From positions 1 to 52,861 of the IMG/VR virus record IMGVR_UViG_3300033149_002181: a DNA stretch of 52,861 bases. The stretch is one strand, 5' to 3'. The translations under genes and the position numbers were made by a program. The notes under the pieces were generated by a model, which did no database searches, had not been told where the DNA came from, and saw nothing but the letters and a program-made list of their open reading frames with translations. Origin of the DNA: a virus (taxonomy: Duplodnaviria; Caudoviricetes). Shown here one piece after another: positions 1 through 52,861 of this stretch (its first letter is position 1; the number at the start of each line of letters is the position of its first letter).

Positions 1-134
1 ATCCAAACCTGAAAGTTATACAATTATAATTCAAGGATAATCCCAGCTAAAATAATTATTAACACAATTAATATAATTCAGAATAAAATATACAGAGGAC
101 AGATGTCCTTATTTTTATAGGAGGATTCTTGCTT

Positions 135-935
135 TTATTGTTCAGAATAATGATCCCAAGCGAATTCTACTGTATTCTCCCATAAATCTTTTAAATCCTC
201 CGAGATAGTGGATGAATGTGAATAAGTAAATGCTGATAATTTATAATGCACCCCATCTGCGGCAATGACTTCAAAAATCCCATTGGGGGGCATAATTTCA
301 GTTATAAAATTTTCGCTACTGGGAGTATTATATTTTTCAAAATACGCATCACGTAAAATTGAGTCTTCTAACTTTTTAATTCCGTAGGGAGCTATAATTT
401 TTGTCCTATTGTGTGAGGCACCATAAGTTTCAATATAAACATCTGCCTCGTTTATAGACACGAATGATTGAGAAGAAAAAGACCAGCCTTGATGTTCATC
501 AGTATTATTGTGGATACATTTAAAATATCCATATGCTATAATAGTTAATTCCGCCGTTTCTTCTTGATATTTAGCAAATAATTTCCCTCGCCCTTTCTGA
601 GCTTTTGGCATAACATAAATACCATTATTCCTAACTGGGTCTTTTTCCCATGTTATACCCTCTGGGAAATTTGTTGACCATTCGATAGTAGGATTTTTTA
701 TCTTATTCCCATCACTATCATATACTTCTGCCCATGCATACCATGATTTAGCTTCAGGATATGGATATCCCGCATAAACATGACCCATATCGTTCTGGCT
801 ACTAATATTTCGTATTTTTATCACAGATTCCACCTCCGGTGAATGTTTATGTTTGATGGTTATTGAATATAAATTTAGCATTGAACATCCAGAGGCAATT
901 AACAAAAAAATGATTAAAAAATATATTTTTTTCAT
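135..935 (-). CDS. Lipoprotein of unknown function (moron-like)
   Basis: MKK, hydrophobic stretch and lipobox-like ASGC; AT-rich; RBS AGGAGGGAGG. Confidence 0.65.
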   Translation of the reverse strand: MKKIYFLIIFLLIASGCSMLNLYSITIKHKHSPEVESVIKIRNISSQNDMGHVYAGYPYPEAKSWYAWAEVYDSDGNKIKNPTIEWSTNFPEGITWEKDPVRNNGIYVMPKAQKGRGKLFAKYQEETAELTIIAYGYFKCIHNNTDEHQGWSFSSQSFVSINEADVYIETYGASHNRTKIIAPYGIKKLEDSILRDAYFEKYNTPSSENFITEIMPPNGIFEVIAADGVHYKLSAFTYSHSSTISEDLKDLWENTVEFAWDHYSEQ

Positions 936-975
936 TCATCCTCCCTCCTTTTTATATTATAATAGCAAAAATTTC

Positions 976-3282
976 TTATTTTTTCAAGATCAATACACTT
1001 AACTCTCTGTCTCCTGAATATGCGTATAATCCAGCCACATCTATTTTAGCTCTGCCTTTAATAGTATGGGTTCCAGCCGATACATTTTCTTCAAAATGAA
1101 TAATAGTAATATGTGATCCTGTTAATGAAAATTGCTCTCCACCTGTAATTCTAACTCGTGCTTCTTTGTCTGTTATATCAGTTCCATCATAATTTAAACA
1201 CCATGATGCGCTTAAATTATTTGTAACAGCTTCTTCGATAACTACCCAAGCATTCACTTGCATAATAAACATGCAAGATGCTGCTTCCGATAATGTGAAT
1301 TGCTTGCTAAAATTAGTAATATCTGAATAAGAAGTACTATTTATACGTGTCCCTGTATTATCATTTTTTGTAAATATTTGACGGTTAGTAAGGGCTCCAT
1401 CGGCGATTTTTTCTGTTGTAGTTGCTCCATCTTCTATATCCTCTGTCTGAATCCTTCCCGCCACCGCGCTAACCTGACTCGTATACCCCGAATAATTTCC
1501 CGAAGTGTCGTAAGCCCGCGCTTTCACGTAATAGGTCGTGCCCGGTGTCAGGTCTACTAAATCAAATCTGGCTGCCCGCCCTTTAGCTTTAAGCGTACTA
1601 CTTGATGGCGTAAACCCGCTTGATGTGGAAACGTGGATCTCGAATCCATCCCAAGTTATCTCAGGATTTGCATTCAACGTAACCGTCAAACCACGAATAG
1701 CAGAAGTGACAGTTAAACCGGTAGGCGTAGAAATCGTCTCCGTCATCTGGACGTTTCTGGTATTCGGCCTCCCAGCCGCCCCCGGTCTGGTTTGCATTTT
1801 CAACCACCGGCGCTTACCGCCGATAATTCGACCACATCCTGTTATTTCTGTCCTATATTTATGGCTGTCGAAATCTAAGGAGTGCCGGAAGCTCTCTACT
1901 CCGTAAAAATCATTTGTCGACGATAATTGGGGATTTATTACCACTATCCCTTTAAATATGTCCATCTCCGGTAAAAACGGCATATTGATTTTAGTTGTGC
2001 TTGTCAGGTCTTTTAGATCACTTAGAGCGGCATTGGCTAAATCAGTAGCTTCAGCAGAGGTATCAATCATGGAAGCATCGTCTTCCTCTATTTGCATAGC
2101 CCTGCGCCCGTAAGCAGCTATGCTAGCCGAATCCGTTACCGTTACACTTGCCCGGTCACCGGTGGAAATATCTCGATAGGTGACCTTGATGGCATTCCGC
2201 ACGTCACGATCCGAAATGTCCAAATCCTGGACATAAAAATCGTCTTCATAATCGAGAACGAAATCAGCTCCAACTGCAACCATAGACCGGGGCGGTTCCA
2301 TGAGTGTCAATTTATATTGGCTCGTCCCGGAATCCCATCTATATCCGCAAAACCATCCGAACATGCTTGTAATTTTCTGAAGGGCATCCCATACCGACAT
2401 GTATCCAATTTTAGCCGCATCGGTGTTTAGTATGGCAAATCCGGGAGAAACAGGGGTATACAAAGTGACCGCTCCGGCTCCTAAATTGTCGTCCAGAATA
2501 GACTGCATTACAGTTTCTGCCGGCGTGCCCCCTTCGCTGCCATACTGTGTTTCCGTCTCAATATAACAATCTTGTAGACGTTTAGACAAATCCCGGCATT
2601 CGCACGAGACGGAAAAAGGGCTTGTTGCAATAGAATCCCCTAGATATCCATGAAACAATGTAATGTATCCAGTATCGGCTGCATAATGCCTATAATTCAT
2701 GAGGACTGTTATATTCTCCGGAGGTGGAGTCGTAAAAGTTACCGCGCCGGTCGTTGTGTTAACAGAAAAATCGCTGGTATATTCAGTTGTGCTTTTTAAG
2801 CTGTTCCATCTGATATTCGTCGCCTCGGCCCAGGTTATGTTATTTAGTTCAGACCAGGTGTACGAGGCTCCGGCTGAATCTATCTCTACCGAACCGGAAA
2901 CTATAGGAACATGCTCCAGATAAAAAACGGTAGTAGAACCATCTCCTACCCCAATTACTTCTTGATGAACATAGGATTCAGCGGTTACGCGCGCCTGAAA
3001 TTGTACTTCACGATTCGGCCACAATAAGGGTGCATAGCTGCCGGAAAATTGATTCCATGAACTGTTTCGATCACGAGGGGCGAATGAGTTGTTTTCATCA
3101 TTGTGCAGAGTAAACGACATCCGACGCACTACTCCGTCAACGCCTGAACCGGTTCCCACTCCCGACACATCGCCCTGTTCTATTTCAAGTCTGGAGAGAT
3201 ATTCGGTTACATCTTCCCAAGTCTCGCCGTCAGTGCGACCGATATATAGTTTTGTGTATATTTTTCTATCGGAAGGTATCAT
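976..3282 (-). CDS. Tail tip/baseplate hub protein with fibronectin type III domain
   Basis: 768 aa, downstream of the tape measure gene; FN3 signature (LTPGTTYYVKARAYDTSGNYS). Confidence 0.75.
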   Translation of the reverse strand: MIPSDRKIYTKLYIGRTDGETWEDVTEYLSRLEIEQGDVSGVGTGSGVDGVVRRMSFTLHNDENNSFAPRDRNSSWNQFSGSYAPLLWPNREVQFQARVTAESYVHQEVIGVGDGSTTVFYLEHVPIVSGSVEIDSAGASYTWSELNNITWAEATNIRWNSLKSTTEYTSDFSVNTTTGAVTFTTPPPENITVLMNYRHYAADTGYITLFHGYLGDSIATSPFSVSCECRDLSKRLQDCYIETETQYGSEGGTPAETVMQSILDDNLGAGAVTLYTPVSPGFAILNTDAAKIGYMSVWDALQKITSMFGWFCGYRWDSGTSQYKLTLMEPPRSMVAVGADFVLDYEDDFYVQDLDISDRDVRNAIKVTYRDISTGDRASVTVTDSASIAAYGRRAMQIEEDDASMIDTSAEATDLANAALSDLKDLTSTTKINMPFLPEMDIFKGIVVINPQLSSTNDFYGVESFRHSLDFDSHKYRTEITGCGRIIGGKRRWLKMQTRPGAAGRPNTRNVQMTETISTPTGLTVTSAIRGLTVTLNANPEITWDGFEIHVSTSSGFTPSSSTLKAKGRAARFDLVDLTPGTTYYVKARAYDTSGNYSGYTSQVSAVAGRIQTEDIEDGATTTEKIADGALTNRQIFTKNDNTGTRINSTSYSDITNFSKQFTLSEAASCMFIMQVNAWVVIEEAVTNNLSASWCLNYDGTDITDKEARVRITGGEQFSLTGSHITIIHFEENVSAGTHTIKGRAKIDVAGLYAYSGDRELSVLILKK

Positions 3283-3374
3283 TGTATCACCCCAACTATT
3301 AAAATGTCATCGATAGAGCTTGCCAGTCCCGTCGGTGGCGAAGAGGCTCGGAGGTTTCGTCTTCGAGCTTTGGG

Positions 3375-4154
3375 TTATTTGTAGCGGCCTCGTGCGCTTA
3401 CATGTACGTTGCACGTGTCCCCGCTTTGAAATGCCCCATTAGACATGATGTCTAATATAACGCTTGAAATACTAAAGGTCCCCAATCGGAAATGTGTTTC
3501 ACGTTTATCTAAGCCAATATCGTCTGTAGCTGTGTAGTTAATATAAAATTGAGTATCCATAAACGATACAGGAAACAGCCATGTCCCTCGTATAGTGAAA
3601 GAGCTAACATAATCGCAAGTCAAGATTCTATAACACCATTGCTCTCCGTCTGCCGTTCTTTTCCATTCACCATACTCATTCTTCCCGCTTTCCGCTCCGC
3701 CTTCGCCACAATTGATAATATACCACGTCGTTGCGTTTACTCTATATACGGCCCCAATAATTCTCTCGTCCGTATCATAATAATAACCCTGTTTGGCATG
3801 ATTATACCCGCTCCATTGAAAATAAGCATCGGTCGGTCTTTCTGTAGCGGCACCGGTAGCAGAACGAAGCGTCACAGTCCCAGAAGTGTCTATGGTTACA
3901 TAATACCACTGTGCCCCCAATCCTGATTCACCGGTAAGCTCGGTTTCGGAGGTTTTCACCACGCCATAATCATTAGAACCATCATTGACATGTATAAACC
4001 CCGGAGTTATGCGTATATCATCTGAACCATAATAATAAATTTCAAGCCCTCTTTTTGCGCCCCATATCGACGTATTGAAATTCTCTCTGATATGTTGTGC
4101 GCTTACATTTATATAATCATTATCAGCCGGTTTATTATTATTCCAAATCGCCAT
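3375..4154 (-). CDS. Putative tail fibre/receptor-binding protein
   Basis: Position in tail module; C-terminal GEWKRTADGEQWC...FPVSF...ARGRYK resembles gp53-like tail fibre ends. Confidence 0.6.
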   Translation of the reverse strand: MAIWNNNKPADNDYINVSAQHIRENFNTSIWGAKRGLEIYYYGSDDIRITPGFIHVNDGSNDYGVVKTSETELTGESGLGAQWYYVTIDTSGTVTLRSATGAATERPTDAYFQWSGYNHAKQGYYYDTDERIIGAVYRVNATTWYIINCGEGGAESGKNEYGEWKRTADGEQWCYRILTCDYVSSFTIRGTWLFPVSFMDTQFYINYTATDDIGLDKRETHFRLGTFSISSVILDIMSNGAFQSGDTCNVHVSARGRYK

Positions 4155-4168
4155 ATTTTTTCACCTCG

Positions 4169-4525
4169 CTACTGTTCTGTTACCGTAAATGATAGTTCCC
4201 GATACTGATATGGCCACAAAGCGCGACTTTCCTTGTCCACCTCTACATAAGCGGAAACAGTATTAGCCTCATCTCCAAATTCATCAAGCCAGAAATCGAC
4301 AGTGCCAAACGAAATAGCTTCCAGGTAACTTAAAATAGCATCTGCCTGCGCTTTGGAAATCAAACGGGTCTCAATCTTCCATATACGTTTATAAGAAGCG
4401 GCGGCAAGCGTATCTTGTCTTAACTTGCCGCCGGCCGTCCGGGCTTTGTCTCCTAGTATTTCCCTTGAGATTTCCTGCACATAAACGCGGGGAATTTCTA
4501 TCGTATCAAATTTCGCTATTGCCAA
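4169..4525 (-). CDS. Distal tail-like protein
   Basis: Directly after the tape measure gene; likely TTG start at 4525 with GGGGGTG RBS (ORF track start 4624 overlaps the tape measure gene). Confidence 0.55.
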   Translation of the reverse strand: MAIAKFDTIEIPRVYVQEISREILGDKARTAGGKLRQDTLAAASYKRIWKIETRLISKAQADAILSYLEAISFGTVDFWLDEFGDEANTVSAYVEVDKESRALWPYQYRELSFTVTEQ

Positions 4526-4526
4526 T

Positions 4527-7499
4527 TTAGTACACCCCCTGACCGGCGAGGTTAAGTGAGCGGCCGCGTCGCCCGACTGCCAGGTTGACTTTGCGTTCAA
4601 AATCGTCATAGCCGTAAACGTCACCGTATATATTAATCGTTAGTCCGCCGCGTACCCTGGATTCAGGGGTGATATATTCCCCCTCTCCGCCTTCAGCCAC
4701 TCGGACGATTCGTCCGCCCGGAGTCGGCGGGATATAACCACCGTTGGCAAAACCGGGTATGGGAATGGCCCGCGCTACTTGGAAACGGGTCAGGACGTAT
4801 TTAAAACCGGCAGGGATATTCCTTAGAGACTGACTTACCTTATCTGCAGTTTCGGCCAAATCCTCAGCGGAATCAGCCGCTTGAGCTTGCGCCATAGCCG
4901 AATCCCAAGTTAGATTAGCCAGCTCATTTAATCCTTCTTGCAGCGGTTCTGTATTTATTGTCCCTAAATGAACTCCCAGCCAACCTAGTGCCCAATTAAT
5001 AGCTCTGGCAACAGCGTTCCAGGCGTGGGCGATGCCTAAAGCCAAAGCGGACACTACTATACCAAGCAACTTAAATACCGGGAAAAGCGCCTGCAGAACC
5101 GGCATAAAAATCGCGGAGAAAATAACACTCAAAACTTTCAGGACCGGGGCTAGGGACTTAGAAATCACTAGAATCAACGGCAATAACGGCTGCAATAACA
5201 TACCTACAGCATCAGCGGCCGCCTGTAGGAGAGGATTGATGATGTTTAGAATTTGTGCAAAAGTCTGCGAATTAGATATAACAGCCGTCAGGGCGCCGGC
5301 GGCCATCCCAACCGGTCCGCCTGCAGCTCCGGCCTGCGCTCCTTGTATTGCCGCAAAAACTATCGGAATGTTTTGGAGCAGCTTATCTATCGCGAAGTCT
5401 TTGATAGATTTCAGGCTGTCCGTTAACTGTTGCCATAGAGTCTTTTGTTCTTCTATGACCGGTCTCATTTCCGCTACTTGCAACATGATATTTATCAAAC
5501 TGCTAGTGGCTTCTTCTGCAAAGAAAAAAGAGTCTATAAAGTCCTCCAGTTTTGTCCGCAGCTCTGCAAAGGTGCTTTTTATCTGCTCGACTTTTTCCTC
5601 ACCTAATATGGCTATGGCCAGTTTCTCAACTGCAGTAGCAATGATCTCAAAAAGTCGCGTAAATCCTGCAAGTAATGATCGACCAAGAGAACGGAACATG
5701 TCTCTCATATCGGTTACTGTCGCTTTGGCCTCGCTTAAACCGGGAACGGTAGCCTGTGGCGCGTAGCCTTCCTGGAAACCAGGTACTCCCATTGCTCGGA
5801 ACCATCCGGCCACAGCGGGTAAACCACCCTGTACAATTTTTGCAGGCACAACCGCTTCGCCGGGTGCGAGGAGAGCGGGGAATTGGTCAGGACCGAAGGC
5901 GCCGGGTAAAACAGCCCCTTCTTGAAATCTCCACTTGAACAATTCACCAAGATTCGGCATAGTAAGTGGTTTCCTAAATCCCTCCTTAGTGGCTTCACCG
6001 AATTCTCTGCCGAATTCTTTCACCTTCTGCATAAAGCCAGAGCCTAATTCAAGGTTTAACGCTATTGTGAACGCTAGTACACCGGCTTGAGGGCTACCAG
6101 TAAACACTCCTATCCCTATCCCGGCTGCCAGCGCTAACGCCATATCCTGGCCAAATTTTTTGAAACTACCGGCTGCAATGGCTTCGGATAGTTTTATTCC
6201 GACAGTGAGCAGACCGATGCCCAGCGATAACCCGCCTATCCCCAATTTTCCGCCGACATTGCCAAATACTGAACCAATAGCAGTTAAAATTTTTGCCGCC
6301 GCACCTTTGGCCAACATTAAACTAATAGCAATCACCGCACCTTTAGACCATAAATCGGAAATCGTACCAAAAAACGTTGCCCAGTCACCGGATTTTAGGG
6401 CTTCCCAAAGTGTTCCGCCGATATTAATTACCCAGTTCCAAGCTTTTTTCACATAATCCCAAAGAGTCTCAAATACCGGCCTGATAGCGTCCCAAACGGC
6501 TAAAGTCTTATCCCGTATCCCGCCCCAGTTGTCTTTCCATACAACGTACAAGAGGGATAGACCTGCAGTGATCAGCATAAAGGGCGAAGTCAGAATGCCG
6601 GCGATAAATGCTATGACCCCCCCTATCAGGGTAAGGCCTTTTACGAAAACAGCAATCCCGGCGACTACAACACCAAAAACGGTAACCAGTCCTAAGATGG
6701 CAGCTGCAAGAACGCCCCAACGAGCAATTTGAGACTTTGTCGTATCATCTAACTGACTTAACTTCTCGACCAGGCGGCTTGCTTTGCGGGTAATTTTCTG
6801 GAATACTTTTACAAGCGGTTGTTCAATTATAAATCCCATCTGTTCCGCTAAATCGCCAAGCACGTTTTTCATCTGGGTAAACGCACCCATCGCTGTTTTA
6901 GTCATTTCCCGGGCGGCCGGGCCAGTGTTCTTGTCGAGAATCCGCATCAACAAAGCAATTTTTTCAAATTGATTAGCAGCATCAAATGCTTTTCGTTCTG
7001 CCTCGGTGAGGACAATACCATAACGCGAAAGTGCCCCGGCCCCCGTTGAGAGCGCGCGGCCGACCTGCACAGCAGCCTGGCGCAAATCCATATTATACAT
7101 AGCGGCCAAATTTTGTACTCTAGGAAGTAAGTCAAGAATTTGCTTTTCCGTCAGTTGAAATGTAGTCAGCATAGCAGCAGCTTCAATAGTGGCTTCGTCA
7201 CCGTATTTTGTAAGTTTCTGCAGTTGACTGGCATACCGCTTAATTTTCTCAATATTAATGGCCTGTCCGGTGCCCTTAATCGCCGCCGCTAGTTTTAGTT
7301 CCGCCTCCCTTTGTTTTGAAGCTGCTGCGACAAGACCCATGGAAACAGCAGTAAACCCGGCTAGGGCGACCGTAGCTCGTTTTGCGAAGCGCGTTGCTAC
7401 ATTTTGAAGCCCGTCTAATTTTTTATGCACCCGCGCGAGACCTGCTTCAAACCCCCGTGTGTCCGCGCCGATTTTAAATTCAATCGTCCCTACTCGCAT
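4527..7499 (-). CDS. Tail tape measure protein
   Basis: 990 aa, Ala/Gly-rich helical; N-terminal IGADTRGF motif, hydrophobic segments, WxxNWGGIRD motif; follows the tail chaperones. Confidence 0.92.
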   Translation of the reverse strand: MRVGTIEFKIGADTRGFEAGLARVHKKLDGLQNVATRFAKRATVALAGFTAVSMGLVAAASKQREAELKLAAAIKGTGQAINIEKIKRYASQLQKLTKYGDEATIEAAAMLTTFQLTEKQILDLLPRVQNLAAMYNMDLRQAAVQVGRALSTGAGALSRYGIVLTEAERKAFDAANQFEKIALLMRILDKNTGPAAREMTKTAMGAFTQMKNVLGDLAEQMGFIIEQPLVKVFQKITRKASRLVEKLSQLDDTTKSQIARWGVLAAAILGLVTVFGVVVAGIAVFVKGLTLIGGVIAFIAGILTSPFMLITAGLSLLYVVWKDNWGGIRDKTLAVWDAIRPVFETLWDYVKKAWNWVINIGGTLWEALKSGDWATFFGTISDLWSKGAVIAISLMLAKGAAAKILTAIGSVFGNVGGKLGIGGLSLGIGLLTVGIKLSEAIAAGSFKKFGQDMALALAAGIGIGVFTGSPQAGVLAFTIALNLELGSGFMQKVKEFGREFGEATKEGFRKPLTMPNLGELFKWRFQEGAVLPGAFGPDQFPALLAPGEAVVPAKIVQGGLPAVAGWFRAMGVPGFQEGYAPQATVPGLSEAKATVTDMRDMFRSLGRSLLAGFTRLFEIIATAVEKLAIAILGEEKVEQIKSTFAELRTKLEDFIDSFFFAEEATSSLINIMLQVAEMRPVIEEQKTLWQQLTDSLKSIKDFAIDKLLQNIPIVFAAIQGAQAGAAGGPVGMAAGALTAVISNSQTFAQILNIINPLLQAAADAVGMLLQPLLPLILVISKSLAPVLKVLSVIFSAIFMPVLQALFPVFKLLGIVVSALALGIAHAWNAVARAINWALGWLGVHLGTINTEPLQEGLNELANLTWDSAMAQAQAADSAEDLAETADKVSQSLRNIPAGFKYVLTRFQVARAIPIPGFANGGYIPPTPGGRIVRVAEGGEGEYITPESRVRGGLTINIYGDVYGYDDFERKVNLAVGRRGRSLNLAGQGVY

Positions 7500-7789
7500 T
7501 TTTTCTTATCCCTCCGCCTATCTACGCCGCCGAAGAAAACATTCAGTCGTTCTACGATCACAAGTTGTTCCTTCCAGCTTTTTGGCTTTTTCGGGAATCG
7601 CGGCATAAAATCTTCTGGTTTGAGTCGGTGACCTTTTTTTGCGAAAATGTTGGCCAACGTCGAACAGATTAAACCGGTCTGCCAGCTCTCCCATCGTTTC
7701 TGCTCCTCCAGCCTTTCCACCAAAGCCGAATACTGCCGCGGCGTCAACCTCCAAAACTCTTCGTCACCAAGCCCCAGGTCATACCGCAC
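7490..7789 (-). CDS. Tail assembly chaperone, frameshifted C-terminal part (gpGT-like)
   Basis: EFWRLTPRQ motif; joined to the upstream chaperone by a -1 shift at C CCT TTA (7828-7834). Confidence 0.8.
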   Translation of the reverse strand: MRYDLGLGDEEFWRLTPRQYSALVERLEEQKRWESWQTGLICSTLANIFAKKGHRLKPEDFMPRFPKKPKSWKEQLVIVERLNVFFGGVDRRRDKKKCE

Positions 7790-7803
7790 AACTGACCAGA
7801 CAG

Positions 7804-8154
7804 TCAGCCAGTCTGTTCGTTTCCTGCTAAAGGGGATTCCTCAGCCTCCGTATTGTTCTCGCCGTTCTCAATGAGCGAATTATTCATCAGATCAGAGAGG
7901 CTTGAAATGATTTTTGTCATATTCCCGGAGTGAATCAGTCTGCCGACGTCCTCTATGTTGATTTCGGGGTCACTGCCAGAACGAATACACGCCCAAAGCA
8001 AGGCCCTGATGCTCCGGGCACTGGCCTGATTTTGTAGTTCAAAAATGGTTATGCCAGTAGTCTCTTCAAAATTGACAAGGGCGTTGAAGTCAAGCCGCAG
8101 GGTATATTTCTTTCCTTCGAGTTCTAGTTCTACGGTTGGAGATATTGGATTCAT
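7804..8154 (-). CDS. Tail assembly chaperone (gpG-like)
   Basis: Between tail tube and tape measure genes; LRLDFNAL motif. Confidence 0.8.
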   Translation of the reverse strand: MNPISPTVELELEGKKYTLRLDFNALVNFEETTGITIFELQNQASARSIRALLWACIRSGSDPEINIEDVGRLIHSGNMTKIISSLSDLMNNSLIENGENNTEAEESPLAGNEQTG

Positions 8155-8165
8155 ATTTAATCACC

Positions 8166-8600
8166 TCACACTAATGTTGGTTGACCGGAAATTTTAAGGG
8201 TAATACTGCTCTGGAGTCTACCGGCCACCGGAGCCGACGGCTCCATCCCGGTTACAAGCGCCGAGAAGGACCAAGTGGTTTGACCCGCATCGGGAAATAC
8301 TAGCTGAAAGTTCCGAAGCGTCCGATTCATCATATCGGCAACTAGACCGGTACTAGCATCGTGAGTTCCATGGGTCGGAATATAATTGATATCGAACGTT
8401 ACCTCACCTGATCTCAAGATAGTCCCGATGTGTTCCTCCCAGCCACCAGTGGAGTCATGGCTGGTAACGTCTTCTGTGTCCAGGCTGAGACTGGGGCCGG
8501 TGATGTCAAGGACCTCAGCGATGGTCGTGAAGTTCTCGGTGGGCTCTGCACCGTCGCCAATTTTTAACAGCGTCCCAAATGAGCTAATAGCATTAGACAT
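8166..8600 (-). CDS. Major tail tube protein
   Basis: DTEDVTSHDSTGGWEE...SGEVTF...TLKISGQP, a lambda-type tail tube pattern. Confidence 0.85.
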   Translation of the reverse strand: MSNAISSFGTLLKIGDGAEPTENFTTIAEVLDITGPSLSLDTEDVTSHDSTGGWEEHIGTILRSGEVTFDINYIPTHGTHDASTGLVADMMNRTLRNFQLVFPDAGQTTWSFSALVTGMEPSAPVAGRLQSSITLKISGQPTLV

Positions 8601-8620
8601 TTTTTATTTACCTCCTCTCG

Positions 8621-8968
8621 TTAAGGCAGCACTATAACGCCGAATTTGATATCCGCAGTGCTGGCCTCCAGATAAATTTTCCCATCCGACTGCTGCCAAC
8701 CAAGTGTCGGAAATGGACCAAAAATTGCAATTCCGCCTGCATCGATACTGTAATCCGTGATGTCCTCCGTCCGCCCATAAGGATCGGCAGTGGAATTAAT
8801 AGTCACAGTTCCACTGCTTGCACCCGTATTCTGTGCAACCACCAGTTCCTTTCCCGTTGAAACGAACTCATTTTTATTGGTAACATCCGCCGCCGCCAGA
8901 GTTAATGCCGCTCCGGTCGAGGCATAATAACCTGGAGCATTGGTCTTAGTTAAAGTCGCTCTGGCCAT
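8621..8968 (-). CDS. Virion structural protein, hypothetical
   Basis: Beta-rich small protein in the head-tail operon, with RBS. Confidence 0.5.
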   Translation of the reverse strand: MARATLTKTNAPGYYASTGAALTLAAADVTNKNEFVSTGKELVVAQNTGASSGTVTINSTADPYGRTEDITDYSIDAGGIAIFGPFPTLGWQQSDGKIYLEASTADIKFGVIVLP

Positions 8969-8972
8969 TTAC

Positions 8973-9200
8973 TCATTCCTCCTTATCCCCGATTAAGTTT
9001 CCGAATCGGTCATAAATCGGTACTGTTACCGGTTTTATTTTTGGTCGGGGGGTGTGTCTTGCCAGGATGTGTTCTTTTATGTCACTTTCGTCCAATGAAT
9101 CATAAGCGCATAAATTACACCGATAGCAAGACGTCCCCCGCCATGTGCCGACTGTATATTGTTGATGTTCTTCTGCTTCTACGCGTTTTCGTCTGGCCAA
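8973..9200 (-). CDS. Small C2H2-like zinc-binding protein
   Basis: CNLC...HILARH; RBS GGAGGTG. Confidence 0.5.
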   Translation of the reverse strand: MARRKRVEAEEHQQYTVGTWRGTSCYRCNLCAYDSLDESDIKEHILARHTPRPKIKPVTVPIYDRFGNLIGDKEE

Positions 9201-9216
9201 TTCAGCACCTCCTTAA

Positions 9217-9600
9217 TTAGGAGTACGAACACTCAACGTTCAAACTCCACTCGTAGTTACCATTCGCGTCCTGACCTAGATATATCGGTTCCGACTGAAG
9301 GAGTAAAAAATCCATGTAGCCTGGATACCGGAGGTCGAAAAGCGCATCGTAGACTGCCGATGCTTTCTCGTAACCCTCGGCAAAACTTTCCGCCCTCACT
9401 CGAATTTGCGCTGTTGGGTAGCGAATCTCCGACCGGTCGGAATGGATACGCTGCCCTGCTCGACCGCCGGTAGCAAGAACGAAAATGGAATCGACAGGGA
9501 TACCGTTGGCCGGACGCACGGGACCTTTGAAAATGTCTACTCCTAATGTTCCCAGCCCCGCCTGCTGGAGGGCGAGGGCAATGTCATGCGCTGGTTCCAA
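9217..9600 (-). CDS. Tail terminator/minor capsid-type protein
   Basis: Synteny; QIRVR and IYLGQDANGNYEWSLN motifs. Confidence 0.7.
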   Translation of the reverse strand: MEPAHDIALALQQAGLGTLGVDIFKGPVRPANGIPVDSIFVLATGGRAGQRIHSDRSEIRYPTAQIRVRAESFAEGYEKASAVYDALFDLRYPGYMDFLLLQSEPIYLGQDANGNYEWSLNVECSYS

Positions 9601-9603
9601 CTG

Positions 9604-10002
9604 TTACACCCCCAGCCGTTTTTTCACAAATTGCCCGACTCGTCCCGCCATACCGGTTGCAGCTCCTTTGGCCGGGTCTTCCAAATATTTGGCTTTGCCA
9701 GTCGCGTGACTCAATTCCGTCCGTTCGTGGACGTAAATGGCGTATGGTGCGGCCGGGCCTCCATACCCGAGCGTGACGGAAATACTGCGACCCTTGAATT
9801 TCGGTTTCTCCACGTGCCCGGTACCGCGGAGCGTTCCGGTATCCACGGGACATTCCCGTTTCGACTCGGTCATGATCTCCTGTCCCTCTACATAAAGACC
9901 GGCGGCAAACGCCCTGCGGCCCCTTTCTCCAAACCGGTTCAGCTCCTTCAAGACTTTGTCGAGTCCCTTAATTTTGACGTGGATTTGGGTTCTCCGAGCC
10001 AA
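9604..10002 (-). CDS. HK97 gp10-like tail completion protein
   Basis: IKGLDKV, PVDTGTLR, YAIYVHE and KYLE motifs. Confidence 0.8.
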   Translation of the reverse strand: MARRTQIHVKIKGLDKVLKELNRFGERGRRAFAAGLYVEGQEIMTESKRECPVDTGTLRGTGHVEKPKFKGRSISVTLGYGGPAAPYAIYVHERTELSHATGKAKYLEDPAKGAATGMAGRVGQFVKKRLGV

Positions 10003-10019
10003 AATGCACCACTCCTTTT

Positions 10020-10346
10020 TTAGCCGAAAAATACTACCTCGTGATGATCGCCATTCTCATCAGGGAACTTGGCCACGGCCAGGATGGGTGGGGATGAGCC
10101 GTCGGGCAATGTTACCCGATCTTCAGGGCTTACGTTGGAAATCTCGTAGATATAGACTTGGCTGGAGGAGACCTTCTCTTCTCCGGACGGAGTCCGCACC
10201 AATTTTTGTTTACCGACCACCCGCGCATTATAACTGGTCGCATCTCCATATATCGGCTCTCCATAGTCATTACGGCCAAGGAACGGCTCTATGACAATAG
10301 TATGGGGGAAAAAGTCTTTGAAATCGACTTCCATTGAACTTTCCAC
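10020..10346 (-). CDS. Head closure/stopper protein
   Basis: Synteny; DYGEP and DRVTLPDG motifs. Confidence 0.65.
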   Translation of the reverse strand: MESSMEVDFKDFFPHTIVIEPFLGRNDYGEPIYGDATSYNARVVGKQKLVRTPSGEEKVSSSQVYIYEISNVSPEDRVTLPDGSSPPILAVAKFPDENGDHHEVVFFG

Positions 10347-10371
10347 CTCTCAAAGGAAATCCTGTTAGCCG

Positions 10372-10905
10372 TTACTCCTCTATAACTGAGAAGCGTATTA
10401 GTATCGTGCTGCTGGCCGAGCCGTCATTTGTGATTGATATGACGTAATCTTCATCAGCCTTAAGCATAATGGGTTTCTGTCCCGTAAGTATGTCGCCTCC
10501 AACCGCTTTAAATCCCACAGAGCCACCAACATAAAACTCGTCAATCTGGGTGCCGCCAGAAACGTCGGATGGATCAGAATAAACACCTACAGAAGAAGTA
10601 TTCGAGCTAGCACGGTTACGATTGATTAAAATAACAGCAGAGGTTCCGTCCGTTATTGTGGGATTCTCGTACATCTTTAAGGTCATTTTATCCCCGTCTG
10701 TCACAACCGAGTCAACCATGAAGCATGCTGCAGTAGAGTCAGTCTTTATTTGTAAGTGTACGGTTGCCTCAGCATCAATCGTATATTTCACGTACCCGTG
10801 ATAAGCATTGCCGTCTAAGCAGTGTTTCATAAGCAAGTCCAAAAACACAAACGCGTTCTGCGTTTTGTCATAGCCATTTGCGGTTTTTATGGTCGCGGTG
10901 CTCAA
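10372..10905 (-). CDS. Hypothetical virion protein
   Basis: Beta-rich ORF inside the structural operon. Confidence 0.5.
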   Translation of the reverse strand: MSTATIKTANGYDKTQNAFVFLDLLMKHCLDGNAYHGYVKYTIDAEATVHLQIKTDSTAACFMVDSVVTDGDKMTLKMYENPTITDGTSAVILINRNRASSNTSSVGVYSDPSDVSGGTQIDEFYVGGSVGFKAVGGDILTGQKPIMLKADEDYVISITNDGSASSTILIRFSVIEE

Positions 10906-10922
10906 ACCATCACCACCTAAAT

Positions 10923-11309
10923 TTAATCGTCATCTTCATCAGTCAGGTAGGAGTCGTTCTCCATCATACCGAGCTCAAACCGCGCATCTTCTTCCGGCTC
11001 CTGCCATGTCGGATAAACAGATGCGGTTACAGCGCGTTTCTCCAGGTCGGTGGCCAGAGCCATATACGTCTTGGCCTTCTGGCTAAGGCTTATGCGGAGA
11101 TCGCCTACAGCTTTATCCGCCTGGCGGGAAAACTTGGCCGTTATCGCTTTTGCAGCCCGACTTGCCGCTAATAAAACATTTGTTGTTTCAGTCAGCAGGT
11201 AAGTTATCTCTTCATCTTGCAGAAGCTGGTCCGTTTCGTCCGTATCGCCGATGTGAAAGCGCACCTTGTCCTTGTCGGTCGACAAACTGCTGTCATAGCT
11301 CCATGTCAT
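10923..11309 (-). CDS. Head-tail adaptor protein
   Basis: DKVRFHIGDT...LQDEEI...VGDLRIS pattern. Confidence 0.75.
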   Translation of the reverse strand: MTWSYDSSLSTDKDKVRFHIGDTDETDQLLQDEEITYLLTETTNVLLAASRAAKAITAKFSRQADKAVGDLRISLSQKAKTYMALATDLEKRAVTASVYPTWQEPEEDARFELGMMENDSYLTDEDDD

Positions 11310-11321
11310 TTAACCCACCAC

Positions 11322-11675
11322 CTAAAACGAAGTCCCGGCATACTGTGTAGACAGCGTGCCGTGTTGATCCGCTATTGCTGGTTTTACCTGTACCTTGAGA
11401 TTGGTGTAATAAGACGTTACCTCTTTTGTTACCGCTGCCGCAGTTGTAACCGAAAACTCACTGACTGCCGTATACGGGTAGGTCGCGCCGCCGTCCATGC
11501 TCCCTAACACCTTGACGGTCAGGTCATTAGTTGTTGTAGCAAACAGAAACGTTTTAGTTTTGAGGATCATGGTATCCCATGCTCCCGCGTCCGCGTAATC
11601 ATTGCCTGTAGTGGTATAATCGTCGAACGAATCGTACATGGCATACAGATATCTATTCAGTAATCTCTGGACCAT
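11322..11675 (-). CDS. Hypothetical virion protein
   Basis: Thr-rich beta protein in the structural operon. Confidence 0.5.
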   Translation of the reverse strand: MVQRLLNRYLYAMYDSFDDYTTTGNDYADAGAWDTMILKTKTFLFATTTNDLTVKVLGSMDGGATYPYTAVSEFSVTTAAAVTKEVTSYYTNLKVQVKPAIADQHGTLSTQYAGTSF

Positions 11676-11829
11676 CAGGCGCCACCTCAGCTTCTGACTG
11701 GTCGATTAGTCCCAACCAATATTCGCAATCCTGGATCGCTCCGTTATAAGCGTTGAGGTTGGCAAGAAGCTGTTCGCGCTCGGCTTTCAGCTTCGCCAGC
11801 CTCTGCTCAATCTTCTCTTTTGTCAGCAC
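11653..11829 (-). CDS. Small coiled-coil protein (58 aa, not in ORF track)
   Basis: GTG start after GGTGGTGG; translates as MLTKEKIEQRLAKLKAEREQLLANLNAY...; fills the gap in the operon. Confidence 0.55.
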   Translation of the reverse strand: MLTKEKIEQRLAKLKAEREQLLANLNAYNGAIQDCEYWLGLIDQSEAEVAPDGPEITE

Positions 11830-11840
11830 GATGCCACCAC

Positions 11841-12515
11841 CTAGCTAGCCGAGTACAGCGGGATAGCGTAATCAGCACCGTCCAAGCTTACCTTAAGGAA
11901 CTTCTTGGTGGTGCCAGCATACTCGCTGTCGGTCAGCATATCTCTGGAACTGCCCTGGATTGTCAGGAACGTGTCTGGCAGGGCAATTCCCTGGAAGTAT
12001 ATCCCGGTCTTCGCTACACCCGATCCTTGCAGTGACATCAGAATGAACGCATCAAGGCCGCCCTTGGTTGTGGTTTCTCTTTGTAGCCATAAGTTTGTCA
12101 GGTAATCAGTCGCACCAACTTCTGCTAAATGCACGTTCCAACCCGTGACCGCCTGGGACGAAAGATCCGGAGTCCCGCTCTTGCCGATATAGATATAGCC
12201 GCCGTTGACATTCGCTGTCTCGCCTACTGTCAAGTCCGCCGCTAAACCGTTCCACTGGGAAACGGCAGATCCCCCAGTCTTTGCGCCCGTGTTTGATGCC
12301 ACCAGGTGAAACATGTTGGCATAACCGCTGGAGAATGTGGAGCTATCGGTTACAGTTAGCGAAAACGCATCATCTGCAGCTGATCCAGCGATTGTACCTA
12401 GAGCTATGTCAACCGCCCCAGCCGCACTGTTCGTGATTGTGGAACTGTTATTCAAAGTGACTTTACCTGTAGCCAAGCTACCAACTATAGCTTTACCTCT
12501 TGTCAGCAGGTTCAC
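11841..12515 (-). CDS. Hypothetical virion (head fibre-like) protein
   Basis: Gly/Ser/Thr-rich, downstream of the capsid gene. Confidence 0.5.
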   Translation of the reverse strand: MNLLTRGKAIVGSLATGKVTLNNSSTITNSAAGAVDIALGTIAGSAADDAFSLTVTDSSTFSSGYANMFHLVASNTGAKTGGSAVSQWNGLAADLTVGETANVNGGYIYIGKSGTPDLSSQAVTGWNVHLAEVGATDYLTNLWLQRETTTKGGLDAFILMSLQGSGVAKTGIYFQGIALPDTFLTIQGSSRDMLTDSEYAGTTKKFLKVSLDGADYAIPLYSAS

Positions 12516-12526
12516 CCATCATCGCC

Positions 12527-12865
12527 TCACTTTCCTTTCGCCTTGTCAAGATTAAGTGGAGCCAGCTCCTCCATCATACGTTCCTCTCGTTCTGCCCGCC
12601 TGTCTTCTTCTTCCGGCGTTAAGACTTTTCCAGAATGCTGTTTGTTTCCATGGTGAGTGCGCTCTGCGGAACCGATGAACTCAGCCCCGCAGATGGCACA
12701 CTGGTATGTTTCAGCCTTCTTCCCGACCGGGGCGAAATAGCCGAGGCGGACGAGCTTCTCATCATTCCGCGCGCCTACGAGCTCTACGATTTGTCCTCGG
12801 TCAAGCTCCTGTCCCGCATAGCCAAAGGGTCTCCTTGCCCAATAACGTTGCTTGGTAGTTGCCAT
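12527..12865 (-). CDS. Hypothetical protein with zinc-finger-like motif
   Basis: CAICG...HH; follows the capsid gene. Confidence 0.5.
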   Translation of the reverse strand: MATTKQRYWARRPFGYAGQELDRGQIVELVGARNDEKLVRLGYFAPVGKKAETYQCAICGAEFIGSAERTHHGNKQHSGKVLTPEEEDRRAEREERMMEELAPLNLDKAKGK

Positions 12866-13821
12866 TATACCACCGCCCCACTCATAAAGAGACCGGCATT
12901 TGTGCCGGTTGCTTTTTGGTCAAAATAGGTGTTAGCCTCGATGATATCCACCTCACGTTCCTCATCGCGCATCCGTTTGATATACTGAAGCGCATTGGCT
13001 ACTATTTGCCAGACGAAGGTATAACCGGCAGCAGGAGTTAGCAGAGACGGCCTCTCTGGAACGTAAATCATCAAAGCATTCTTGCCCCAAATCCTGGAAT
13101 ACGACACTGAGGATTCGGCAGTGCCCTCGGCAGAGGCAGTGTAAATTGCCCGACCGATCAGTACTTTGTCAAACTCAGCCAGCGAAGCAAACAGATCTTT
13201 GGTCATCTGTCCTTTCTGGGTGTACTTGATGGTGTCAATCAGATCCGGATGCCATTTGAGCTTAAGCCAAACCTGTTTCCCTAGTATGAGGGCGTTAGGT
13301 TCGCGGCCAATCAATGCCTCGACCGTGTCCTTGTAGTCGTCAAGATCAGTCAGCGGACTGGAGTTAGCATAGTCTGACCAAACGGTGAAGTCGGACCCGC
13401 CAGTCTTGTCGGTGCCCCAAACACCGGTCGTAAAAAAGTCGGTAGCGAACGCCACCTCACGCCGCATTTGGATTTTATCCGTCACCCACTCGGTTGCATC
13501 CCGGTCCAGGTTGAACGGAGCGTCCGCATTCTTCCTGGTCTCATCGTCGATCTCTTTCCGGATGGAAAAGCGGTCGCAGAAATACTTCGCGGTGGTTGTT
13601 ACCTTCCACCCACCACCAGCGGACTTAGTCCCCGGGGCCCTCAGTTTGGCCTCATCCCTAAACCAGTGAGACTGATCGTACTGCGGGATGATGTCAGACT
13701 GCTTCTGCACCGGCACGATCGGAAAGATCTGGTCGGCAATGTATTCCGGATTCTTGTACCCGATAGAAATATTGGTCAACAATTGGTCTACATGAAGCGT
13801 GCTTGCTACAGGATTAGGCAT
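12865..13821 (-). CDS. Major capsid protein (capsid E-like)
   Basis: 318 aa; HVDQLLTNISIGY...IADQIFPIVPV N-terminus typical of this capsid family; synteny. Confidence 0.88.
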   Translation of the reverse strand: MPNPVASTLHVDQLLTNISIGYKNPEYIADQIFPIVPVQKQSDIIPQYDQSHWFRDEAKLRAPGTKSAGGGWKVTTTAKYFCDRFSIRKEIDDETRKNADAPFNLDRDATEWVTDKIQMRREVAFATDFFTTGVWGTDKTGGSDFTVWSDYANSSPLTDLDDYKDTVEALIGREPNALILGKQVWLKLKWHPDLIDTIKYTQKGQMTKDLFASLAEFDKVLIGRAIYTASAEGTAESSVSYSRIWGKNALMIYVPERPSLLTPAAGYTFVWQIVANALQYIKRMRDEEREVDIIEANTYFDQKATGTNAGLFMSGAVV

Positions 13822-13852
13822 TACTAATCACTCCTTTTTCAAAATAAATTCA

Positions 13853-14245
13853 CTAGGTCGTGCTCAGCGTAAACGGCCCGGTCAGCAGTACACGAATAAC
13901 CGTCCCGTCGGCAGACGAAGCATCAAGCGCAATACCGGCGATATAGTTGGTGTCAGACGCTTTTTTCACTGCTTTGCCGCTTGCATCGGTGCCGACGTAA
14001 TCGCCAACGGCAATGTTGGTGCTGGAGCCGTCAGATACGACCTTGCTAATGCCCAGCACCCTTACTTGTGCCGCATGATACTGGGTCGGCTTGTTCTGCA
14101 ATACACCGATAGGCTTATCTGCCGCATTGTCACAGACATCAACTTGATCAGTACCACTCAATTCAACAAAGTAATATTGCTTTGCGCTCAGATCGTTCTC
14201 AGCCTTTGCGCTGATGTCGAATACAGCCATTTCGGTTGCCATCAA
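13853..14245 (-). CDS. Capsid decoration/cement protein
   Basis: IGVLQNKP...VGTDASGKAV...GIAL...DGTVIRVLL; directly upstream of the capsid gene. Confidence 0.75.
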   Translation of the reverse strand: MMATEMAVFDISAKAENDLSAKQYYFVELSGTDQVDVCDNAADKPIGVLQNKPTQYHAAQVRVLGISKVVSDGSSTNIAVGDYVGTDASGKAVKKASDTNYIAGIALDASSADGTVIRVLLTGPFTLSTT

Positions 14246-14256
14246 TATCTACCTCC

Positions 14257-15141
14257 TTAAATCCTAACCGCAGTCTCTTTGCGGTACTGTTCATAAAGCT
14301 GCGGGTTTTCAGCCAGCACTTTCGCCAGCGCGTCCATCCTGCTTAAGTTGGCGTTTTTCTGCACTAACCCCGCTGCCATGGCCTCGACTTTGGCAACAGC
14401 GGAGTCGCCAGCGGGCATGCCGCCTCGGCCAATCTCAGCATAGAGCGCGCCTTTCTCGATGGCTTCACTGGCCGCCTTCAGCACACCTTCAAGCTTGGTA
14501 TATTCTTCCGGCGCCTTTTCAGCCAAACCCTTCAGCACCAAACCAAATTCTTCCGGCTTGGTCGGCAGGTTGGTAAAGTCAGTCGCGGCCTTTTGCACGA
14601 ACTCCTTGCGAAGCTGCTTGTCGCGTTCTTCCTTAAGCACCTTCTCAAGCTCTTCGGCTTTCTTGATGGCTTCCTGCTGCTCTTTCCAGAGTGCCTCTAC
14701 CGCAGGACGAACTTCTTCCGGAATACCGGAAAAGTCATAGCTTCCGTCTTCCTTTTTGGTCGGTGCAGGATAACCATATTTCTTCTTCTTGTCTTCTTCT
14801 TCCTCGTCTTTTTTGTCCTTAGCCTTCTCGGTCGGTGCAGGATAGCCGTAGCCGGCCAACTCGGCCAGAGTCTTCATGATGTCCTTGGGCAAGGAGTCCT
14901 TATAAGCGTTGAGTAGTCGTAAAGCGCCTTTGACTGCATTCTGTGCCTTGTCGGATAGCTTGGCTGCTTTCAGGACTTCCTCCACTTTCTGCTCATCTTC
15001 AAGTTCAGTTTCTAAAACAGCCTTAAGAATTTCTTCCATTGAACTTCCCTCCTCAGATTTGTAAATAAAAAAGCGCTTTTTTACAGCGCCTCTTGGTACA
15101 AGACTAACTTCTGGAATTTCTAAATCACTTAATTGGTACAC
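14257..15141 (-). CDS. Scaffolding protein with N-terminal XkdF-like EVSLV segment
   Basis: Charged coiled coil; N-terminus LSDLEIPEVSLVPRGAVKKRFFIYKS; two YGYPAPT repeats. Confidence 0.7.
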   Translation of the reverse strand: MYQLSDLEIPEVSLVPRGAVKKRFFIYKSEEGSSMEEILKAVLETELEDEQKVEEVLKAAKLSDKAQNAVKGALRLLNAYKDSLPKDIMKTLAELAGYGYPAPTEKAKDKKDEEEEDKKKKYGYPAPTKKEDGSYDFSGIPEEVRPAVEALWKEQQEAIKKAEELEKVLKEERDKQLRKEFVQKAATDFTNLPTKPEEFGLVLKGLAEKAPEEYTKLEGVLKAASEAIEKGALYAEIGRGGMPAGDSAVAKVEAMAAGLVQKNANLSRMDALAKVLAENPQLYEQYRKETAVRI

Positions 15142-15153
15142 ATAACCACCCTC

Positions 15154-18100
15154 TTACGCTATTTGGATGTCAATAAACTCCACCTCCGGTAACTTTGGTT
15201 TGTCAATTGAGGTCCTCACGCCAAAACCACCAACAGAATAACTTGTTAGCCTTCTTTCTTCGACCTCTTTCCATAATCCATCGGCCTGAATTTTACTGCC
15301 GAGAATCCATGCCCCGGAATGGAATATCTCTCCGCCGCACTTAACCCTGTACGCCCTATGTGGCTTCCCTTCCATCGCCTTCTGCCAGTCATCATATGAG
15401 GGGTACGGGAATAGATAACTCTCGACAGGCACAGCATCGGCCTTCTTATGATGTCGATAGCCTAACAAACGAGATTTGATCAGCCAATTATGTGCCACCT
15501 GCTCAACATCTGCTGGACTTACCCAATCGTCCTGGGAATCAACTTGATAGGGATCCAACGCTACACCATACACAATTCGTCGGGGCTGATCGATTTTAAT
15601 GATCGGAGCCTGGTACTCTTTAGCAATTTTCGCTTTTGCCACATCAATTTTCTGTACGGGCTTACCTGGTTCATCAGCCCAAAGTAACCATTTTTGACCT
15701 TTCTCTTTTAGTTCGCTTATGACATCAGCGAGTTTGTGCGTTTTTGTATATGGTTCCTGCGATTCTGGCCGGTTTACTAACCATACTCTTCGCCCCTGTC
15801 CCAACGGAGCATATTGTATAAGTAAACGGCCTTTCAAGTGTTTGCCGTTCAAAAAAAGTTCACGTCCGTGTTCCCGGGCAAAAGAAAACTTGTACTCGCC
15901 ACCGTCAAGTTTAAAAAACTTTGAATAAGTTTTGCTCGTAGACCCGGGGCCTCCGGGTTCAGAAATATACGGACCTTTATCTGTAATGGTTATCCACCTA
16001 ACAGGTTGGAACAGTTTGAACTGGCCTTGTAGACTGTCATCAGGCGGTAATTCAAGCAGACGACTTCCGTACTCCGTCTTACGGATGTCTTCGGTATCGC
16101 CCTCAAAGACTGAGAACCCCCAAGCTGTCTCATCGTCTATCTGGAAGCGCAGGTCGCCGTGGACACTATGGTTGGTTTTCAATAGCTCTTCGTGGCTAAG
16201 TTTGGTTTCTTCCTCGCTCAGCCCGCGCCAGTGCATCTGATAAACCCATCTGCCTCGTCCAGATTTCGGGTACATGTTGTGCCATTCTTCTTCATACAAC
16301 TTCTCCGCTATTTCAGCCCGAGTGTCGCCTTCCTCGCCTAAACGATCAGCTTTTTCCACCTGTTCTAGTGCACGTTTAATTTGCTTTAGCTTCCTCGCTA
16401 CCTCCCCGCTGTCCCCGAACCGCCTAACCGCCATCGGGTGAGGCAAAACAAAATCCGCTCTTTCACCTAGAGCGGACTTAGCGGTCTGACCTAACGCAAC
16501 TATAATTTGCGGATTGGCTTTGTCTAGTTCGTTAAACAGCCAATCGCGCCATTTTTCTATTTCTTCTTTGCTTGGTTCGCGCACCCGACCTTTTTCATCG
16601 GTCAGGAACTGGGGAACTGCATTGGTGAGAAACACTTCATTAGGCTTGAGACCCAACGGTTTCAAATAAAGTTCTTTAAATGTTTCCCCGCTGGGGCCGG
16701 TAAACGGTTCCCCCCTAGCTGCCTCAACCCGGCCGGGAGAGGCACCTACAAAGACTAGTTTTGCGTTTTTAGGTCCCCGACTGGGAACTATGTCCTGCAT
16801 CGATTTCTGAAGCACCTGCCCGCGCTTCGCAACATCGATAGCTTGAGCAGCAGTGTAAGGTTCTTTTCGAGTATCATCCACATCAATTACACGAGCTCCA
16901 AGCCAAGCGAGAACTTTCTTCTGTTCGTCCGGGATAAGCTCCAGCACCTCGCACGTGATAATGTCGCCAACCTTGGCCTTAATGTTTGTAGAAAACGTCT
17001 TACCTAAATCAATGTACTTCTTGCCGTTTAGTTCCCGAACGTTGCGCCACTCCATACCTACGCTCGGCAGGAGACCGCCCCAATAGTTGTAGTCTCCAGC
17101 TTTCGTGCGCTGTACGTCAAGCACGATAACTTTCAGCTCAATAACTCGCTTTAGCTTGAACCACTCGTCGGTGGCCCCGCTCAGTTCGTATTTACCTCCG
17201 GCAGACTTCGCTACTAGCCCCTCGGAGCGGTCCTGGTCGAACGCCCAGCGAGCGGCCACCTTAGCTTCCTGTGGCGTCTTGCACCATTTCAAGGGAGAAA
17301 TAGTTAACAGCTTTCTGAGGTTCAGCGACTCCAATATCTTGCGCCTTTCCTTGAACGGTTTATCGCTCAAATCTTCTCCCCAGTACGGCACATCAAAGAC
17401 CGTCAAAATAGGCGTCTCGTTTTCAGCGAACTCTGGTTTCTCGCGGTTGAACTTCATTAGATCTGGCCTTGCCACCCGCTTACCGTCGCGCAGCATGCCC
17501 AAGTCGCAGTCTAGGATAAAGTCAGCGTTAAGCTTTTCCAAGACCGCTTTTATCTCGGGGAATTTGTGCAGTTGGTCTTTGCCATATTGCCCCTCAAACC
17601 AAAGCCGTAGCTGGCTGCCCTTTTTTTCGGCAATGCTCCTGAAACCATTATGCTTCGGCTCTACAGCTATCGGCCAGCGGTTTTTTGCCCACTCTAGCAG
17701 TTCGTCTATGGTGTAAGCTTCTGTGTATTCGGCCATGCTCGGTTTGGGCGGTACAAACTTCTCAAATGGCTCCAACCCCGCCTTGCTTACTGTCTCCGGC
17801 TTACGTAATATACCTCGGACATAAACCAAATCGTCATTCTGGATTTCCTCCAGCTTCTCAACCTCGAACTTCGGGCGGCCTTCAAGTAGGTTATCCTGCG
17901 TCCAAAAGACGAAGGTGGACTTATTCCAAAAGCTCTTGTGGTCGGGGTGGTTAAACGCGCCCTCTCCTTTCGTACTCGGCACTTCGAAGACAAACTTGCC
18001 GCCGGGCTTTAAAACCCGGTGGATTTCGACCATGATGTGCTCTTTATCCGCGAGATGCTCCAGGACGTGGTTTGCGCGTATTTCATCCGCGCTGTCGTCA

Positions 18101-18939
18101 GGATAGGGTATACCCTGCTCTAGGTCATATACTACATCAACCTGCGGGCCCGGTTCTTTATCGATTCCCGTATAGCCGTCGGGTTTAGAATCGCCACAGC
18201 CGAGATCTAGTTTAAGTGCGTCTCCTTTCACTACTTGGCGTCTCGGTTCCTCGCGCCGGAGAACTAGCGAGTAGCACGGTATGAAATCTGCATGGCTGCC
18301 TTGTGGCGAATCTATAAAATGGAGTATTCCTTTTTTCTCGGGGTCAAGCACCTTTCGCACCGGTAGCCAGACATTATCTGCATGGATCAGAAAGTTCTCA
18401 CCAGATTTATCCCTGTTTGCCCTGAATAGTACATCTATATCTTCCGGGTTTTCCTTGCCCACGGCTGCTGATCCCACAACAGAGACAAAGTTAGGAACAA
18501 CAACCACTTCCTGCGGCAGGCTTGCCAATTTCGTCTCTATACTCTGGGCTTTTTTCACGTCCTGGAGCTTCTTTGCTTCCTGCACCAGTTCACTGTTTTC
18601 GTCGTAGTCAAAGCCCCGGTGATCGAATTCCTCCATTACCCAGATGGCGGCATTGACAATCTCCTCCGCCGGTTCTTTACGTTTCTTGGCCGCACTATAC
18701 CACTGGTGCAGTCTAAGCCACGCTTGCCTTACCTCTTCATCCGGCGCCTCTTTTAGCTTATCAGGCCGTATTTCAGCCAGAGCCATTTTTTCTAAAAAAG
18801 ACGGTTCCTCCGGCTCGCGCCATCGGGCCTTACCACCAGCAGCGGGAAGAGCGGCCTGATGTATAGCGTTCCAGGCCCAGTCTGGAAGCAGCTCCTTTGC
18901 TTTTTCTAGAGCTGTCTCAAGGTATTCTTTGCTTGGCAT
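15154..18939 (-). CDS. Multidomain head-module protein: NTase, SAM methyltransferase, ATP-dependent DNA ligase, UDG-like, LigD phosphoesterase-like and XkdF-like protease domains
   Basis: VVGS...EDIDVLF; LDLGCG...HVLEHL...LKPGG; EPKHNGFR, FDV, EGLVAK, WFKLK plus OB fold; FVGASPG, TNAV, HP; QMH...HGDLRF; RRIVYGVALDP...SYSVGG. Confidence 0.82.
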   Translation of the reverse strand: MPSKEYLETALEKAKELLPDWAWNAIHQAALPAAGGKARWREPEEPSFLEKMALAEIRPDKLKEAPDEEVRQAWLRLHQWYSAAKKRKEPAEEIVNAAIWVMEEFDHRGFDYDENSELVQEAKKLQDVKKAQSIETKLASLPQEVVVVPNFVSVVGSAAVGKENPEDIDVLFRANRDKSGENFLIHADNVWLPVRKVLDPEKKGILHFIDSPQGSHADFIPCYSLVLRREEPRRQVVKGDALKLDLGCGDSKPDGYTGIDKEPGPQVDVVYDLEQGIPYPDDSADEIRANHVLEHLADKEHIMVEIHRVLKPGGKFVFEVPSTKGEGAFNHPDHKSFWNKSTFVFWTQDNLLEGRPKFEVEKLEEIQNDDLVYVRGILRKPETVSKAGLEPFEKFVPPKPSMAEYTEAYTIDELLEWAKNRWPIAVEPKHNGFRSIAEKKGSQLRLWFEGQYGKDQLHKFPEIKAVLEKLNADFILDCDLGMLRDGKRVARPDLMKFNREKPEFAENETPILTVFDVPYWGEDLSDKPFKERRKILESLNLRKLLTISPLKWCKTPQEAKVAARWAFDQDRSEGLVAKSAGGKYELSGATDEWFKLKRVIELKVIVLDVQRTKAGDYNYWGGLLPSVGMEWRNVRELNGKKYIDLGKTFSTNIKAKVGDIITCEVLELIPDEQKKVLAWLGARVIDVDDTRKEPYTAAQAIDVAKRGQVLQKSMQDIVPSRGPKNAKLVFVGASPGRVEAARGEPFTGPSGETFKELYLKPLGLKPNEVFLTNAVPQFLTDEKGRVREPSKEEIEKWRDWLFNELDKANPQIIVALGQTAKSALGERADFVLPHPMAVRRFGDSGEVARKLKQIKRALEQVEKADRLGEEGDTRAEIAEKLYEEEWHNMYPKSGRGRWVYQMHWRGLSEEETKLSHEELLKTNHSVHGDLRFQIDDETAWGFSVFEGDTEDIRKTEYGSRLLELPPDDSLQGQFKLFQPVRWITITDKGPYISEPGGPGSTSKTYSKFFKLDGGEYKFSFAREHGRELFLNGKHLKGRLLIQYAPLGQGRRVWLVNRPESQEPYTKTHKLADVISELKEKGQKWLLWADEPGKPVQKIDVAKAKIAKEYQAPIIKIDQPRRIVYGVALDPYQVDSQDDWVSPADVEQVAHNWLIKSRLLGYRHHKKADAVPVESYLFPYPSYDDWQKAMEGKPHRAYRVKCGGEIFHSGAWILGSKIQADGLWKEVEERRLTSYSVGGFGVRTSIDKPKLPEVEFIDIQIA

Positions 18940-18940
18940 T

Positions 18941-19834
18941 TCACAATTTCCTCCTGACTAACCCTTCTGTACATCGACATTGCGGATGTAAAATCGGACC
19001 CACAATCCCGCCTTCATATGCGCCTTCAATCGGAGCCCGTTTACCATCCATCGCCATGCATTGCTCACATGAACGTTCGTCGGGAGTATAAATCCATTCA
19101 CGTTCCATTTCTGCAGGATCAAGATACCCCTCATCTACCGCTTGTCTCCAGGCTTCTCGCTGTCCCTCATTAGCCGCCATCATGGTTTCTGTACGTGCAA
19201 TCACTTTTGACCGATAACGCAACAATTTCCGAGAATAACTATCAGCCATTTCATTTACTCGTTTTAATGATCGCGTGCCATCCTCTGCTAACCTGGCCCA
19301 ATAATTATCTACGGCACGCATCTGTCGCTCGGTAAGACCAATGTAATTTCGAATCTTCCTTGCCTGTTGATAAGGATGGCCACCTTCCTCAAAAGCTCGG
19401 CGAATTATTGCCTGAATAGCCTGTCGACTTTCCTCCGTTATCTGAGTGATAAGTTCTCCGGTATGCCGGTTAATAAACTCAACTGCACGCGGGTTAAGTA
19501 GGTCAAAACGAAGCTCCATTTTTAATCTCTTACTTAATCTTCTTACTGTTGCTTCTCCAGCTTTATTTATAATATTTTGAAAAATCTTTTTAAATGCCCA
19601 AAGACCGGCACCAAAAGCGACCCAGTCGATTGAGTTTTCAACGGAGGTTTGATTCCCTCTTTCTATACCTTCGGCCATTTCTTTTACCTTGACTTTCTCT
19701 TTAGTTTCGGTAACTGCTGATAAAAAAGATCTCTCAAAGTTGTCTTGTTCATCATCCGCTATACGATGTATCACACGCCATTCTGGACTTCTTGACTGAT
19801 CAGCTTTCAAAATAGGTTCGCGAAAAACAAACAC
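18941..19834 (-). CDS. Head morphogenesis protein (MuF/SPP1 gp7 family)
   Basis: IARTE, C..C and HPQCRC motifs; follows the portal gene. Confidence 0.9.
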   Translation of the reverse strand: MFVFREPILKADQSRSPEWRVIHRIADDEQDNFERSFLSAVTETKEKVKVKEMAEGIERGNQTSVENSIDWVAFGAGLWAFKKIFQNIINKAGEATVRRLSKRLKMELRFDLLNPRAVEFINRHTGELITQITEESRQAIQAIIRRAFEEGGHPYQQARKIRNYIGLTERQMRAVDNYWARLAEDGTRSLKRVNEMADSYSRKLLRYRSKVIARTETMMAANEGQREAWRQAVDEGYLDPAEMEREWIYTPDERSCEQCMAMDGKRAPIEGAYEGGIVGPILHPQCRCTEGLVRRKL

Positions 19835-19859
19835 AATCTATACCTCCGCATTAGGACTG

Positions 19860-21131
19860 TCATTCTTCTATACCTTCACTGGGTAGATTTGCCACCTCTA
19901 ATAAGTACTTCTCAAGTTCTTTGTTCGGGAATAAAGGCATTCCCGCCATCGCCAGTCGGGATATGAAATTGCTTAATTCCTCCAGACTAATGGACTCAAT
20001 GTCTCCATGCCTCAGCTCAGGATATTTTTCTATTTTGAATTCGTTCAACTTAAATAACCTCGGTACTGCATGAGTATTCAGCACGGCTTCAATTTCATCC
20101 AGAAAGGCGCCTATTGCAACGGCGAAAAGCTCCGTTTTTGAGCTTGCCAGTGCGAAACTACCCACCTTCTGAGTCCCCAACATAATAAAGTCCGCCAGTA
20201 CTGTTTGTGCTATCTGCGTATTATACCGTTGGATAATGGTGCTGGTATCGAACTGTCGTCTGCCTCCGGTAGAAAGCAACTGTATATCGTACAGCTTATT
20301 TCCTTCTTCATCATAGGCCAGCGGCATAACAATTCCTTCCTGCTGATCCCGGCGGATCTTGGTTACCAGACTCTTAAACGCATTTAGGACCGTAGTTTCA
20401 GCGTCTGTTGACGGATTTGCTACGTTAGGCGGTACCCAGACAACGGGGAGTCCAGCTAAATCGCGCTCTACACCGATACCCTCAATAGTCTCAATATTTT
20501 TCTTGAAATACCAGGGTTTGTAACAATTCCTCAGCATGCTCCGCCCCTGTGGCGAATTCTTCATCGATTCTGTCCTGAAAAGGAGCAGCTTCTCAATCGG
20601 TATCTCCCGGAGCTTATAGTCTGGCGGCGCTACTTGTCTTATGCCTTGGATCCCGCCTTCCTCATCGAATATCCATTCTTGTATTGAGTCTTGACTGCGA
20701 ATCGAAAACTTCCGCCAGCCTATTCTGCCGTCGTTATATTTGCTACGTTTTCTAGGATCCTGATTGTCTCCCAATCGACGCTTATATACAATCTCAAAAA
20801 CCGAGTAACCGTACACCAACATAGATAAAACTTCGCTTATGAAGTCCTGCCATGAATGGCTAGTATCATGGATACATTCCTCCAGAAACCTGGCTGCTTC
20901 TCTATCGGCGTTGCTGGCACCTGCTGCGTCAACCCGCCATGGAACTTGACGACATAGCATCCTTATGGCGAAAAGAATGGCACCGATTATCGGGTCGTTA
21001 TCAGCCATCTCCCTGTACACACGAGTAGCTTTAACGCCTTGTAAATCTGGAAGCCACTCTTCATATATATTTCCGCCCCATCTACTAAGGCCCGTAGATC
21101 CTAACATAGTATACAAGTCTATTTTAGCCAA
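19860..21131 (-). CDS. Portal protein (DUF935/Mu gp29-like)
   Basis: After TerL; YGYSVFEIVY, PQGRSMLR, ERDLAGLP and GSFALA motifs. Confidence 0.88.
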   Translation of the reverse strand: MAKIDLYTMLGSTGLSRWGGNIYEEWLPDLQGVKATRVYREMADNDPIIGAILFAIRMLCRQVPWRVDAAGASNADREAARFLEECIHDTSHSWQDFISEVLSMLVYGYSVFEIVYKRRLGDNQDPRKRSKYNDGRIGWRKFSIRSQDSIQEWIFDEEGGIQGIRQVAPPDYKLREIPIEKLLLFRTESMKNSPQGRSMLRNCYKPWYFKKNIETIEGIGVERDLAGLPVVWVPPNVANPSTDAETTVLNAFKSLVTKIRRDQQEGIVMPLAYDEEGNKLYDIQLLSTGGRRQFDTSTIIQRYNTQIAQTVLADFIMLGTQKVGSFALASSKTELFAVAIGAFLDEIEAVLNTHAVPRLFKLNEFKIEKYPELRHGDIESISLEELSNFISRLAMAGMPLFPNKELEKYLLEVANLPSEGIEE

Positions 21132-21134
21132 CTT

Positions 21135-22484
21135 TTATCGCCTCCAGCGGCTTTCACCGTCGATGCCAACAGGCGAGAGAATCGGCGTCTGCATGCCAGA
21201 CTTTACTGCCCAGCATGCTAATGCCAGACTCATCACACAGTCGTCATGCCGACCTTCCGGTGCTTCGGGCCGTACGTTCATTCCACGTCGTACCCGCCGG
21301 AAAAATCGAAGCTCATCCCTTATGGTTGTATTACTTGTCGGTAGAAGCAGCTTTTTTTGTTCGACCTGGATCATCAAGTTTGAAATAAGCTCCTCTCGGC
21401 TGCGTTGCGTGAATACAAACGGCACGCAGTCCTGTACCTGCTCCGCTACAGGATCGCCTACGCCCGTAGCATCAAGATAAACCTTAGCCGCATACTTTGA
21501 CTGCAGATTGTTCACTTGGGCCACAATATCACCGTAAAGCCTGCTGCGGTAGCGATACCACTCGACGATCCTGTATGGTGTCATTGTTATGTCCAATACT
21601 GTTATAACCGTGTAATCTTGATATTTTGCTAAATCCACACCGATGCTGTATACATGGCCTTGCTCCCGCGCGCCCTCAGGTCTATAATCTTCAAACACGT
21701 GCTGGAGAACTGACCAAGGAAAAACTATTGTATCGTCATCGATGAACTCCGCTAAGTACTCTACCCGGAAAGCTAACTCAGGAACTTCTTTGCGAATTCG
21801 TTCAACTTCTTCCAAATCCAGACGGGGGTTATCGAAAACCGTGGCATGAAAGCTTCGGTAGTAACCACTGGCATCATTTAACCCCTGTTGATAGAGCTGA
21901 TATATATATCCCTGGTTACCGTTAGGTGTGGTTTCAGCCCGGATTTTCCCTTTCCGATCTAGAACCATAGCCCTAATGACATCGTTATAAACTTTATCCT
22001 TTACGAATGCAGCTTCGGTAATGACAACTCCATCCGCACCTTTACCTCGGAGATAAACCCCGTCCCGGGCAGTAGACCGCGCCATAATCCGGCTCCCGTT
22101 GATAAGTTCAACTTTCGGAAAAGGAGACCACTTAAATTTTTTCCCCGGCACCAAAATGGAAAGCAGCGGGTTTTCCATCCGCTGCTCAAGCTCGCTAAAA
22201 TATATTTTCGCCTGATCCATACTGGGAGCCGTGATATACCAGCGCTGTTTTTGCTTAGTGGCGCATTCATGAAGTATATCCACCAAGGTAGTTAAAGTTT
22301 TACCGAAGCGTCGGCCAGCTACTTTTACTGAGACCTTGCCACCCAAGTTAACCGCCTTGGACTGTTTTTCTTCCAAAACCACGCCTAGAAACTTTTCAGC
22401 GAAATAAACTTTATCATTGCGACACCTTTTAAGCACATCTCTGGCCTTCCGTTGTTGCTCAACCGTCCATATCATCATCATCAT
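21135..22484 (-). CDS. terL: Terminase large subunit
   Basis: Walker A AGRRFGKT, LRG..AD, TTPNG motif C, nuclease GVDLA, DATGVG and HDDCVMSLALA; start probably in the MMMM run (22475-22484). Confidence 0.93.
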   Translation of the reverse strand: MMMMIWTVEQQRKARDVLKRCRNDKVYFAEKFLGVVLEEKQSKAVNLGGKVSVKVAGRRFGKTLTTLVDILHECATKQKQRWYITAPSMDQAKIYFSELEQRMENPLLSILVPGKKFKWSPFPKVELINGSRIMARSTARDGVYLRGKGADGVVITEAAFVKDKVYNDVIRAMVLDRKGKIRAETTPNGNQGYIYQLYQQGLNDASGYYRSFHATVFDNPRLDLEEVERIRKEVPELAFRVEYLAEFIDDDTIVFPWSVLQHVFEDYRPEGAREQGHVYSIGVDLAKYQDYTVITVLDITMTPYRIVEWYRYRSRLYGDIVAQVNNLQSKYAAKVYLDATGVGDPVAEQVQDCVPFVFTQRSREELISNLMIQVEQKKLLLPTSNTTIRDELRFFRRVRRGMNVRPEAPEGRHDDCVMSLALACWAVKSGMQTPILSPVGIDGESRWRR

Positions 22485-22965
22485 CCCAAAGTGATTGAAA
22501 AGCGTCGACCAAACGGGATTGCGGGTCATCACCGATAAGTTCTTGCCGTGTTCGCATTGCCTGGCGTATTTCGCTCTGCAACTTCTCCCGTAGCTGGACC
22601 AGTGCAAGTGGCGGATTTCTCCTCTCTTTAATGAGGTCTTTTAGCCAAGCTTGTGTTGCTCGACTAAGTTCATAGTTATCCGTTATAGTAGCATCCAATA
22701 TTTCAACGTCACTCAGCCTTTTCTTGACCTGCTGTTGCATTTGTTCCTGGCTCTTCCAGTACTGCTCCCTAACTTCAGCTTTAATGTCAAAATGTTCATT
22801 CATGTGTTTCCAGATGGACTGGTGGCTTATTTTTTCCCCATGATCTTCAAACAGCTTTACAGATGCGGCTCTGGGACTAAGACCTTCCTCTTTGCACCAT
22901 TTTTCTATTTCAGCCCGGCGCTGACTGTTGCATACCTTGCACCGGGAAGAATATCCAGTCGGCAC
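22459..22965 (-). CDS. Putative terminase small subunit
   Basis: Directly upstream of terL; CKVC...H..H plus HTH-like region; GTG start at 22965 after AGGAGGTGG. Confidence 0.65.
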   Translation of the reverse strand: MPTGYSSRCKVCNSQRRAEIEKWCKEEGLSPRAASVKLFEDHGEKISHQSIWKHMNEHFDIKAEVREQYWKSQEQMQQQVKKRLSDVEILDATITDNYELSRATQAWLKDLIKERRNPPLALVQLREKLQSEIRQAMRTRQELIGDDPQSRLVDAFQSLWDDDDDMDG

Positions 22966-22989
22966 ACCGGGCCACCTCCTTGTTCGTTG

Positions 22990-23065
22990 TTCGTGTTCGT
23001 GTTGTTTGTGTTCGTGTTGTTTGTGTTCGTGTTGTTTGTGTTCGTGTTGTTTGTGTTCGTGTTCG
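22990..23065. repeat. 15-bp tandem repeat (gttcgtgttgtttgt), about 4 copies plus partials
   Basis: Read directly from the sequence; lies upstream of the terS RBS. Confidence 0.9.
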
Positions 23066-23092
23066 ATTGCCCAGCACGTTCTTGCCCAATAG

Positions 23093-23118
23093 AAAAACCC
23101 TGCCGTTATGACAGGATT
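23093..23118 (-). terminator. Intrinsic terminator-like hairpin upstream of terS
   Basis: CCTGTC-ATAAC-GGCAGG then GTTTTT on the minus strand. Confidence 0.55.
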
Positions 23119-23330
23119 GGAGTTTCGCGCCCCAAACATTGCCCGGAGCTTTGCCAGAACCTAAGACTCATCTTGTGATACGGGTCACGATACACCTCCG
23201 CGACAGTCACCTGTAACCGGGCAGTTAGGACTATGGCTCGTATCACATAATGGTCCCTTAACATTTTTTAGTTTCGGGGGTTTACTCACCTACCCACCAT
23301 TCGGTGTATCAGTGAAACCATTTTATTATA

Positions 23331-23462
23331 GTGATACGGGCAAGGATTTGCACCTTGCATGATAACGCAAACCACTTAGATAGGGGTCTAAGTCCCTTTG
23401 ACACATTCCTTAATGCGCTATCTAACCTCCACCAGCGTCTACCTATTCCGCCACCGTATCAC
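23331..23462 (-). ncRNA. tRNA-like structured RNA lacking a canonical anticodon arm
   Basis: 9-bp acceptor-like stem GTGATACGG/CCGTATCAC; Leu-type D arm TGGCGGAATAGGTAGACGC; T arm GCAAGG-TGCAAAT-CCTTGC; branched insert of about 75 nt. Confidence 0.75.
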
Positions 23463-23647
23463 CTTATACTGGTTCTCCTAACATTTTTCAGTTCTTGTTT
23501 AAAGCATACTGCATATCTTTTACCTAACAAAACCATCCAAGCATCTTTAAGTCGAATTTTTAATGAATTCCATATGATAGGTTTTGCTATATACCATTTA
23601 CCGTCTATTTCTACTTGGTTATCGACTAAAGTGTCAATTAAAATCAC
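23459..23647 (-). CDS. Hypothetical phage protein
   Basis: RBS GGAGGAG; IDGKWYIAKP...RLKDAW.VL.GK pattern. Confidence 0.55.
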   Translation of the reverse strand: MILIDTLVDNQVEIDGKWYIAKPIIWNSLKIRLKDAWMVLLGKRYAVCFKQELKNVRRTSIR

Positions 23648-23800
23648 TTCTTTTTTCTCCTCCCTCTAAAAAAAATAAATTTTTACCGCTTTCTCCTGCG
23701 GCCTCCTGCATTGCATCGGGTTTAATCTTCATGCAGACCCACCGGTTCATCCACAAATCAACCCGTAAGCATTGTGGTCACCCGGTTTTCACACATCCTA

Positions 23801-24064
23801 TTATACTCGCTCCCAAATTGCCACATAAAAATAACCTGCCGGAAACTTATATACACTCATTAATTTAAATAAAATTTCTTTCGGAATTTCCCAATGCCCA
23901 TTTTCGTACATGCATAATGTACCTAAATCAATTCCTAATTGTTCAGCAGCTTCTTCCAAAGTTAAACCCCTGGCTTGTCTGGCATCAACAAGACGCTCTG
24001 GAACAATATAGTCAACTATTTCTCGTTTTCTAACACGTACTTTAAAATCATGAAATAAACTCAT
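23801..24064 (-). CDS. XRE-family HTH protein
   Basis: RLVDARQARGLTLEEAAEQLGI...YENG. Confidence 0.8.
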   Translation of the reverse strand: MSLFHDFKVRVRKREIVDYIVPERLVDARQARGLTLEEAAEQLGIDLGTLCMYENGHWEIPKEILFKLMSVYKFPAGYFYVAIWERV

Positions 24065-24309
24065 TTTTAATGTTCCCTAATATGTTATTTTTCTGAATTA
24101 AATTTTATTTCCTCAACTTGAATCTGCTTTCCCTCCGGCATCATTCGAATCCCGTCTATAATAGCACTCATAATTCGTGCAGTATTTATTTCTTTGGGGA
24201 ATTTAATAATACAATCAATTTTTATTTTCATTACTGCTATTTCCTTTTAAAATATTTTTAAGCGGAGGAGTGGGGAGCTCCCTGTATGGAAAAACAGATA
24301 ACCTGATTT

Positions 24310-25002
24310 TTACCATCCTTTTCGGATAGCTCTCTCTGATACCACTATAGCACAGAAACATACCCTCTGTAGTATTGAATTTGTATGGAACGTGATTTTT
24401 TTAACAAAACATCGATACTTCGGGGAAAATAGAGATATTATGTATGCCCAGACATCCTCCCCTTTCCAACCAAAAACCGGTCGGCATTTCCATATTTCCT
24501 CCGTCTTTGAAAAATAAAACAATCCATATTTACCACTGTATTTTCGGCCTAAACTTTCCTCTCCTCGTAAACCAAATATTAAACAATCTATATCAAATTC
24601 GTTAATTGCTTTCTTTATACCGGCCATTAAATTATTTTTTAAAATTTCACGTTTGATATTACTTAACCCGCCTGCTTCCCGATATATTTCAAAAATTTCT
24701 TTCGGCGTTTTAACTCGATGATAATTCAATTTATACTTTTGCGCATAATTATCATACATTTCAACAGCTTCTTCTAAATCTCCGCCTTGACCCCGATCGA
24801 TATTTATAATCAATATATCCGGCTTAATCTGCCTTGCAATATCCACACAAACAAGACTATCTTTGCCAAAACTAAAACTAACTGCTGGATTTCGGCATGT
24901 TTTAATCGCTTGTTTAAGCGCATTTTGCGCTTCTTCCAAGCGGCGCTTAAATCTTGGTAATAACGCTGTCATAAAATACTGATCTTTTTGCCATTGTTCC
25001 AT
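24310..25002 (-). CDS. cysH: CysH-like PAPS reductase family protein associated with type IV-B Cas; C-terminus possibly truncated
   Basis: PP-loop VSFSFGKDS, GLRGEES..R and CRPVFGWKGEDVWAYI motifs. Confidence 0.85.
   Translation of the reverse strand: MEQWQKDQYFMTALLPRFKRRLEEAQNALKQAIKTCRNPAVSFSFGKDSLVCVDIARQIKPDILIINIDRGQGGDLEEAVEMYDNYAQKYKLNYHRVKTPKEIFEIYREAGGLSNIKREILKNNLMAGIKKAINEFDIDCLIFGLRGEESLGRKYSGKYGLFYFSKTEEIWKCRPVFGWKGEDVWAYIISLFSPKYRCFVKKITFHTNSILQRVCFCAIVVSERAIRKGW
24344..24390 (-). promoter_or_regulatory. Putative late promoter (extended -10 TGCTATAGT)
   Basis: TGn-TATAGT without a clear -35, pointing towards the packaging genes. Confidence 0.4.
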
Positions 25003-25871
25003 CTCCTATACCCCCAGACAGTGTAAAGAATCATCGGCATAACAATAAATATCCGCGCCGTCGCATACCATGTCCATATCTGCGTCGCTGTTTTAGTTGC
25101 AAATAATGGCCATGAAAATAATGCGGCAACGGATATAACAACTGCCAATATGTCACCAGATAGATCTTGCAATGCCGCAATACATGAATCGAGTGTCGAC
25201 GTTGCCACGGCTATGATTATAATCGCAAATAATATTTGTGAAATTGCGCCTTGAGATAGAAAGGCGAAAAATACCAGGCTTAAATATAGGCCAAAAGCCA
25301 AAGATGCCAAAAGCCACGGATTGACACCTTTAATCCTTTCTGCACGTTGAAATTGCTGGCCGTCGAGAAATGGCCCGGCCATCAATCCTATACAAGCAGA
25401 TACAACCCAGCTAACATTAACCGGCTGATAATTTAAAACATTAAGATTAAATTTGCCTGTCAAAATAACAAGCACCAATCCACCAACCATAGCTAAATAT
25501 TGCCATTGATCACTTTCAACAGAAAACTTAAATTTATATTTATATGTCAGAAGAAATATTATGGTCGCGACAGTAGTTGCCCATCCGTTGCCAATATAAG
25601 TTGCCATGATCCTAATATTAATCCATATACAAAATATTTGTATCCCAATCATAGCTAATTTGATAAATATACTATTCTTTAATTTGATATAACCCGGATA
25701 TTTTCTTACGAACGCCCCATAAATAAATAGTGATAAAATGTTACATACCGCCCATGGCAGAAAAGAATGTAAGCCCATAGTTTTTAAAATACTAAAGCTC
25801 ACGCCCAAACTAACTCCCCAGGCCCAGGAAGCGGCTGCACTAATACCTAATTTAAACTGTTTGATTTGCAT
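24969..25871 (-). CDS. Polytopic membrane protein, sodium:solute symporter-like
   Basis: About 9-10 hydrophobic segments; SAAASWAWG, SVESDQWQY, GPFLDGQQFQRA and STLDS resemble SSS-family motifs. Confidence 0.6.
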   Translation of the reverse strand: MQIKQFKLGISAAASWAWGVSLGVSFSILKTMGLHSFLPWAVCNILSLFIYGAFVRKYPGYIKLKNSIFIKLAMIGIQIFCIWINIRIMATYIGNGWATTVATIIFLLTYKYKFKFSVESDQWQYLAMVGGLVLVILTGKFNLNVLNYQPVNVSWVVSACIGLMAGPFLDGQQFQRAERIKGVNPWLLASLAFGLYLSLVFFAFLSQGAISQILFAIIIIAVATSTLDSCIAALQDLSGDILAVVISVAALFSWPLFATKTATQIWTWYATARIFIVMPMILYTVWGYRRWNNGKKISIL

Positions 25872-26526
25872 TGCATGCTAACCTCCGATCGTTTGGTATT
25901 AATACTCTCGTCCACTGCCACGCAAGCCAATATGGTGAACGAATACCCATTTCAACATCTCCGTTTTCATCGGGAATGGCCCGGAGGTAAGAAAGATCCT
26001 CCGGCCACTCCCCGACTGTCCAACGTACCACTCGTCCAAACCCCTGGCTACGTTTTTTACCGATGTGAGTCACGTATTTTAGCAATATTTCTATTTTGTT
26101 TTTTTCTCCTACTGCATACCATTCCAGCTTTGGCATAAGATATGTCACCAGCGGCATTCGATAGTTTTTATATTGACCTGACTTAACATTGACCTTTCCG
26201 CGTTTTTTGCCGAAGTCAATGTATTTCTGCGCGTCATCAAAATCCAATCTTTTATGCCAGTGCACTATCTCTTCGCGTTGCGGTTTTCCGCAGGCAAACG
26301 AACAAGCCCAATACCAGTCATCATCTTCGCCTCGTTTTTCAAGCGGTAAATCAGGGACTATTAAATTTTCCGGCATAATACTGCTTTGAGAAGCAATCAT
26401 AGCTTCAGGGTGATTCAATCTAATCCAAACCTCAGCCAGAATTGAGTCGAGAGGCAGAAAAAGATCATATGTTGCTATTTTCCCAGTCTGCATATATGCA
26501 GTAATTTTCAGTGGTTGCATATTCAT
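25852..26526 (-). CDS. csf3: Type IV CRISPR-associated Csf3 (Cas5 group RAMP)
   Basis: PLKITA...LPLDSILA, WACS, G.YKNYRMP, WYAVG, G-rich loop IGKKRSQGFGRV, RSPYW. Confidence 0.88.
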   Translation of the reverse strand: MNMQPLKITAYMQTGKIATYDLFLPLDSILAEVWIRLNHPEAMIASQSSIMPENLIVPDLPLEKRGEDDDWYWACSFACGKPQREEIVHWHKRLDFDDAQKYIDFGKKRGKVNVKSGQYKNYRMPLVTYLMPKLEWYAVGEKNKIEILLKYVTHIGKKRSQGFGRVVRWTVGEWPEDLSYLRAIPDENGDVEMGIRSPYWLAWQWTRVLIPNDRRLACNANQTV

Positions 26527-27506
26527 CCTCCTATGGCGCGAATTAACGAGTCTCGTTTTTCCTCCAGATACCCAGCGTATCGGTTGAGAAACTCATCATA
26601 TTTCACCTTCGCGTCCTTCGCCGATTCAGCGAGAAAACATTTTCCGTCAGCCACACTCAAAAACGGTTCTTTTCCTTCGCCGAATAGCTCAATTTGCATA
26701 TCGACTTTTACTTTTCCCATTCCGATCCGTGCCTGTCCGCCGATGTATGGCTGCTTGGACCATTCAACGATTGCTGCCACGAAGGCGCCGAGCTCAATTT
26801 CGGTCATATCCTGAAAGACGGTTTCCTGCCATAACACAGAACCCCGGCATAATACCTCAATCATGTACCGCATCTGCTCTGGTCTATCTTTCTTCTTCTC
26901 TTTCTTCTCGTCTCCTGAGTCAAGCATCAAGGCGGCTTGTCCGCCGGTAAGTTTCGGAGTGTCATCGCTCTGGAGATATGGCCGGAGCAGATCATCTTTC
27001 GCATCGTCCTTCCGGCTATAACTAATTTCCGTTGTCATTTGCCGCCATGATAATTTCCGGTTCCCGGGAACCTCCTGTGGTATAATATGCGCCAGCTCTC
27101 TGCACACCGGCAACCCCTCACCAACAGCCAATTTCCCGGGCAACAGCATGTTTCCGACTCCACCGCCGAACACTGACAGGTGGGGTATTTGCTCCCTTAT
27201 CCGCCGTGCCTGATCAATATCGATTGACTGATCGCCACCGATTGCTCCACCTGAGAAAAACAGATAAAACATCTCAAGCGGAATCTGTAACGTTACACCG
27301 CTCCCTAATTTGTCCAGCATGTACCGGGCTCCCGAATCCCGCCACACGCCACGCAGAGCGTTCCCGGAGTATACGAATACCTGAGCGATATTTCCCTCCG
27401 CGTCCAGAATGTCCTGGGTTGACAAGTATGAATTCGGTCCGATACTCTCCCCAATATGCGATAAGGGACTTAATAGTGTAAAAACCGTTTCTATTCTACC
27501 GTTCAT
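26523..27506 (-). CDS. csf2: Type IV CRISPR-associated Csf2 (Cas7 backbone)
   Basis: LLSPLSH, YSGNALRG, LFFSGG, SVFGG, G-loop IGGQARIGMG; start MNGRIE at 27506 with GGAGGAG RBS. Confidence 0.9.
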   Translation of the reverse strand: MNGRIETVFTLLSPLSHIGESIGPNSYLSTQDILDAEGNIAQVFVYSGNALRGVWRDSGARYMLDKLGSGVTLQIPLEMFYLFFSGGAIGGDQSIDIDQARRIREQIPHLSVFGGGVGNMLLPGKLAVGEGLPVCRELAHIIPQEVPGNRKLSWRQMTTEISYSRKDDAKDDLLRPYLQSDDTPKLTGGQAALMLDSGDEKKEKKKDRPEQMRYMIEVLCRGSVLWQETVFQDMTEIELGAFVAAIVEWSKQPYIGGQARIGMGKVKVDMQIELFGEGKEPFLSVADGKCFLAESAKDAKVKYDEFLNRYAGYLEEKRDSLIRAIGG

Positions 27507-27981
27507 AAATAATCTCCTCCTCGTCTTCTTTGATAATTCCACTGACCTCAAGCGGTTTTTCTCTTTCAAGCCGGTCGCGGACTAACGCAATTACCCATGA
27601 TGTTTTTTGATATAAAATCTCCAGAATCGGTCCATGGTTCACTTGCTCCAGAATCCCAACCCAAAATTGCCGACGGCCTTTGTCTTGTTTTTGAATCAGC
27701 TCGCCGGTTTCTCTATCGACCGCCATTGTTATTGTTTCCGGGTCAGTCGCCATCCACTTGGGTTTCAGAGTAGAGCACATCAGCCGGGGTTTGAGTTTTT
27801 CGATGAAATCATGTAGATCTAACGCCCGCTTTGCGCTGCTCTTGCAAGCCCTCTCAATAATTCCCCACATGTCAGGGGTTACTTTAAAACGTTTCATGTC
27901 ACGGCTTCTGTAAATGCCGTATATAATTAAAGCCCCGATAGCCGCGTCTTCTGAATTCGTCTCGAATCCGTAATACATCAA
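27496..27981 (-). CDS. cas11: Putative Cas11 small subunit of the type IV-B complex
   Basis: 161-aa helical protein directly upstream of csf2, where IV-B loci carry the small subunit. Confidence 0.6.
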   Translation of the reverse strand: MMYYGFETNSEDAAIGALIIYGIYRSRDMKRFKVTPDMWGIIERACKSSAKRALDLHDFIEKLKPRLMCSTLKPKWMATDPETITMAVDRETGELIQKQDKGRRQFWVGILEQVNHGPILEILYQKTSWVIALVRDRLEREKPLEVSGIIKEDEEEIIYER

Positions 27982-28394
27982 ATTTCCTCCTCTCGCCTTT
28001 TAATCTCATTTAAAAATCCCGTTTTACGTGCTATTTTAAGGATCCGCGCAGGATTCATACAAAAAGACAGCACTTTCAAAACCTGCTGTTTTTCTGGATC
28101 ACCGCGGATCGCTGCCCTCCGTCGACTAAAAAATATTTCCACCGCATTCTGGCTACGATTAAGCCTCCTGGCTATGTAATCATAACTTTTACCCATTGAG
28201 TATAACTTGATCGCAATTTCTTTTTCCAGCTCTGTCCATCGGCGGACGGGCCGGCGGATAATGCCTGCTTTTTTTAGGTATCGTTCAACAGTGGTATGAG
28301 AGATATTAAGCACTGAAGCTGTTTGACGGATAGTTTTCCCGCCTTGAATCAAAAGAATAATCTTCTGTCGTTTTGCGTCGCTTATTTTTTGCAT
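27978..28394 (-). CDS. Double-HTH DNA-binding protein
   Basis: Two HTH-like units (GKTIRQTASVLNISHTTVERY; GKSYDYIARRLNRSQNAV); likely start MQKIS. Confidence 0.7.
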   Translation of the reverse strand: MQKISDAKRQKIILLIQGGKTIRQTASVLNISHTTVERYLKKAGIIRRPVRRWTELEKEIAIKLYSMGKSYDYIARRLNRSQNAVEIFFSRRRAAIRGDPEKQQVLKVLSFCMNPARILKIARKTGFLNEIKRREEEI

Positions 28395-28506
28395 TTTGCG
28401 CCCCTTCCCGCTCTTTAATATTGTCACTATTGGTAAGTGAGATTCCAAGCCATATGCTTTGTAAATTGCCTAACTGCGTGCGGAGTCACAAAATATTTTC
28501 CGGCTA

Positions 28507-29187
28507 TCATTTTTCCTCCCGCTGCGCTATAAATAGCGCTAATTGAAATAAGCTGCTTCTCCGTACCGGCGCTATGGTTTTTTCAAGTTGTTCCCAACGT
28601 TCCAAACCGAATTCCCGGATTCGGTGGCTCTGATATTGTCCTGTTTCTATTTCCTTTTTTGTAAATACCTGATATAACGACTCAATGATATTAAGCAGGT
28701 CTTTAAATCGTCCAGGCACCACCATAACGTCATAATTATCCATCCTGACAGTAAATTTCTGATTCGACAAATTAACCTTCGCCTTGAAATGCAGCCACCT
28801 TTGCCCCGACTCCGCTACCGTCATTAAAAACGGTGGTTTGGGTGGTTGCAACAACGTTTCGCGAATTTGCAGTCGTGACAGGTGATATAACCCGTTCCCT
28901 GTCGCCAGCAGAGAATAATTTCTCAATTCCCTATACGACAGAGCCCATATGCAGTGTTCGCAAACCATCTCTGACCACGGGATTTTCGCCAGATCATGAT
29001 CGGTAAATGTCGGTTTAATGATTTTCTTTTTCGGGTGGCCTGTTTCAGGACGACATCCGCAAAGCCAACATTGCCCAGATAGTTTTCCCTCCGGCGCAGG
29101 ATCATAATGGACTGTTTTCCCACTCGGTGTTTCTATGTTGGGCTTCCGCATCGCTGCACAATACAAAAAATCAACAGAGCAAACCAT
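28507..29187 (-). CDS. csf1: Type IV CRISPR-associated Csf1 (Cas8-like large subunit)
   Basis: CWLCG...TFTD...VCEHC zinc finger; PPKPPF...SGQRWLHFKAKVN; first gene of the csf operon. Confidence 0.82.
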   Translation of the reverse strand: MVCSVDFLYCAAMRKPNIETPSGKTVHYDPAPEGKLSGQCWLCGCRPETGHPKKKIIKPTFTDHDLAKIPWSEMVCEHCIWALSYRELRNYSLLATGNGLYHLSRLQIRETLLQPPKPPFLMTVAESGQRWLHFKAKVNLSNQKFTVRMDNYDVMVVPGRFKDLLNIIESLYQVFTKKEIETGQYQSHRIREFGLERWEQLEKTIAPVRRSSLFQLALFIAQREEK

Positions 29188-29196
29188 ATTCCCACC

Positions 29197-29637
29197 TCAA
29201 ATCAATTCATACATTTTTGCAATTCTGCCTAATGCTCGAAATTTAGTATCAAAATAATCGTTACGGTATCCAAACCCTAAATAGACCATCACTTCCTCAT
29301 CAGTCGGTTCTGCCGGATTGAAATACCGCGTTTCAATTAATTTTCTTTCCCGTTCTGTACAGGCCGCCAACCCTGAATCTATGCGTCCGATCCAAAATTC
29401 CAAGTCTTTTATTTTCTGATCCGTCCGCTCAGCCAGTATTCCCGCTGCACTGGTGGGATCTCCCGGTTCACCAGATTGTACCGAAATATTAACAGCCTGT
29501 CGTGACTTATAATATATATCTTGTCTATCCTGCTTAAGCTGTTTAAGCTGCGCTTTTTTAATTTTATATTCCCGGAGCTCATTTTCTATAAAAACTTTCA
29601 CATGATGAGGAAGTTTAATTTTTGGTTTTTCGCTCAA
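29197..29637 (-). CDS. RinA/ArpU-like late transcriptional activator
   Basis: IENELREY...GDPT...ERKLIETRYF; sits at the end of the early region. Confidence 0.75.
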   Translation of the reverse strand: MSEKPKIKLPHHVKVFIENELREYKIKKAQLKQLKQDRQDIYYKSRQAVNISVQSGEPGDPTSAAGILAERTDQKIKDLEFWIGRIDSGLAACTERERKLIETRYFNPAEPTDEEVMVYLGFGYRNDYFDTKFRALGRIAKMYELI

Positions 29638-29812
29638 TTTCCATCACCTGTCCTTTTTCCTTCAGCTTGATCTCTTGCGTTTCCATGTGCCTTAAAATCG
29701 CTTTATAGTCATCAATCGTTGGATTATATACCCCACCGCGGTATGGCCGGGGTGGTTTACGGCCTATTTTTTTAAAGATTTCTTCTATGATTAGCTGTTT
29801 TGTGCTTGGCAT
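29615..29812 (-). CDS. Hypothetical protein
   Basis: Overlapping operon arrangement. Confidence 0.45.
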   Translation of the reverse strand: MPSTKQLIIEEIFKKIGRKPPRPYRGGVYNPTIDDYKAILRHMETQEIKLKEKGQVMEIERKTKN

Positions 29813-30200
29813 TTTCCCTCAATCCCTCAATCTTAATAATCTCAATTTCTACCCGAGGATTCTCTCGATCAACCCCCACAATTTTTGAACCATCCAATCT
29901 CATTACATCCTGATCATCTCGTATAATCCCGGCCTTTTGGAGTATATCCTGTGTCGCCTGTATCAGTCCCACCAGATCCGGTTTTTGCCTCGTCGGCATC
30001 CAATATTCGCATTTTAACCTAACCGGCCCAGTGAAACATGGGCCGCGATACTTTTTCAGATGCCAGAGACATTCTGTCTCATAGTTTTGATACTGCTCTG
30101 ACTGCACGACAAAAGGTTTTCCTGTTTTCCGGTTTCGCCAGATTTGTTGGTGATTTTTCTTGGACATGGGCCTGCCTGGAAGGGTGATTTCAACTTTCAT
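29772..30200 (-). CDS. rusA: RusA-like Holliday junction resolvase
   Basis: PGRPMSKKN...KPDL...D.L...IIRDD...PRVEIEI. Confidence 0.85.
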   Translation of the reverse strand: MKVEITLPGRPMSKKNHQQIWRNRKTGKPFVVQSEQYQNYETECLWHLKKYRGPCFTGPVRLKCEYWMPTRQKPDLVGLIQATQDILQKAGIIRDDQDVMRLDGSKIVGVDRENPRVEIEIIKIEGLRENAKHKTANHRRNL

Positions 30201-30576
30201 TTTTCCATTTCCATTTTTCGCCATCATAACAATCATGACAAGGCTCTTCGGCGCCGCTTTGGTACTGGTATTTACAGTTTAAACAATTTCTTATAACAGG
30301 CATCTTATCTTCATCGCCAGGCGCCCTTTCCAACCACTCCTTCGGCACTCGATGAAAACCGTGCAGATCAGTGGCAACAAGGTAGACTTTTTGAGGATGT
30401 TCCGGGCAGAAAGTATGATTATCAACCCATTCTCCATCTTTCCAGATTGTCCGCACTCCACAGATAACTCCTGCCAATTTGTCCCCATGTCGCCATTCAA
30501 CCCAACCCCGTTGTTTTCTGCCGCTTTTCCGCTTCACTAACTCCTTACTAAATCTCACTTTATCGCCGAGTTTCAT
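30190..30576 (-). CDS. Hypothetical protein with Cys-rich C-terminus
   Basis: RBS GGAGGTG; CLNC...C..C. Confidence 0.5.
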   Translation of the reverse strand: MKLGDKVRFSKELVKRKSGRKQRGWVEWRHGDKLAGVICGVRTIWKDGEWVDNHTFCPEHPQKVYLVATDLHGFHRVPKEWLERAPGDEDKMPVIRNCLNCKYQYQSGAEEPCHDCYDGEKWKWKNES

Positions 30577-30748
30577 CTCGTCACCTCCGGATAAGCCAAA
30601 ATAAGAAAGTATAACACCGTTAATATCTCACATACCAAAAGAAAACCACTAAACAATATAACTCTGTAATTTTTGGCCTTTATTGTTTTAATAAAAATAC
30701 ATAGAAAAAATTGGACCAACATGATATGGAATATCCCTAAGAACACAT

Positions 30749-31315
30749 TCATCCTTCTTCACCCCTTGCCTCCTCAATAATCCCATCTATCAGCGCCAGG
30801 TAATTGATCGCATCACCAATCCGCTCACCAATCGGTCCCGTGGCTGCTATTTCCTTAACTCTTTTTAATGCAGTCTTCAAAATATCATCAACGGCCTTCA
30901 CGTCAATATGTGATACATAAACTTTATGATCACCTATATGTCCAATTTGGCTACTTGTGACCATATATATTAATCTGGCAAGGTATGCTGTCATTTCATC
31001 TCGACAACGGATCGCCTCATCCCTTTCTTTCTGTAACTGTTCAATCTCATCAAGAGCTTTCGGTAAAGCAGTACGGGCAATAGCAATAAATTTTGCATCA
31101 TCTGTCATTGGAATAAAATCTACGATCATTGTCCCGTCTTGAGTGACAATCCTTGACGGGAAAGATGTAGCATCCCACGGTCCTGGCGTAGCAGCTTCGC
31201 ATAATGCCCTCAGTCTCTTTATATCCATTTTCTTCCTCTCCTTGCCTTTTGCATTTGCATTCCTAGTCGCTCTGTAATATTTGTTCTCTTGGAATATGCT
31301 CCAATTTAAGCCCAC
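30749..31315 (-). CDS. Ead/Ea22-like hypothetical protein
   Basis: LCEAATPGPW...DAKFIAIART.LP..LDEIE motif; true start probably MDIKRL. Confidence 0.6.
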   Translation of the reverse strand: MGLNWSIFQENKYYRATRNANAKGKERKKMDIKRLRALCEAATPGPWDATSFPSRIVTQDGTMIVDFIPMTDDAKFIAIARTALPKALDEIEQLQKERDEAIRCRDEMTAYLARLIYMVTSSQIGHIGDHKVYVSHIDVKAVDDILKTALKRVKEIAATGPIGERIGDAINYLALIDGIIEEARGEEG

Positions 31316-31431
31316 TTTTTATAATCTTCGCCACATGTCGGGCGGTAAACTCCCGATTATCAGGATCATCTGCCACCACCATCAAAATAGAGCCGCATTT
31401 GCAACGACCTATATAGGACATTCTCATTTCA

Positions 31432-31620
31432 TCACTTCCTTTTTTTGCATTTACATGTCCTATTATCTGTGCGAACTTGCTCCTCAGGTATATGTTCTAG
31501 TTTGTAACCTCTTTTAATAATTTCTGCTACATATTGCGCAGTAAAAGCGGGGTTATCCGGTTCATCTACAACTGCCATTCTGATTGCGCCACATTTACAG
31601 CGACCAACATAAGCATTCAT
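31432..31620 (-). CDS. Small Cys-containing hypothetical protein
   Basis: RBS GGGGGTG; CKCG and CKC. Confidence 0.45.
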   Translation of the reverse strand: MNAYVGRCKCGAIRMAVVDEPDNPAFTAQYVAEIIKRGYKLEHIPEEQVRTDNRTCKCKKRK

Positions 31621-31706
31621 TTCATCACCCCCTTATCCTTACCGGTCTAAACTTTATTCTCATACCAAGGGATTTTATTTCGTAGCATCGCCTGCCGAAC
31701 ATGCGT

Positions 31707-32427
31707 TTAAGGAATTTCATTTTGAATCATCCTTTCAAAACTGAGGTTTTCCATCCGTTTCCATTTAACTTCCAATTCCGTCAGGCTAGTGTCTTTAAAT
31801 ACCGTCTTTCCAATTAGTTCTTCCATTTCTTTAGCTTTATAAAACCGTTCGGGATAATATCTCCATACTTTATACCAATCCCGTTTCCCGGCTTTGAAAC
31901 ATGGGATACAATTATTGTGTTTAAAATACTTGTATGGCTCCGGAAGTTTAATGCCCCATTCATTGGCAATAATACGTTTTATTTCTCTGCTTGTTATTCG
32001 CGTTTCAATTAGTGGATATTTGGCTGTTGATCCTAAAGCCTGTGCCCGTATGATTCGTCTGTATTCCTCAATATCATACCCCGACATATAACTGGTATTC
32101 TTCGTTTAATTGTTTATAAAATTTCGCGGCTGGTTTAAGTTTAAAATCTTCATTACAAAATGGAATTCGTGAACTAGGTAAACAATTATGTGCTTTAATA
32201 ACTTCCCATAATGTTCTGCCGTCTGAGACTTCGGTAATTGGTACATCTAAGAAATTAGATAGGTCATCAAGAAATGTATATGTGTCGGGATGTTGTCCCT
32301 CTGGAACATCATGGTAAAGAAGTATTACATCTTGCTTGCTATACTTTTTTATGACCAAATATGCCGCATATGCACTCCCGACACCACCGGAGAATTGAAC
32401 GATATGTTTCACTTCCTCACCTCCCAA
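31707..32427 (-). pseudogene. PAPS-reductase/adenine nucleotide alpha-hydrolase family gene split by a 1-nt frameshift
   Basis: FSGGVGS PP-loop and C...K.KP in the 5' ORF; YPL and HNNCIPCFKAG in the 3' ORF; removing one G at 32079-32082 restores YVGYDIEE. Confidence 0.75.
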
Positions 32428-32581
32428 GGGGCCGGAATCCCGGTTCTACGCAGTCATACCAAACACCGCGCCATTTTGTTCCGGAGTCATTTTTTTCTTC
32501 GGGCCGAAGTGTCATTTGTCCATGACCGGCTGGACACTCCGGAAGGTTCATCGGGAGATTCACACCGCCACCCCCAACATC

Positions 32582-32936
32582 TCAAGCCCTCTCTGCACCG
32601 TCTGCACCCGCCGAAGGTGTCTCCATGCTTTTTTCTTCGCTAGCTCCGGACTTTGTGCCGGGACCCGCATTGTAGAAGGCCAAGGCGGTCAGATAGTCGC
32701 CGTTTGCTTTGTCATAACAATATTTTAAAAATTGGATTCCTACCTCGAAAACCTGATCTAAGTTCCGGAAATCACCGGTTGGCCGAAGGATTTTAAACCG
32801 ACCATATGTAACCTGGATCGCCAACCTCTCACCAATCTATCTCAGCTTTGAGATCTGCTATTTTTTGAAATTGGCAGTAGCAGACGACACAGGCAACGAT
32901 CAGAGCAGTGAGGATAAGGGATTTTAAAACGTTCAT
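32582..32936 (-). pseudogene. Degraded lytic transglycosylase (SLT)-like gene
   Basis: Signal-like N-terminus from ATG 32936 stops early; another frame carries QV...GIQFL...GDYLTALAFYNAGPG. Confidence 0.5.
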
Positions 32937-34777
32937 GATCCGACCTCCTTTACTTCAAAGGTATCAAATATTAATTTGCTTCCGTCAAATCCATTCCGAC
33001 GGAGAGCTATATTAAGATATTCGCGGTTTAAATCAATATATATTGAGTTCCTACCTTCTTGTGCGGCTACCATTGTAACAGTCCCAGAGCCGCCGAAAGG
33101 GTCAAGAACTGTACAGGGGATTGGCTCTTCTCCGCAGTCGCAAGTCGAGTGCCAGCCGGTTGTTAGGTATTCAGCGCTTACAGATTTTTTATTTCCTTTT
33201 TGACTCATTCCTTTACCAAGGTCATCTGAATGGTCGTGATAACTTTTTCCAAGATATTTTTTATAACTTTCTGATGGCTCTTTCACTCGCTCCCACGGCG
33301 CCCCGCACCTCGGGCAACAACCTTTTTCCGACGTTCCCGCTTGGATGCAAGGCCTGACTAGATCAGGCGGGAACGTTGCGAAATGTGCTTCCGGGCAGGG
33401 ATAGGGAGGAATTTCCCAGACGGTTCTTTTATTGCGCTTGCCAATATAACTAATATTCCTTCGACCTCCTCTGTGTTGTGAAATTTGCCTGGGTGGTGGT
33501 GATTCTGATACATCACGGGCAAAAGAACAGGCTCTGTTTTCTGCTTGATTAATTGCCTCTTCTTTAATGGCTTCGTTGTCGTAATAATATTTTGTCGACT
33601 TCGTAAGCAGAAAAATATACTCATGTGCCTTTGTTGGCCTGTCTGTTATGCTTTCCGGCATAGGATTGGGCTTAAACCAGATGATTGTTGACCTACAGAT
33701 CCATCCATCTCCCATTAGTGCTCGTTTTACCAAGTCAGGTACACCAATTTCCTGTTTCTGCCTTAATGTATTTGACATTCGGTAGGCTTTATCGTATAAT
33801 TCTAAGTAATGTATAAAACTACCAAAACGATTGGAGATGAAAAGATGTCCTACACTTCTAAAAGCAATCTCAATAGCCCCCTGCATCAACGTGAGCGCGA
33901 AATGCTTCTTGCTGGCTTTAGTTACGCTGAAATCGCGCAAGCCCTCGGTGTTCGACAAAAGAGTGTCAGTGAGCGCAATCGGCTTGTCTATCGCATCAAC
34001 TTGCAAGACGCTTTTGCTAGACGAATTGAGCGCGACGGTATTCCTAACCGTTTGAATGTGAGTGATAGTTTCGGATATTGGTTTAGTGGGTTCGTTGACG
34101 GTGAAGGAAACTTTGAAATTTTTAGTCGCAGACGTCGAACAGGTAAATATGTTGAACGCCGGGCATGGTTGCAAATTATCATCCGCGACGATGACACGGA
34201 TACCATTCAATTCATTTACGATAATCTCAAGTGTGGCATTATCTACCATAACAAAGGACACGGCAGAACTAACCCAAATGTTACATTTCGTGTCGAGAAG
34301 ATTAAGGGCTTGGCAGAAATTATCGTCCCGCTTTTTGAAAAGTATCCGCTTCACACCAAGAAGGCATCGGAATTTATTATTTGGCGTAATGTTGTCAAAA
34401 CTCAATACATTCTCACTCTTGGAGGATATAGCCAACGTGTTGCAGCTACCGATGAACAAAATGCCGCCTTTAATCAAGCGTTGCAGGCAATTACAAAGAT
34501 TAGACATTATACCCCCACTAGAAAATGAATCCCCCAAATTCAGCCACAACGTCCCATCATCTCTGAGCACCCGCCAAACTTCCTGGAATACCCGAACCAA
34601 CTTTTTGATGTACTCCTCCGGCGTTTTCTCAAGCCCGATCTGTCCATCGACACCATAATCCCGAAGTCCCCAGTAAGGTGGGGAAGTTACAACAGTATGA
34701 ACAGATTTTTCAGGTATGATGCGGAGACAGTTTATTACATCGCCGAGGTAGAAGATATGGTTAGTCACAAAAATCAC
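32933..34777 (-). CDS. N4/N6 DNA methyltransferase (beta class) with an in-frame insertion of about 255 aa
   Basis: VTSPPYWGLRDY, WLNLGDS, IIWFKPNPMPES, HEYIFLL, HFATFP and VLDPFGGSGT motifs; insertion between GDSF and RQKQEIGVP. Confidence 0.9.
   Translation of the reverse strand: MIFVTNHIFYLGDVINCLRIIPEKSVHTVVTSPPYWGLRDYGVDGQIGLEKTPEEYIKKLVRVFQEVWRVLRDDGTLWLNLGDSFSSGGIMSNLCNCLQRLIKGGILFIGSCNTLAISSKSENVLSFDNITPNNKFRCLLGVKRILFKKRDDNFCQALNLLDTKCNIWVSSAVSFVMVDNATLEIIVNELNGIRVIVADDNLQPCPAFNIFTCSTSATKNFKVSFTVNEPTKPISETITHIQTVRNTVALNSSSKSVLQVDAIDKPIALTDTLLSNTEGLRDFSVTKASKKHFALTLMQGAIEIAFRSVGHLFISNRFGSFIHYLELYDKAYRMSNTLRQKQEIGVPDLVKRALMGDGWICRSTIIWFKPNPMPESITDRPTKAHEYIFLLTKSTKYYYDNEAIKEEAINQAENRACSFARDVSESPPPRQISQHRGGRRNISYIGKRNKRTVWEIPPYPCPEAHFATFPPDLVRPCIQAGTSEKGCCPRCGAPWERVKEPSESYKKYLGKSYHDHSDDLGKGMSQKGNKKSVSAEYLTTGWHSTCDCGEEPIPCTVLDPFGGSGTVTMVAAQEGRNSIYIDLNREYLNIALRRNGFDGSKLIFDTFEVKEVGS
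33772..33800 (+). promoter_or_regulatory. Consensus sigma70/sigmaA promoter for the antisense endonuclease
   Basis: TTGACA (33772-33777), 17-nt spacer, TATAAT (33795-33800). Confidence 0.85.
33845..34528 (+). CDS. LAGLIDADG homing endonuclease with N-terminal HTH, antisense within the methyltransferase
   Basis: YWFSGFVDGEGNF motif; LKCGII, IIVPLFEKYPLHTKKASEFIIW typical of single-motif LAGLIDADG; GGAG RBS before ATG 33845. Confidence 0.9.
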   Translation: MSYTSKSNLNSPLHQREREMLLAGFSYAEIAQALGVRQKSVSERNRLVYRINLQDAFARRIERDGIPNRLNVSDSFGYWFSGFVDGEGNFEIFSRRRRTGKYVERRAWLQIIIRDDDTDTIQFIYDNLKCGIIYHNKGHGRTNPNVTFRVEKIKGLAEIIVPLFEKYPLHTKKASEFIIWRNVVKTQYILTLGGYSQRVAATDEQNAAFNQALQAITKIRHYTPTRK

Positions 34778-34810
34778 TCTTTCGCCGAATTGCTCCGCGG
34801 TTGGTTGCGC

Positions 34811-36136
34811 TCATGATTCATTCCTCCTTGCAGCCAAGGCGAACCTTGACTTTGATTTGAAAAATTGAAAGTCTACTCTCCCCAGTGGCCCGAATCGATT
34901 CTTTGCGATGATAAGATTTACAAGCGACGGGTCAACCGGTTCCTTCGGCGGGTTGTAATAATCCTCACGATAGAGAAACATCACAGTTGAAGCATCCTGT
35001 TCCAGAGTTCCAGAATCCCGAAGGTCGGCCAGCTTCGGGATTTTGTTATTTCGATTTTCAACATCCCGGGATAATTGGGAGAGAGCCAGAATTGGGATAT
35101 TAAGTTCTTTTGCTAGCCCCTGAAGGATTCCGGAGGTTTCGGATACCTCTTTATTCCGGTCAGCATGTCTCTCGGGCGCCATAATCTGAATGTAGTCCAC
35201 TATCACAAGGCCGATCTGATGTAATGCGGTGAATCGCCGGAGCCTAACTGCCAAATCTGAAGCGCGGATCCGGTGGCTATCGTCAAGATATAAACTCGAT
35301 TCGGCAATCCGTCCGCAGGAGCGGGTGATATGTCGCCAATCCTGATCAGTTAGCTTTGTAGTATTTTGCAGAAGTTGAGAATCTAAACCGGCGTCTTCGG
35401 TGATCAGTTTCTCAACCAACTGATCGTTGGTCATTTCCAGTGATACGAAGATGGTCGGAATCCGCTCCTTCAGAGCTGTATATTTGGCAACATTTAGAGC
35501 TAGGGTAGTCTTTCCCATCGACGGCCGCGCGGCCAGGATATGTAAATTTCCCTTCCGTAGACCGCCGATTTTTCGGTCAAGATCACTATAACCGGTCGGG
35601 ATCCCGATGATTCCGTTTGTCTCTTTACGATCCTCCAAACTCCCGTAAACCTCAAAAACTTTTTGCCTAACGTGGATAATTTCTGACTTCGTCTTGTCGG
35701 CAATAAGTTTTGAATCCTGGATCATTCCTTGAGATATAACCTCAACCGGATCCTCATCGTCATAAAGTTTTTCTGCTGTCTCGAAACACTGGCGGATTTT
35801 TTGACGTGCAAGGCTTTTCTTTCTAACTATCTCTGCATAATGTTTGATGTGGGCTGCGGTCGGGACCACACTGGCCAGGTGTAGGATATAAGCATCGCCG
35901 CCTATTTTCTCCAGTTCGTTTTTGAGCTTTTCTTTGACTGTGATAAAATCGATTGGAGTTCTATCGTTTGACATTTTGACGATTGCGTCCCATATCAGCC
36001 GGCGCTTTTCGTCGTAGAAGTCGTAGGGGAAAATAATTTCTCTTGCTTCATTGACTACAGCCAGCCCGCCAATGAGACAGGATCCAATGACAGCTTCTTC
36101 AGCTTGATCGTTATGTGGTGGTACTTTTTCAATCAT
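34811..36136 (-). CDS. dnaB: Replicative DNA helicase
   Basis: PPHN..AEEAVIG, AARPSMGKT, SLEM, VDYIQ, LSQLSR, DLRDSGTLEQDA, IAKNRFG. Confidence 0.96.
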   Translation of the reverse strand: MIEKVPPHNDQAEEAVIGSCLIGGLAVVNEAREIIFPYDFYDEKRRLIWDAIVKMSNDRTPIDFITVKEKLKNELEKIGGDAYILHLASVVPTAAHIKHYAEIVRKKSLARQKIRQCFETAEKLYDDEDPVEVISQGMIQDSKLIADKTKSEIIHVRQKVFEVYGSLEDRKETNGIIGIPTGYSDLDRKIGGLRKGNLHILAARPSMGKTTLALNVAKYTALKERIPTIFVSLEMTNDQLVEKLITEDAGLDSQLLQNTTKLTDQDWRHITRSCGRIAESSLYLDDSHRIRASDLAVRLRRFTALHQIGLVIVDYIQIMAPERHADRNKEVSETSGILQGLAKELNIPILALSQLSRDVENRNNKIPKLADLRDSGTLEQDASTVMFLYREDYYNPPKEPVDPSLVNLIIAKNRFGPLGRVDFQFFKSKSRFALAARRNES

Positions 36137-36140
36137 TCAA

Positions 36141-36962
36141 TCACCCCATTTTTCCGTAGAATTCGAGGGTTGCGGCAGTGGGGTCTGGTTCATTTATTTG
36201 GTTGATATACTCCTCAAAAGGTTTATCTGGACCAAGGAATGTGGCAGCGTGTTTTATAAACCTCTCTTCAATCTTTTCTTTCTGACAATACGCTGCATAA
36301 TTTTTAGCTGCATTAATCAAGTCTTCGGACTTAAAATCTTCTTTTAGCCTTGTTTTCCAACATCTAAAAGCCCGTTTCTTTTCTTTTTTTCTGGGGTATA
36401 CCTTCCAAAACTCCTGAAACTTTTCGGTGTATTCGTCACTTTTTGAGTTGCTTTTTTCTTTTTGTTCATCACCATGCACACATATATTATTTCTTAGATC
36501 TATATCTAGATCTAATGCGTTACATTGCGTTACATCAGCGTTACCTGTAACGTTACATGTAACGTTACCATCAGGAAGTTTTTGACGTTCTCTGTACCTC
36601 TGAACCCTGAGCCTGGTTTGTTCGCGAATCCGTTCCATCCCCTCAATACTCTGGTGCTTTTCCCAATTAGTTATAAATATGGCTCCGGCAATACGTTCAA
36701 TCATTTTGAGTTTTTCAAAGGTAGCTAATGCCAACTTAACGGTATTTATAGGCCGGCGGAATTTATGAGCAAGCATTTCCTCTGTGTACGGAATATTTTC
36801 AGTTAGGAGAATATATCCACCGGCATTACACTTCCCGGCAAGGGTTAAAAGTTTTATCCAAATCACGAGGATTGTATCGCCGTCAGGAAGGCTTTCGATG
36901 TAGTCGATTTTTTCGTCATCAAACATAGAGGTGGTAATTTTTATCCATTTAATTTCCGACAT
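36141..36962 (-). CDS. Phage replisome organizer/replication initiator
   Basis: WIKITTSMFDDEKI N-terminal domain; C-terminal FQEFWKVYPRK...FIKHAATFL. Confidence 0.9.
   Translation of the reverse strand: MSEIKWIKITTSMFDDEKIDYIESLPDGDTILVIWIKLLTLAGKCNAGGYILLTENIPYTEEMLAHKFRRPINTVKLALATFEKLKMIERIAGAIFITNWEKHQSIEGMERIREQTRLRVQRYRERQKLPDGNVTCNVTGNADVTQCNALDLDIDLRNNICVHGDEQKEKSNSKSDEYTEKFQEFWKVYPRKKEKKRAFRCWKTRLKEDFKSEDLINAAKNYAAYCQKEKIEERFIKHAATFLGPDKPFEEYINQINEPDPTAATLEFYGKMG
36497..36570. repeat. Iteron-like repeats (gcgttaca/gtaacgttac), probable replication origin
   Basis: Several direct and palindromic GTTAC units plus tagatcta palindromes inside the initiator gene, next to an A/T tract. 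Confidence 0.7.
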
Positions 36963-37098
36963 TCAGCCTTCTCTCCTAAAAACTTATTTTTTTATTAAGT
37001 GAATGTATCTCATTTAAGGAAGGGTATCGGGAATATACTGGGTTTATACGATAGGGGGAGTATGGTAATGGATAAATTAATACCCCCCTACCTGCGAT

Positions 37099-37803
37099 TT
37101 ATGGAATATACACAGGTTTACCCGTAAGTTCCTGAATCTCCCGCTTAAACCTCTCAGCGTCACTATTCTCATCAGAGAGATGCAGAAGCCATATCTCCTC
37201 CACCTGGCTCAGGTCATTAGCCCGGAGAAATTCTTTTACGTTCTCTAGACTGAAATGCGATTGAATAAGCCGGTTTTTCATAGCCATTGGTATCACTCCC
37301 GATTCGACGTTGCGGTCAAGAATGTCGTAAGAATGGTTGCATTCGACCATGATATGGCTTAATCTGTTGAATCGATACCGAATATAATATGTATCAGTCG
37401 CATATAAGAGCTTTTCGCCGGTTCTGTTTGCCAGTAGGAACCCCAGAGGTTCCGCGGCATCGTGCTGAACATCGAATGGGAGAATGGTCCAGGTACCGAT
37501 TTTGAATTGTTCTTTGGGCTTTACAACCTTTATCCGGTGGAAAATAGGAATGCCTAATGCCTCTCTGGTTCCTTCACTCATGTAAATATCGATTCCATAT
37601 TTGGCTAATTTAAAGAATTCCATACTGTGATCGTTATGTTCATGAGATATGAGGCACCCAATTATATCTGACATCTGAAAATTCAACTTCCTTCGAATCC
37701 CATCAAACCGTATCCCGCACTCCAGAAGGAGCGGGGTCTTGCCATCAGTCACGTGATAGCAATTCCCCGCACTCCCGGAGGCCAGGGCCCGAATCCCAAT
37801 CAA
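37099..37803 (-). CDS. MBL-fold metallo-hydrolase (putative exonuclease partner of RecT)
   Basis: ASGSAGN, SHEHNDH, HD, TDT, ECNH, LHLS. Confidence 0.9.
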   Translation of the reverse strand: MIGIRALASGSAGNCYHVTDGKTPLLLECGIRFDGIRRKLNFQMSDIIGCLISHEHNDHSMEFFKLAKYGIDIYMSEGTREALGIPIFHRIKVVKPKEQFKIGTWTILPFDVQHDAAEPLGFLLANRTGEKLLYATDTYYIRYRFNRLSHIMVECNHSYDILDRNVESGVIPMAMKNRLIQSHFSLENVKEFLRANDLSQVEEIWLLHLSDENSDAERFKREIQELTGKPVYIP

Positions 37804-38645
37804 AAACCCGGACCTTCTTTCTCCTCTTTTTTTGGTTCAAGCTTGAATTCCTCGGCGGATTCCTCTTCTTGAACCTCGGCCTCGATATCGATTGTTTCAG
37901 AATTGGCGTTGGCTTCGATCTCCTCGGCCACCCCGCTTTCCTCGTTGAAGTCTCCGTCATTAGTAAGGGCGGTCATCATTTCGGTTGAGAGGAATCCGTA
38001 GTGAGACAGGAGTTTTCGAATTACAGTTTTTTGTGCCATCTCATCAAAGTTTGTTTTCCAAGCTGAGGAATTGCTCTTGAATGATGGGCTATACCGTTTG
38101 GCATGTGCCAGGACCTCATCCTTAGTCATATACACCGTCTTTGAAAACCCATTCAAGAGTTCCATATATGCAAAGTATCCTTGGGGTTTATCGCTGGTCG
38201 GTTCGCCTGAAAACTCAATCCTACCGGTCAGAATATCTCTATTGACTCCAACTCCCTCTTGGATTATACCAGCGTTGATATACCGATACTGTCCGGTTCT
38301 CATAGCCAACTGTATATATCCTTTGTAACCGATTTGGAATTGCGGAATTGGGACGTTGTTTTTCTTGTATGGTACAATCCAGGCAAATCCAAGCTGTTTG
38401 TTAATAGGGAGTTTCAAAGTGGCAGCTTTAAGTGCTTCCATGACGACCTGATTCGGATCACACTTCTGGAGATAAGTATCGCTGCTATAAAGGTCAATGA
38501 TAGAGGCCACGAATGCCCCGGTATTTTCCTGGAGAGCATTTTTAAATTGCTGTTGTACGCTCTCGGCATTGAGGACTGCTTTAAGTTTATTAACAGAGGA
38601 TATCGTTATTTGATTTTTATTTTTCGAACTTGCCATTATTGGCAC
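37800..38645 (-). CDS. recT: RecT-family single-strand annealing protein
   Basis: LGFAWIVPY, QFQIGYKGYIQLAMRTGQY, W..NFDEMAQKTV. Confidence 0.93.
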   Translation of the reverse strand: MPIMASSKNKNQITISSVNKLKAVLNAESVQQQFKNALQENTGAFVASIIDLYSSDTYLQKCDPNQVVMEALKAATLKLPINKQLGFAWIVPYKKNNVPIPQFQIGYKGYIQLAMRTGQYRYINAGIIQEGVGVNRDILTGRIEFSGEPTSDKPQGYFAYMELLNGFSKTVYMTKDEVLAHAKRYSPSFKSNSSAWKTNFDEMAQKTVIRKLLSHYGFLSTEMMTALTNDGDFNEESGVAEEIEANANSETIDIEAEVQEEESAEEFKLEPKKEEKEGPGF

Positions 38646-40582
38646 ACCTCCACGTTTAATTTATTGTATTTTTTCCGGTCATTTTCCGTCTCAATCTCCG
38701 GTTTGATTAACCTGATAACTTGGGCTTTCATTATCGGTAAGGTGGTCACCGATTCGGCATTATCGATGAATATCGGCGCCCAAAAACCGTAATGCTCCGA
38801 AAGAGTATTAATAATGTCCAGTCCCACGATGATCCGGTGCCCGGAATTGAGACCAGATGAATATGGAACGCCATTATATAATGTCTCACAGCATTCCTCC
38901 ACCCCGCCATTGACAAGCTGGTTAAAGAGCTTGAATTTAGCCAGCTTGAACCGGGAATTGATTTTTCCCTCCAGCAGATTGACCTTGGTTCGGATAAATT
39001 CTTCGGTGAGATAAAGCTCATGTTCCAGCTTCTCATATTCCTTGGCAAGCTGCTTTTCCTGCGCCTCAAGCTCTTTGATCCGGGTCTGCCCTTGGCGGTA
39101 TTGATTCATCTTTTGTTTGGATTCTTCGAGGGTCTCCAGAGCCGTTTCAAAATGTCCAATCTCCTCCTGGAGCTTTGCGACAGTCTCCTGGCTCCCGGCT
39201 TTTAAATCGGTGATAGCTGCCTCCAAAGTCGCTTTCTCTTTCGACTTGGTCATATACGCCGGGGTCTTGATATCGCCAGCGCAAAGTTGGTCGATTTCTG
39301 CTTTGATTTGTGCGATCTGAGTCTCAAATTTCTGAATTTCTTGGCGTGTTTCTTTGGCTTGTTTAGATTGTTTTTTGTTCTCGGCTTTGGCGCGCTCGAG
39401 AGCGGACCTTTTTTCTTGCCCTTCTGCATTGATTCGTTCAAGTTCTTCTGCCTTCTGGCGGCTGAAATTAGTTCTGGCTTCCTCGATTTTTTCTGCCGGT
39501 AATACCTGTCCGCAGGTTGGGCAAGTATCGGGTGCGGAGAATTCGCGGGAGTTGACTTCATGCCATTTGTCGCGGAGCCGTTGGATCTCTTTTTCAAGTG
39601 ATTCTAAGCTCATCATCGGCGGGTTCGCTTTTGGCCGCAATTCCGCTATTTTGTCTTGTAATTCCATAATCTTTCTGCGTTTGCTGGTGGCTTGCGTCTC
39701 AATATTGGCTCGGAATTCATTCTCAATTTGAAGTAGTTCGCTTTCAACCTGCCGAAGTTGTTTTGTCTTTTCCGCAATCTCCCCACCGTTTTCTATCCGG
39801 CTTAATTCGGCTTGCTTCTTGTTTATTTCATTTTTCAGTTTCTGAATATCTTCAGAGAGCTTGTCCGGAACGATTCCGCTGATGTCCGGCAGGTTCCGCT
39901 CCACTTCATCAATCCGGGTCGGGATTTTCTCAAGTTCATCATTGATTTTCTTCTTCTTGCTGGCGATGAGTTTTCGGTGCTCATCTATGTCCCGGTCACC
40001 CAGGATTTTAGCCAGGTTCCGGAGTTCTTCGTTAGCATACATAACCTCCTCATTCGATACATCACCGCAGATCCTGAGAAGCGTTTTCCGCCGCTCTGTC
40101 CAGTGAAGCTGTTCGTTGAAATACGTCGGCGAAGTTAACAGCATAAAGACCTTCTCGTCAATCAGTTCCGCGATCCGGGCTTCATACTCGCCTTTCTTCA
40201 CTGGGACATCGTTGATGTAATAGTTTGTTGTATGGCCGGTGAAAACGGCTTTAGCTTGTCCGCGCTTTTTGGTCCATTTCTCGGAAAAGACTTTTTTCAA
40301 TGTCATCTGCTTTTCATTGATTGAAATAACTCCCTCGACCTCATGCTCCAGGCCATGAATTGGCTCATTATTTTCATCAAGAGTTTTGATCGGGAATTCC
40401 TTGACTCCTCGGCTGTCTTTGTCAAACAGAAGCCATGACCAACCGTCCGCCAGGGTTGTTTTGTACGTTGCATTGTCGCCGCGGACATTGGCGTTTTTGC
40501 CTTCGGGACGGAGTTCAAAGTCACGAAGACCTTTAAAGTTTCGGTATTTAAGGCTCATCAATCTAATCTCAGTCAAGTACAT
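38636..40582 (-). CDS. SMC/Rad50-like coiled-coil ATPase
   Basis: NFKG, GDNATYKTT Walker A, CPTCGQ zinc hook, LNSG signature, PIFIDNAES Walker B. Confidence 0.88.
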   Translation of the reverse strand: MYLTEIRLMSLKYRNFKGLRDFELRPEGKNANVRGDNATYKTTLADGWSWLLFDKDSRGVKEFPIKTLDENNEPIHGLEHEVEGVISINEKQMTLKKVFSEKWTKKRGQAKAVFTGHTTNYYINDVPVKKGEYEARIAELIDEKVFMLLTSPTYFNEQLHWTERRKTLLRICGDVSNEEVMYANEELRNLAKILGDRDIDEHRKLIASKKKKINDELEKIPTRIDEVERNLPDISGIVPDKLSEDIQKLKNEINKKQAELSRIENGGEIAEKTKQLRQVESELLQIENEFRANIETQATSKRRKIMELQDKIAELRPKANPPMMSLESLEKEIQRLRDKWHEVNSREFSAPDTCPTCGQVLPAEKIEEARTNFSRQKAEELERINAEGQEKRSALERAKAENKKQSKQAKETRQEIQKFETQIAQIKAEIDQLCAGDIKTPAYMTKSKEKATLEAAITDLKAGSQETVAKLQEEIGHFETALETLEESKQKMNQYRQGQTRIKELEAQEKQLAKEYEKLEHELYLTEEFIRTKVNLLEGKINSRFKLAKFKLFNQLVNGGVEECCETLYNGVPYSSGLNSGHRIIVGLDIINTLSEHYGFWAPIFIDNAESVTTLPIMKAQVIRLIKPEIETENDRKKYNKLNVEVCQ

Positions 40583-40781
40583 CCTCTCCTTTCATACACT
40601 TCCTACACTCTCCATTCGGCCCGGCCTCGCCCCTCTTGACCACCCGCCCACACCGAGGACAAAGCTCTCTCAGGTAGCGATCTAAATAGCGATCTAAATA
40701 GCGATCTAAACAACGTAAGCACATAAATACAGCAACTGTCATACTTATAAGAACCAGGATCTCTTTGAAAATGGCATTCAT
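40569..40781 (-). CDS. Small membrane/zinc protein containing a 12-bp tandem repeat (LDRY x3)
   Basis: tagcgatctaaa x3 at 40675-40710; CPRC and CRKC. Confidence 0.5.
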   Translation of the reverse strand: MNAIFKEILVLISMTVAVFMCLRCLDRYLDRYLDRYLRELCPRCGRVVKRGEAGPNGECRKCMKGEDVLD

Positions 40782-41047
40782 CTCCTCACCACCGAAAACA
40801 AATATTCATGCGTCCGCAGGTCTTTCCGTAGATCCCGAGCTTTTCGTATTCGGAAGATTATGGACAAATGAACCACCTCCGTATATAATGGAATTGTCAG
40901 TATTTTTGTTATGGCCTCTTTTGAGGCATTTTTTATTTAAGGCTCCCAGTATGATATCTCGTCTTCGATAGCTGCGTTTAGGTCCGCTATAGTTTTGATT
41001 GGTTCATATTTCTCATCGTTTGCAAAAGTCGTTAATTCGTCTTCTAA

Positions 41048-41650
41048 TTACCCTGCATTAATAAATATTCTAAGATTTTTCAATAATCGGAGTAACTCGT
41101 TATAAACCATTTTCACTCTTTCCCTTCCCTTTACGTTACTCCTTAATTTTTTTTGTATAATATTAAGCTGTTTTTCACGTTCAGCGTTCTTGGTTGCGAC
41201 CCGTATAACTGCGAGGTTAGCTGCGGTCCAGGCTATGGTTTCGGCCTCGGTTTTAACTGCGATTCTAGTTGCAGTCATGATTATACTTTTAGCAATATCG
41301 GGTATGGTTTGGGCTGCATATCTAACTGTGTCTAATTCTTCTTTTGTTGCTCGACCTCGTATATATCTCCGTGCAGTTTCTATTACTACACGAGGTCTGT
41401 CGTCATTTGGATATTTTTCTTCGTATATATGCAATGTGCTCTCAGCAAAGTCACACGCTAATTCCTGTAATTCCCGCTCGCTAAAAAATTCATTATGCAG
41501 CAGGGCCCAAACTCGATCTTCCGCCGGTATGTCAAGATCAAGAATTTCTATTGCGCTTAAAGTCTCGCGTCCGGCGAAAAGTTCTTTAATTCGTTCTTCA
41601 ATGTAACACGGGTTCCAGTTCATTACATCCTTTAGGGTTACTGTTTTCAC
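41048..41650 (-). CDS. Imm5-like domain protein
   Basis: LACDFAE..L.IYE..YP.DDRPR..IE.AR motif. Confidence 0.6.
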   Translation of the reverse strand: MKTVTLKDVMNWNPCYIEERIKELFAGRETLSAIEILDLDIPAEDRVWALLHNEFFSERELQELACDFAESTLHIYEEKYPNDDRPRVVIETARRYIRGRATKEELDTVRYAAQTIPDIAKSIIMTATRIAVKTEAETIAWTAANLAVIRVATKNAEREKQLNIIQKKLRSNVKGRERVKMVYNELLRLLKNLRIFINAG

Positions 41651-41692
41651 TTTATGTCACCCCCCGTTTCATTTTTCTAAAATGATTTCCCC

Positions 41693-41977
41693 TCAATCCT
41701 TCCCCGGCTTTATAAAGTTTTCAATGAGATTTCGGGGGATTTTCCTCCCTCCGAAACGCGAACATTTTTTGCCCCAATATACATCACATTTATGGGGGCA
41801 ACCTAACTGCCGACATTCCGCCTCTGCATGCCGGCCCTCAGCCCGCAGTTTTATGATCAACCGTGTCATCCAAATATTCCGGGCGAAATTCTTTTTCTGC
41901 CAAGTTGTTTCAGGAACGATATCCTTGTGAGGATATGTATCAATAATGTTTCGCTCCCACTTTTCAAGCTGAATCAA
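41693..41977 (-). CDS. Hypothetical protein
   Basis: Overlapping operon arrangement. Confidence 0.4.
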   Translation of the reverse strand: MIQLEKWERNIIDTYPHKDIVPETTWQKKNFARNIWMTRLIIKLRAEGRHAEAECRQLGCPHKCDVYWGKKCSRFGGRKIPRNLIENFIKPGKD

Positions 41978-42248
41978 GAGTTTTCACCCCCCTATACTGC
42001 AGATTTTCGATCCTTTTGATTGTCCGATCTATGGCGCCTTGGACTTTTCTGTGTGTGCCGAACGAAACGACACTTGAACACATCGCCGTATTCATGACGT
42101 TGAATGCTCTTAGCCAAGAGCAAGTTCTCTGCTGTTCGCGCTGGAAATCTTCTCTATCTTCTATCATTTTTAGATCTTTCCAAAGCCTGAGAAGTAGCCA
42201 GGCGACTTCAGAGACATAATTGGAATCAACGTCCTGAATGCTTCTCAT
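41964..42248 (-). CDS. Hypothetical protein
   Basis: RBS GAGGTG; operon context. Confidence 0.5.
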   Translation of the reverse strand: MRSIQDVDSNYVSEVAWLLLRLWKDLKMIEDREDFQREQQRTCSWLRAFNVMNTAMCSSVVSFGTHRKVQGAIDRTIKRIENLQYRGVKTLDSA

Positions 42249-42423
42249 TTATTTCACCTCTCTCTATTTTTAAAATTTTTCTCGCCATAGCGCGGGCTTC
42301 CAGAATGTTACGATCAGTCAATTCATATGCGCAGAATTCAGCCAGTTTTAGCAGGTTTTCTCTCTCGACAGTCTCATCTATCTGATCCTGAAAGACTTCG
42401 CTCGCCTCATTTATTGCATCCAT
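42226..42423 (-). CDS. Hypothetical protein
   Basis: RBS AGGAGGTG; operon context. Confidence 0.5.
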   Translation of the reverse strand: MDAINEASEVFQDQIDETVERENLLKLAEFCAYELTDRNILEARAMARKILKIERGEINEKHSGR

Positions 42424-42454
42424 TTTTTCACCTCCTTTCTCTGTTTGTTCACTT

Positions 42455-42727
42455 TCACCACTCTGTACAAGCGATAATAAACGGTCCCTCGATATTGCTT
42501 TTTTTGATTACCTCGCGGAAAGTAGTTTTTTTCTGCAACATATCTCGATAGATGAAAACACCGTCTTTTGTTGTGATTGAACGAATTTGAGGATGCTTGT
42601 GCTCTTTCGGGTCTATATCCTCATCGTCAATACCGCATTCTTTTTTGTACCATTCTGCCGCTTCTTCAAGCGAATGAGCTGCCACCCAGGCACAATCATC
42701 CATTTGAAAAACTTTCATGTCAGACAC
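42455..42727 (-). CDS. Hypothetical phage protein
   Basis: MKVFQMDDCAWVAA.S.EEA..WY...PFIIACTEW pattern. Confidence 0.55.
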   Translation of the reverse strand: MSDMKVFQMDDCAWVAAHSLEEAAEWYKKECGIDDEDIDPKEHKHPQIRSITTKDGVFIYRDMLQKKTTFREVIKKSNIEGPFIIACTEW

Positions 42728-42765
42728 TCTTTTTCACCTCCTTTCACTGCTTGTTCATCCGGGCA

Positions 42766-42993
42766 TTAGGCCCGGAGGTTTTCACTGTTGACTTCCTGCT
42801 TCCCGTTTCGCACCCAACCAATGACATCTTGCTTGTAGATCCGCCACCCGCGGTTAAAGTGTTTGCAAGGAATTTCCCCGCTTGTCAGGAGTTTTATGGC
42901 GGTTCCATAGCCTACTCGGAGGTAGGCCATAAATTCCGCCAGGTTCATAACCTCTGGGAAATCTCGTTTTTCAGTTCTTTTTTTACGCGGCAT
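42766..42993 (-). CDS. Excisionase-like HTH_17 protein
   Basis: EVMNLAEFMAYLRV...GEIP.....GWRI.K. Confidence 0.75.
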   Translation of the reverse strand: MPRKKRTEKRDFPEVMNLAEFMAYLRVGYGTAIKLLTSGEIPCKHFNRGWRIYKQDVIGWVRNGKQEVNSENLRA

Positions 42994-43002
42994 GGTATCA
43001 CC

Positions 43003-43755
43003 TCAAATAATTTTCTTGCGAAAAACATCTAACAAAGCCTTTCTTCCGGCCTCGTTATACCGCCACGTTTGGACTTGCTTTGGAGAGTTTGGGGACTTAT
43101 CCCAAACATAGAGGCCATATCCAGGCGATTTTAGGTTGTGCCGGTTGGCGATCCGCCCGACCATATTGGCAGTGATGCCGAGTTCTTTGGCGATGTCTTC
43201 CGCGGAATAAGTTTTTTCGGTCTCTGGTAGCGGGAGTAATGGTTTTCCGGCTATAAGTTTGCTTGCGTGGGAATATAGAACTTGTTTGTACTCCTTGGGG
43301 ATATCGTTATCTTTGGCGATCTTGAGGAGTATGTTCGCCTGGCGGGAACGGGCATTTTTAAGACGGGCTTCAAGTTCAAGCTTTTTATATTTTTCAGCCA
43401 TCATCAGTTTAACCTCGCCTTTACGGAGACCTTCTAAAATTTCATATACCCAGTCGTAAAATTGGTCCGCTTTGGGTTGACGCGACCAGCGACAGATCTC
43501 GTAGACACCCTTGGCATTGTAAAGATAAGTGTTATATAGTTTCCCATCAGTACCGGACAGTTTGACCGTTACTGAAAATTTATCTAATCGTTCTTTGTTG
43601 CGTTCGTGAATTTTTCTGATGCTATCACCGGGATTTGAGTACTCCAAAGCTGTCCCAATTTGTTCCCTGGTCATCCATATTTCCTTGTCATCGCTGTAAA
43701 AATCACACTTTACCGTCCCAAAGTTTTCAGATTTGATTAAAGTCAAGTTAGTCAC
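43003..43755 (-). CDS. BRO-N domain antirepressor
   Basis: WMTREQIGTALEY...GVYEICRWSRQPKADQFYDWV. Confidence 0.85.
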   Translation of the reverse strand: MTNLTLIKSENFGTVKCDFYSDDKEIWMTREQIGTALEYSNPGDSIRKIHERNKERLDKFSVTVKLSGTDGKLYNTYLYNAKGVYEICRWSRQPKADQFYDWVYEILEGLRKGEVKLMMAEKYKKLELEARLKNARSRQANILLKIAKDNDIPKEYKQVLYSHASKLIAGKPLLPLPETEKTYSAEDIAKELGITANMVGRIANRHNLKSPGYGLYVWDKSPNSPKQVQTWRYNEAGRKALLDVFRKKII

Positions 43756-43993
43756 CTAATTCATCTCCTTTGAAATTAAACTCTATTTCAGAGTTAAATA
43801 CATCAGGAAAAAGTACTTCTTTAGGAACACCAAATAATTTTTCCAGAAATAACATTTTTTTAATCGGGGGAGTGGTTCGCCCAACTTCCCAGTGACTGTA
43901 TGTTTGTTGTGCTACACCACATTTTTTAGCAATATCTGCCTGGGATTGGCGTCCCCGCGCATTAATTAAAGAGTATCTCTTCATTAAAATCAC
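43748..43993 (-). CDS. Cro-like XRE regulator
   Basis: SQADIAKKCGVAQQTYSHWEVG; divergent from CI. Confidence 0.85.
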   Translation of the reverse strand: MILMKRYSLINARGRQSQADIAKKCGVAQQTYSHWEVGRTTPPIKKMLFLEKLFGVPKEVLFPDVFNSEIEFNFKGDELGD

Positions 43994-44014
43994 CTACCAT
44001 AAACTTTTATTTTG

Positions 44015-44044
44015 AGTATAACACAATAAAATAGAGTATGTCAA
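44015..44044 (-). promoter_or_regulatory. Lytic (cro) promoter in the immunity switch
   Basis: TTGACA, 18 nt, TATACT with extended TG; gagtat/atactc half-sites nearby may be operators. Confidence 0.6.
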
Positions 44045-44137
44045 TATTTTTTATAGTAATTTATTTATATATACTCATAAATCCAGTATAATACTTACTA
44101 ATATTTCTTGTATTTTCAGGAGGGAGCATGATATGAT

Positions 44138-44473
44138 ATGTTTAAAGAAAGATTAAAATTATTACGAATTGAAAAAGGATTAACTCAGGAACAACTGGGC
44201 AAAATGGTTAATCTTGCCCAACAAACAATAAGCCATTATGAGAAAGGTGCACTCCAACCTGATTTGAAGTCTTTAGTAGAATTTGCAAAGATATTTCAGA
44301 CAACAACAGACTATTTATTAGGAGTTACTAATGATCGATATAAACCCGAATATGCCAATACAGCTCATAAATTACTAAATGAACTAACGGAAAAAGAAAA
44401 AATGTATGTAAAGTCTTTCTTAAAATATTTAATAGCGCAGCGCGACGAACAAGCAGCAGCTGGGGGAAAGTAG
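44138..44473 (+). CDS. CI-like XRE repressor
   Basis: RLKLLRIEKGLTQEQLG...ISHYEKG...TTDYLLG. Confidence 0.9.
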   Translation: MFKERLKLLRIEKGLTQEQLGKMVNLAQQTISHYEKGALQPDLKSLVEFAKIFQTTTDYLLGVTNDRYKPEYANTAHKLLNELTEKEKMYVKSFLKYLIAQRDEQAAAGGK

Positions 44474-44617
44474 CGCTTTTTACCCCGCGAAATTAGGAGG
44501 TGGTGGAAGAGGTACTGTAAGAATAATTCTGGAGGGCCTTTTAAGTAAAAGATTATCGAAATAAGGAGGAGTGTTAAAACGAATAGAATCAAAAGATACT
44601 ACAGTACTAGTATTATT

Positions 44618-45331
44618 ATGTTAGTAGTATTGATAATGAAGTGCATATTATCAACTCCGGCAAACGCTAGCGAATGGAGGTCGGGACTCTCTTGTTCCAG
44701 CAAAGGACTCGGGATCAAATTAATTGAATATATAAATGGAGATTGGGGGTTTTTTGCAGACTCATTTATAACTGAAGATTCTAACAAAGAACTGGAAACA
44801 GTAACAACTAGGATAGGAGTGAAGATTTATTTAAATAAAATTAAGCGAGGTTATTTTTTAAATGGATCTATTTCATCTTATGAAAGTACCACGGGAGAAG
44901 GGCCTATAGATGGTTTTTCGCTTGGTTGTGGTTATATATATGACCTAAGTGATTCTTGGTTTGCTAATATTGAAACCGGATTTCTTTATTTAGGTAATAA
45001 TAATTCTGGATTTTATTTGGCAGGGTCTTGCGACCTTTCTTGGACATCACTTTTTAAAAACAGAAGGAAGAAAAGAGAAGAACAGTTAGCTAAAACAGGG
45101 TGGTCTAGGGAAATTATAAATGCAGTTATGGAACATAAAATAAGAGTAGGAATGACCATGGATCAAGTTTTAGAAAGCTGGGGGAATCCAGATTCAAAGT
45201 ATACCAGCGGTAATTATCAAATTTGGCAATATGAAACATTTTATTCTTATAGTGGTTATTATCATAGCTACACCCTTTATTTTACTAATGGTATACTAAA
45301 TCACTGGGACGAATATGAAAGTAATAATTAA
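44618..45331 (+). CDS. Secreted/outer-membrane-like protein with C-terminal SmpA/OmlA-like domain
   Basis: Signal peptide (ANA-SE), amphipathic beta strands, IRVGMTMDQVLESWGNP...WQY motif. Confidence 0.55.
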   Translation: MLVVLIMKCILSTPANASEWRSGLSCSSKGLGIKLIEYINGDWGFFADSFITEDSNKELETVTTRIGVKIYLNKIKRGYFLNGSISSYESTTGEGPIDGFSLGCGYIYDLSDSWFANIETGFLYLGNNNSGFYLAGSCDLSWTSLFKNRRKKREEQLAKTGWSREIINAVMEHKIRVGMTMDQVLESWGNPDSKYTSGNYQIWQYETFYSYSGYYHSYTLYFTNGILNHWDEYESNN

Positions 45332-45390
45332 TTGATTGCATAAGCTTAACGTTAATAATAAAGCATAAAAATAAGGGAGGGGGAACTATT

Positions 45391-46017
45391 TTGAAAAAAT
45401 TTAACTATTGTTTAACCGTTTTGTTACTGCTTGTAATATTAGCTGGTTGTTATTCTGAACCGGATGGGACATCGACGGGAAATGTAACAATAACCGGCTA
45501 TAAAATAGCCGCTGTTAATGGTGCAACAGAGTTAAAAACTGACTCCGTCGATACTCAATGGACGGCAACAGCAGGAAGTTTTGATAAGACAACCGGTGAT
45601 ACTGTAATTTGGAAGGCTCCGGCAACATCAGGAGTTTATCAAGTTAGTGCTAAATCTGGCGTACTGACAGGAACCGTAAATATAACAGTTAAAAGTACTC
45701 CATTAATAATTACGGGGTGGGAATTAGTTCCCGATTCAATAGGTGGTAAAGATATAAAAATAACTGTACAAAATAACGGTTCCAAAACAATAAATGCTTT
45801 TAGAGTATATATAGTAATGTGGAATAACTTCAACGAAAGAGTTGATTATTTAGGAGAGGATATTTTTAGTGGGATAGCTTCTGATGTATATATTCAACCA
45901 GGTAATTCCTCAGTACATACTTGGAGCTTATACTGGGCAACAGGAGTGACAAAGGCCCTTCCATGGGTTTACCAGATTGCATATACAGATGGAACAACTT
46001 GGAACTTATACGAGTAA
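45391..46017 (+). CDS. Lipoprotein (possible superinfection exclusion)
   Basis: Lipobox LAGC; Ig-like domains; lies between repressor and integrase. Confidence 0.65.
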   Translation: MKKFNYCLTVLLLLVILAGCYSEPDGTSTGNVTITGYKIAAVNGATELKTDSVDTQWTATAGSFDKTTGDTVIWKAPATSGVYQVSAKSGVLTGTVNITVKSTPLIITGWELVPDSIGGKDIKITVQNNGSKTINAFRVYIVMWNNFNERVDYLGEDIFSGIASDVYIQPGNSSVHTWSLYWATGVTKALPWVYQIAYTDGTTWNLYE

Positions 46018-46020
46018 ATT

Positions 46021-46040
46021 AAGCCCGGTCTCCGGGCTTT
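46021..46040 (+). terminator. Intrinsic terminator
   Basis: aagcccgg-tct-ccgggctt followed by T. Confidence 0.7.
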
Positions 46041-46066
46041 TAAAATAATGAATAGGTGGTGATCTC

Positions 46067-47197
46067 GTGGCCGGTAAGGGCTCGCTGGTCGAAAAGAATG
46101 GTAAGTGGTATCTAGTTTTAAGTATCAACGAAGGCGGTGGTAAATACCGTCAGAAGTGGCTTGCTCTCAAGGCAAAAACAAAAGCCGAAGCTAAAAAGGA
46201 ACAAAATCTTATCTGGGCCGAGCGAGAACGCGGAGAATGGGTGGAACCGGCTAAGATCACCGTGAACGAGATTTACGAACGGTGGATTTATCATCTTCGA
46301 AACCGGGCGAAACCGGCTGGCCGGCGGACGATAGAAGAGTATGAAAAAATATATCGAAACCACATCCGAGATTACTTGGGTCATGTAAAAATTCAGAAAC
46401 TGACCGCTAAGATGGTCCGGGAATTAATAGAATCGAAAGACAGCCCGCATAAGGCGCGTCGCACTTATGACGTGTTGAATGCCATGCTTAACCTGGCATA
46501 TAAGGATGGGGACACCGGAATTAAAGAAAATGTCTGCAAAAGGTTGACTCCGCCGAAACTCGAAAAGGGAGCCCCAGCATATTGGACGGCTGAACAGTGT
46601 AAACGGTTCCTCGCTGCCCTCCGGGATCACCGATACTATGCAGTTTTCCTTTGCGCCATGACTACTGGTATGAGGATCGGGGAAGTATTAGGGTTAAGGT
46701 GGCAAGACATTGATTTGAGGAAAAAAATTCTGTACGTAAATCAGAAGCTGGAAGCGAAGGAAAAAGGGAATCCTAAAATACAGATCGGGAATCCCAAAAC
46801 AAAAGCATCAAAAGCTCCAATTTTAATGACCGACTTACTAATAAAGGAGTTAAAAAGGGTCAAAGAGCGCCAGATGTTTGAAAAATCGGGGTATCTCGAA
46901 GAGTATGAGGATTTCGATTTTGTATTTAAGAATTTAAAAGGTGGGCCGGTTAACCTTGAATACCTGCGTCGGAAAGTCATGAATAAGGTAATTCGGGAAA
47001 TCGGCCTGCCGAGAATCCGAGTTCATGACCTCCGGCATTCTGCGGCAACTCTCCTCCGAAGTATGGGTGTGGACATACGGACTATCCAACGTTATCTCCG
47101 ACACGCCGATCTTTCCGCCACTCAAATATATACCCACGACGACGATGTGGAATTCTTGAGAGATGCGACGGAAAAAATGAACCAAGCCCTTCAATGA
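46067..47197 (+). CDS. int: Tyrosine integrase
   Basis: TGMRIGE, HDLRH, LRHA and TQIYTH catalytic motifs; N-terminal arm-binding and SAM-like domains. Confidence 0.96.
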   Translation: MAGKGSLVEKNGKWYLVLSINEGGGKYRQKWLALKAKTKAEAKKEQNLIWAERERGEWVEPAKITVNEIYERWIYHLRNRAKPAGRRTIEEYEKIYRNHIRDYLGHVKIQKLTAKMVRELIESKDSPHKARRTYDVLNAMLNLAYKDGDTGIKENVCKRLTPPKLEKGAPAYWTAEQCKRFLAALRDHRYYAVFLCAMTTGMRIGEVLGLRWQDIDLRKKILYVNQKLEAKEKGNPKIQIGNPKTKASKAPILMTDLLIKELKRVKERQMFEKSGYLEEYEDFDFVFKNLKGGPVNLEYLRRKVMNKVIREIGLPRIRVHDLRHSAATLLRSMGVDIRTIQRYLRHADLSATQIYTHDDDVEFLRDATEKMNQALQ

Positions 47198-47218
47198 GCC
47201 GAAAGGCTCTTATTTTTT
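47196..47218 (+). terminator. Integrase terminator
   Basis: gagcc-gaaa-ggctc followed by a T-rich tract. Confidence 0.7.
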
Positions 47219-47258
47219 ATGTACCGTTTTAAGTTCAGTCATGGTGCGGATTTGCAGA

Positions 47259-47488
47259 TTTTCTTAGATTTTTTCTTAGATAGAGGCAAAAGAAAAATCC
47301 TGACTTCGCGTCAGGATTGAGTTTGTGCATGGTCGGGCCGACAGGATTTGAATTTGTCATCGTATCTCTCCTAATTTTCTCTGAATTTCTAAAAACCTTG
47401 TAAAATAAAAGACTGCAGTTATTATTGTTTTTTTACGTTCCCTCAGATTTCTAAGAATTTTTCTATTTATTCTTAGAAAATTTTTAGA
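47259..47488. other. attP site: tRNA 3'-end core (47330-47352), terminator hairpin and arm-type repeats
   Basis: Minus strand TTCAAATCCTGTCGGCCCGACCA; hairpin 47296-47318; ttttcttaga repeats at 47259 and 47271 with variants at 47450-47488. Confidence 0.85.
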
Positions 47489-47654
47489 CAGGTTAAATAA
47501 AAAATAACCCGCTTTAACAGGGCTATATAAAAATCTTTTCAGCAAAGACTGATTTGGCTGAAGCCATGAAAATGATAATGCTTGCAGGAAAAGCATTTAG
47601 AGTGACAATAGAGGAGGTATAAAAAAAACCGGAATTAATTTCCGGTCTTTCAGC

Positions 47655-47903
47655 TTACCACTGGGAGAGAAAATCCTCCTCAGTGATATTTTCATGTCCC
47701 CACGCTCTGGCTTCTGCTGCTAAATGGCGGGCATCTTCGCGGAGGGTCGGACATTCTCTGACGTGTTCTTCCCACCGCTCCACCTCCCAGACTTCACATG
47801 CGTCTGTTCCTCCGTAATCGGCGGAGGCAGTTCCAATGGTGACACCGCAAAGCCCGCAAATAACATGCAATTTGTCATTGATATAAATATGTTTAGTTTT
47901 CAA
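47655..47903 (-). CDS. Small zinc-binding hypothetical protein
   Basis: CGLCG...H..EC; RBS AGGAGGG. Confidence 0.55.
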   Translation of the reverse strand: MKTKHIYINDKLHVICGLCGVTIGTASADYGGTDACEVWEVERWEEHVRECPTLREDARHLAAEARAWGHENITEEDFLSQW

Positions 47904-47926
47904 ATTTTTCCCTCCTTTTTTTTATT

Positions 47927-47988
47927 TTGGCCTGCCTCATCAGCGGTGGGCGGCCAACCTCACCGGACGCCCTGAAGGGCGTTTCGGC
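47927..47988 (-). ncRNA. Type II hammerhead ribozyme
   Basis: GCC-GAAA-CGCCC TTCA GGGCG-TC^-CGGTG...CACCG-CTGATGA-GGC; loop TTGGCC pairs with 3' GGCCAA. Confidence 0.92.
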
Positions 47989-48206
47989 TATTCTACGAAG
48001 TCCGTATCCCCGTCTGGCAACATACGGTATGTGCCAGACTTAATCCGGAAACTTCGATGATCGAAGTTTTCTGGACACCCGATGTGGAATTCGCCGTCGG
48101 TCTGGTCAAATTCCAAAATGTCTAATGGGGCTCCGCATTCGGGGCAGCGGAGATTTTCCAACCCTTCCGTGGAGCCATTCCGTTTGAAAATGACAGTGTA
48201 AATCAT
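47988..48206 (-). CDS. Small zinc-ribbon protein
   Basis: CPECG...C....H; RBS GGAGG. Confidence 0.55.
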   Translation of the reverse strand: MIYTVIFKRNGSTEGLENLRCPECGAPLDILEFDQTDGEFHIGCPENFDHRSFRIKSGTYRMLPDGDTDFVE

Positions 48207-48207
48207 T

Positions 48208-48558
48208 TTAATCCTCCTTTTTTCTGTTTCTTTCTAAATGGTATTCACACATACATGTACTACGTGGAGAAATTGGGCGCGTACAGTACATGCAAATACC
48301 ATTCGCTTTTTTCTTGTCACGATATTGCCGCGTTTCTTCTGCTGTTCGGGGACGAGACTGGTATTTTTTCATTGCCTTACGTATTTTCCCTAAACAGCTT
48401 TGGCAATACCATTTACTAGTTTTTGCTATCGGTCTCTTGCCGCATTGGGCGCAGAGACCGGATTTTCTCAATTTTGCCTGCCGGTCGGCTTCATTTTTTT
48501 CAGCCGTTCCAAGCAGGCAAAACAAATTGTTTTGCCTGGAAGGGCAGGATTTGAACAA
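48208..48558 (-). CDS. Basic Cys-rich protein with repeated CxxC units
   Basis: GLCAQCG...CQSC; GICMYC...CEYH. Confidence 0.55.
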   Translation of the reverse strand: MFKSCPSRQNNLFCLLGTAEKNEADRQAKLRKSGLCAQCGKRPIAKTSKWYCQSCLGKIRKAMKKYQSRPRTAEETRQYRDKKKANGICMYCTRPISPRSTCMCEYHLERNRKKED

Positions 48559-48722
48559 TTAGTGCAAATCCCACCCTTCTTTTTTTGATAATATTTTTTC
48601 CTTTTTTTGTTCTAAGTGGTAATCACATAACCACTTAGAACGTTCTGAGAGCGGGCGAGAGCACTTCATGCAGAAGCCTTGCTCTCGCTTTTGACGAAAA
48701 TATTTTTGTTGGGCTTTGTATT

Positions 48723-48995
48723 TCATCCGGCAAAAACTTCGCCTTCACTTTCTACTTCATCGCCAATCAGCTCCCCGTCCTCGATATGAACGGGGATATG
48801 ATTTTCGTATGTGGCGGAGAAGGTTTTCTGAGATAACGGAATTTTCTCGGTATATAATGAAGTTTTGTCCCCGGGGATATCCGATGGGACGACGATCATG
48901 GCGGTATCTTCTTGGATGCGAAGTTCGAAGCCCCGAGGAAGTAATTTTTTTGTTTCAGGATGATAGATACATCTGTCAATCCAGTAGGTTTTCAT
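48723..48995 (-). CDS. Hypothetical protein
   Basis: Likely start MKTYWID after GGAGGAGG. Confidence 0.5.
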   Translation of the reverse strand: MKTYWIDRCIYHPETKKLLPRGFELRIQEDTAMIVVPSDIPGDKTSLYTEKIPLSQKTFSATYENHIPVHIEDGELIGDEVESEGEVFAG

Positions 48996-49196
48996 TTTCC
49001 TCCTCCTCTTCGGCTCTTTTAATATACCAGTCAACGTCGTAAAGACCGTTGACCTGTTTCATCAATTCTCCGGCTTTCCGGAGAACTCTCTCCCGGTATT
49101 CGGGAGTAGAAAACTTGCAAAAGTCGGTATCTTCCGCTGGCATGTTGTCTATAGTACAACAGCCAACGGTATATTGGGGACAAAATTTACATAACA

Positions 49197-49550
49197 TTAG
49201 ATATCCTCCTCTTCTAGTTTGTCTTCTTCCTCCTCGGCCATTTGTTCCTCGTAGAGCTGTTTCAGCTCTCGGAACTTCTTGGTTTCGAGGAGATTGAGAT
49301 TTTGGGACCGGAGAATCTCCTGGAGAGCTTGCTCTGCGGAAATAATTTCCGCGTAATCGCGCTCTCCTTGCCATTGTGTCCCATGGATCAGGACGTATCG
49401 ACCGTCCCGAAGTTTGGTCAGTCCTTTGTGGCGCCCCACAGAACCGCAGGTCCAATCCTGGCCATTCCAAAAATCTAAGTTTTGGTTGTACCGAACGCGG
49501 GCAATAACTTTTTTGCCCTCATAAACATTCACTCTGTATTCTTTTGCCAT
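49197..49550 (-). CDS. Hypothetical protein with acidic tail
   Basis: RBS AGGAGGAG; 117 aa. Confidence 0.6.
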   Translation of the reverse strand: MAKEYRVNVYEGKKVIARVRYNQNLDFWNGQDWTCGSVGRHKGLTKLRDGRYVLIHGTQWQGERDYAEIISAEQALQEILRSQNLNLLETKKFRELKQLYEEQMAEEEEDKLEEEDI

Positions 49551-49592
49551 ATTTTTCTCCTCCTTTCTCTGGGATCATAGCTCCCGGCCAGC

Positions 49593-50375
49593 CTAAAATA
49601 GGTCAGCTAACTGGCGTTCCTCCCACGTGGCAGAGAGGAGGGAGTCGCCTGTCCATATATAATAATGGGCTTCAGGAGCACCGTAGAGCCGTCCAGAATA
49701 ACCGGTACGGAATACGATGTCCTTCGAAATAAGGGCAATAAGCTGCTCTCCCGAACCCATTCTACCAGCATCTCCCTGGGCAATAACACCTTTGGTGAGG
49801 ATTTTTCCGGGAAATGGCGCAAAACTGAGGTGCCGCTCGAACCCCGCATCCCAGCGCCACTTGTTTGGGTCGTCATCGGGATATATGGTTTTCATGAGTG
49901 TACGGGAATACTCCCGTACTTCATCAGCAGTATACCGGTCTTGTGCCGGTATCCCGACCCGCCAGGCGTCACTGGAGCGGTAGGGAGATAACTGCCACCA
50001 TTCCGCAGTCCGGTCTCCGGTGTGGGAATTACCTCCCCGGAAACCGATACCCGTGCGAAGTACGGCAATGATTTTCTCGTCCGTGTCTGCTTCGGTCGTG
50101 GCAAAGAATTTGGGGTTGCCCGCTCGGGTCTGGCCAATGCGGGCAGTGGTAACGGTAGTACTGCCGTTTTTCTCCCATTCCTGTTGTTGTTCCGGCAGGA
50201 GTTGGACCGGCAGGACACCGAGTTGGCGCCCACGCCCCTCCTCCCCGACTAAGATAGCGGGGATAGATATCCCTGCTCCTTTGAGGGGGAGTGAGGTCAC
50301 CTGCGCTCCCTTTGTAACGGAGCCGTTTTTGATGGTGAAAATAAGCATATATAATACCTCCTTATTCTCCCTCAC
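49593..50375 (-). CDS. Hypothetical protein
   Basis: 260-aa ORF; likely start MLIFT after AGGAGG. Confidence 0.6.
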   Translation of the reverse strand: MRENKEVLYMLIFTIKNGSVTKGAQVTSLPLKGAGISIPAILVGEEGRGRQLGVLPVQLLPEQQQEWEKNGSTTVTTARIGQTRAGNPKFFATTEADTDEKIIAVLRTGIGFRGGNSHTGDRTAEWWQLSPYRSSDAWRVGIPAQDRYTADEVREYSRTLMKTIYPDDDPNKWRWDAGFERHLSFAPFPGKILTKGVIAQGDAGRMGSGEQLIALISKDIVFRTGYSGRLYGAPEAHYYIWTGDSLLSATWEERQLADLF

Positions 50376-50450
50376 ACCCTCTAGGCCGAGTCCCTTTTCA
50401 AGAGAGGGTTTGGGGAGTATTGTCTCGGTCAGTGGGGCGCTAGGCCCCGT

Positions 50451-50612
50451 TTAGCACCAGTCATCTGGTGCTACCACAACAGTGTCCTCGTCAAGACGGT
50501 ATATGGTTCCCGAAGCGGGGAGCTCTCCGTTGTAGTCGGCATAGACATTGATGTCTATGCCATCAATGAACCCAGATTCCTGTCCGGTTAGCTCCTGTAA
50601 GTTTTTGAACAT
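50451..50612 (-). CDS. Small acidic hypothetical protein
   Basis: Start MFKNLQ after AAAGGAGAAGG. Confidence 0.5.
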   Translation of the reverse strand: MFKNLQELTGQESGFIDGIDINVYADYNGELPASGTIYRLDEDTVVVAPDDWC

Positions 50613-50700
50613 TTTTCCTTCTCCTTTCTGCCGGGATAAGGCTTCCGGCGGGCCAGAATGACTAAGTAACAATTTTGGAGCGCTAAGCCCTGTCTGGTAG

Positions 50701-50901
50701 TCATGCGGATTGTAGTGGATTACCGTTATCGTTCAGCCAAAATCTGGTATAATCCTTGATCTTCCCCGCTGCTTTTGCGACTTTCAATTCTTCCAAAAGT
50801 TCCGGGGTGAGTACTTTTTGTACTCCGTCTACAACGGCATATCCCTCCATTTTTCTTTCCTTTTCCCATACGCTCTTTTTGATTCCGATTCTAACTTCCA
50901 T
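50701..50901 (-). CDS. Small hypothetical protein, first gene of the early operon
   Basis: RBS AGGAGG downstream of a strong promoter. Confidence 0.55.
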   Translation of the reverse strand: MEVRIGIKKSVWEKERKMEGYAVVDGVQKVLTPELLEELKVAKAAGKIKDYTRFWLNDNGNPLQSA

Positions 50902-50932
50902 TTAATTTCCTCCTTCCTTGATTTCTGTTTTA

Positions 50933-50961
50933 ATTGTACTACTTTTTATCCCAATTGTCAA
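50933..50961 (-). promoter_or_regulatory. Strong sigmaA-type promoter
   Basis: TTGACA, 17 nt, TACAAT on the minus strand. Confidence 0.8.
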
Positions 50962-51070
50962 TACTTTCGGGACAATATTTTTCTATCTTTTAAAATGTTA
51001 ACATTATGTTCGTATAAATCGAACAAAAGAGCATAAAAAAAGCCCCCCGAAGGAGGTATACCTGTAAAAT

Positions 51071-51096
51071 AAAAAAAACCCCCTCTTTCGAGGGGT
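51071..51096 (-). terminator. Terminator of the lysis operon
   Basis: CCCCTC-GAAA-GAGGGG followed by a T8 run. Confidence 0.8.
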
Positions 51097-51242
51097 AACG
51101 GAGAGTAGTGGTGAGTAGGTTAATTTTGCAGTACTTCGACCAGGGTTTTCTCTAATATTCTGCCGTAGCCATTATAAACAAATTCCTTGCGATAGACACG
51201 GCCATCGATGTAATAATAAACCATATTAGCACCTCCTGCCTA

Positions 51243-51404
51243 TTAAAATAGCCAACCGAACAAAAACTTAAGAATCCTTGAACCCTCAACTATCGGTTGC
51301 AACCAAAGGACAAATTTAACAATGCCGATTAAGGCACCAATAGTTAGAAGTATGCCCAAAACAAAAGTGACCTTTTCATCGATTTTCTCCCACAACTTAA
51401 ACAT
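51243..51404 (-). CDS. Small membrane protein (53 aa, not in ORF track), lysis accessory
   Basis: MFKLWEKIDEKVTFVLGILLTIGALIGIVKFVLWLQ...; RBS AGGAGG; overlaps the holin stop. Confidence 0.55.
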   Translation of the reverse strand: MFKLWEKIDEKVTFVLGILLTIGALIGIVKFVLWLQPIVEGSRILKFLFGWLF

Positions 51405-51639
51405 GCTTATCCTCCTTAATTTTATTCGCCCGAGCTTCTACAGTCTTCCGGACCTCATTTCCCACGAAATTTAGTACTCCCTGGCCAATCAGAGCGGTTA
51501 TAATCGCCGGTACGTACTTCCAGAGCTCTTTGTATTCGGGATTTTGAAAAGTCAGATACAACATAGCTACAAGGACGACAGAGGTCATGACCAGGCCCCA
51601 TACAAGAGCGATACCGGCGTATTTAGTGCCCGTTCTCAT
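51397..51639 (-). CDS. Putative holin
   Basis: Two TM segments and a basic C-terminus; adjacent to the endolysin. Confidence 0.65.
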   Translation of the reverse strand: MRTGTKYAGIALVWGLVMTSVVLVAMLYLTFQNPEYKELWKYVPAIITALIGQGVLNFVGNEVRKTVEARANKIKEDKHV

Positions 51640-52205
51640 GTCAATCCCGCCTTTTCAAGATATATCAGCACTCCCCGAACCACTGCCGCTGCATAGGTTT
51701 TCCAATTGTCGCACAGCTTTTGCCGGTCCGCCGGATTGTCTCCATAGCCATATTCAATTATGAGAGTTTGAACGGCGCCCGTCAGCCGGTGCATAAAATA
51801 ATAATCCCTCCCCGGGTAATCGTTTGATTCTCTAATTCGGATCGGGTTGACATTCGGTTTCATATCAGTTCGTCGGAGTTTCTCATATATCCACTGCGCA
51901 AACGTCGGTTTCGCATGAATTGAATGATATATTTCAAATCCGGATCTGTGACCATCAAAGGCATTCACATGATTCGAGATACACAAAAGCGCGCCTGAGT
52001 CTCTCACAATGCGCGCTCTTTTGGTCGGTTCGATATATATGTCCTCTCGCCTAGTCATAGTGGCCGGTATGCCCCACTTTTGGAATAGTTCCAACTGATA
52101 GAATGATGTATTGAGATTCCAGTCTTTTTCAGTGAAAAGAATATTTGTTCCGCCGCCCAAATCCCTCCCCCCATGTCCGGGATCGATGATAATTTTTGGT
52201 CTCAT
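51636..52205 (-). CDS. Endolysin, N-acetylmuramoyl-L-alanine amidase (Amidase_3)
   Basis: IIIDPGHGG, EKD.NL, ISNHVNA, IIEYGY. Confidence 0.92.
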   Translation of the reverse strand: MRPKIIIDPGHGGRDLGGGTNILFTEKDWNLNTSFYQLELFQKWGIPATMTRREDIYIEPTKRARIVRDSGALLCISNHVNAFDGHRSGFEIYHSIHAKPTFAQWIYEKLRRTDMKPNVNPIRIRESNDYPGRDYYFMHRLTGAVQTLIIEYGYGDNPADRQKLCDNWKTYAAAVVRGVLIYLEKAGLT

Positions 52206-52232
52206 TGTTCACCGCCGCCTTCCATTTTGCTA

Positions 52233-52511
52233 TTACTGCCCTCCATTCTTCCACTCATTAATAATAATACCGGCCAGAAGATAACCAAGCCGTTCTCCTG
52301 CGCTCCATACCCGTTTCCAGATGGTTTTCCTGACTCCAGCAGCTCCTGCTGATTGATTTTGGACTTGTTCCAATACCCTAAGCCGGCTTTCGTGATCGCG
52401 TAGTGTTCCATTTGTTCTTTTCGCCTGCTCCAGTATTTGCTCCAGTGTGCCGCGTTGTTTGCCTTGTTCTTCTTTGATTTCAAGTAGGATTTCGAGTTCT
52501 ATTGGTTCCAT
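52233..52511 (-). CDS. XhlA/holin-like coiled-coil membrane protein
   Basis: Coiled coil (RTNG.LRDHESRLRVLE) plus C-terminal hydrophobic segment; upstream of the amidase. Confidence 0.55.
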   Translation of the reverse strand: MEPIELEILLEIKEEQGKQRGTLEQILEQAKRTNGTLRDHESRLRVLEQVQNQSAGAAGVRKTIWKRVWSAGERLGYLLAGIIINEWKNGGQ

Positions 52512-52584
52512 ATAGCCAGCCTCCTTAAGTTTTTAATATATATATGACGATATTTAGTGCTGCCGATTATTAATAGGGGATAGC

Positions 52585-52612
52585 AAAGCCCGGAGGATAT
52601 CTCCGGGCTTTT
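52585..52612. terminator. Bidirectional terminator-like hairpin
   Basis: aaagcccggag-gatat-ctccgggcttt. Confidence 0.7.
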
Positions 52613-52861
52613 GGATATAAAAAAAGAGTTTTTTTAGCTCTACTTCGTCACAATTAATTTAAAATAATAATCAATGTCCGAGAAGTATTGGTAGACTACA
52701 TTTAAGCAACCTAAAAAAATAAAATATACGATTTAAAAATCCTTCCTAATTACATTTAGGACATTTGTCCTCCTAAAGATAATTCAGAAAAATTTTTATC
52801 CTCTTAAATGCCCTGCATATCTTTGGGTTTGGATATTCAAGGGCCCATTTAATGGGGGCAG

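Follow-up and report, generated by a model that had tools for sequence, protein, structure and literature searches.

The gene described here appears to encode an XkdF-type head-maturation serine protease that carries, on its N-terminal side, a train of about 1100 residues of enzyme-like domains. Our preferred reading, which we put a little short of an even chance, is that the 1261-residue product is a capsid-targeted, LigD-like cargo for the healing and sealing of DNA ends, fused to a head-maturation protease, with packaging and enzymatic activities alike being predictions. The window, meaning the whole stretch of 52,861 nucleotides that was analysed, is a record rated 100% complete by CheckV, and the phage is temperate. 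It is uncultured and known from a metagenome only.

An earlier note on this DNA had set out a single open reading frame running from a nucleotidyltransferase through a methyltransferase, a ligase, a UDG-like domain and a 3'-phosphoesterase to a protease, and had placed it between MuF and scaffold genes. The frame is indeed single, the domains fall in that order where they had been placed (Table 1), and a MuF protein (PF04233) lies on one side and a scaffold-like ORF, orf294, on the other. The class I SAM methyltransferase, the family 4-like UDG domain with GASPG and without Fe-S cysteines, the LigD-like phosphoesterase and the XkdF-like protease named in the note were all recovered, on the evidence given below. 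No strong internal start was found that would yield a separate protease.

Table 1. Coordinates of the multi-enzyme gene, its domains and the neighbouring head genes, numbered on the window.
Feature	Residues	Position	Strand	Remarks
Whole ORF (P0001), multi-enzyme protein with C-terminal prohead protease		15154..18939	-	1261 aa, uninterrupted frame
Conserved helical N-terminal domain	1-135	18535..18939	-	
Probable minimal Pol-beta-type nucleotidyltransferase module	138-232	18244..18528	-	
Class I SAM-dependent methyltransferase	236-385	17785..18234	-	
ATP-dependent ligase adenylation domain	396-600	17140..17754	-	
Conserved block after ligase (position of OB domain)	601-706	16822..17139	-	conserved in relatives
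UDG-superfamily domain, family 4/UdgX-like	712-845	16405..16806	-	cysteine-free; motif A GASPG
LigD-type 3'-phosphoesterase fold with helical insertion	885-1095	15655..16287	-	
XkdF-type (Peptidase_S78_2) putative serine protease	1108-1250	15190..15618	-	
Helical K/E-rich ORF (P0066, orf294), scaffold-like, downstream		14257..15141	-	294 aa
MuF-like head morphogenesis protein, directly upstream		18941..19834	-	PF04233 1.3e-9; phrog_3517 7e-46
Mu-type portal protein		19860..21131	-	PF06074 2e-39; phrog_113 3e-87
Decoration/cement-like protein		13853..14245	-	PF09956, phrog_673
Major capsid protein		12865..13821	-	phrog_1005 3e-90; weak Phage_cap_E

The H..H.DLR domain is predicted with high confidence to adopt the LigD 3'-phosphoesterase (PE) fold. 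The copy in this protein has no Pfam match, and weak matches to PF13298 are found in 32 of 40 relatives. Its AlphaFold model has a pLDDT of 89.5, and Foldseek returned seven matches at E ≤ 1e-3, all of them LigD PE domains. In VIA the model superimposes on 3p43 with Z 13.4 (rmsd 2.3, 123 aligned); six PE entries span Z 13.4 to 8.5, and the next unrelated entry is at Z 3.1. A profile search of the PDB also reached 5dmp (E 4e-4), aligning its HLHYDLRLE with HSVHGDLRLE of the phage domain. Residues H903, H927, D929 and R931 are kept in all 42 aligned relatives. Equivalents of LigD His84 and Tyr88 could not be mapped in the domain, which has a helical insertion of about 17 residues, and a conserved K975-L-x-Q978-P979-x-x-W982 segment may replace them.

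For the ligase, PF01068 covers residues 402-597 with a score of 58.2 bits, where the cut-off is 26.2 (E 1.2e-15). Motif I is present as K429-x-N-G432, and K429, G432, D516, E573, G574 and K595 are conserved in 42/42 aligned relatives. The family ligase profile matches the archaeal DNA ligase 3gde at 1.2e-25, and the best NCBIfam matches include LigD/NHEJ ligase models. The ligase with its KxNG motif thus stands as the earlier note had it, but the OB fold assigned to it corresponds to a conserved block (about residues 598-706) that gave no ligase OB match in a profile search of the PDB.

The resemblance to LigD (POL + PE + LIG) is that an ATP-dependent ligase and a PE fold share one polypeptide with a third module of nucleotide-adding type. 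The differences are considerable: the AEP primase-polymerase is replaced by a Pol-beta-type module of about 95 residues, the PE domain has its insertion and falls under the Pfam threshold, UDG-like, methyltransferase and prohead-protease domains are fused on, the gene belongs to a phage head operon, and Ku was not found in the record.

The UDG-like domain is matched by PF03167 at residues 719-841 (E 2.4e-23, 83.2 bits), its best PDB matches being family-4/UdgX chains at about 1e-11. It scores below the NCBIfam cut-offs (TIGR03914, 92.5 against 189.95; TIGR00758, 69.6 against 125.3). Like family 4 UDG, UdgX and the UDG-like domains fused to phage polymerases, it keeps the PF.G and HP motifs, and its tblastn relatives (H9, H25, H29) fall under phage 'DNA polymerase' annotations. 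It departs from family 4 and UdgX in having GASPG in place of the GE(A/G)PG motif A and in lacking the Fe-S cysteines: residues 705-850 contain no cysteine here or in 31 of the 42 aligned relatives, and position 733 is A, S, D or G among these relatives, never E. The pocket is partly conserved (F746 in 22/42, N773 in 28/42). UdgX is marked by a KRRIH-type loop, and none was seen on reading the sequence of this domain.

The methyltransferase domain matches Pfam Methyltransf_11 above threshold (41.9 bits against 21.2, 1.6e-10), together with four related models; motif I, LDLGCG, lies near residue 243, PHROG 6636 spans residues 238-343, and a stand-alone methyltransferase of Synechococcus phage S-CRM01 is 42% identical. 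Among relatives this slot between nucleotidyltransferase and ligase is variable, being empty or filled by other domains, including a D12-class N6-adenine DNA methyltransferase in P0002, P0024 and L084; in L087 such a domain lies C-terminal to the ligase.

Residues 138-232 are probably a Pol-beta-type nucleotidyltransferase, for which the sequence gives weak support. In the GS..DID motif (G156-S157 and D167-I-D169, nucleotides 18433-18474) the glycine, the serine and both aspartates are kept in 42/42 aligned relatives, and R173, R195, K202 and G214 are likewise invariant. Sub-threshold Pfam matches were obtained member by member to NTP_transf_2 (6/33, best E 1.4e-3) and DUF6932 (14/33), ESM Atlas clusters carry NTP_transf_2 (score 0.92), and one relative, P0185, has a weak DNA_pol_B_palm match. 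The motif and these matches favour the earlier Pol-beta-like assignment, but the fold itself is not confirmed: the predicted model has a pLDDT of 50-68, there was no fold match or PDB profile match, and a conserved third carboxylate could not be identified. The preceding helical domain is modelled better (pLDDT 82-91 across most of residues 1-135) and has invariant residues W74, R76, L77, W80, E92, N96, A97 and E104. It gave no meaningful fold match (best Z 7.3, helical hairpins throughout) and no usable match in the ESM Atlas.

The C-terminal domain gives a PF14550 match of 57 bits (cut-off 24; E 2.6e-15) that spans residues 1113-1242, and its invariant residues include K1115, D1134, D1138, H1163 and S1235. 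Searched in all six frames, the record gave this one XkdF match (15214-15603) and none to PF04586, PF00574 or PF10123, so that it is the sole match among the four prohead-protease families searched. As in Bacillus PBSX XkdF and the protease-scaffold proteins of PHROG 3017, Ser/His/Asp candidates are conserved and the gene has portal/MuF genes on one side and scaffold/capsid genes on the other. Ordinary members have about 200-400 residues, comprising a protease with or without a scaffold; here some 1100 enzyme-type residues are added, and the scaffold-like part is encoded separately, by the next gene downstream. The N-terminus of that gene product, orf294, has a conserved EVSLV..GAN motif and matches the N-terminus of PHROG 3017.

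The head module has a lambda-like order: portal, MuF, the 1261-residue gene, the scaffold-like ORF, decoration and capsid. The order portal-(MuF)-gene-orf294-(decoration)-capsid recurs among 79 IMG/VR loci, with orf294 present as a neighbour in 65, capsid in 56, portal in 53 and MuF in 41, and L071 as the sole exception. A complex prediction for the XkdF domain with orf294 scored 0.55, the best of three controls scoring 0.00; its runs share at least 52% of contacts, and the partner pLDDT is at least 60. This supports the pairing weakly: of 80 solved complexes 58 reach the same mark, as do 2 of 110 mismatched pairs, and among the passing scores those of 0.60 or less belong to 7 of the 80 solved complexes and to both of the mismatches. 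Given that no prohead protease besides XkdF was found in the record, that the place of the gene in the head module is conserved, and that binding to orf294 is weakly predicted, it is a reasonable inference that the protein is virion-targeted.

A possible course of events is as follows. The protease domain and the neighbouring scaffold-like protein would bring the whole polypeptide into the assembling procapsid, where the protease would digest the scaffold and probably free the enzyme train. The train would stay in the DNA-filled head and enter the host with the genome, as T4 internal proteins, T4 Alt and P1 DarB do, and there heal and seal ends of the phage's own DNA in the manner of LigD. The phosphoesterase would strip off a 3'-phosphate or whatever else blocks the end, a nucleotide may be added by the small nucleotidyltransferase, and nicks, breaks or annealed ends would be sealed by the ligase. 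The UDG-like domain could recognise or remove uracil or another aberrant base, or merely anchor the train on DNA, and the variable slot would provide a protective modification, by the SAM methyltransferase here and by a Dam-type N6-adenine DNA methyltransferase in relatives.

T4 internal proteins are packaged and injected. The route proposed here, from late-made enzyme to procapsid interior, processing by the head protease and delivery with DNA, is the one followed by these proteins, Alt and DarB, for which packaging is demonstrated; for the 1261-residue protein it is predicted. Those proteins are targeted by short sequences or with the aid of helper proteins and not by covalent fusion to a protease, and include no ligase, phosphoesterase or glycosylase. 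Alt and DarB are described as head-packaged, Alt as injected along with DNA, and DarB as methylating or protecting incoming phage DNA in cis (Iyer et al., 2017; PMC5512222), which parallels the methyltransferase slot.

The likeness to polyvalent proteins, as that paper describes them, had been suggested previously and holds: many enzymatic domains are packed into one polypeptide, the gene adjoins MuF among virion genes, and domains shuffle among relatives, distant ones that share the nucleotidyltransferase-like module carrying ADPrib_exo_Tox, GNAT, 2H and Mu-like protease domains. The core is different, being a DNA-type ATP-dependent ligase with LigD-PE and UDG-like domains, and the vehicle is an XkdF prohead protease and not MuF, a metallopeptidase or a relaxase. 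The main text of PMC5512222 mentions neither UDG nor XkdF, has 'uracil' in a reference title only, and uses 'ligase' of ATP-grasp RNA ligases only, adding that 2H domains of polyvalent proteins never accompany RNA ligases.

The enzymes might instead act without injection, as part of a late-gene polyprotein at work in the infected cell, or at the procapsid while DNA is being packaged. They would rid concatemeric DNA of uracil, methylate it and mend its nicks by cleaning and sealing, which would let it be packaged intact, before being cleaved off and lost or degraded. We consider this rather unlikely, though it fits the location in a late head operon and the fact that nicked DNA impedes headful packaging in some phages; nor was another ligase seen in a non-exhaustive look at the record. 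Mature heads have usually lost their prohead protease by degradation, and a folded cargo of 125 kDa would need unfolding to pass the tail, both of which count against packaged and injected cargo. The cytoplasm also supplies ATP and SAM whereas a sealed capsid does not, and the absence of ATP there tells against a packaged ligase unless it is packaged pre-adenylated. On the other hand, cytoplasmic action needs no covalent link to a protease, and prohead proteases as a rule become active only once inside the procapsid, which would mean that the train is already internal. The ADP-ribosyltransferase and GNAT domains of relatives are typical of injected effectors, and the adjoining MuF is a head-internal protein often fused to such effectors, as described in PMC5512222.

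Whatever the route, DNA is favoured over RNA as the probable substrate, because a UDG domain is present, because relatives have D12-class N6-adenine DNA methyltransferases, and because the nearest matches of the ligase are DNA ligases and the ligase domain of LigD. It is improbable that the same capsid delivery serves RNA, healing and sealing host or phage RNAs such as tRNAs that defence ribonucleases have cleaved. The PE or 2H domains would then clean 2',3'-cyclic or 3'-phosphate ends, the nucleotidyltransferase would rebuild 3' ends, the ligase would seal, and the methyltransferase would mark the repaired junction, as in Hen1-Pnkp. LigD PE does act on 3' ends that carry a terminal ribonucleotide; the methyltransferase here, a small class I enzyme of generic type, is not recognisable as a DNA methyltransferase; nucleotidyltransferase, Methyltransf_11 and ligase modules recur together among relatives, which include some with 2H/LigT phosphoesterase domains (P0059, P0060, P0169) and some with weak RNA_ligase PF09414 signals (L086, P0040). 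Against this, UDG domains act on DNA, the same slot holds DNA methyltransferases in relatives, the best ligase-profile match is to DNA ligases, at 1e-25, and 5'-OH ends cannot be joined by an ATP-dependent ligase, while Pfam finds no polynucleotide 5'-kinase domain in this protein or in 22 distinct relatives (6 plus 6 architecture ORFs plus 10).

It is very doubtful that the N-terminal domains are a largely inactive relic serving as bulk internal head protein or as a DNA-binding packing or ejection protein, since, for all that the UDG-like domain has lost its family-4 Glu and Fe-S cluster, the NCBIfam equivalog scores are all far under cut-off and domain content is variable and modular, the catalytic-type residues are invariant in 42/42 aligned relatives, and the canonical ligase motif and PE metal-binding residues, unchanged across relatives 38-65% identical, are hard to explain without catalysis.

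The protein is a member of a large, uncultured, modular family, with 64 relatives in the database and 128 IMG/VR stretches encoding relatives. The end-repair kit of the earlier note stands largely in its domains but not as a complete one: the UDG-like domain lacks the family-4 Glu and Fe-S cysteines, Pfam finds neither a 5'-kinase nor an AP endonuclease in this protein or in the 22 relatives scanned, Ku was not found in the record, and the nucleotidyltransferase fold is unproven. Nor is it a fixed unit, because the ligase is absent from 8 of 71 untruncated loci and some relatives lack the UDG domain. The domain combination is carried by no INPHARED phage and was not found described in the literature searched. 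The fusion of the sole head protease to repair-type enzymes suggests that the capsid of this phage is loaded with a kit for nucleic-acid repair.

The 1261-aa protein is encoded by an uninterrupted frame on the minus strand. An earlier note had read it, from the N- to the C-terminus, as a Pol-beta-like nucleotidyltransferase (NTase), a class I SAM methyltransferase, an ATP-dependent ligase, a UDG family 4-like domain, a LigD 3'-phosphoesterase (PE)-like domain and an XkdF-like protease, placed between MuF and the scaffold. The finding is real and this reading is largely correct, and the extents proposed for each domain correspond correctly to the residues found by Pfam and motif mapping. Four Pfam domains exceed their curated thresholds (Methyltransf_11, DNA_ligase_A_M, UDG and Peptidase_S78_2), and the domain classes obtained from PHROGs and NCBIfam are concordant. 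The NCBIfam equivalog and subfamily scores are all far below cut-off, which implies that the domains are divergent members of their families. Misassembly or an artefactual gene fusion can be ruled out, as full-length relatives of similar length are found on many independent contigs.

Positions of the large protein, its parts and other features of the record
Feature	Window position (strand)	Residues	Remarks
Large gene	15154-18939 (-)		1261 codons
Helical domain		1-135	conserved
Probable NTase module		138-232	
PHROG 6636 match		238-343	methyltransferase part
Methyltransf_11		269-318	best stretch; Pfam, above threshold
DNA_ligase_A_M (PF01068)		402-597	Pfam, E 1.2e-15
Block after the ligase		598-706	conserved in relatives
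UDG (PF03167)		719-841	Pfam, E 2.4e-23
Peptidase_S78_2 (XkdF, PF14550)		1113-1242	Pfam, E 2.6e-15
XkdF module	15157-15657	1095-1261	
PEVEFIDI	15157-15190		final residues of the large protein
orf294	14257-15141 (-)		head module; scaffold-like, helical, K/E-rich, 294 aa
orf294 N-terminal motif	15090-15141		EVSLVPRGAVKKRF
MuF	18941-19834		head module, next to the large gene
Mu-type portal	19860-21131		head module
TerL	21135-22607		head module
Second DNA methyltransferase	32933-34777 (-)		614 aa; phrog_67, 7.5e-59
Low-GC segments	1-2000, 24001-26000, 44001-46000		GC 0.34-0.37 vs about 0.45-0.52 elsewhere

The XkdF domain is clear (57 bits; cut-off 24), with S1235, H1163 and D1134 invariant and presumably catalytic. 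MuF adjoins the gene on one side, and on the other the head module continues with orf294 (the scaffold-like ORF), then the decoration/cement-like protein and the lambda-E-like capsid protein; the earlier note likewise placed the gene between MuF and the scaffold. When four prohead-protease families were searched against the record in six frames, only PF14550 was found, once, inside the large gene. Nor is there a strong internal start that would yield a free protease: just one strong Shine-Dalgarno candidate was seen, at residue 536, and none near residue 1100. It would seem, then, that the phage has its head-maturation protease solely as the C-terminal part of the large protein.

Prediction of a complex between the XkdF domain and orf294 gave a score of 0.55, the best of three controls giving 0.00; among solved complexes 58 of 80 attain the mark used, as against 2 of 110 mismatched pairs, and scores of 0.60 or less comprise only 7 of the 80 solved complexes, plus both mismatches that passed. 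Contacts agreed by at least 52% between runs, with a partner pLDDT of at least 60. The model thus gives weak support, a mild plus, to binding of the XkdF domain to its scaffold-like neighbour. It is worth adding that the N-terminal motif of orf294, whose family-wide form is EVSLV.(R/K)GAN.KK, matches the N-terminus of PHROG 3017, annotated as 'head maturation protease', and that the final residues of the large protein are similar to it. This likeness could mark a strand used in docking, or else a site that the protease recognises.

The XkdF module is 95% identical to that of one relative (L010) and only about 49% identical to those of L001, L002, L012 and L018, whose best segments over the whole protein are 71-78% identical. 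An insertion of 18 residues and a tail at its C-terminus (..LPEVEFIDIQIA) are features otherwise found in a distant subgroup. The large protein is a mosaic, and these differences suggest recombination at a domain boundary.

No Pfam match was obtained for residues 850-1110, the region assigned to the LigD-type PE. An AlphaFold model of this middle domain is good (mean pLDDT 89.5, pTM 0.85), and Foldseek against the PDB gave seven matches at E<=1e-3, every one of them a LigD 3'-phosphoesterase with probability 1.00 (3p43, 3n9d, two chains of 3n9b, 3p4h, 5dmp and 2lj6). VIA-align superimposed 123 of 124 residues on 3p43 with Z 13.4 and rmsd 2.3; the other five PE entries had Z of 8.5-13.1 (3p4h 13.1, 3n9b 11.5), and the next entry, which is unrelated, had 3.1. 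A profile built from 40 copies of the domain, cut from the IMG/VR loci and aligned, matched six PDB chains at E<=10; all but one are PE proteins, the best being 5dmp at 4.2e-4. In these alignments HSVHGDLRLE..LWGFAV lies against H(L/R)LHYD(L/F)RLE..LKSWAV of the PE structures, which places H927-G-D929-L-R931 on the HYDLR/HYDFR of 5dmp, 3p43, 3p4h and 3n9b.

The residues H903, H927, D929 and R931 are invariant in all 42 full-length relatives. We take the metal-binding and catalytic residues of the P. aeruginosa LigD PE to be H42, H48, D50 and R52 (His, His-x-Asp-x-Arg), and the QxH motif pattern suggests that H903 is the equivalent of H42. In the P. aeruginosa enzyme His84 and Tyr88 are also essential. 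Their segment falls outside the HMM alignments, and a conserved K975-L-x-Q978-P979-x-x-W982 segment may stand in place of their equivalents. The LigD_N model (PF13298) finds weak matches in 32 of the 40 copies (best 9.5e-5), two relatives scoring 17.4 bits against a gathering cut-off of 31.1; it has no match in the window's own copy at E<=10, and a six-frame search of the whole record with it was negative. The domain is therefore a divergent structural relative of the LigD PE and not a curated member. Given the fold matches, the profile alignment and the invariant His/His/Asp/Arg, the assignment made in the earlier note from its H..H.DLR motif is upheld, at the level of fold and motif.

The ligase domain scores 58.2 bits (cut-off 26.2), and its family profile matches DNA ligases of archaea and eukaryotes, with E of 1e-25 to 1e-19 (3gde at 1.2e-25). 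K429, G432, D516, E573, G574 and K595 are conserved in 42/42 sequences, and D477 (39/42), F515 (39/42), K578 (41/42) and K597 (35/42) are nearly so; position 431 is N or D, in agreement with the KxNG form of motif I described previously. We assign these residues to motif I (the KxDG/KxNG lysine) and motifs III, IIIa, IV and V, and on this assignment the canonical motif residues are all invariant or nearly so. The OB fold proposed to accompany the ligase was not recovered: a profile of the block that follows it had no ligase OB match in the PDB, and Pfam DNA_ligase_A_C had none in the protein.

The UDG-like domain reaches 83.2 bits with PF03167 (cut-off 24.3), 69.6 bits with the family-4 model TIGR00758 (cut-off 125.3) and 92.5 bits with the UdgX model TIGR03914 (cut-off 189.95). 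Family-4 enzymes have a motif A of GE(A/G)PG, a motif B of HP and four Fe-S cysteines. Here motif A is G732-A-S-P-G, with Glu at position 733 in 0/42 sequences, and residues 705-850 contain no cysteine in the window's protein, nor in 31/42 relatives; the GASPG motif and the lack of Fe-S cysteines had both been noticed from the sequence. Other residues are partly kept (F746 in 22/42, N773 in 28/42, and H834 of motif B in 37/42). This is a domain of the UDG superfamily that belongs by these features to neither family 4 nor UdgX, and whose activity is uncertain.

The conserved helical domain at the N-terminus has no recognised relatives, and the ESM Atlas gave no usable match to it. For residues 1-235 the model has a pLDDT of only 67; Foldseek found nothing in the PDB at E<=1e-3, and a wide VIA search gave helical-hairpin matches only, with Z<=7.3. 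The module that follows contains the NTase signature hG[GS]-x(9-13)-DxD, as G156-S157 and D167-x-D169, invariant in 42/42 and 33/33 sequences. The window's own copy has no Pfam match; relatives have weak ones, to NTP_transf_2 in 6/33 (best 1.4e-3), DUF6932 in 14/33 and DNA_pol_B_palm once, a distant relative has a further DNA_pol_B_palm match at 0.0058, and ESM Atlas neighbours carry NTP_transf_2 with a score of 0.92. The module is poorly modelled (pLDDT 50-68) and has no Foldseek match, and the sole match of its profile in the PDB, isoprene synthase at E 1.2, is due to chance. The Pol-beta-like NTase claimed earlier is thus borne out in its motif and, weakly, by profiles in relatives, and not by fold search or PDB profile; these several weak indications make a Pol-beta-type nucleotidyltransferase probable.

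Between the NTase and the ligase is a methyltransferase (Methyltransf_11, 41.9 bits against a cut-off of 21.2), with the class I SAM motif (GxGxG) as LDLGCG at about residue 243. Profile and sequence matches do not assign its substrate class, and stand-alone relatives in Paenibacillus phage PG1 and a Salmonella phage have uninformative gene contexts. This position is a variable slot: among long relatives, Pfam places in it a D12-class N6-adenine DNA methyltransferase in P0002, P0024 and L084, and a metallo-beta-lactamase-fold domain is an alternative occupant. In L087 the D12-class enzyme is located after the ligase, and in P0059 a 2H phosphoesterase is found at the N-terminus. The second DNA methyltransferase of the record lies in the replication module, adjoining the gene for a DnaB-like helicase, so the phage has a conventional DNA methyltransferase besides that of the large protein.

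The large protein belongs to a widespread family that the literature searched does not describe, its members joining to an XkdF prohead protease a LigD-like ligase/PE core, a UDG-like domain, a probable NTase and a slot for variable modification enzymes. By word-indexed search it has 64 relatives, every one metagenomic or from a MAG. An IMG/VR scan gave 152 pattern matches, 128 of which encode relatives, and 79 loci were kept; its patterns were drawn from PE and N-terminal motifs, so these two domains are over-represented among the loci. Eight loci came from 185,579 species genomes, all in uncultured MAGs (Bacillota, Dehalococcoidia/Chloroflexota, Synergistaceae, Methanothrix, Leptospira and Thermogutta). 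Of 50,697 phage records in GenBank, 30 have a match to one or other single domain; the widest coverage is 25%, and none reaches 80% of the protein. One of these, a Rhizobium phage 'DNA methyltransferase/prohead protease', was considered as a precedent for an enzyme-protease fusion and rejected, being only 212 aa long and the protease alone.

The head-module position is conserved. In tblastn searches of the 79 IMG/VR loci with the window's genes, orf294 was found in 65 loci, the capsid gene in 56, the portal gene in 53, the decoration gene in 44 and the MuF gene in 41, many of the misses being due to contig ends. The order of the neighbours is constant, with the one exception of L071, where MuF precedes the portal. 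In a subgroup within L030-L059 (for example L030, L033, L034 and L044), the window's MuF finds no counterpart by tblastn, the large gene lies about 100-130 bases after the portal, and matches start at query residue 52. In several other loci (L010, L011, L019, L026 and L065) MuF is separated from the beginning of the match by an additional 1-2 kb, which could be added cargo genes or N-terminal extensions, like the 200-300 extra, unassigned residues of P0006, P0012 and P0014.

Architectures were scored for seven domains by tblastn with at least 50% coverage in the 71 untruncated of 87 loci. The commonest (29 loci) has the N-terminal domain, NTase, ligase, UDG, PE and XkdF without the methyltransferase, and 14 have the window's full architecture. 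Eight lack the ligase, five of them also the NTase; eight lack the UDG and keep XkdF; six lack both UDG and XkdF; and the remaining six, by subtraction, are scattered. A search of the full library with the NTase-module profile gave 441 cluster representatives at E<=1e-3, 143 of them at <=1e-10, and in ten more distant relatives the module repeatedly adjoins Methyltransf_11 and DNA_ligase_A_M. Giant proteins combine it with ADPrib_exo_Tox (P0187), with GNAT, 2H and XkdF (P0169), and with a Mu-like protease, MBL, ligase and XkdF (P0151), and these associations set the large protein in the company of the polyvalent, virion-delivered proteins. Separately, a Chloroflexota MAG (L085:5328-7760) encodes a shorter protein that has the ligase and PE but neither UDG nor XkdF. 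The gene immediately downstream codes for 810 aa, of which the last 300 form a Phage_capsid_4 domain. The ligase-PE core is thus tied to another capsid lineage too.

The definition of a polyvalent protein, with several enzymatic domains in one polypeptide, a virion gene context and a variable architecture, fits, and the resemblance seen earlier is borne out by the shuffled architectures of the relatives. The main text of the polyvalent-protein study (PMC5512222) contains neither 'UDG' nor 'XkdF', and the ligases in it are ATP-grasp RNA ligases only, never together with polyvalent 2H domains. Those parts of a jumbo-phage survey (PMC7824862) that mention XkdF have it only as a head peptidase. 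Full-text literature searches for the domain combination, and for DUF6932, found no paper with the combination.

The large protein resembles LigD in its make-up, with a ligase, a PE-type domain and a probable nucleotide-adding module. However, it has no AEP/primase Pfam match, the record has no match to Ku (PF02735) at E<=1, and the PE is below the Pfam threshold; it is therefore not a LigD, and the Ku partner and AEP polymerase domain of LigD/Ku NHEJ are both missing. The record itself (an IMG/VR virus record of 52,861 bases, CheckV completeness 100%) is that of a temperate, siphovirus-like phage, whose other genes include those for an integrase, an anti-repressor, a DNA methyltransferase, RecT and proteins like SbcC, DnaD and DnaB. 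The GC skew changes sign around 44-48 kb, at the integrase and neighbouring plus-strand genes; the low-GC segments may be moron or attachment-site regions.

How the protein acts, that is its packaging, retention and injection, its substrates and their order of action, we infer as follows. The protease domain would bring the train of enzymes into the procapsid; these would exit with the DNA and then heal and seal it. In the fullest form of this reading the parts of the train would provide recognition or excision of damaged bases, cleaning of 3' ends, nucleotide addition, ligation and protective methylation. The damage mended would be deaminated bases and nicks that arise while the virion waits outside a host, or breaks that host nucleases inflict. 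A packaged DNA-repair mechanism of this general kind is a tentative reading, to which we would give a little less than an even chance; the full proposal, of a self-contained repair machine borne in the virion, fused to the prohead protease and mending the phage's own genome at entry, is more doubtful. It is somewhat unlikely that the enzymes are instead there to make DNA ready for packaging, with no injection. As the substrate, DNA is preferred to RNA because of the UDG domain, the Dam-type methyltransferases in the slot of relatives and the affinity of the ligase to DNA ligases; action of the train on RNA would fit the 2H domains of relatives, the generic methyltransferase in the slot and the activity of LigD PE on ribonucleotide ends, but a 5'-kinase is found neither in the window's protein nor in any of 22 distinct relatives scanned with Pfam, and we regard action on RNA as improbable.

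Whatever its role, the family is a resource for enzymology, offering compact natural fusions of ligase and 3'-phosphoesterase and a cysteine-free UDG-like domain. If DNA repair by a packaged protein is correct, this would be the first packaged DNA ligase or LigD-like repair system, and a new mode of counter-defence that repairs the damage and does not block the attacker, beside inhibitors and DNA modification. The prohead protease would then be a general handle for loading cargo, of use in engineering capsids that deliver enzymes. If the train is indeed packaged and injected, it would help to explain long-lived infectious virions in phages of slow-growing anaerobic or subsurface hosts.

Follow-up and report, generated by a model that had tools for sequence, protein, structure and literature searches.

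Why does a phage encode, among its head genes, a long chain of DNA-directed enzymes joined to a prohead protease, and is this chain cut after lysine into separate enzymes inside the capsid? The 52.9-kb phage genome, analysed here over its whole length (the window, 52,861 nucleotides), is complete and temperate. The source is an uncultured IMG/VR record, and the phage is known here from sequence alone. The gene in question, P0001, is located between the MuF and scaffold genes in a head-gene series ordered TerL, portal, MuF, polyprotein, scaffold, cement protein and MCP. Its product, 140 kDa as a full-length chain, is arranged from the N to the C terminus as follows.

15154–18939, minus strand: proposed cargo-protease polyprotein gene P0001, 1261 aa (ORF list, translation, Pfam and PHROG domains)
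18550–18939, minus strand: aa 1–130, conserved all-helical N-terminal domain, ending in VKK/A (K130)
18226–18549, minus strand: aa 131–238, putative minimal Pol-beta-type nucleotidyltransferase (NTase), ending in VVK/G (K238)
17782–18225, minus strand: aa 239–386, class I SAM methyltransferase (MTase), ending in VSK/A (K386)
16804–17781, minus strand: aa 387–712, ATP-dependent DNA ligase, adenylation and OB domains, ending in LQK/S (K712)
16351–16803, minus strand: aa 713–863, UDG-superfamily domain of family 4 / UdgX-like fold, ending in VEK/A (K863)
15619–16350, minus strand: aa 864–1107, LigD-type 3'-phosphoesterase fold, followed by the joint VAK/A (K1102), IAK/E (K1107)
15157–15618, minus strand: aa 1108–1261, XkdF-type (Peptidase_S78_2) prohead serine protease, including IIK/I (K1115)

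The domain calls of the original prediction hold: Pfam recognizes the MTase, ATP ligase, UDG and Peptidase_S78_2 domains, and Foldseek the LigD phosphoesterase fold. The N-terminal domain, which has no Pfam or PDB sequence match, is modelled by AlphaFold as helices spanning residues 4–139 (pLDDT about 80–90, except residues 35–49). The NTase, without a Pfam match and modelled at a pLDDT of just 53–74, is a putative assignment that depends on its GS...DxD signature (G156-S157...D167-x-D169, all four residues invariant in the homologue alignment) and a weak Atlas lead to NTP_transf_2 (score 0.87–0.88). The MTase matches Methyltransf_11/23/31, and its residues 243–379 fold confidently. The ligase (DNA_ligase_A_M, E 1.2e-15) has an invariant K429 and matches archaeal, human and LigD ligases in Foldseek (E 1e-13 to 1e-10). 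The UDG domain (Pfam UDG, E 2.4e-23; Foldseek 6ajo and 1ui1, E about 1e-9) is devoid of cysteines. The phosphoesterase has neither a Pfam nor a PDB sequence match and was recognized by fold (3n9b, 3n9d and 3p43; E 1.1e-6 to 1.6e-6, TM by target 0.63–0.79). The protease scores 57 bits against PF14550 (cut-off of 24), with nothing at E <= 0.01 against PF04586 (S78); K1115, H1163 and S1235 are nearly invariant (alignment positions 476, 524 and 596, plus 639), and its C-terminal strand is EVEFID (residues 1253–1258).

All of the tetrapeptides originally listed at the domain boundaries are present in the 1261-aa product: VKKA (128–131), VVKG (236–239), VSKA (384–387), LQKS (710–713), VEKA (861–864) and, near the protease, IAKE (1105–1108) and IIKI (1113–1116). 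An additional copy, VAKA (1100–1103), was absent from that list. In P0001 alone, [VILMFYW]xK[ASG] occurs 13 times against 7.1±2.6 in shuffled sequences (p 0.024); for [VIL]xK[AS] the count is 9, with 2.95 expected (p 0.003). Replacing K by E, R, D or Q in the pattern gives no enrichment. The modest excess of the broad motif, together with the occurrence of a loose hydrophobic-x-K pattern in 29.5% of 11-residue windows, would agree with chance or composition. The scaffold, linker, joint-conservation, Bacillus tail and T4 controls described below all disfavour that explanation, leaving it a negligible probability.

The scaffold, the expected substrate of the protease, is encoded immediately downstream.

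14257–15141, minus strand: scaffold protein, 294 aa, with 8 hydrophobic-x-K-[ASG] sites
15058–15120, minus strand: scaffold aa 8–28, conserved N-terminal strand element, candidate protease-docking tag

The site lysines of the scaffold are at aa 28, 40, 58, 161, 184, 204, 222 and 230; the predicted IYKS, ILKA and IEKG were found there (aa 26, 38 and 228), as was ILKA in MuF (aa 8–11). In this scaffold alone, the 8 sites compare with 2.5 expected, K ranking first among P1 residues. Among 47 non-redundant scaffolds the motif was observed 394 times against 111 expected (3.5 times), with Ile and Val preferred at P3 and Ser and Ala at P1', and K is the sole enriched P1 residue of the 19 that have enough expected counts. 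Glu is as common as Lys in these proteins, yet its ratio in the motif context is 0.67, and Arg is flat (1.04).

The 64 homologues of P0001 vary in domain architecture, which allows linkers to be compared with domain interiors across differing cargo, as the original prediction had proposed. The outcome is positive: linkers, as defined on AlphaFold models, carry [VIL]xK[ASG] (95 motifs in 4399 residues, 2.16 per 100) at 4.7 times the density of domain cores (304 in 65537 residues, 0.46 per 100), and equal frequency inside domains, named at the outset as the finding that would count against processing, was not observed. Controls with E, R, D and Q in the same 64 sequences were flat or depleted. 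Within-linker shuffles across the homologue family gave 119 observed against 37.1 expected (3.2 times), the E and R ratios being 0.72 and 0.41. The cargo domain cores are neutral to depleted (ratios 0.50–1.19); conserved copies do occur inside domains as well (K340, K578, K647, K921 and K1147). These family counts take in related sequences, and their z-scores and binomial P values are therefore inflated.

The placement of the joints was judged on AlphaFold models built without reference to the motif. K238, K386, K712 and K1102/K1107 are in low-confidence inter-domain segments (pLDDT below 50 at residues 226–239 for the K238 joint and 712–714 for the K712 joint; 67 for the block 1100–1109). K863 is at a helix end, 4–5 residues upstream of a low-confidence segment (pLDDT dip at 868–872), and K130 is within the last long helix of the N-terminal domain. 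Against a background mean of 0.25, hydrophobic-x-K is kept at K238 in 59/62 homologues, at K386 in 50/62, at K712 in 47/62 and at K863 in 39/49 (mostly as K/Q or K/A), while flanking residues vary. The conserved phosphoesterase/protease joint is K1107, with hydrophobic-x-K at most 2 residues away in 48 of 56 homologues; K1102 is matched in just 9 of 58. Two of the predicted sites fared less well. VKKA before the NTase is present, but K130 is only moderately conserved (hydrophobic-x-K within ±4 residues in 36/61). IIKI before the protease is present and nearly invariant (57/58) but belongs to a confident protease beta-strand (1107–1117) rather than a linker, and K1115 could have a structural or catalytic role. 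Nor is P1' limited to A, S or G, as had been claimed: across homologues it is often Q, E, V or I, and the rule is therefore [V/I/L]-x-K with a small residue preferred afterwards.

The motif also follows modules that come and go. Where the MTase is missing, the IVK at the NTase end abuts the ligase start directly. Hydrophobic-x-K closes 15 of the 21 inserted modules, compared with a background of 0.295 (binomial 9e-5, from sequences that are not independent), and the remaining 6 lack the signal.

Such data bear on a more restricted kind of processing, in which the Lys code would serve to destroy the scaffold and free the protease (at K1107/K1115), the upstream enzymes remaining joined in a single multi-domain repair protein, whether packaged or free, and the linker lysines being conserved for some other reason. 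The strongest signals are indeed those of the scaffold (394 vs 111) and the protease N-terminus (K1115), K130 and K863 are in helices, and bacterial LigD works as a fused ligase-phosphoesterase-polymerase. On the other hand, K238, K386 and K712, in low-confidence linkers, are kept in 76–95% of homologues while their flanks vary, modules inserted among the cargo domains carry their own site, and the cargo cores are neutral or depleted for the motif. We regard partial processing as unlikely, though deserving of consideration. The observation itself is confirmed in its anatomy, its Lys- and linker-specific enrichment and its conservation across variable architectures. As a reading of that observation, processing gains from the linker enrichment, the Lys specificity and the bracketing of swapped modules, and loses on the A/S/G limit, K130 and IIKI. 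These sequence comparisons support the view that the motif brackets interchangeable modules and crowds the probable substrate.

The same signal was found in a separate clade. In the C-terminal tails of canonical Bacillus XkdF-like proteins (24 dereplicated from 120 proteins among the matches listed, 119 of them longer than 330 aa), the motif was observed 175 times against 29.6 expected (5.9 times), again with K first. The identical statistic, applied to gp22, gp67 and gp68 of phage T4, ranks Glu first (14 vs 4.3), and Glu is the P1 residue reported for T4 gp21 in PMC5694885. PMC13517437 states, second-hand, that HK97 and T5 have S78 proteases that cleave after Lys, a statement that concerns the separate Pfam family S78 rather than XkdF; a literature search for XkdF-type protease specificity found no published report.

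Among the remaining head proteins, MuF has a possible site near its N terminus.

19802–19813, minus strand: ILKA at MuF aa 8–11, possible end of a short N-terminal propeptide

MuF is here a plain 297-aa protein. Hydrophobic-x-K occurs within the first 20 residues of 27 of 29 non-redundant MuF homologues, a raw count with uncertain start codons, and the whole-protein MuF signal is not specific, because Q, E, R and D are enriched at P1 besides K. TerL, portal and MCP of this phage have zero matches, which is partly luck, since the ratios in relatives are 1.01 for portal and 0.79 for MCP.

Structure or evolution, and not proteolysis, might account for the motif at module boundaries: it could cap a helix or strand ahead of a small residue, or supply microhomology that favours domain shuffling, and in scaffolds it might reflect amphipathic helix periodicity or a capsid-binding repeat. 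Domain swaps exactly at the motif, the helical, K-, A- and E-rich character of the scaffolds and the several polar P1 residues enriched in MuF would be in keeping with this. It is countered by the depletion of equally common Glu and the flat Arg in scaffolds, by the recurrence of the Lys signal in the unrelated-looking Bacillus tails, by the recovery of the true P1 residue in T4 and by the reported Lys cleavage of the related S78 proteases (PMC13517437). A mere boundary mark thus appears improbable.

How the chain might reach the capsid is suggested by the strand element of the scaffold (E-V-S-L-V...G-A-[NV]...F-x-hydrophobic-x-K/S), which is present in 52 scaffold ORFs of related loci, with E11, S13, V15, A19, F24 and K28 invariant in 24 aligned scaffolds. 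In three loci (L076, L077 and L078) it is fused behind the protease, forming direct polyprotein-scaffold fusions. A complex model of protease residues 1094–1261 with scaffold residues 1–60 gave an ipSAE of 0.68 (median of 3 runs; best control 0.00) and passed a mark reached by 58/80 solved complexes and 2/110 mismatched pairs, counts that hold only roughly because the analysis used its own alignments. The runs share at least 53% of contacts, with a partner pLDDT of at least 45; the scaffold partner's own fold is uncertain (pLDDT below 50 in one or more of the runs). Scaffold residues 1–19 touch the protease beside S1235. The model shows that the two parts fit together, binding being another matter, and, given the fused relatives, the pass may reflect an intramolecular arrangement. 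Together, the fused relatives and the model point to loading via the N-terminal strand of the scaffold.

This bears on the possibility that the polyprotein is cut but is not capsid cargo, its enzymes being freed late in the cytoplasm, where they would process phage DNA before packaging, and the protease fusion providing just co-expression and processing activity. Capsid volume, by our own estimate, disfavours many copies and so leans towards such release. Its probability is nonetheless low, considering that the position of the gene, between MuF and scaffold, is that of a prohead protease, that relatives have the polyprotein fused to the scaffold, and that the complex model places the scaffold strand against the protease. 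Prohead proteases are, moreover, generally active only inside proheads, as established for HK97 and T4.

We consider it fairly probable that the XkdF-type protease cuts after Lys, dismantles the scaffold and separates the cargo enzymes within the procapsid. The phage would then have extended its own prohead serine protease into a cargo polyprotein of 1261 aa. The C-terminal protease of this chain would dock on the conserved N-terminal strand of the scaffold (one polypeptide in some relatives), and we propose that this docking brings the entire chain into the procapsid during assembly. Once active, the protease would cut after the Lys of [V/I/L]-x-K, where the next residue is usually A, S, G or Q. 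About ten such cuts would reduce the scaffold to small peptides; others would trim a short N-terminal peptide off MuF and sever the polyprotein at K238, K386, K712, K863 and K1107, perhaps also at K130 and K1115. The products would be a putative nucleotidyltransferase, a SAM methyltransferase, an ATP DNA ligase, a UDG-like domain and a LigD-type 3'-phosphoesterase, separately folded. The freed enzymes, presumed too large to leave the shell, would for that reason accompany the DNA and work on it upon entry; possible roles are the healing and sealing of ends, circularisation and repair of nuclease damage. From the analyses above we infer the cutting, encapsidation, retention and cargo action alike. 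A capsid sized for 53 kb leaves little room (our own estimate), implying a low cargo copy number or that pieces leave.

Among comparable known systems are the canonical XkdF-like prohead protease-scaffold proteins, such as gp09 of Bacillus phage vB_BtS_B83 and XkdF of PBSX, which belong to the same protease family (PF14550; 27–28% identity by tblastn). Like this phage, the Bacillus XkdF-like proteins possess the strand element (N-terminal in the B83 protease), hydrophobic-x-K/S and then the protease start hydrophobic-hydrophobic-T/L-K/[AS]-D, and the Lys motif likewise crowds a scaffold-like tail. Their strand element, protease and scaffold tail form a single chain of about 390 aa without cargo, whereas in this phage the protease follows about 1100 aa of enzymes, and strand element and scaffold form a separate gene.

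A wider likeness is found in T4 gp21 (S77), acting with gp22/67/68, CTS-tagged internal proteins and Alt, and in the phiKZ and SPN3US equivalents: according to PMC5694885 and PMC3012670, the prohead protease dismantles the core and trims head-retained proteins ejected with the DNA, and the T4-type code is a short hydrophobic or small residue, x and P1. In T4, P1 is Glu rather than Lys, and the protease family differs. T4 cargo consists of separate small proteins with a 10–20-aa N-terminal targeting peptide, as opposed to an enzyme chain fused to the protease. The HK97 protease is said, in work by Duda from 2013, to use a C-terminal targeting tail. HK97 gp4 and T5 pb11 (S78) resemble this system in their reported cutting after Lys (PMC13517437) and in a protease co-assembled into the prohead, but their substrate is the capsid protein's own delta domain, with no cargo enzymes.

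Bacterial LigD, like the polyprotein, joins an ATP ligase to a 3'-phosphoesterase within a single polypeptide, and a nucleotidyltransferase is here too. The domain order differs; no AEP-type polymerase domain was detected in the polyprotein, only the minimal GS/DxD NTase, and a search of the phage genome for Ku found none. Mycobacteriophages use NHEJ for genome circularisation. The Dar proteins of phage P1 are large enzymes, including methyltransferase/helicase. DarA, DarB, Hdf and others are described in PMC12810830 as DNA-directed enzymes in the head, delivered with the DNA as protection; they are separate genes incorporated in a defined order, with no protease-fused polyprotein. Finally, the MuF-fused polymorphic toxins of temperate phages place variable C-terminal effectors on a conserved head-assembly protein (Jamet et al. 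2017, PMC5576092). There the carrier is MuF and the cargo one toxin; here the protease would carry a whole series of DNA-repair-type enzymes.

The 1261-residue polyprotein of the window is coded within the head module, where its protease-bearing gene adjoins the portal and MuF genes on one side and the scaffold and capsid genes on the other. The genes of this module are as follows:

21135-22607, minus strand: TerL
19860-21131, minus strand: Mu-type portal
18941-19834, minus strand: MuF
15154-18939, minus strand: polyprotein ORF, 1261 aa
14257-15141, minus strand: scaffold-like protein, 294 aa
13853-14245, minus strand: cement protein
12865-13821, minus strand: lambda-E-type capsid protein (MCP)

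The window is a complete record of an uncultured virus (52,861 bases) and looks like the genome of a temperate siphophage; it codes for an integrase, a tape-measure protein, a DnaB-like helicase, a DnaD-like loader, RecT and an SbcC-like protein, and a tRNA scan of the window found no tRNA genes. Besides that of the polyprotein, there is a separate 614-aa DNA methyltransferase in the replication module (32933-34777, minus strand; phrog_67, E 7.5e-59). The G+C content is low (0.34-0.37, versus about 0.47 elsewhere) at 1-2000, 24001-26000 and 44001-46000; in the last of these, which adjoins the plus-strand integrase region (44618-47197), the GC skew is reversed. The 300-aa ORF at 24969-25871 has no PHROG match.

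The polyprotein belongs to the XkdF protease family. Its modules, as identified by Pfam, are:

aa 266-326: class I methyltransferase
aa 402-597: ATP DNA ligase (PF01068), confirmed by Foldseek
aa 719-841: UDG (PF03167, E 2.4e-23)
aa 1113-1242: XkdF protease family PF14550 (Peptidase_S78_2), 57.0 bits against a cut-off of 24

In the genome-wide profile search of the record the PF14550 match scored 61.4 bits, and the HK97-type prohead protease family PF04586 (S78) gave no match in the polyprotein at E <= 0.01. Residues S1235 and H1163 are nearly invariant across 50 sequences (alignment positions 596 and 524, offset 639) and form a candidate catalytic pair; H1150, of an A-H dipeptide, is also kept in the consensus. 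The protein was folded with AlphaFold as two halves with homologue alignments (mean pLDDT 83.4 and 89.6). Residues 1-139 form a conserved helical domain. The assignment of residues 140-225 as a nucleotidyltransferase (NTase) is plausible at the level of a signature, since the region is poorly modelled and the support consists of an invariant G-S...D-x-D signature and a weak Atlas lead to NTP_transf_2. Residues ~873-1095 adopt a LigD 3'-phosphoesterase fold according to Foldseek (3n9b, 3n9d and 3p43; E ~1e-6, TM by target 0.63-0.79), with nearly invariant H-x-D-x-R residues; the module was recovered by fold alone, as Pfam at E <= 10 and phmmer against the PDB gave nothing useful for either the phosphoesterase or the NTase region.

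Foldseek matched the UDG domain to 1ui1, 1l9g and 4zbx (family 4/UdgX). In family 4 enzymes, four Cys ligands hold a 4Fe-4S cluster; the UDG-like domain (aa 713-863; 16351-16803, minus strand) has no cysteine in its sequence, and its UDG activity is therefore uncertain. It may represent a non-canonical or inactive glycosylase. The family 4 motif carries an acidic residue at a place where this domain has G-A-S-P-G. The Foldseek matches also included the UDG-like domain of a phage family-A DNA polymerase (9qhs).

The original prediction held that the phage protease cuts after Lys at the linkers, and every tetrapeptide that it listed is present at its place; a further one, VAKA, occurs at 1100-1103. 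In the polyprotein, [VIL]xK[AS] was observed 9 times versus 2.95 expected (p 0.003), and replacing K with E, R, D or Q gave no enrichment. The AlphaFold models, built without reference to the motif, place their weakest inter-domain stretches at 226-239, 712-714, 868-872 and 1100-1109, with a dip at 381-390. The lysines K238 (end of the NTase), K386 (end of the methyltransferase), K712 (end of the ligase) and K1102/K1107 (phosphoesterase/protease joint) fall inside these stretches, K863 (end of the UDG) lies just ahead of 868-872, and the N-terminal domain has K130 at the end of its last long helix. K1115 of the IIKI tetrapeptide is nearly invariant and lies in a confident beta-strand, for which reasons it may be structural instead of a cut site. 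Two other candidates were set aside. LEKA at aa 11-14 lies inside a modelled helix (4-17) and was not counted as a site; its alignment column carries the motif in 13 of 41 sequences, or in 4 of 18 once homologues with a matching residue within 15 residues of an end were dropped. K1102 (VAKA) is matched in 9 of 58 homologues, and the conserved joint is K1107.

The homologue set, drawn from protein clusters, comprised 64 proteins at E <= 0.001 out of 8000 scored candidates, with identities of 30-80%; 64 sequences were aligned, the most distant (P0065) alone being omitted. Their architectures vary: the methyltransferase or the UDG is missing in some, and others have gained a D12 adenine methyltransferase, a metallo-beta-lactamase-fold domain, LigT-type 2H phosphoesterases, an RNA-ligase family domain or extra N-terminal modules. 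Across these varied cargoes the expected concentration of the motif at linkers was borne out. In the 64 sequences, [VIL]xK[ASG] occurs 95 times in 4399 residues of AlphaFold-defined linkers, and the cores hold 304 copies in 65,537 residues (2.16 versus 0.46 per 100 residues); with E, R, D or Q in place of K, the linkers have no excess. Shuffling within 345 linker segments gave 37.1 expected occurrences versus 119 observed, with ratios of 0.72 for E and 0.41 for R as controls.

The cores of the cargo domains are neutral to depleted for the motif (ratios: N-terminal helical domain 1.19, NTase 0.74, methyltransferase 0.50, ligase 0.94, UDG 0.82, phosphoesterase 0.51). In the protease core (aa 1120-1258; window 15157-15580) the ratio is 2.67 (62 observed versus 23.2 expected in 56 sequences), an excess due to a conserved I-E-K-A ahead of A-H and L-x-K-S behind it; these are possibly self-digestion sites, or merely conserved active-site surroundings. 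Copies of the motif are also conserved inside domains of the polyprotein family. The main rival to cutting throughout the chain is that processing is partial: the scaffold and the protease would be cut and the cargo would remain one chain.

On the reading that we prefer, the cargo joints would probably be cut as well. A hydrophobic-x-K was found within four residues of K238 in 59 of 62 homologues, of K386 in 50/62, of K712 in 47/62, of K863 in 39/49, of K130 in 36/61 and of K1115 in 57/58, and within two residues of K1107 in 48/56, against a background over all positions with a mean of 0.25 and a 95th percentile of 0.80; the significance of such family counts is overstated, the sequences being related. 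The residue that follows the Lys (P1') varies among A, S, G, Q, E, V and I, so that the A/S/G rule first proposed for this position proved too narrow.

The joints also persist where modules have been exchanged. In homologues that lack the methyltransferase, the I-V-K at the end of the NTase runs straight into A-L-E-P-G, the start of the ligase, which in the window directly follows V-S-K. Extra N-terminal modules, which lie right ahead of the shared N-terminal domain, end in I-D-K, L-M-K, V-E-K or V-L-K. The module inserted after K863 (~107 residues) has K|A-D or K|G-D in front of its start and I-E-K|A-D or L-E-K|A-D at its end. By automatic count, a hydrophobic-x-K stands at the end of 15 of 21 inserted modules (-8 to +2 residues), and the remaining six have no such end signal; against a module-end background of 0.295 this gives a binomial P of 9e-5, several of the sequences being close kin.

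The search for relatives extended to cultured phages. No close relative of the polyprotein was found by tblastn in 50,697 phage records: 30 records matched, each with a single domain and none with at least 80% query cover. Rhizobium phage RHph_Y1_11 (L084; MN988558, 92105-92743) codes for a 212-aa protein annotated as 'DNA methyltransferase/prohead protease', which starts with the protease, and ahead of this protease stands the same hydrophobic-x-K|A-E-D context; the annotation seems to be inherited from phrog_1530, a PHROG that mixes methyltransferase-protease fusions.

The other head proteins were assessed using plus-strand ORFs from 82 IMG/VR loci, assigned by BLAST to the head proteins of the window; ORFs touching a locus end, those covering less than half of the reference and near-duplicates were dropped.

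Occurrence of hydrophobic-x-K-[ASG] in head proteins of the related loci (number of sequences; observed versus expected matches)
Scaffold: 47 sequences; 394 versus 111.3
Polyprotein: 42 sequences; 373 versus 248.4
MuF: 30 sequences; 63 versus 35.7
Portal: 34 sequences; 67 versus 66.6
Cement protein: 31 sequences; 24 versus 24.0
MCP: 34 sequences; 34 versus 43.0

Of the 19 residues whose expected counts at the cut position (P1) were sufficient, Lys is the sole one enriched in the scaffolds; the ratio is 0.67 for Glu, which is as abundant as Lys, and 1.04 for Arg. Position P3 favours Ile (3.9x) and Val (2.4x), and P1' favours Ser and Ala. The scaffold of the window by itself contains 8 Lys matches versus 2.5 expected (z 3.8). 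K28 is invariant in 24 aligned scaffolds, and several other Lys residues are nearly so. In MuF, the whole-protein signal is not specific to Lys. A hydrophobic-x-K occurs within the first 20 residues of 27 of 29 MuF homologues, a raw count without background and with uncertain start codons; the N-terminal peptide runs for 4-18 residues up to this element, and the next residue is A, R, K or a different one. In the window the element is I-L-K|A (aa 8-11). The arrangement suggests a short propeptide. Avoidance of the motif by shell proteins is not supported: TerL, portal and MCP of the window have no matches, but portal, MCP and cement proteins of the relatives are near expectation.

The same signal extends to the XkdF proteins of Bacillus. 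In the XkdF-like protease of Bacillus phage vB_BtS_B83, the surroundings of the protease start are laid out in the same way, and copies of the motif crowd the tail. Of 120 XkdF-like homologues listed, 119 were longer than 330 aa and were dereplicated to 24, whose tails contain 175 motifs versus 29.6 expected, with Lys ranked first. In the T4 core proteins (gp22, gp67 and gp68), the same statistic ranked Glu first (14 versus 4.3, z 4.9). The T4, phiKZ and SPN3US proteases are reported to cleave after Glu (PMC5694885), and the statistic therefore recovers a known specificity. The S78 proteases of HK97 and T5 are both stated to cleave after Lys in a 2026 paper (PMC13517437). The P1 specificity of XkdF-type proteases was not found in the searched literature, and neither a JBD30 paper nor a jumbo-phage review adds to it. 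From the counts we infer that Lys is the probable P1 residue of the XkdF-type protease.

The scaffolds of the family begin with a conserved element that reads E-V-S-L-V, then G-A-N, basic residues and F-x-hydrophobic-x-K. In three related loci (L076, L077 and L078; P0048-like) this strand element directly follows the protease domain as a fusion to the polyprotein; it is N-terminal in the canonical Bacillus protein (L083), and in the window it resides on the separate scaffold gene. The C-terminus of the window polyprotein carries a shorter look-alike, E-V-E-F-I-D, modelled as a beta-strand. In loci of another type (L001, L002 and L065), the polyprotein stops 8 residues past the Ser-motif G-G-x-G and the strand stands at the start of the next gene. 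Among the relatives, the protease fold thus looks split or permuted across genes.

A complex of the protease (1094-1261) with scaffold residues 1-60 was modelled in three runs with three controls, and yielded an ipSAE of 0.68 (median of the three runs) versus 0.00 for the best control. Of 80 solved complexes 58 attain the pass mark, as do 2 of 110 mismatched pairs; these figures are a rough guide here because our own alignments were used. Contact agreement among the runs was at least 53%, and the scaffold partner had a pLDDT of at least 45, its own fold being uncertain. In the model, scaffold residues 1-19 meet protease residues including 1234-1237, adjoining S1235. Since fused relatives exist, the docking pass may simply repeat an intramolecular arrangement; it speaks for a fit of the parts, not for binding.

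The gene junction itself was also inspected. At 15139-15156 of the window (minus strand), one TAA and four codons separate the ORFs of the polyprotein and the scaffold, which lie in the same frame, and a Shine-Dalgarno-like stretch, GAGGGTGG, precedes the GTG of the scaffold. Stop-codon readthrough joining the two was rejected, as the frame is shared in just 3 of 36 related loci. A group of fairly close kin has a run of G residues at the 3' end of the polyprotein gene (G6 in L027, L028, L033, L034, L035, L038, L039, L040, L045, L053 and L073; G5 in L031). In these loci the scaffold frame, in +1, overlaps the last 14-17 polyprotein codons and stays open, stop-free, upstream to the catalytic-Ser motif of the protease; the frames part at the conserved G run, just past F-S-I-G-G-R-G. 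The G run is a candidate site of programmed +1 frameshifting (or slippage), which would fuse polyprotein and scaffold.

Tentatively, these features can be combined into one reading, possible though on balance doubtful: a split protease and loading signal, a Lys-coded chain, and an injected kit for healing DNA ends. The protease fold and the loading signal would be divided between two genes. The N-terminal strand of the scaffold would insert next to the catalytic Ser of the protease that bears the cargo, and a single interaction would therefore both recruit the polyprotein into the procapsid and license cutting. Relatives would reach the same protease-scaffold link by direct fusion or, in one clade, by the apparent programmed +1 frameshift at the G6 run. 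The Lys code would make the chain a plug-and-play delivery system. The kit injected with the genome would comprise the ligase, 3'-phosphoesterase, nucleotidyltransferase, UDG-like domain and methyltransferases, and would heal and seal ends so as to circularise or repair the genome ahead of host nucleases. By our own estimate a head sized for 53 kb has little spare volume, so that the cargo copy number would be low or some pieces would leave.

Two aspects appear to be new: the attachment of a series of DNA-repair-type enzymes to the protease itself, and the modular shuffling at Lys-marked joints together with a readable P1 = Lys code for the XkdF family. No paper on a protease-fused repair polyprotein, nor any such code for XkdF proteases, was found in the searched literature. 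If the code holds, [V/I/L]-x-K would predict maturation cuts in many phages and prophage-like particles with XkdF-type proteases. A widespread, undescribed form of enzyme loading into phage heads would also emerge, with shuffled ligase, phosphoesterase, glycosylase and methyltransferase modules on the protease as cargo; 123 related stretches were confirmed in IMG/VR. Two questions would then be open to test: do temperate phages inject a DNA-repair or anti-restriction kit of their own, and could the system serve to load selected proteins into capsids, a use already made of the T4 targeting sequence?

The polyprotein shares with bacterial LigD an ATP-dependent ligase domain (Foldseek matches include the LigD ligases 6nhx and 1vs0) and the 3'-phosphoesterase fold, the latter without a sequence-profile match. 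No Pfam family of the AEP primase-polymerase domain was detected in the polyprotein, nor in aa 1-240 at E <= 10, and the Ku partner (PF02735) is absent from the complete phage record, to which the search was confined, a host Ku being possible. The MuF of the window (297 aa) contains PF04233 alone in Pfam, without the C-terminal effector domain of MuF-fused polymorphic toxins. T4 cargo proteins are separate and each bears an N-terminal targeting peptide; here, the cargo domains form one chain fused to the protease, and it is the scaffold, rather than the cargo, that bears the shared N-terminal tag. The protease is of PF14550 and not S77, and the E version of the motif, corresponding to the hydrophobic/small-x-E cleavage by the S77 protease, is unenriched in linkers or scaffold. 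The proposed system would resemble in its working, and not by family membership, both the prohead protease and ejected head-internal proteins of T4 and phiKZ and the Dar cargo of P1.

What the first reader, a model, noticed from the sequence alone, without database searches (positions are those of the whole stretch)
24310..29187. Phage-encoded, array-less type IV-B CRISPR-Cas effector module
Seen: csf1, HTH, putative cas11, csf2, csf3, membrane protein and cysH, mostly with overlapping stop/start codons. No cas1, cas2, cas6, dinG or CRISPR array is visible anywhere in an apparently complete genome. Known: type IV-B loci lack arrays, associate with cysH-like genes, occur on mobile elements and have no established function. 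Inference: expressed at the early-to-late transition, it may capture host crRNAs (anti-CRISPR sponge), use non-CRISPR RNAs, or target the CysH enzyme to nucleic acid.
Basis: partly seen in the sequence, partly recalled or inferred. Interest (0 to 1): 0.88.

Follow-up and report, generated by a model that had tools for sequence, protein, structure and literature searches.

The report
Array-less type IV-B module in phage
A temperate phage carries a real CRISPR-less type IV-B Cas gene set, a kind already known from prophages, here joined to a transporter-like membrane gene and a damaged cysH-like gene.

Summary
On the minus strand, 24310-29187 encodes Csf1, a tandem-HTH protein, Cas11, Csf2, Csf3, a membrane protein and a CysH-like protein. 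Type IV profiles match strongly (E 1e-37 to 6e-63). No Cas1, Cas2, Cas6, Csf4/DinG or repeat array was found in the 52.9-kb record, which CheckV rates 100% complete.

The window is a temperate siphovirus-like phage. The module lies between the late regulator and the packaging genes.

It is not a new kind. IV-B loci on prophages with cysH are in print. I found Csf2 relatives on 39 IMG/VR contigs, and a complete unannotated set in the isolated Skermania phage SPI1.

- The membrane protein has a LeuT/APC transporter fold. It belongs to a small family that sits directly beside a CysH-like gene in 17 of 19 evaluable loci, sometimes without any csf genes.
- The window's CysH keeps 57 of 59 conserved positions up to residue 194 and 0 of 18 after it.
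- The membrane-CysH pair has lower G+C and different nearest relatives than the csf genes, so it looks exchanged.

Function remains inferred.

The parts
28507..29187 (-). csf1 (type IV large subunit, Cas8-like), 226 aa, with two CxxC pairs
   Evidence: PADLOC Csf1_0_IV 1.3e-41. NCBIfam TIGR03114 1.1e-20, 74 bits, below the 140-bit cut-off. The CxxC pairs are read from the translation.
27978..28448 (-). tandem helix-turn-helix protein, 156 aa, probably the module's DNA-binding regulator
   Evidence: Pfam HTH_38 4.1e-11, two stretches. NCBIfam Cbp1 6.6e-9, far below cut-off. Homologues at 42-57% identity lie upstream of csf1 in L041, L042 and L048.
27496..27981 (-). cas11 (type IV small subunit), 161 aa
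   Evidence: PADLOC Cas11_2_IV 2.1e-37 and PDLC01183 1.6e-36.
26523..27569 (-). csf2 (Cas7 backbone subunit); likely true start is the ATG at 27506 (327 aa)
   Evidence: PADLOC Csf2_0_IV 6.3e-63. 416 homologues, which align from about residue 22. A profile of 32 relatives hits PDB Cas7c 11fs at 1.3e-23 and the IV-B Csf2 7jhy at 1.3e-22.
25852..26526 (-). csf3 (Cas5), 224 aa
   Evidence: PADLOC Csf3_0_IV 7.2e-46. NCBIfam TIGR03116 1.1e-21, 77.5 bits, below the 140-bit cut-off.
24969..25871 (-). 300-aa helical membrane protein with a LeuT/APC-superfamily transporter fold; a recurrent neighbour of CysH-like genes
   Evidence: No family in four HMM libraries. AF2 model pLDDT 89.7. Foldseek against PDB returns AdiC 2.9e-4, CHT1, SGLT2, CodB and Nramp. 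The ESM Atlas structure search gives SSF/urea transporter TM 0.86.
24310..25002 (-). cysH-like (CasCysH) PP-loop enzyme gene, 230 aa; core conserved to about residue 194, C-terminal segment degenerate and about 22 aa short
   Evidence: Pfam PAPS_reduct 3.1e-16. 71% identity to P0143 over residues 1-205 only, with no match to the rest in any frame. 57 of 59 conserved columns kept before residue 195 and 0 of 18 after.

Best explanation
The window is a complete or near-complete temperate siphovirus-like phage. It carries a genuine, array-less type IV-B effector operon at the end of its early/replication gene block, just upstream of the packaging genes.

Shown:
- Intact csf1, cas11, csf2 and csf3.
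- A tandem-HTH gene inside the operon.
- No nuclease, helicase, adaptation gene, cas6 or array found in the record.

Inferred by homology to the solved Mycobacterium sp. JS623 IV-B complex: Csf2 and Cas11 build an RNA-bound helical filament, with Csf3 and Csf1 at its ends. This particle binds nucleic acid but cannot cut it.

Output of the system. I take the output to come from a separable two-gene accessory cassette. One gene is a CysH-like PP-loop (adenine-nucleotide alpha-hydrolase) enzyme. Its relatives do not align to the C-terminal end of PAPS reductase, where the catalytic cysteine lies. It would therefore use ATP to adenylate something rather than reduce sulfate. The other gene is a LeuT-fold membrane protein that travels with it.

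State in this phage. The cassette has different nearest relatives and lower G+C than the csf genes. Its CysH has lost its conserved C-terminal segment, so the accessory arm may be weakened or dead.

Biological role (inferred, about 30%): competition with other mobile elements or with host defence during the lytic programme, not adaptive immunity of the phage's own.
For: Identity.
- Type IV profile matches for all four Cas proteins, E 2e-37 to 6e-63.
- The Csf2 profile hits the solved IV-B Csf2 7jhy at 1.3e-22.
- Tightly packed, overlapping genes.

Absences.

Phage context.
- Major head protein 3e-90, portal 3e-87, TerL 1e-44, tape measure, DnaB 1.5e-95, integrase 3e-73.
- Endolysin and anti-repressor.
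- RusA and a phrog_36 regulator directly upstream of csf1.

Same core operon elsewhere. My jackhmmer labelling of 73 related loci (39 IMG/VR, 34 genome contigs) found Csf2 in 73, Cas11 in 71, Csf3 in 70, Csf1 in 66 and CysH in 59. Many loci are cut by contig ends.

Position. I scanned 91 ORFs lying within 3.5 kb downstream of the module in 33 distinct viral loci. 12 match the phrog_36 regulator, 9 match terS phrog_4581 and 9 match HNH phrog_144. Upstream, 5 of 115 ORFs match Holliday-junction resolvase phrog_190.

CysH.
- The PP-loop and 57 of 59 conserved core columns are kept.
- An intact relative models at pLDDT 93.1. Its nearest folds are PAPS/APS reductases, then the FAD synthase PAPS domain, CysD, TtuA and TilS.
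- The HMMER alignment of the family to PAPS reductases stops before the chains' C-terminal end.
- The review passage states that the catalytic cysteine is absent in IV-B CysH (PMC8175902).

Cassette behaviour.
- Csf proteins are closest to L041, L042 and L048 (56-81% identity). CysH is closest to L045 and L047 (53-55%).
- G+C is 0.42-0.50 for the csf genes, 0.38 for the membrane gene and 0.35 for cysH.

Membrane-CysH linkage: 17 of 19 evaluable distinct loci.

RNA-filament model: passages of PMC7937560.
Against: - NCBIfam's curated equivalog cut-offs are not reached: Csf1 74 of 140 bits, Csf2 57 of 130, Csf3 77.5 of 140.
- No Csf2 tree against reference subtypes was built. The Csf2 profile scores the IV-C Cas7c (11fs) slightly above the IV-B Csf2. 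Subtype therefore rests on gene content.
- The RNA-filament model comes from one distant actinobacterial system in which Csf1 and Csf3 were not resolved.
- cysH is degenerate here (0 of 18 conserved C-terminal columns). The module may therefore not work as in relatives.
- The host is unknown. TerL was not found in the five MAGs that hold the nearest modules.
- The promoter scan was no better than shuffles: 26 sites against a mean of 20.7.
- Nothing here shows what CysH adenylates, or that the membrane protein transports anything.
Confidence: 0.55

Rival explanations
1. crRNA capture. The phage Csf complex loads host-made crRNAs. It either soaks them up (anti-CRISPR sponge) or uses them as borrowed guides.
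For: The module has a full Cascade-like subunit set but no array or cas6 of its own. 4 of 5 MAGs that carry the nearest related modules encode Cas1 elsewhere, so crRNAs exist in such cells. Some related phage loci carry a Cas6 gene between csf3 and cysH: PF10040 at 2e-12 and 6e-13 in L017 and L029. That suggests repeat-RNA handling in part of the clade. The idea is in print (PMC7038947).
Against: In the one system tested, co-expressed type I-E crRNAs were scarcely loaded and the bound RNA was heterogeneous (PMC7937560). The authors of PMC7038947 found no neighbouring arrays and judged the sponge idea unlikely for its complexity. Five MAGs is a small, incomplete sample with no baseline. The idea does not explain the nearly invariant CysH or its membrane partner.
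Confidence: 0.15
2. Signal-and-effector system. On nucleic-acid binding by the Csf particle, the CysH-like enzyme makes an adenylated small molecule. The LeuT-fold protein is the membrane effector that responds, giving abortive infection or superinfection exclusion, as with the membrane effectors of type III systems.
For: There is tight, often overlapping adjacency of the membrane gene and a CysH-like gene in 17 of 19 evaluable loci, in both gene orders. The pair also occurs without csf genes in L075, L080 and L087, so it behaves as a self-contained unit. A 2026 paper's introduction cites a proposal that CasCysH AMPylates substrates or makes second messengers (PMC13676074).
Against: Only 8 of 59 CysH-bearing loci from the Csf2-based search have the membrane gene, so it cannot be the general output of IV-B. 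LeuT-fold proteins are carriers, not known ligand-gated pores. No ligand site or signalling product is shown.
Confidence: 0.12
3. Nucleic-acid modification. The CysH-like enzyme adenylates a base or phosphate on RNA or DNA held by the Csf filament. A small amine or amino acid imported by the LeuT-fold carrier is then attached, in the manner of the PP-loop tRNA modifiers.
For: Structural neighbours of the intact relative include the tRNA-modifying PP-loop enzymes TtuA, NcsA and TilS. The best PDB matches of the membrane protein are amino-acid, amine and nucleobase carriers: AdiC, CHT1 and CodB. Epigenetic or modification roles for IV-B CysH have been proposed.
Against: PAPS/APS reductases are much closer than the tRNA modifiers (E 3e-11 against 1e-7 or weaker). 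No substrate-binding residues were examined. The membrane partner is absent from most IV-B loci.
Confidence: 0.1
4. Decaying cargo. The module is a hitch-hiking remnant that no longer functions in this phage.
For: cysH has lost all 18 conserved C-terminal columns and ends about 22 residues early. The cassette region has low G+C, 0.35-0.38 against 0.449 for the genome.
Against: All four cas genes and the membrane gene are open and match their profiles or relatives over nearly their full length. The CysH core keeps 57 of 59 conserved columns. Gene overlaps are preserved.
Confidence: 0.08

Closest known systems
Type IV-B CRISPR-Cas of Mycobacterium sp. JS623 megaplasmid (Csf complex, PDB 7JHY)
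   Same: The gene set is csf1, cas11, csf2, csf3 with no array and no cas6. The Csf2 family profile matches 7jhy Csf2 at 1.3e-22. It is carried on a mobile element.
   Different: It is carried by a plasmid rather than a phage, in an actinobacterial host. The window has an HTH gene inside the operon and a LeuT-fold membrane gene between csf3 and cysH. The window's cysH is C-terminally degenerate.
Skermania phage SPI1 (KR011061.1), Orf40-Orf44, all annotated 'hypothetical protein'
   Same: It is an isolated tailed phage with csf1, cas11, csf2, csf3 (PADLOC 2e-28, 6e-15, 1e-66, 2e-36). These are followed by a CysH-like gene (hhalign probability 98.7% to the CasCysH alignment over 228 columns, C-terminus included).
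   Different: Csf2 is only 31.8% identical. There is no HTH or membrane gene inside the operon. Its CysH-like protein is full length. I found no paper in the held library that links this phage to CRISPR.
Prophage- and plasmid-borne IV-B loci with cysH (Shmakov et al. 2018; Pinilla-Redondo et al. 2020)
   Same: Array-less IV-B with cysH on predicted prophages, some with HTH genes. The sponge, modification and alternative-function ideas are already stated there (passages).
   Different: The words membrane, transporter and permease do not occur in the main text of PMC7038947, and 'membrane' does not occur in the review PMC8175902.
Fuxivirus (Bathyarchaeia virus) type IV-B
   Same: A virus-encoded csf1, cas11, csf2, csf3 set plus a CysH-like gene next to csf3 (passages of PMC10848311).
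   Different: It is an archaeal virus and has a two-repeat mini-array. The window has none.

Membership tests
[quoted passage not shown] | Csf2 (type IV Cas7) | tested here: met
   PADLOC Csf2_0_IV 6.3e-63. The profile hits solved Csf2/Cas7c chains. NCBIfam TIGR03115 gives only 56.6 bits against a 130-bit cut-off.
[quoted passage not shown] | Csf3 (Cas5) and Csf1 (large subunit) | tested here: met
   PADLOC 7.2e-46 and 1.3e-41. NCBIfam equivalogs match at 1e-21 and 1e-20 but below their curated cut-offs.
Subtype IV-B | Cas11 small subunit present | tested here: met
   Cas11_2_IV 2.1e-37.
Subtype IV-B | No DinG (Csf4) helicase and no Cas6/Csf5 | tested here: met
   TIGR03117: 0 matches. PF01881, PF10040 and PF08798: 0 matches. 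The PDLC01265 hit lies inside csf3. RecD (IV-D) and Cas10-like (IV-C) profiles were not searched; Csf1 occupies the large-subunit position.
Subtype IV-B | No CRISPR array and no adaptation genes | tested here: met
   Searches find no array. Cas1 and Cas2 give 0 matches. This holds for this record only; it is classed 'linear' with no terminal repeat.
Subtype IV-B | Adjacent cysH-like gene of the Cas-associated clade | tested here: inconclusive
   A PAPS_reduct domain and PP-loop are present, with 53-71% identity to relatives in csf loci. The conserved C-terminal segment is lost. No CysH tree was built.
Subtype IV-B | Csf2 falls in the IV-B clade of a reference phylogeny | not tested
   No reference set of subtype-labelled Csf2 sequences was at hand. 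PDB scores do not separate IV-B from IV-C.
PAPS reductase (CysH) enzymes | C-terminal catalytic cysteine | tested here: not met
   The alignment of 24 relatives to solved PAPS reductases ends before the chains' C-terminus. The review states that the cysteine is absent in IV-B CysH. The window lacks the whole segment. That the cysteine sits in the extreme C-terminal motif is recalled.
LeuT-fold / APC superfamily transporters | Helical core with the LeuT fold | tested here: met
   AF2 pLDDT 89.7, 12 helical elements. Foldseek probability is 1.00 to AdiC, CHT1, SGLT2, CodB and Nramp, with TMq 0.5-0.74. Atlas TM is 0.86 to SSF urea transporters.
LeuT-fold / APC superfamily transporters | Membership of a described sequence family, or conserved substrate or ion sites | tested here: not met
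   No Pfam, NCBIfam or PHROG family was found. Identity to PDB hits is 9-16%. Binding-site residues were not examined.

The most novel reading that the evidence does not exclude
[quoted passage not shown] If so, the long-sought output of IV-B runs through the membrane or through an imported small molecule. Either CysH makes an adenylated signal that acts on the membrane protein, or the carrier supplies the amine or amino acid that CysH attaches to nucleic acid held by the Csf filament. This would give the first concrete biochemical handle on IV-B function.
Probability: 0.2. Interest if true: 0.8.

Novelty: new variant of a known kind. Interest (0 to 1): 0.5.

Why it matters
Type IV-B is the CRISPR-Cas subtype whose function is still unknown. 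Passages of a 2026 paper say so.

This phage adds no new kind of system. It and its relatives do show three things:
- IV-B is common in tailed-phage contigs, at a position shared by a subset of them, just before the packaging genes.
- The cysH arm is an exchangeable cassette.
- That cassette often includes a transporter-fold membrane protein, which I did not find mentioned in the IV-B papers I could search.

The pairing points experiments at CysH together with a membrane partner, rather than at the Csf particle alone. The isolated Skermania phage SPI1 offers a cultivable phage that carries the core module.

Tried and rejected
- Near-identical DNA in GenBank phages: none.
- Csf2 as a single protein against IMG/VR: no relatives found. 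The alignment-based scan was needed.
- Public sequencing runs for the module: none was listed and no RNA holder was listed.
- Complex prediction on the intact nearest pair (membrane protein P0122 with CysH P0143, both as alignments): no verdict, score 0.23 against a mark of 0.32. I draw nothing from it.
- Host search: the window's TerL was not found in the five MAGs that hold the nearest modules. The host remains unknown.
- Promoter and terminator scan: promoter-like sites were no more frequent than in shuffles.
- Possible mini-arrays. The 28-nt pair at 14751/14823 (86% identical) lies inside a head-region ORF. I take it for a coding repeat. The 3-copy repeat at the edge of L005 is a 54-nt tandem repeat, not an array.
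- Simple frameshift in cysH: rejected. tblastn with two intact relatives finds no match to the missing C-terminus in any frame.
- tRNA-like element at about 23338-23456: ARAGORN with and without intron mode, and Rfam at E<=5, found nothing. It stays unexplained.
- Supplementary files of the IV-B surveys were not opened. They may list neighbours such as the membrane gene.

Full report
**What is there.** The minus strand of 24310-29187 holds seven tightly packed genes.

| Gene | Coordinates | Main evidence |
|---|---|---|
| csf1 | 28507-29187 | PADLOC Csf1_0_IV 1.3e-41 |
| tandem HTH | 27978-28448 | Pfam HTH_38 4e-11, two stretches |
| cas11 | 27496-27981 | PADLOC Cas11_2_IV 2.1e-37 |
| csf2 | 26523-27569 | PADLOC Csf2_0_IV 6.3e-63 |
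| csf3 | 25852-26526 | PADLOC Csf3_0_IV 7.2e-46 |
| membrane protein | 24969-25871 | no family in four libraries |
| cysH-like | 24310-25002 | Pfam PAPS_reduct 3.1e-16 |

NCBIfam's type IV equivalogs also match Csf1, Csf2 and Csf3 (1e-20, 2e-15, 1e-21), but all stay below their curated cut-offs. Csf2 homologues align from about residue 22, so the true start is probably the ATG at 27506. Five of the six junctions overlap by 4 to 34 nt.

**What is absent.** No spaced repeats were found in the record by the repeat finder, TRF or my own k-mer scan. Searches of the record found no Cas1, Cas2 or Csf4/DinG. Three Cas6 families (PF01881, PF10040, PF08798) also gave nothing. A weak PADLOC Cas6 hit lies inside csf3 and reflects RAMP similarity. 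RecD and Cas10-like profiles were not searched.

**The carrier.** The window is an IMG/VR virus record. CheckV rates it 100% complete, but it is classed 'linear' and has no terminal repeat.
- PHROG matches identify major head protein, portal, large terminase, tape measure, tail proteins, DnaB helicase, SbcC-like nuclease, methyltransferase and integrase.
- Further matches identify an endolysin and an anti-repressor.
- Read as a circle, the order is integrase, regulators, replication, RusA, phrog_36 regulator, IV-B module, terminase, head, tail, lysis, and back to integrase. The linear record is opened between the tail and lysis genes, not at the attachment site. This fits a whole, circularly permuted temperate phage genome.
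- The host is unknown. The nearest modules are in Bacillota MAGs, but the window's TerL was not found in five of those MAGs.

**How common it is.**
- Csf2 has 416 homologues in the large protein collection.
- An alignment-based scan found relatives on 39 IMG/VR contigs and 34 genome contigs. By the C-terminal 200 residues of Csf2, 33 of the 39 viral loci are distinct.
- My jackhmmer labelling of these 73 loci found Csf2 in 73, Cas11 in 71, Csf3 in 70, Csf1 in 66, CysH in 59, an HTH relative in 28 and the membrane protein in 8. Many loci are cut by contig ends, so absences are soft.
- PHROGs already holds Csf2-like and Csf3-like families of 'unknown function'.
- The isolated Skermania phage SPI1 carries csf1, cas11, csf2, csf3 and a full-length CysH-like gene, all annotated as hypothetical.

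**Position in phage genomes.** I scanned 91 ORFs lying within 3.5 kb downstream of the module in the 33 distinct viral loci. Twelve match the phrog_36 regulator, nine match small terminase phrog_4581 and nine match HNH phrog_144. Upstream ORFs are more mixed. Five of 115 match a Holliday-junction resolvase (phrog_190), and others match D5-like regulators, HNH endonucleases and endolysins. A subset of relatives therefore shares the window's position at the replication-to-packaging junction.

**State of knowledge.**
- Passages of Shmakov et al. (bioRxiv 10.1101/270033) and Pinilla-Redondo et al. (PMC7038947) describe array-less IV-B with cysH on plasmids and predicted prophages. They already raise the sponge, modification and non-defence ideas.
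- A virus-borne IV-B in archaeal viruses was reported in 2024 (PMC10848311).
- The only structure, 7JHY, shows a Csf2/Cas11 filament on heterogeneous RNA, with Csf1 and Csf3 unresolved (PMC7937560).
- Passages of a 2026 paper still call the function unclear and cite a proposal that CasCysH AMPylates targets or makes messengers (PMC13676074).
- For all of these I read search listings and matched passages only, not whole texts or supplements.

**New point 1: cysH is damaged.**
- Twenty-four relatives are about 252 aa long and share a conserved C-terminal segment.
- The window's protein keeps 57 of 59 columns that are at least 90% conserved up to residue 194. It keeps 0 of 18 after that and stops about 22 residues early.
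- tblastn with intact relatives finds no trace of the missing part in any frame.
- The family's nearest solved folds are PAPS/APS reductases, then other PP-loop enzymes including TtuA and TilS. Its alignment to PAPS reductases ends before their C-terminal end. This agrees with the review's statement that the catalytic cysteine is missing.

**New point 2: the membrane protein.**
- It models with high confidence (pLDDT 89.7) as a LeuT/APC-type carrier. Foldseek matches are AdiC, CHT1, SGLT2, CodB and Nramp. The ESM Atlas structure search gives SSF urea transporters at TM 0.86.
- The family is small: 297 representatives at E<=1e-3 among 1.84 billion.
- Across all fetched loci I counted 21 distinct family members besides the window's.
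  - Seventeen lie directly beside a CysH-like gene, in either order.
  - One has a CysH-like gene 1.2 kb away (L075).
  - One has none (L090).
  - Two end at a contig edge and cannot be scored (L084, L092).
- Thirteen of the 21 loci also hold csf genes. L075, L080 and L087 have the pair without csf genes in the 1.6-4.1 kb available upstream. In L087 the partner is a PAPS_reduct + DUF3440 protein.
- As indirect support, eight membrane/CysH homologue pairs share the same longest-contig length.
- These loci were found by searching with Csf2 or with the membrane protein itself, so the sample is not unbiased.
- The words membrane, transporter and permease do not occur in the main text of PMC7038947, and 'membrane' does not occur in PMC8175902. 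A search for IV-B + CysH + transmembrane returned four papers and listed two. Neither listing concerns such a link, and I did not open their transmembrane passages.

**New point 3: modular exchange.** The window's Csf1, Cas11, Csf2 and Csf3 are closest to L041, L042 and L048 (56-81% identity). Its CysH is closest to L045 and L047 (53-55%), which share the csf3-membrane-cysH order. G+C falls from 0.42-0.50 in the csf genes to 0.38 in the membrane gene and 0.35 in cysH. The HTH gene lies upstream of csf1 in the three nearest relatives, but between csf1 and cas11 in the window.

**Relatives with Cas6.** Some related loci carry a Cas6 gene between csf3 and cysH. L017 and L029 match PF10040 at 2e-12 and 6e-13, and L027 has a Cas6e-like PF08798 gene. 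ORFs with the same C-terminal pattern occur in L020, L023, L056 and L062 by my reading. No array was found within the flanks fetched for these loci, up to 8 kb on each side.

**Mechanism.**
- Shown: the gene content and its conservation.
- Inferred by homology: an RNA-bound Csf2/Cas11 filament with Csf3 and Csf1, and no cutting activity.
- Inferred from fold and motifs: CysH-like ATP alpha-hydrolysis, that is, adenylation.
- Inferred from linkage: the membrane protein works with CysH.
- The biological role is a guess. My odds are about 30% for competition with other elements or with host defence. The rivals are crRNA capture (0.15), a signal plus membrane effector (0.12), nucleic-acid modification with an imported amine (0.10) and decay (0.08).
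- Four of five MAGs with the nearest modules encode Cas1. This keeps crRNA capture possible but is a small sample with no baseline.

**Verdict.** The claimed novelty is overstated. The added value lies in the CysH-membrane cassette and in the damaged cysH.

Noticed in passing
window 47926-47989, minus strand: A type II hammerhead ribozyme match (Rfam RF02276, 51.4 bits against a gathering score of 37, full-length model). It lies in the gene-poor stretch just downstream of the integrase gene (46067-47197), near where attP would be expected.
   Followed up: no
window about 23338-23456, minus strand: A tRNA-like element lies between the XRE-like ORF and the ORF upstream of TerL. It has an acceptor-like stem of 10 pairs, a D-arm-like 5' part and a T-arm-like hairpin, but about 70 nt where the anticodon and variable arms should be. 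Fold energy is -43.9 kcal/mol, z -2.16. ARAGORN (with and without intron mode) and Rfam at E<=5 find nothing. The resemblance to a class II tRNA is recalled.
   Followed up: partly
L017:9652-10305, L029:9618-10334, L027:8957-9562 (also L020, L023, L056, L062): Related phage and Bacillota IV-B-like loci carry a Cas6 (PF10040) or Cas6e-like (PF08798) gene between csf3 and cysH. No repeat array was found within the fetched flanks.
   Followed up: partly
L075, L080, L087: The LeuT-fold membrane gene sits beside PAPS-reductase-like genes with no csf genes in the available upstream flanks. In L087 the partner is PAPS_reduct + DUF3440, 447 aa.
   Followed up: partly
window 22986-23063 (inside ORF 22459-23139, minus strand): A 15-nt tandem repeat of 5.2 copies encodes a run of HEHKQ pentapeptides near the N-terminus of the 226-aa protein just upstream of TerL. 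That protein matched no PHROG. A terminator-like hairpin at 23118-23096 lies inside its predicted 5' end.
   Followed up: no
window 15154-18939, minus strand: A 1261-aa ORF in the head region has partial PHROG matches to DNA ligase-like, methyltransferase and head-maturation-protease families. It may be a large multidomain virion-associated protein.
   Followed up: no
L025 and L059: These loci show a second csf1-like and csf3-like gene pair directly after the first csf3. In L059 the pair is followed by cysH and the membrane gene.
   Followed up: no

Follow-up and report, generated by a model that had tools for sequence, protein, structure and literature searches.

A 300-aa protein encoded between csf3 and a cysH-like gene in the type IV-B locus of a phage was found to be a remote, shortened member of the sodium:solute symporter (SSF) lineage, closest to the urea-proton symporter DUR3. 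As judged from its structural model, the protein is a predicted secondary-active transporter reduced to the ten-helix LeuT-fold core. Its co-inheritance with one group of CysH-like enzymes points to the enzyme as its functional partner. On balance we propose, with modest confidence, that the two genes form a module in which the transporter supplies the PP-loop enzyme with a small co-substrate from outside the cell. What type IV-B systems do, and what the CysH-like enzyme strictly associated with them does, is acknowledged as an open question in two earlier papers (PMC8175902; PMC7038947).

Gene order and phage context

The window, i.e. the whole stretch of DNA that was analysed, was the IMG/VR record IMGVR_UViG_3300033149_002181 of 52,861 nucleotides, a phage record complete at 52.9 kb. 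The transporter ORF was located on the minus strand between csf3 and the cysH-like gene, ran from an ATG at 25871 to 24969 and, as claimed in the preliminary description, overlapped both of its neighbours. The overlaps comprised 20 nt with the 3′ end of csf3 (25852-25871) and 34 nt with the 5′ end of the cysH-like gene (24969-25002). Shine-Dalgarno sequences preceded both start codons, GGAGG being placed 10 nt ahead of the transporter ATG and AGGAGA 7 nt ahead of the cysH-like ATG.

The surrounding genes were read from the same strand. An ArpU/RinA-like phage late transcription regulator (29197..29637) was found directly upstream of the csf operon; it matched TIGR01637 phage_arpU (E 3.2e-6) and TIGR01636 rinA (E 9.9e-5), both below the curated cut-offs, as well as the PHROG transcriptional regulator phrog_36 (E 1.6e-13). 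The genes csf1, cas11, csf2 and csf3 lay in one operon, every ORF of which was accounted for, and the NCBIfam matches of csf1, csf2 and csf3 were all below the curated cut-offs. The csf1 gene (28507..29187; Cas8-like large subunit, type IV) matched TIGR03114 cas8u_csf1 (E 1.1e-20) with 74.2 bits, under the curated 140, and showed 44-46% identity to the first gene of the loci L001-L004. The type IV cas11 gene for the small subunit (27496..27981; PADLOC typeIV_Cas11, E 2.1e-37) was 52-54% identical to its equivalent in the same loci. The csf2 gene (26523..27569; Cas7, type IV) was assigned by TIGR03115 cas7_csf2 (E 2.4e-15, below the cut-off) and by phrog_22746 (E 2.2e-55), with identities of up to 55% to 68 IMG/VR loci. 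The best NCBIfam match of csf3 (25852..26526; Cas5, type IV) was TIGR03116 cas5_csf3 (E 1.1e-21; 77.5 bits, under the curated 140), and phrog_34599 was matched with an E value of 4.2e-25. A gene for an HTH DNA-binding protein (27978..28448; PF13936 HTH_38, E 4.1e-11) was inserted between csf1 and cas11, and its NCBIfam match to the CRISPR repeat-binding Cbp1 was weak (E 6.6e-9, far under the cut-off). The transporter (24969..25871) and cysH-like (24310..25002) genes followed the late regulator and preceded the packaging genes, namely the terminase large subunit (21135..22607, minus strand; phrog_2, E 1.2e-44) and the portal after it (19860-21131; phrog_113, E 2.7e-87).

The stretch downstream of cysH (23140-24309) had a low GC content and contained small ORFs only; the sole Rfam match there at E ≤ 1 was a chance-level one to RAGATH-8. 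ARAGORN found no tRNA in the window. The scan of positions 22400-30400 for promoters and terminators gave 25 and 11 candidates against 18.6 ± 4.5 and 6.7 ± 3.0 in shuffles, which was not clearly above the background.

As in canonical type IV-B systems (csf1, cas11, csf2, csf3 and a cysH-like gene), the same five-gene core was carried by a mobile element, and neither CRISPR-like direct repeats nor a CRISPR array was found in the window. Canonical loci also lack cas6 and a helicase, and an example is reportedly present in Mycobacterium sp. JS623. In contrast to the canonical systems, the operon of the window held two additional genes, those of the transporter and the HTH protein, and its cysH was truncated and belonged to a distinct, transporter-linked group with signature residues. 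A transporter had been described beforehand as foreign to the standard IV-B gene set, and it was indeed absent from the set given in the accessible parts of the literature. No transporter or membrane gene was linked there to IV-B loci; the supplementary tables of that literature could list such neighbours.

Family, fold and putative working site of the transporter

Searches of Pfam, NCBIfam, PHROG and PADLOC assigned the transporter to no family. A Pfam match to Phage_holin_2_1 (E 0.037; 14.5 bits against a cut-off of 26) was rejected as noise beside the fold evidence. A search of 5.8 billion clusters returned 20 relatives besides the protein itself, down to E 1e-14, and a family profile search of 1.84 billion gave 296 representatives at E ≤ 1e-3. 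A full-length relative on another contig (P0002) was 84% identical. Because of these relatives, the profile matches and a confident AF2 model, it was concluded that the ORF is a genuine gene, whose family lacks an annotation, and more than a chance reading frame. No match was obtained by tblastn with the transporter against GenBank phages and PLSDB plasmids.

A 79-member profile was compared with PDB sequences, and the best matches were DUR3 chains (E 2.9e-7, 1.4e-6 and 1.5e-6), followed by SMVT (4.2e-4), SGLT1/2 (0.03-0.04) and NIS (0.1). The window transporter did not match PF00474 at E ≤ 0.1; the same Pfam family was matched by 4 of the 79 members at E ≤ 0.01 (best 1.5e-8). Relatives of 457 and 459 aa in two Clostridia genomes exceeded the Pfam SSF cut-off of 22.8 bits with 71.3 and 47.4 bits, respectively. 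Three other genome matches (G213, G376 and G325) were weaker, with E values from 8e-13 to 9e-11 and frames of 472-513 aa.

The AF2 model of the transporter had a mean pLDDT of 90.3, a pTM of 0.87 and 12 helices, 10 of which were membrane helices. All 44 chains matched by VIA-align at Z ≥ 8 were LeuT-fold transporters, and rank 45 fell to Z 7.3. The best match was SiaT (5nva_A; Z 23.6, rmsd 3.9, 289 residues aligned). Further Z values were 23.3 for CHT1, 22.4 for SMCT1, 21.5 for DMT1, 21.3 for DUR3, 20.9 for SGLT1 and 20.1 for LeuT, and 284-297 of the 300 residues were aligned with the best matches. Foldseek and the ESM Atlas agreed with VIA-align, all strong matches being LeuT-fold secondary transporters, and the earlier designation of the protein as symporter-like was borne out.

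The LeuT-fold core, which consists of two inverted five-helix repeats and has helices 1 and 6 broken, was common to the window protein, DUR3 and the other SSF carriers (PF00474; SiaT, CHT1, SMCT1, SGLT, SMVT) with Z of 20.9-23.6. However, SSF carriers are longer, with 13-15 helices in total and with chains of 472-659 residues for the best structural matches, whereas residues 1-299 of the model were all taken up by the core alignment and extra helices beyond the 10-helix core were absent. To our knowledge, this core-only protein of 300 aa is among the shortest LeuT-fold carriers reported. It also differs from the SSF carriers in being encoded by a phage, as the companion of a PP-loop enzyme, and from DUR3, for which the available part of PMC11840088 describes 15 helices, in having 10.

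According to DSSP, the helices of the model were broken at residues 15-17 (helix 1) and 170 (helix 6). The SWAWG motif coincided with the first break and the GPFLDGQQFQRA motif with the second, and the TSTLDS motif was placed in helix 8. These motifs were among the most conserved of the family and fell on the cargo-binding places of LeuT-fold carriers. An S-D-Q-W-Q stretch was observed before helix 5, in place of which sister subfamilies have T-D-x-x-Q-W; we take it to resemble the T-D-x-x-Q signature of SSF proteins. In the profile alignment, W16, W18, S21 and W40 fell on W93, W95, T98 and Y117 of AtDUR3, so that the helix-1 Trp-x-Trp cage was shared; these AtDUR3 residues contact urea according to the part of PMC11840088 that was available. 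The invariant D170 aligned to the helix-6 D312 of AtDUR3, described in the same part as the proposed proton-coupling Asp, in a second alignment stretch that was weak on its own. Several residues of the DUR3 pocket were not kept (N305, Y315 and Q124 were replaced by L163, Q173 and S47, respectively), and a urea-like cargo is not required. The window transporter retained all residues that are invariant or nearly so in the family.

The CysH-like enzyme and its linkage to the transporter

The product of the cysH-like gene matched PF01507 PAPS_reduct above the cut-off (E 3.1e-16, residues 39-189) and contained a PP-loop-like S-F-G-K-D-S at residues 44-49. The neighbour had been named cysH in the preliminary description, and such a gene was present, but it was not whole: in comparison with 8 relatives of 252-265 aa, the homology spanned 25002 to ~24421 and stopped at about residue 190-194. 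The last ~36 residues (24420-24310) were unrelated to these relatives. The lost C-terminus of ~60 residues holds positions that are invariant in the relatives, and nothing credible was found for it anywhere in the window by tblastn with 4 relatives. The module of this phage may therefore be incomplete now.

An invariant Cys was lacking among 11 CysH relatives of the transporter-linked group, hence sulfonucleotide reduction is unlikely; this is in line with the available text of PMC8175902 on CasCysH without a catalytic Cys. R70 occurred in 100% and N215 in 91% of the 11 distinct transporter-linked CysH proteins, and each of them in 0% of the transporter-less ones (n = 41). For the intact CysH of L011, the structures closest to the model (pLDDT 85.6) were APS/PAPS reductases (Z 17.2-18.6), CysD of ATP sulfurylase (18.2) and the PAPS domain of FAD synthase (17.2). 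By likeness to these structural neighbours, the partner enzyme would act on small adenylylated compounds. A complex prediction for the L011 transporter and CysH, each with its alignment, gave no answer (score 0.00), which counts in neither direction.

Further, the neighbourhood of the transporter was scanned in loci obtained from alignment A1 and the genome search; the wider alignments A2 and A7, in which no conserved stretch was present, could not serve for such scans. A linkage to csf or cysH in other genomes, on which the preliminary description had made its reading depend, was observed. A gene of the PAPS-reductase family was directly adjacent in 23 of the 29 loci retrieved with the transporter, and csf genes were found in 18 of the 29. 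In 4 loci the contig ended just after or within the transporter gene, with csf genes upstream in all four, and 2 had another context. Of the 23 cysH-adjacent loci, 14 had the pair within or directly beside the csf operon, and the reading frames overlapped. Both gene orders, transporter before cysH and cysH before transporter, were seen. Many of the loci are near-copies and the raw counts are inflated, there being 23 distinct sequences in 26 transporter rows. The distant relatives L018 and L027 were found beside sugar-nucleotide-dehydrogenase-like and radical-SAM genes without a PAPS-reductase gene, which means that the transporter family is not tied exclusively to this enzyme.

Of the 49 phage IV-B loci that could be assessed, only 4 carried the transporter. 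It was also absent from Skermania phage SPI1, the only Csf2 match by tblastn among GenBank phages and PLSDB plasmids, where csf2, csf3 and cysH were present. It follows from the 45 loci without it and from SPI1 that CasCysH can work without the transporter. The suggestion that the gene is a clue to IV-B function was thus upheld for one CysH subgroup, but not for a general IV-B part. Within 2.5 kb of 64 transporter-less csf loci no other ORF with at least 4 hydrophobic segments was found by a crude rule, under which full-length members of the transporter family score 6-9.

Pairs of a transporter and a PAPS reductase were also observed without csf genes, just upstream of the terminase. The order in L007, L014, L015 and L016 was ParB-like, transporter, PAPS_reduct+DUF3440, ParB-like, TerS and TerL. 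In L110 it was SSF transporter, ParB-like, PAPS reductase, ParB-like, TerS and TerL, and in L109 an SSF transporter was followed by a PAPS reductase. The E. coli homologues of the PAPS-reductase/ParB-like pair are known as IbrA/IbrB. Such phage pairs resemble the module of the window in the enzyme superfamily of the partner and in the place before TerS/TerL; in some of them a member of the same transporter family is encoded (L007 group), in others a full-length SSF relative (L109, L110). They differ from it in that Csf proteins are absent and that the enzyme is longer (381-447 aa; DUF3440 is present in the L007 group) and branches elsewhere on the CysH tree.

The inheritance of the transporter was followed on two trees. 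The Csf2 tree comprised 59 assessable loci, 14 of them transporter carriers, which were scattered and required 9 changes. Holding the carriers together cost 559.8 lnL (p-AU 7.4e-42), the carrier group for this test having been named after a first tree had been seen. The CysH tree comprised 53 distinct short CysH proteins, and all 12 transporter-linked ones lay on one side of a single branch with moderate support (UFBoot 85 / SH-aLRT 74). One change was sufficient in 87% of 200 bootstrap trees, and none of 500 label shuffles was as low. The window Csf2 grouped with the transporter-less L032-L038 (98), and the window CysH with the transporter-linked L011, L013, L009 and L012 (100/100). The GC fractions were 0.379 for the transporter and 0.356 for cysH, and 0.449-0.494 for csf1, cas11 and csf2. 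The scatter of the carriers on the Csf2 tree, together with their single CysH group, indicates that the transporter and cysH genes travel together as one module, which would be exchanged among different type IV-B csf backbones.

Proposed role and alternative explanations

We proposed that the transporter would serve the neighbouring CysH-like enzyme and not the Csf ribonucleoprotein as such. Most likely, it would carry a small polar molecule into infected cells. There the molecule would enter the reaction of the PP-loop (ATP alpha-hydrolase) enzyme, either as the group that becomes adenylylated or as the nucleophile displacing AMP, probably for a modification of nucleic acid at a late stage of infection, shortly before packaging. 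From the fold, the conserved sites and the linkage we infer that a CysH substrate is imported, as the preliminary description had also supposed; the direction of transport, the link to the chemistry of the enzyme and the timing are likewise deduced.

An effector that moves no cargo but acts on the membrane (by depolarisation, through the timing of lysis or by superinfection exclusion) upon a CysH-product signal, in the manner of the membrane effectors known from type III and VI CRISPR systems, is less likely than import and was considered improbable. The known CRISPR accessory membrane proteins are effectors, for example the SAM-AMP-sensing CorA homologue (PMC12669027, in the part available), and second-messenger synthesis by CasCysH was considered in the accessible text of PMC8175902; the CysH linkage fits an effector as well as import. 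Similarly to the CorA homologue of types III-B and III-D, the window protein is a membrane protein in a class 1 CRISPR-type locus beside a nucleotide-handling accessory enzyme. It differs, however, in being a LeuT-type carrier and not a channel of the CorA type. All 300 residues are used by the transporter core, leaving no room for a soluble sensor domain, and no CorA-, Csx28- or Cam1-type soluble sensing domain was found in the sequence by Pfam, NCBIfam or PADLOC. Conservation falls on the buried positions of the LeuT fold that bind cargo and ions rather than on the cytosolic face, and the longer relatives beside PAPS reductases are ordinary Pfam-positive SSF transporters.

It was also considered that the pair is an auxiliary metabolic module for nutrient uptake and adenylyl transfer or reduction (e.g. 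sulfur or vitamin-like compounds) with no nucleic-acid role, its adjacency to csf reflecting an insertion hot spot. The nearest structural neighbours of the CysH model are small-molecule enzymes, the PHROG label of the partner family is auxiliary metabolic gene, and the pair occurs with and without csf genes, in both versions between the late regulator and the terminase. This reading was nevertheless held to be unlikely, as the transporter-linked CysH has no invariant Cys for sulfonucleotide reduction, the csf-free pair is flanked by ParB-like genes of DNA-binding or nuclease type, and the overlapping frames in or beside the csf operon recur in most of the cysH-adjacent pairs. A still smaller probability was given to a decaying remnant, in which, with cysH truncated, the transporter would be a passenger without a current function. 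The lost CysH C-terminus, absent from the rest of the window, and the low-GC stretch with its small ORFs downstream of the gene would agree with decay. On the other hand, the transporter ORF is intact with its conserved residues, both genes retain their Shine-Dalgarno sequences, and the close full-length relative exists on another contig; moreover, decay would bear on the state of the window copy only, not on the nature of the module.

If the transporter is the importer for the enzyme, as we favour, the module might belong to an undescribed phage pathway, in which a molecule imported late in infection would be joined to nucleic acid by the PP-loop enzyme, by way of an adenylylated intermediate. 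The Csf ribonucleoprotein would direct this attachment in IV-B, and ParB-like proteins would do so in the csf-free loci. This extension is speculative and was rated as rather unlikely. Were it true, IV-B systems would modify nucleic acid under RNA guidance, and the widespread "phage PAPS reductase" genes would encode enzymes of modification, not of sulfur metabolism. The transporter is a minority accessory, its copy in the window has a damaged cysH partner, and the roles are predicted from sequence and model. A carrier co-evolving with one CysH group nevertheless represents a concrete experimental handle, since finding its cargo would probably mean finding the co-substrate of the enzyme. The same reasoning applies to the PAPS-reductase/ParB pairs that precede the terminase in the phages and prophages of this analysis. 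Additionally, a LeuT carrier of 300 aa consisting of the core only should be of some interest for structural work on transporters.

Gene order around the transporter

The window, 52,861 bases long, was a single, complete virus record (completeness 100%, CheckV). On the minus strand, from high to low coordinates, a RusA-like resolvase (29772-30236) and an ArpU/RinA-like late regulator (29197-29637) were followed by csf1 (28507-29187), an HTH gene (27978-28448), type IV cas11 (27496-27981), csf2 (26523-27569), csf3 (25852-26526), the transporter ORF (24969-25871) and the cysH-like gene (24310-25002). Then came a low-GC stretch of ~1.2 kb with small ORFs, a 226-aa ORF (22459-23139) of no PHROG family, and the terminase large subunit, portal and head-morphogenesis genes. 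The three csf genes were assigned by NCBIfam and cas11 by PADLOC; all four assignments were best matches under the NCBIfam curated cut-offs, and they agreed mutually, with PADLOC and with 68 related phage loci. No CRISPR-like repeat array was found by a repeat search of the window.

As the preliminary description had stated, the ORF between csf3 and cysH encoded 300 aa from an ATG start; it shared 20 nt with csf3 and 34 nt with cysH. A Shine-Dalgarno sequence preceded its start and that of the cysH-like gene. The GC contents of the transporter (0.379) and cysH (0.356) were markedly poorer than those of csf1, cas11 and csf2 (0.449-0.494).

Several other features were observed on the same strand. 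The HTH gene weakly resembled the CRISPR repeat-binding protein Cbp1 (E 6.6e-9, well under the cut-off) and recurred in or beside transporter-bearing IV-B loci (L008 610-1089, L009 4957-5352 and L017 1426-1767). Within the 226-aa ORF ahead of the terminase large subunit, a 33-nt unit at 22986-23063, present in four overlapping copies with 15-nt spacing, encoded successive H-E-H-K-Q repeats near the N-terminus. A tRNA-like element at ~23331-23459, between cysH and the packaging genes, comprised a 7-bp acceptor-type stem, a D-arm-like stretch, a T-arm-like hairpin and ~55 extra nucleotides mid-way (dG -43.9 kcal/mol, z -2.4); it received no ARAGORN call and matched no Rfam family. A type II hammerhead ribozyme was matched at full length at 47926-47989 (51.4 bits, gathering 37, E 9.7e-8).

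Fold and conserved site of the transporter

Pfam, NCBIfam, PHROGs and PADLOC contained no family matching the transporter protein. A word-indexed search returned 20 relatives, and a profile search of 1.84 billion proteins recovered 296 representatives at E<=1e-3, 76 of them at E<=1e-30. Judged by these sequences, the protein belongs to a real, unannotated family.

The AlphaFold2 model was confident (pLDDT 90.3, pTM 0.87). In an exhaustive structural comparison the closest chains included SiaT (Z 23.6), CHT1 (23.3), SMCT1 (22.4), DMT1 (21.5), the urea-proton symporter DUR3 (21.3), SGLT1 (20.9) and LeuT (20.1). LeuT-fold chains made up the top 44 matches, the next score being Z 7.3, and LeuT-fold secondary transporters were likewise returned by Foldseek and the ESM Atlas. 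The model thus places the protein squarely among these carriers, and the term symporter-like was borne out for the membrane gene, which is predicted to have a bona fide carrier fold. Since the matches covered 284-297 of the 300 residues, the modelled protein represents the ten-helix core alone, without accessory helices or a soluble domain.

At the sequence level, a 79-member profile detected DUR3 (E 2.9e-7) and SMVT (E 4.2e-4). The Pfam family of sodium:solute symporters (SSF) was matched by four of the 79 members, and relatives from two Clostridia genomes that were longer, at 457 and 459 aa, scored above its threshold. The transporter is therefore placed on a distant side branch of the SSF lineage that has become shorter, and not among the regular SSF members, because it falls short of both the threshold in Pfam and the number of helices usual for the family.

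The most conserved motifs of the family were SWAWG at the helix 1 break, GPFLDGQQFQRA at the helix 6 break and TSTLDS in helix 8, which are the places where LeuT-fold carriers hold the cargo and the coupling ion. The window transporter retained all conserved family residues. In a profile alignment to Arabidopsis DUR3, W16, W18, S21 and W40 fell on W93, W95, T98 and Y117, and D170 fell on D312; the helix-1 to helix-5 part was significant alone, whereas the helix-6 and helix-8 part was not, and its equivalence leans on the helix breaks in the model. According to PMC11840088, the four DUR3 residues contact urea, and D312 is proposed to couple protons. Hence, the working site looks intact. Other pocket residues differed (DUR3/transporter N305/L163, Y315/Q173 and Q124/S47), and for this reason urea is not claimed as the cargo.

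Distribution of the transporter and its linkage to CysH

A transporter search of three collections gave 29 loci, many of them nearly identical to one another; the 26 transporter rows that entered a tree comprised 23 distinct sequences. A PAPS-reductase-family gene directly adjoined the transporter in 23 loci and csf genes were found in 18, so the suggested linkage to csf or cysH recurred elsewhere. The order was transporter to cysH in the window, L009, L011, L012 and L013, and cysH to transporter in 15 loci. In four loci the contig edge lay within or just past the transporter gene, with csf genes upstream in each. Two loci with distant members, L018 and L027, had no PAPS-reductase-family gene; the neighbours were sugar-nucleotide-dehydrogenase-like, radical-SAM and acyltransferase-like genes. 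These members (L018 4201-11465, L027 3-4219; 22-28% identity) were situated in an apparent cellular biosynthetic cluster with DUF4301, a UDP-glucose/GDP-mannose-dehydrogenase-family protein, a B12-binding radical-SAM protein and a hexapeptide transferase.

In the reverse survey from Csf2, covering 68 phage loci, the transporter was present in four (the same contigs as L001-L004), absent with room to judge in 45 and not judgeable in 19. With four phage IV-B loci bearing the transporter against 45 judged to lack it, the gene is an accessory found in a minority of IV-B loci. A search run with a positive control found no other multi-pass membrane ORF in its place in transporter-less csf loci. As had been proposed, the transporter lies outside the IV-B gene set described in the main-text literature searched, including passages of PMC10848311, PMC8175902, PMC12669027, 10.1101/270033 and PMC7038947, none of which reported IV-B loci with a transporter or membrane gene; supplementary gene tables may list such genes.

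A Cas6-like gene, unusual for IV-B, was observed between csf3 and cysH in L002 (4577-5212; PADLOC Cas6 E 3e-13) and also in the transporter-bearing L001, L003, L004, L019 and L023. The 12.9-kb stretches searched contained no CRISPR array, the sole repeat family (L002) not resembling one. The first csf1-cas11-csf2-csf3 set was followed, ahead of cysH and the transporter, by an additional pair of csf1-like and csf3-like genes in L008 (4729-6202) and L052.

On the Csf2 tree of 59 assessable loci, the 14 transporter carriers were scattered (9 changes). Forcing them together was rejected (delta lnL 559.8, p-AU 7.4e-42), the carrier group having been defined after viewing a first tree. On the CysH tree, built from 53 distinct short proteins, the 12 linked to a transporter made up one side of a single branch (UFBoot 85, SH-aLRT 74); a single change sufficed in 87% of the 200 bootstrap trees, and none of 500 shuffles reached so low a count. 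R70 and N215 were common to the transporter-linked CysH, each occurring in 0 of 41 transporter-less proteins. This module behaviour and the enzyme's own residues argue that the evolutionary partner of the transporter is the CysH-like enzyme, not the Csf complex. The window illustrates such a module swap, its Csf2 grouping among the transporter-less L032-L038 and its CysH with L009, L011, L012 and L013.

The pairing also occurred without csf genes. In one csf-free lineage (L007, L014, L015, L016) the order was ParB-like, transporter family member, a 447-aa PAPS_reduct+DUF3440 gene, ParB-like, TerS and TerL. L110, a Clostridia prophage, carried, in this order, a Pfam-positive SSF relative, ParB-like, PAPS reductase, ParB-like, TerS and TerL genes and then those for the portal and head morphogenesis; in L109 a 262-aa PAPS reductase directly followed an SSF relative. 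The module may be expressed late, because in all of these and in the window it sits between a late-regulator-type gene and packaging genes. In L016 (4391-5424) the long PAPS-reductase gene was split into two overlapping ORFs; in L007, L014 and L015, which are near-identical to L016, it was unbroken (447 aa).

The CysH-like enzyme and a proposed role

The best structural matches to the model of the intact L011 CysH (pLDDT 85.6) were APS/PAPS reductases (Z 17.2-18.6), CysD of ATP sulfurylase (18.2) and the PAPS-type FAD-synthase domain (17.2); lower scores were obtained for TilS and similar tRNA-modifying PP-loop enzymes (12.4-12.6) and for QueC (9.0). A PP-loop-like motif was present, and no invariant Cys was found in an alignment of eleven relatives. 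Both features agree with the view in PMC8175902 that CasCysH is an ATP alpha-hydrolase AMPylating something and not a sulfonucleotide reductase.

The window CysH aligned to its relatives (252-265 aa) to residue ~194 only, followed by ~36 unrelated residues. The part lost holds eleven positions invariant among the eleven relatives, and no remnant of it was found elsewhere in the window.

AMP bonded to a small moiety (sulfate, FMN) is what each of the nearest solved relatives of CysH handles, which makes co-substrate supply the simplest interpretation of the pair: the transporter would supply CysH with a small group to be joined to AMP, or with the nucleophile replacing AMP. Of the earlier proposal that a substrate is imported for CysH, the linked partner was upheld by adjacency and by the CysH tree; import itself we infer, as the best-supported explanation and one with slightly better than even chances.

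Two PAPS-reductase-family genes each were observed in the phage IV-B loci L048, L054, L081, L085, L087, L098 and L099, where a short CasCysH stood beside csf3 and a longer one (350-392 aa), grouping with the ParB-associated PAPS-reductase type, lay 1-3 kb off.
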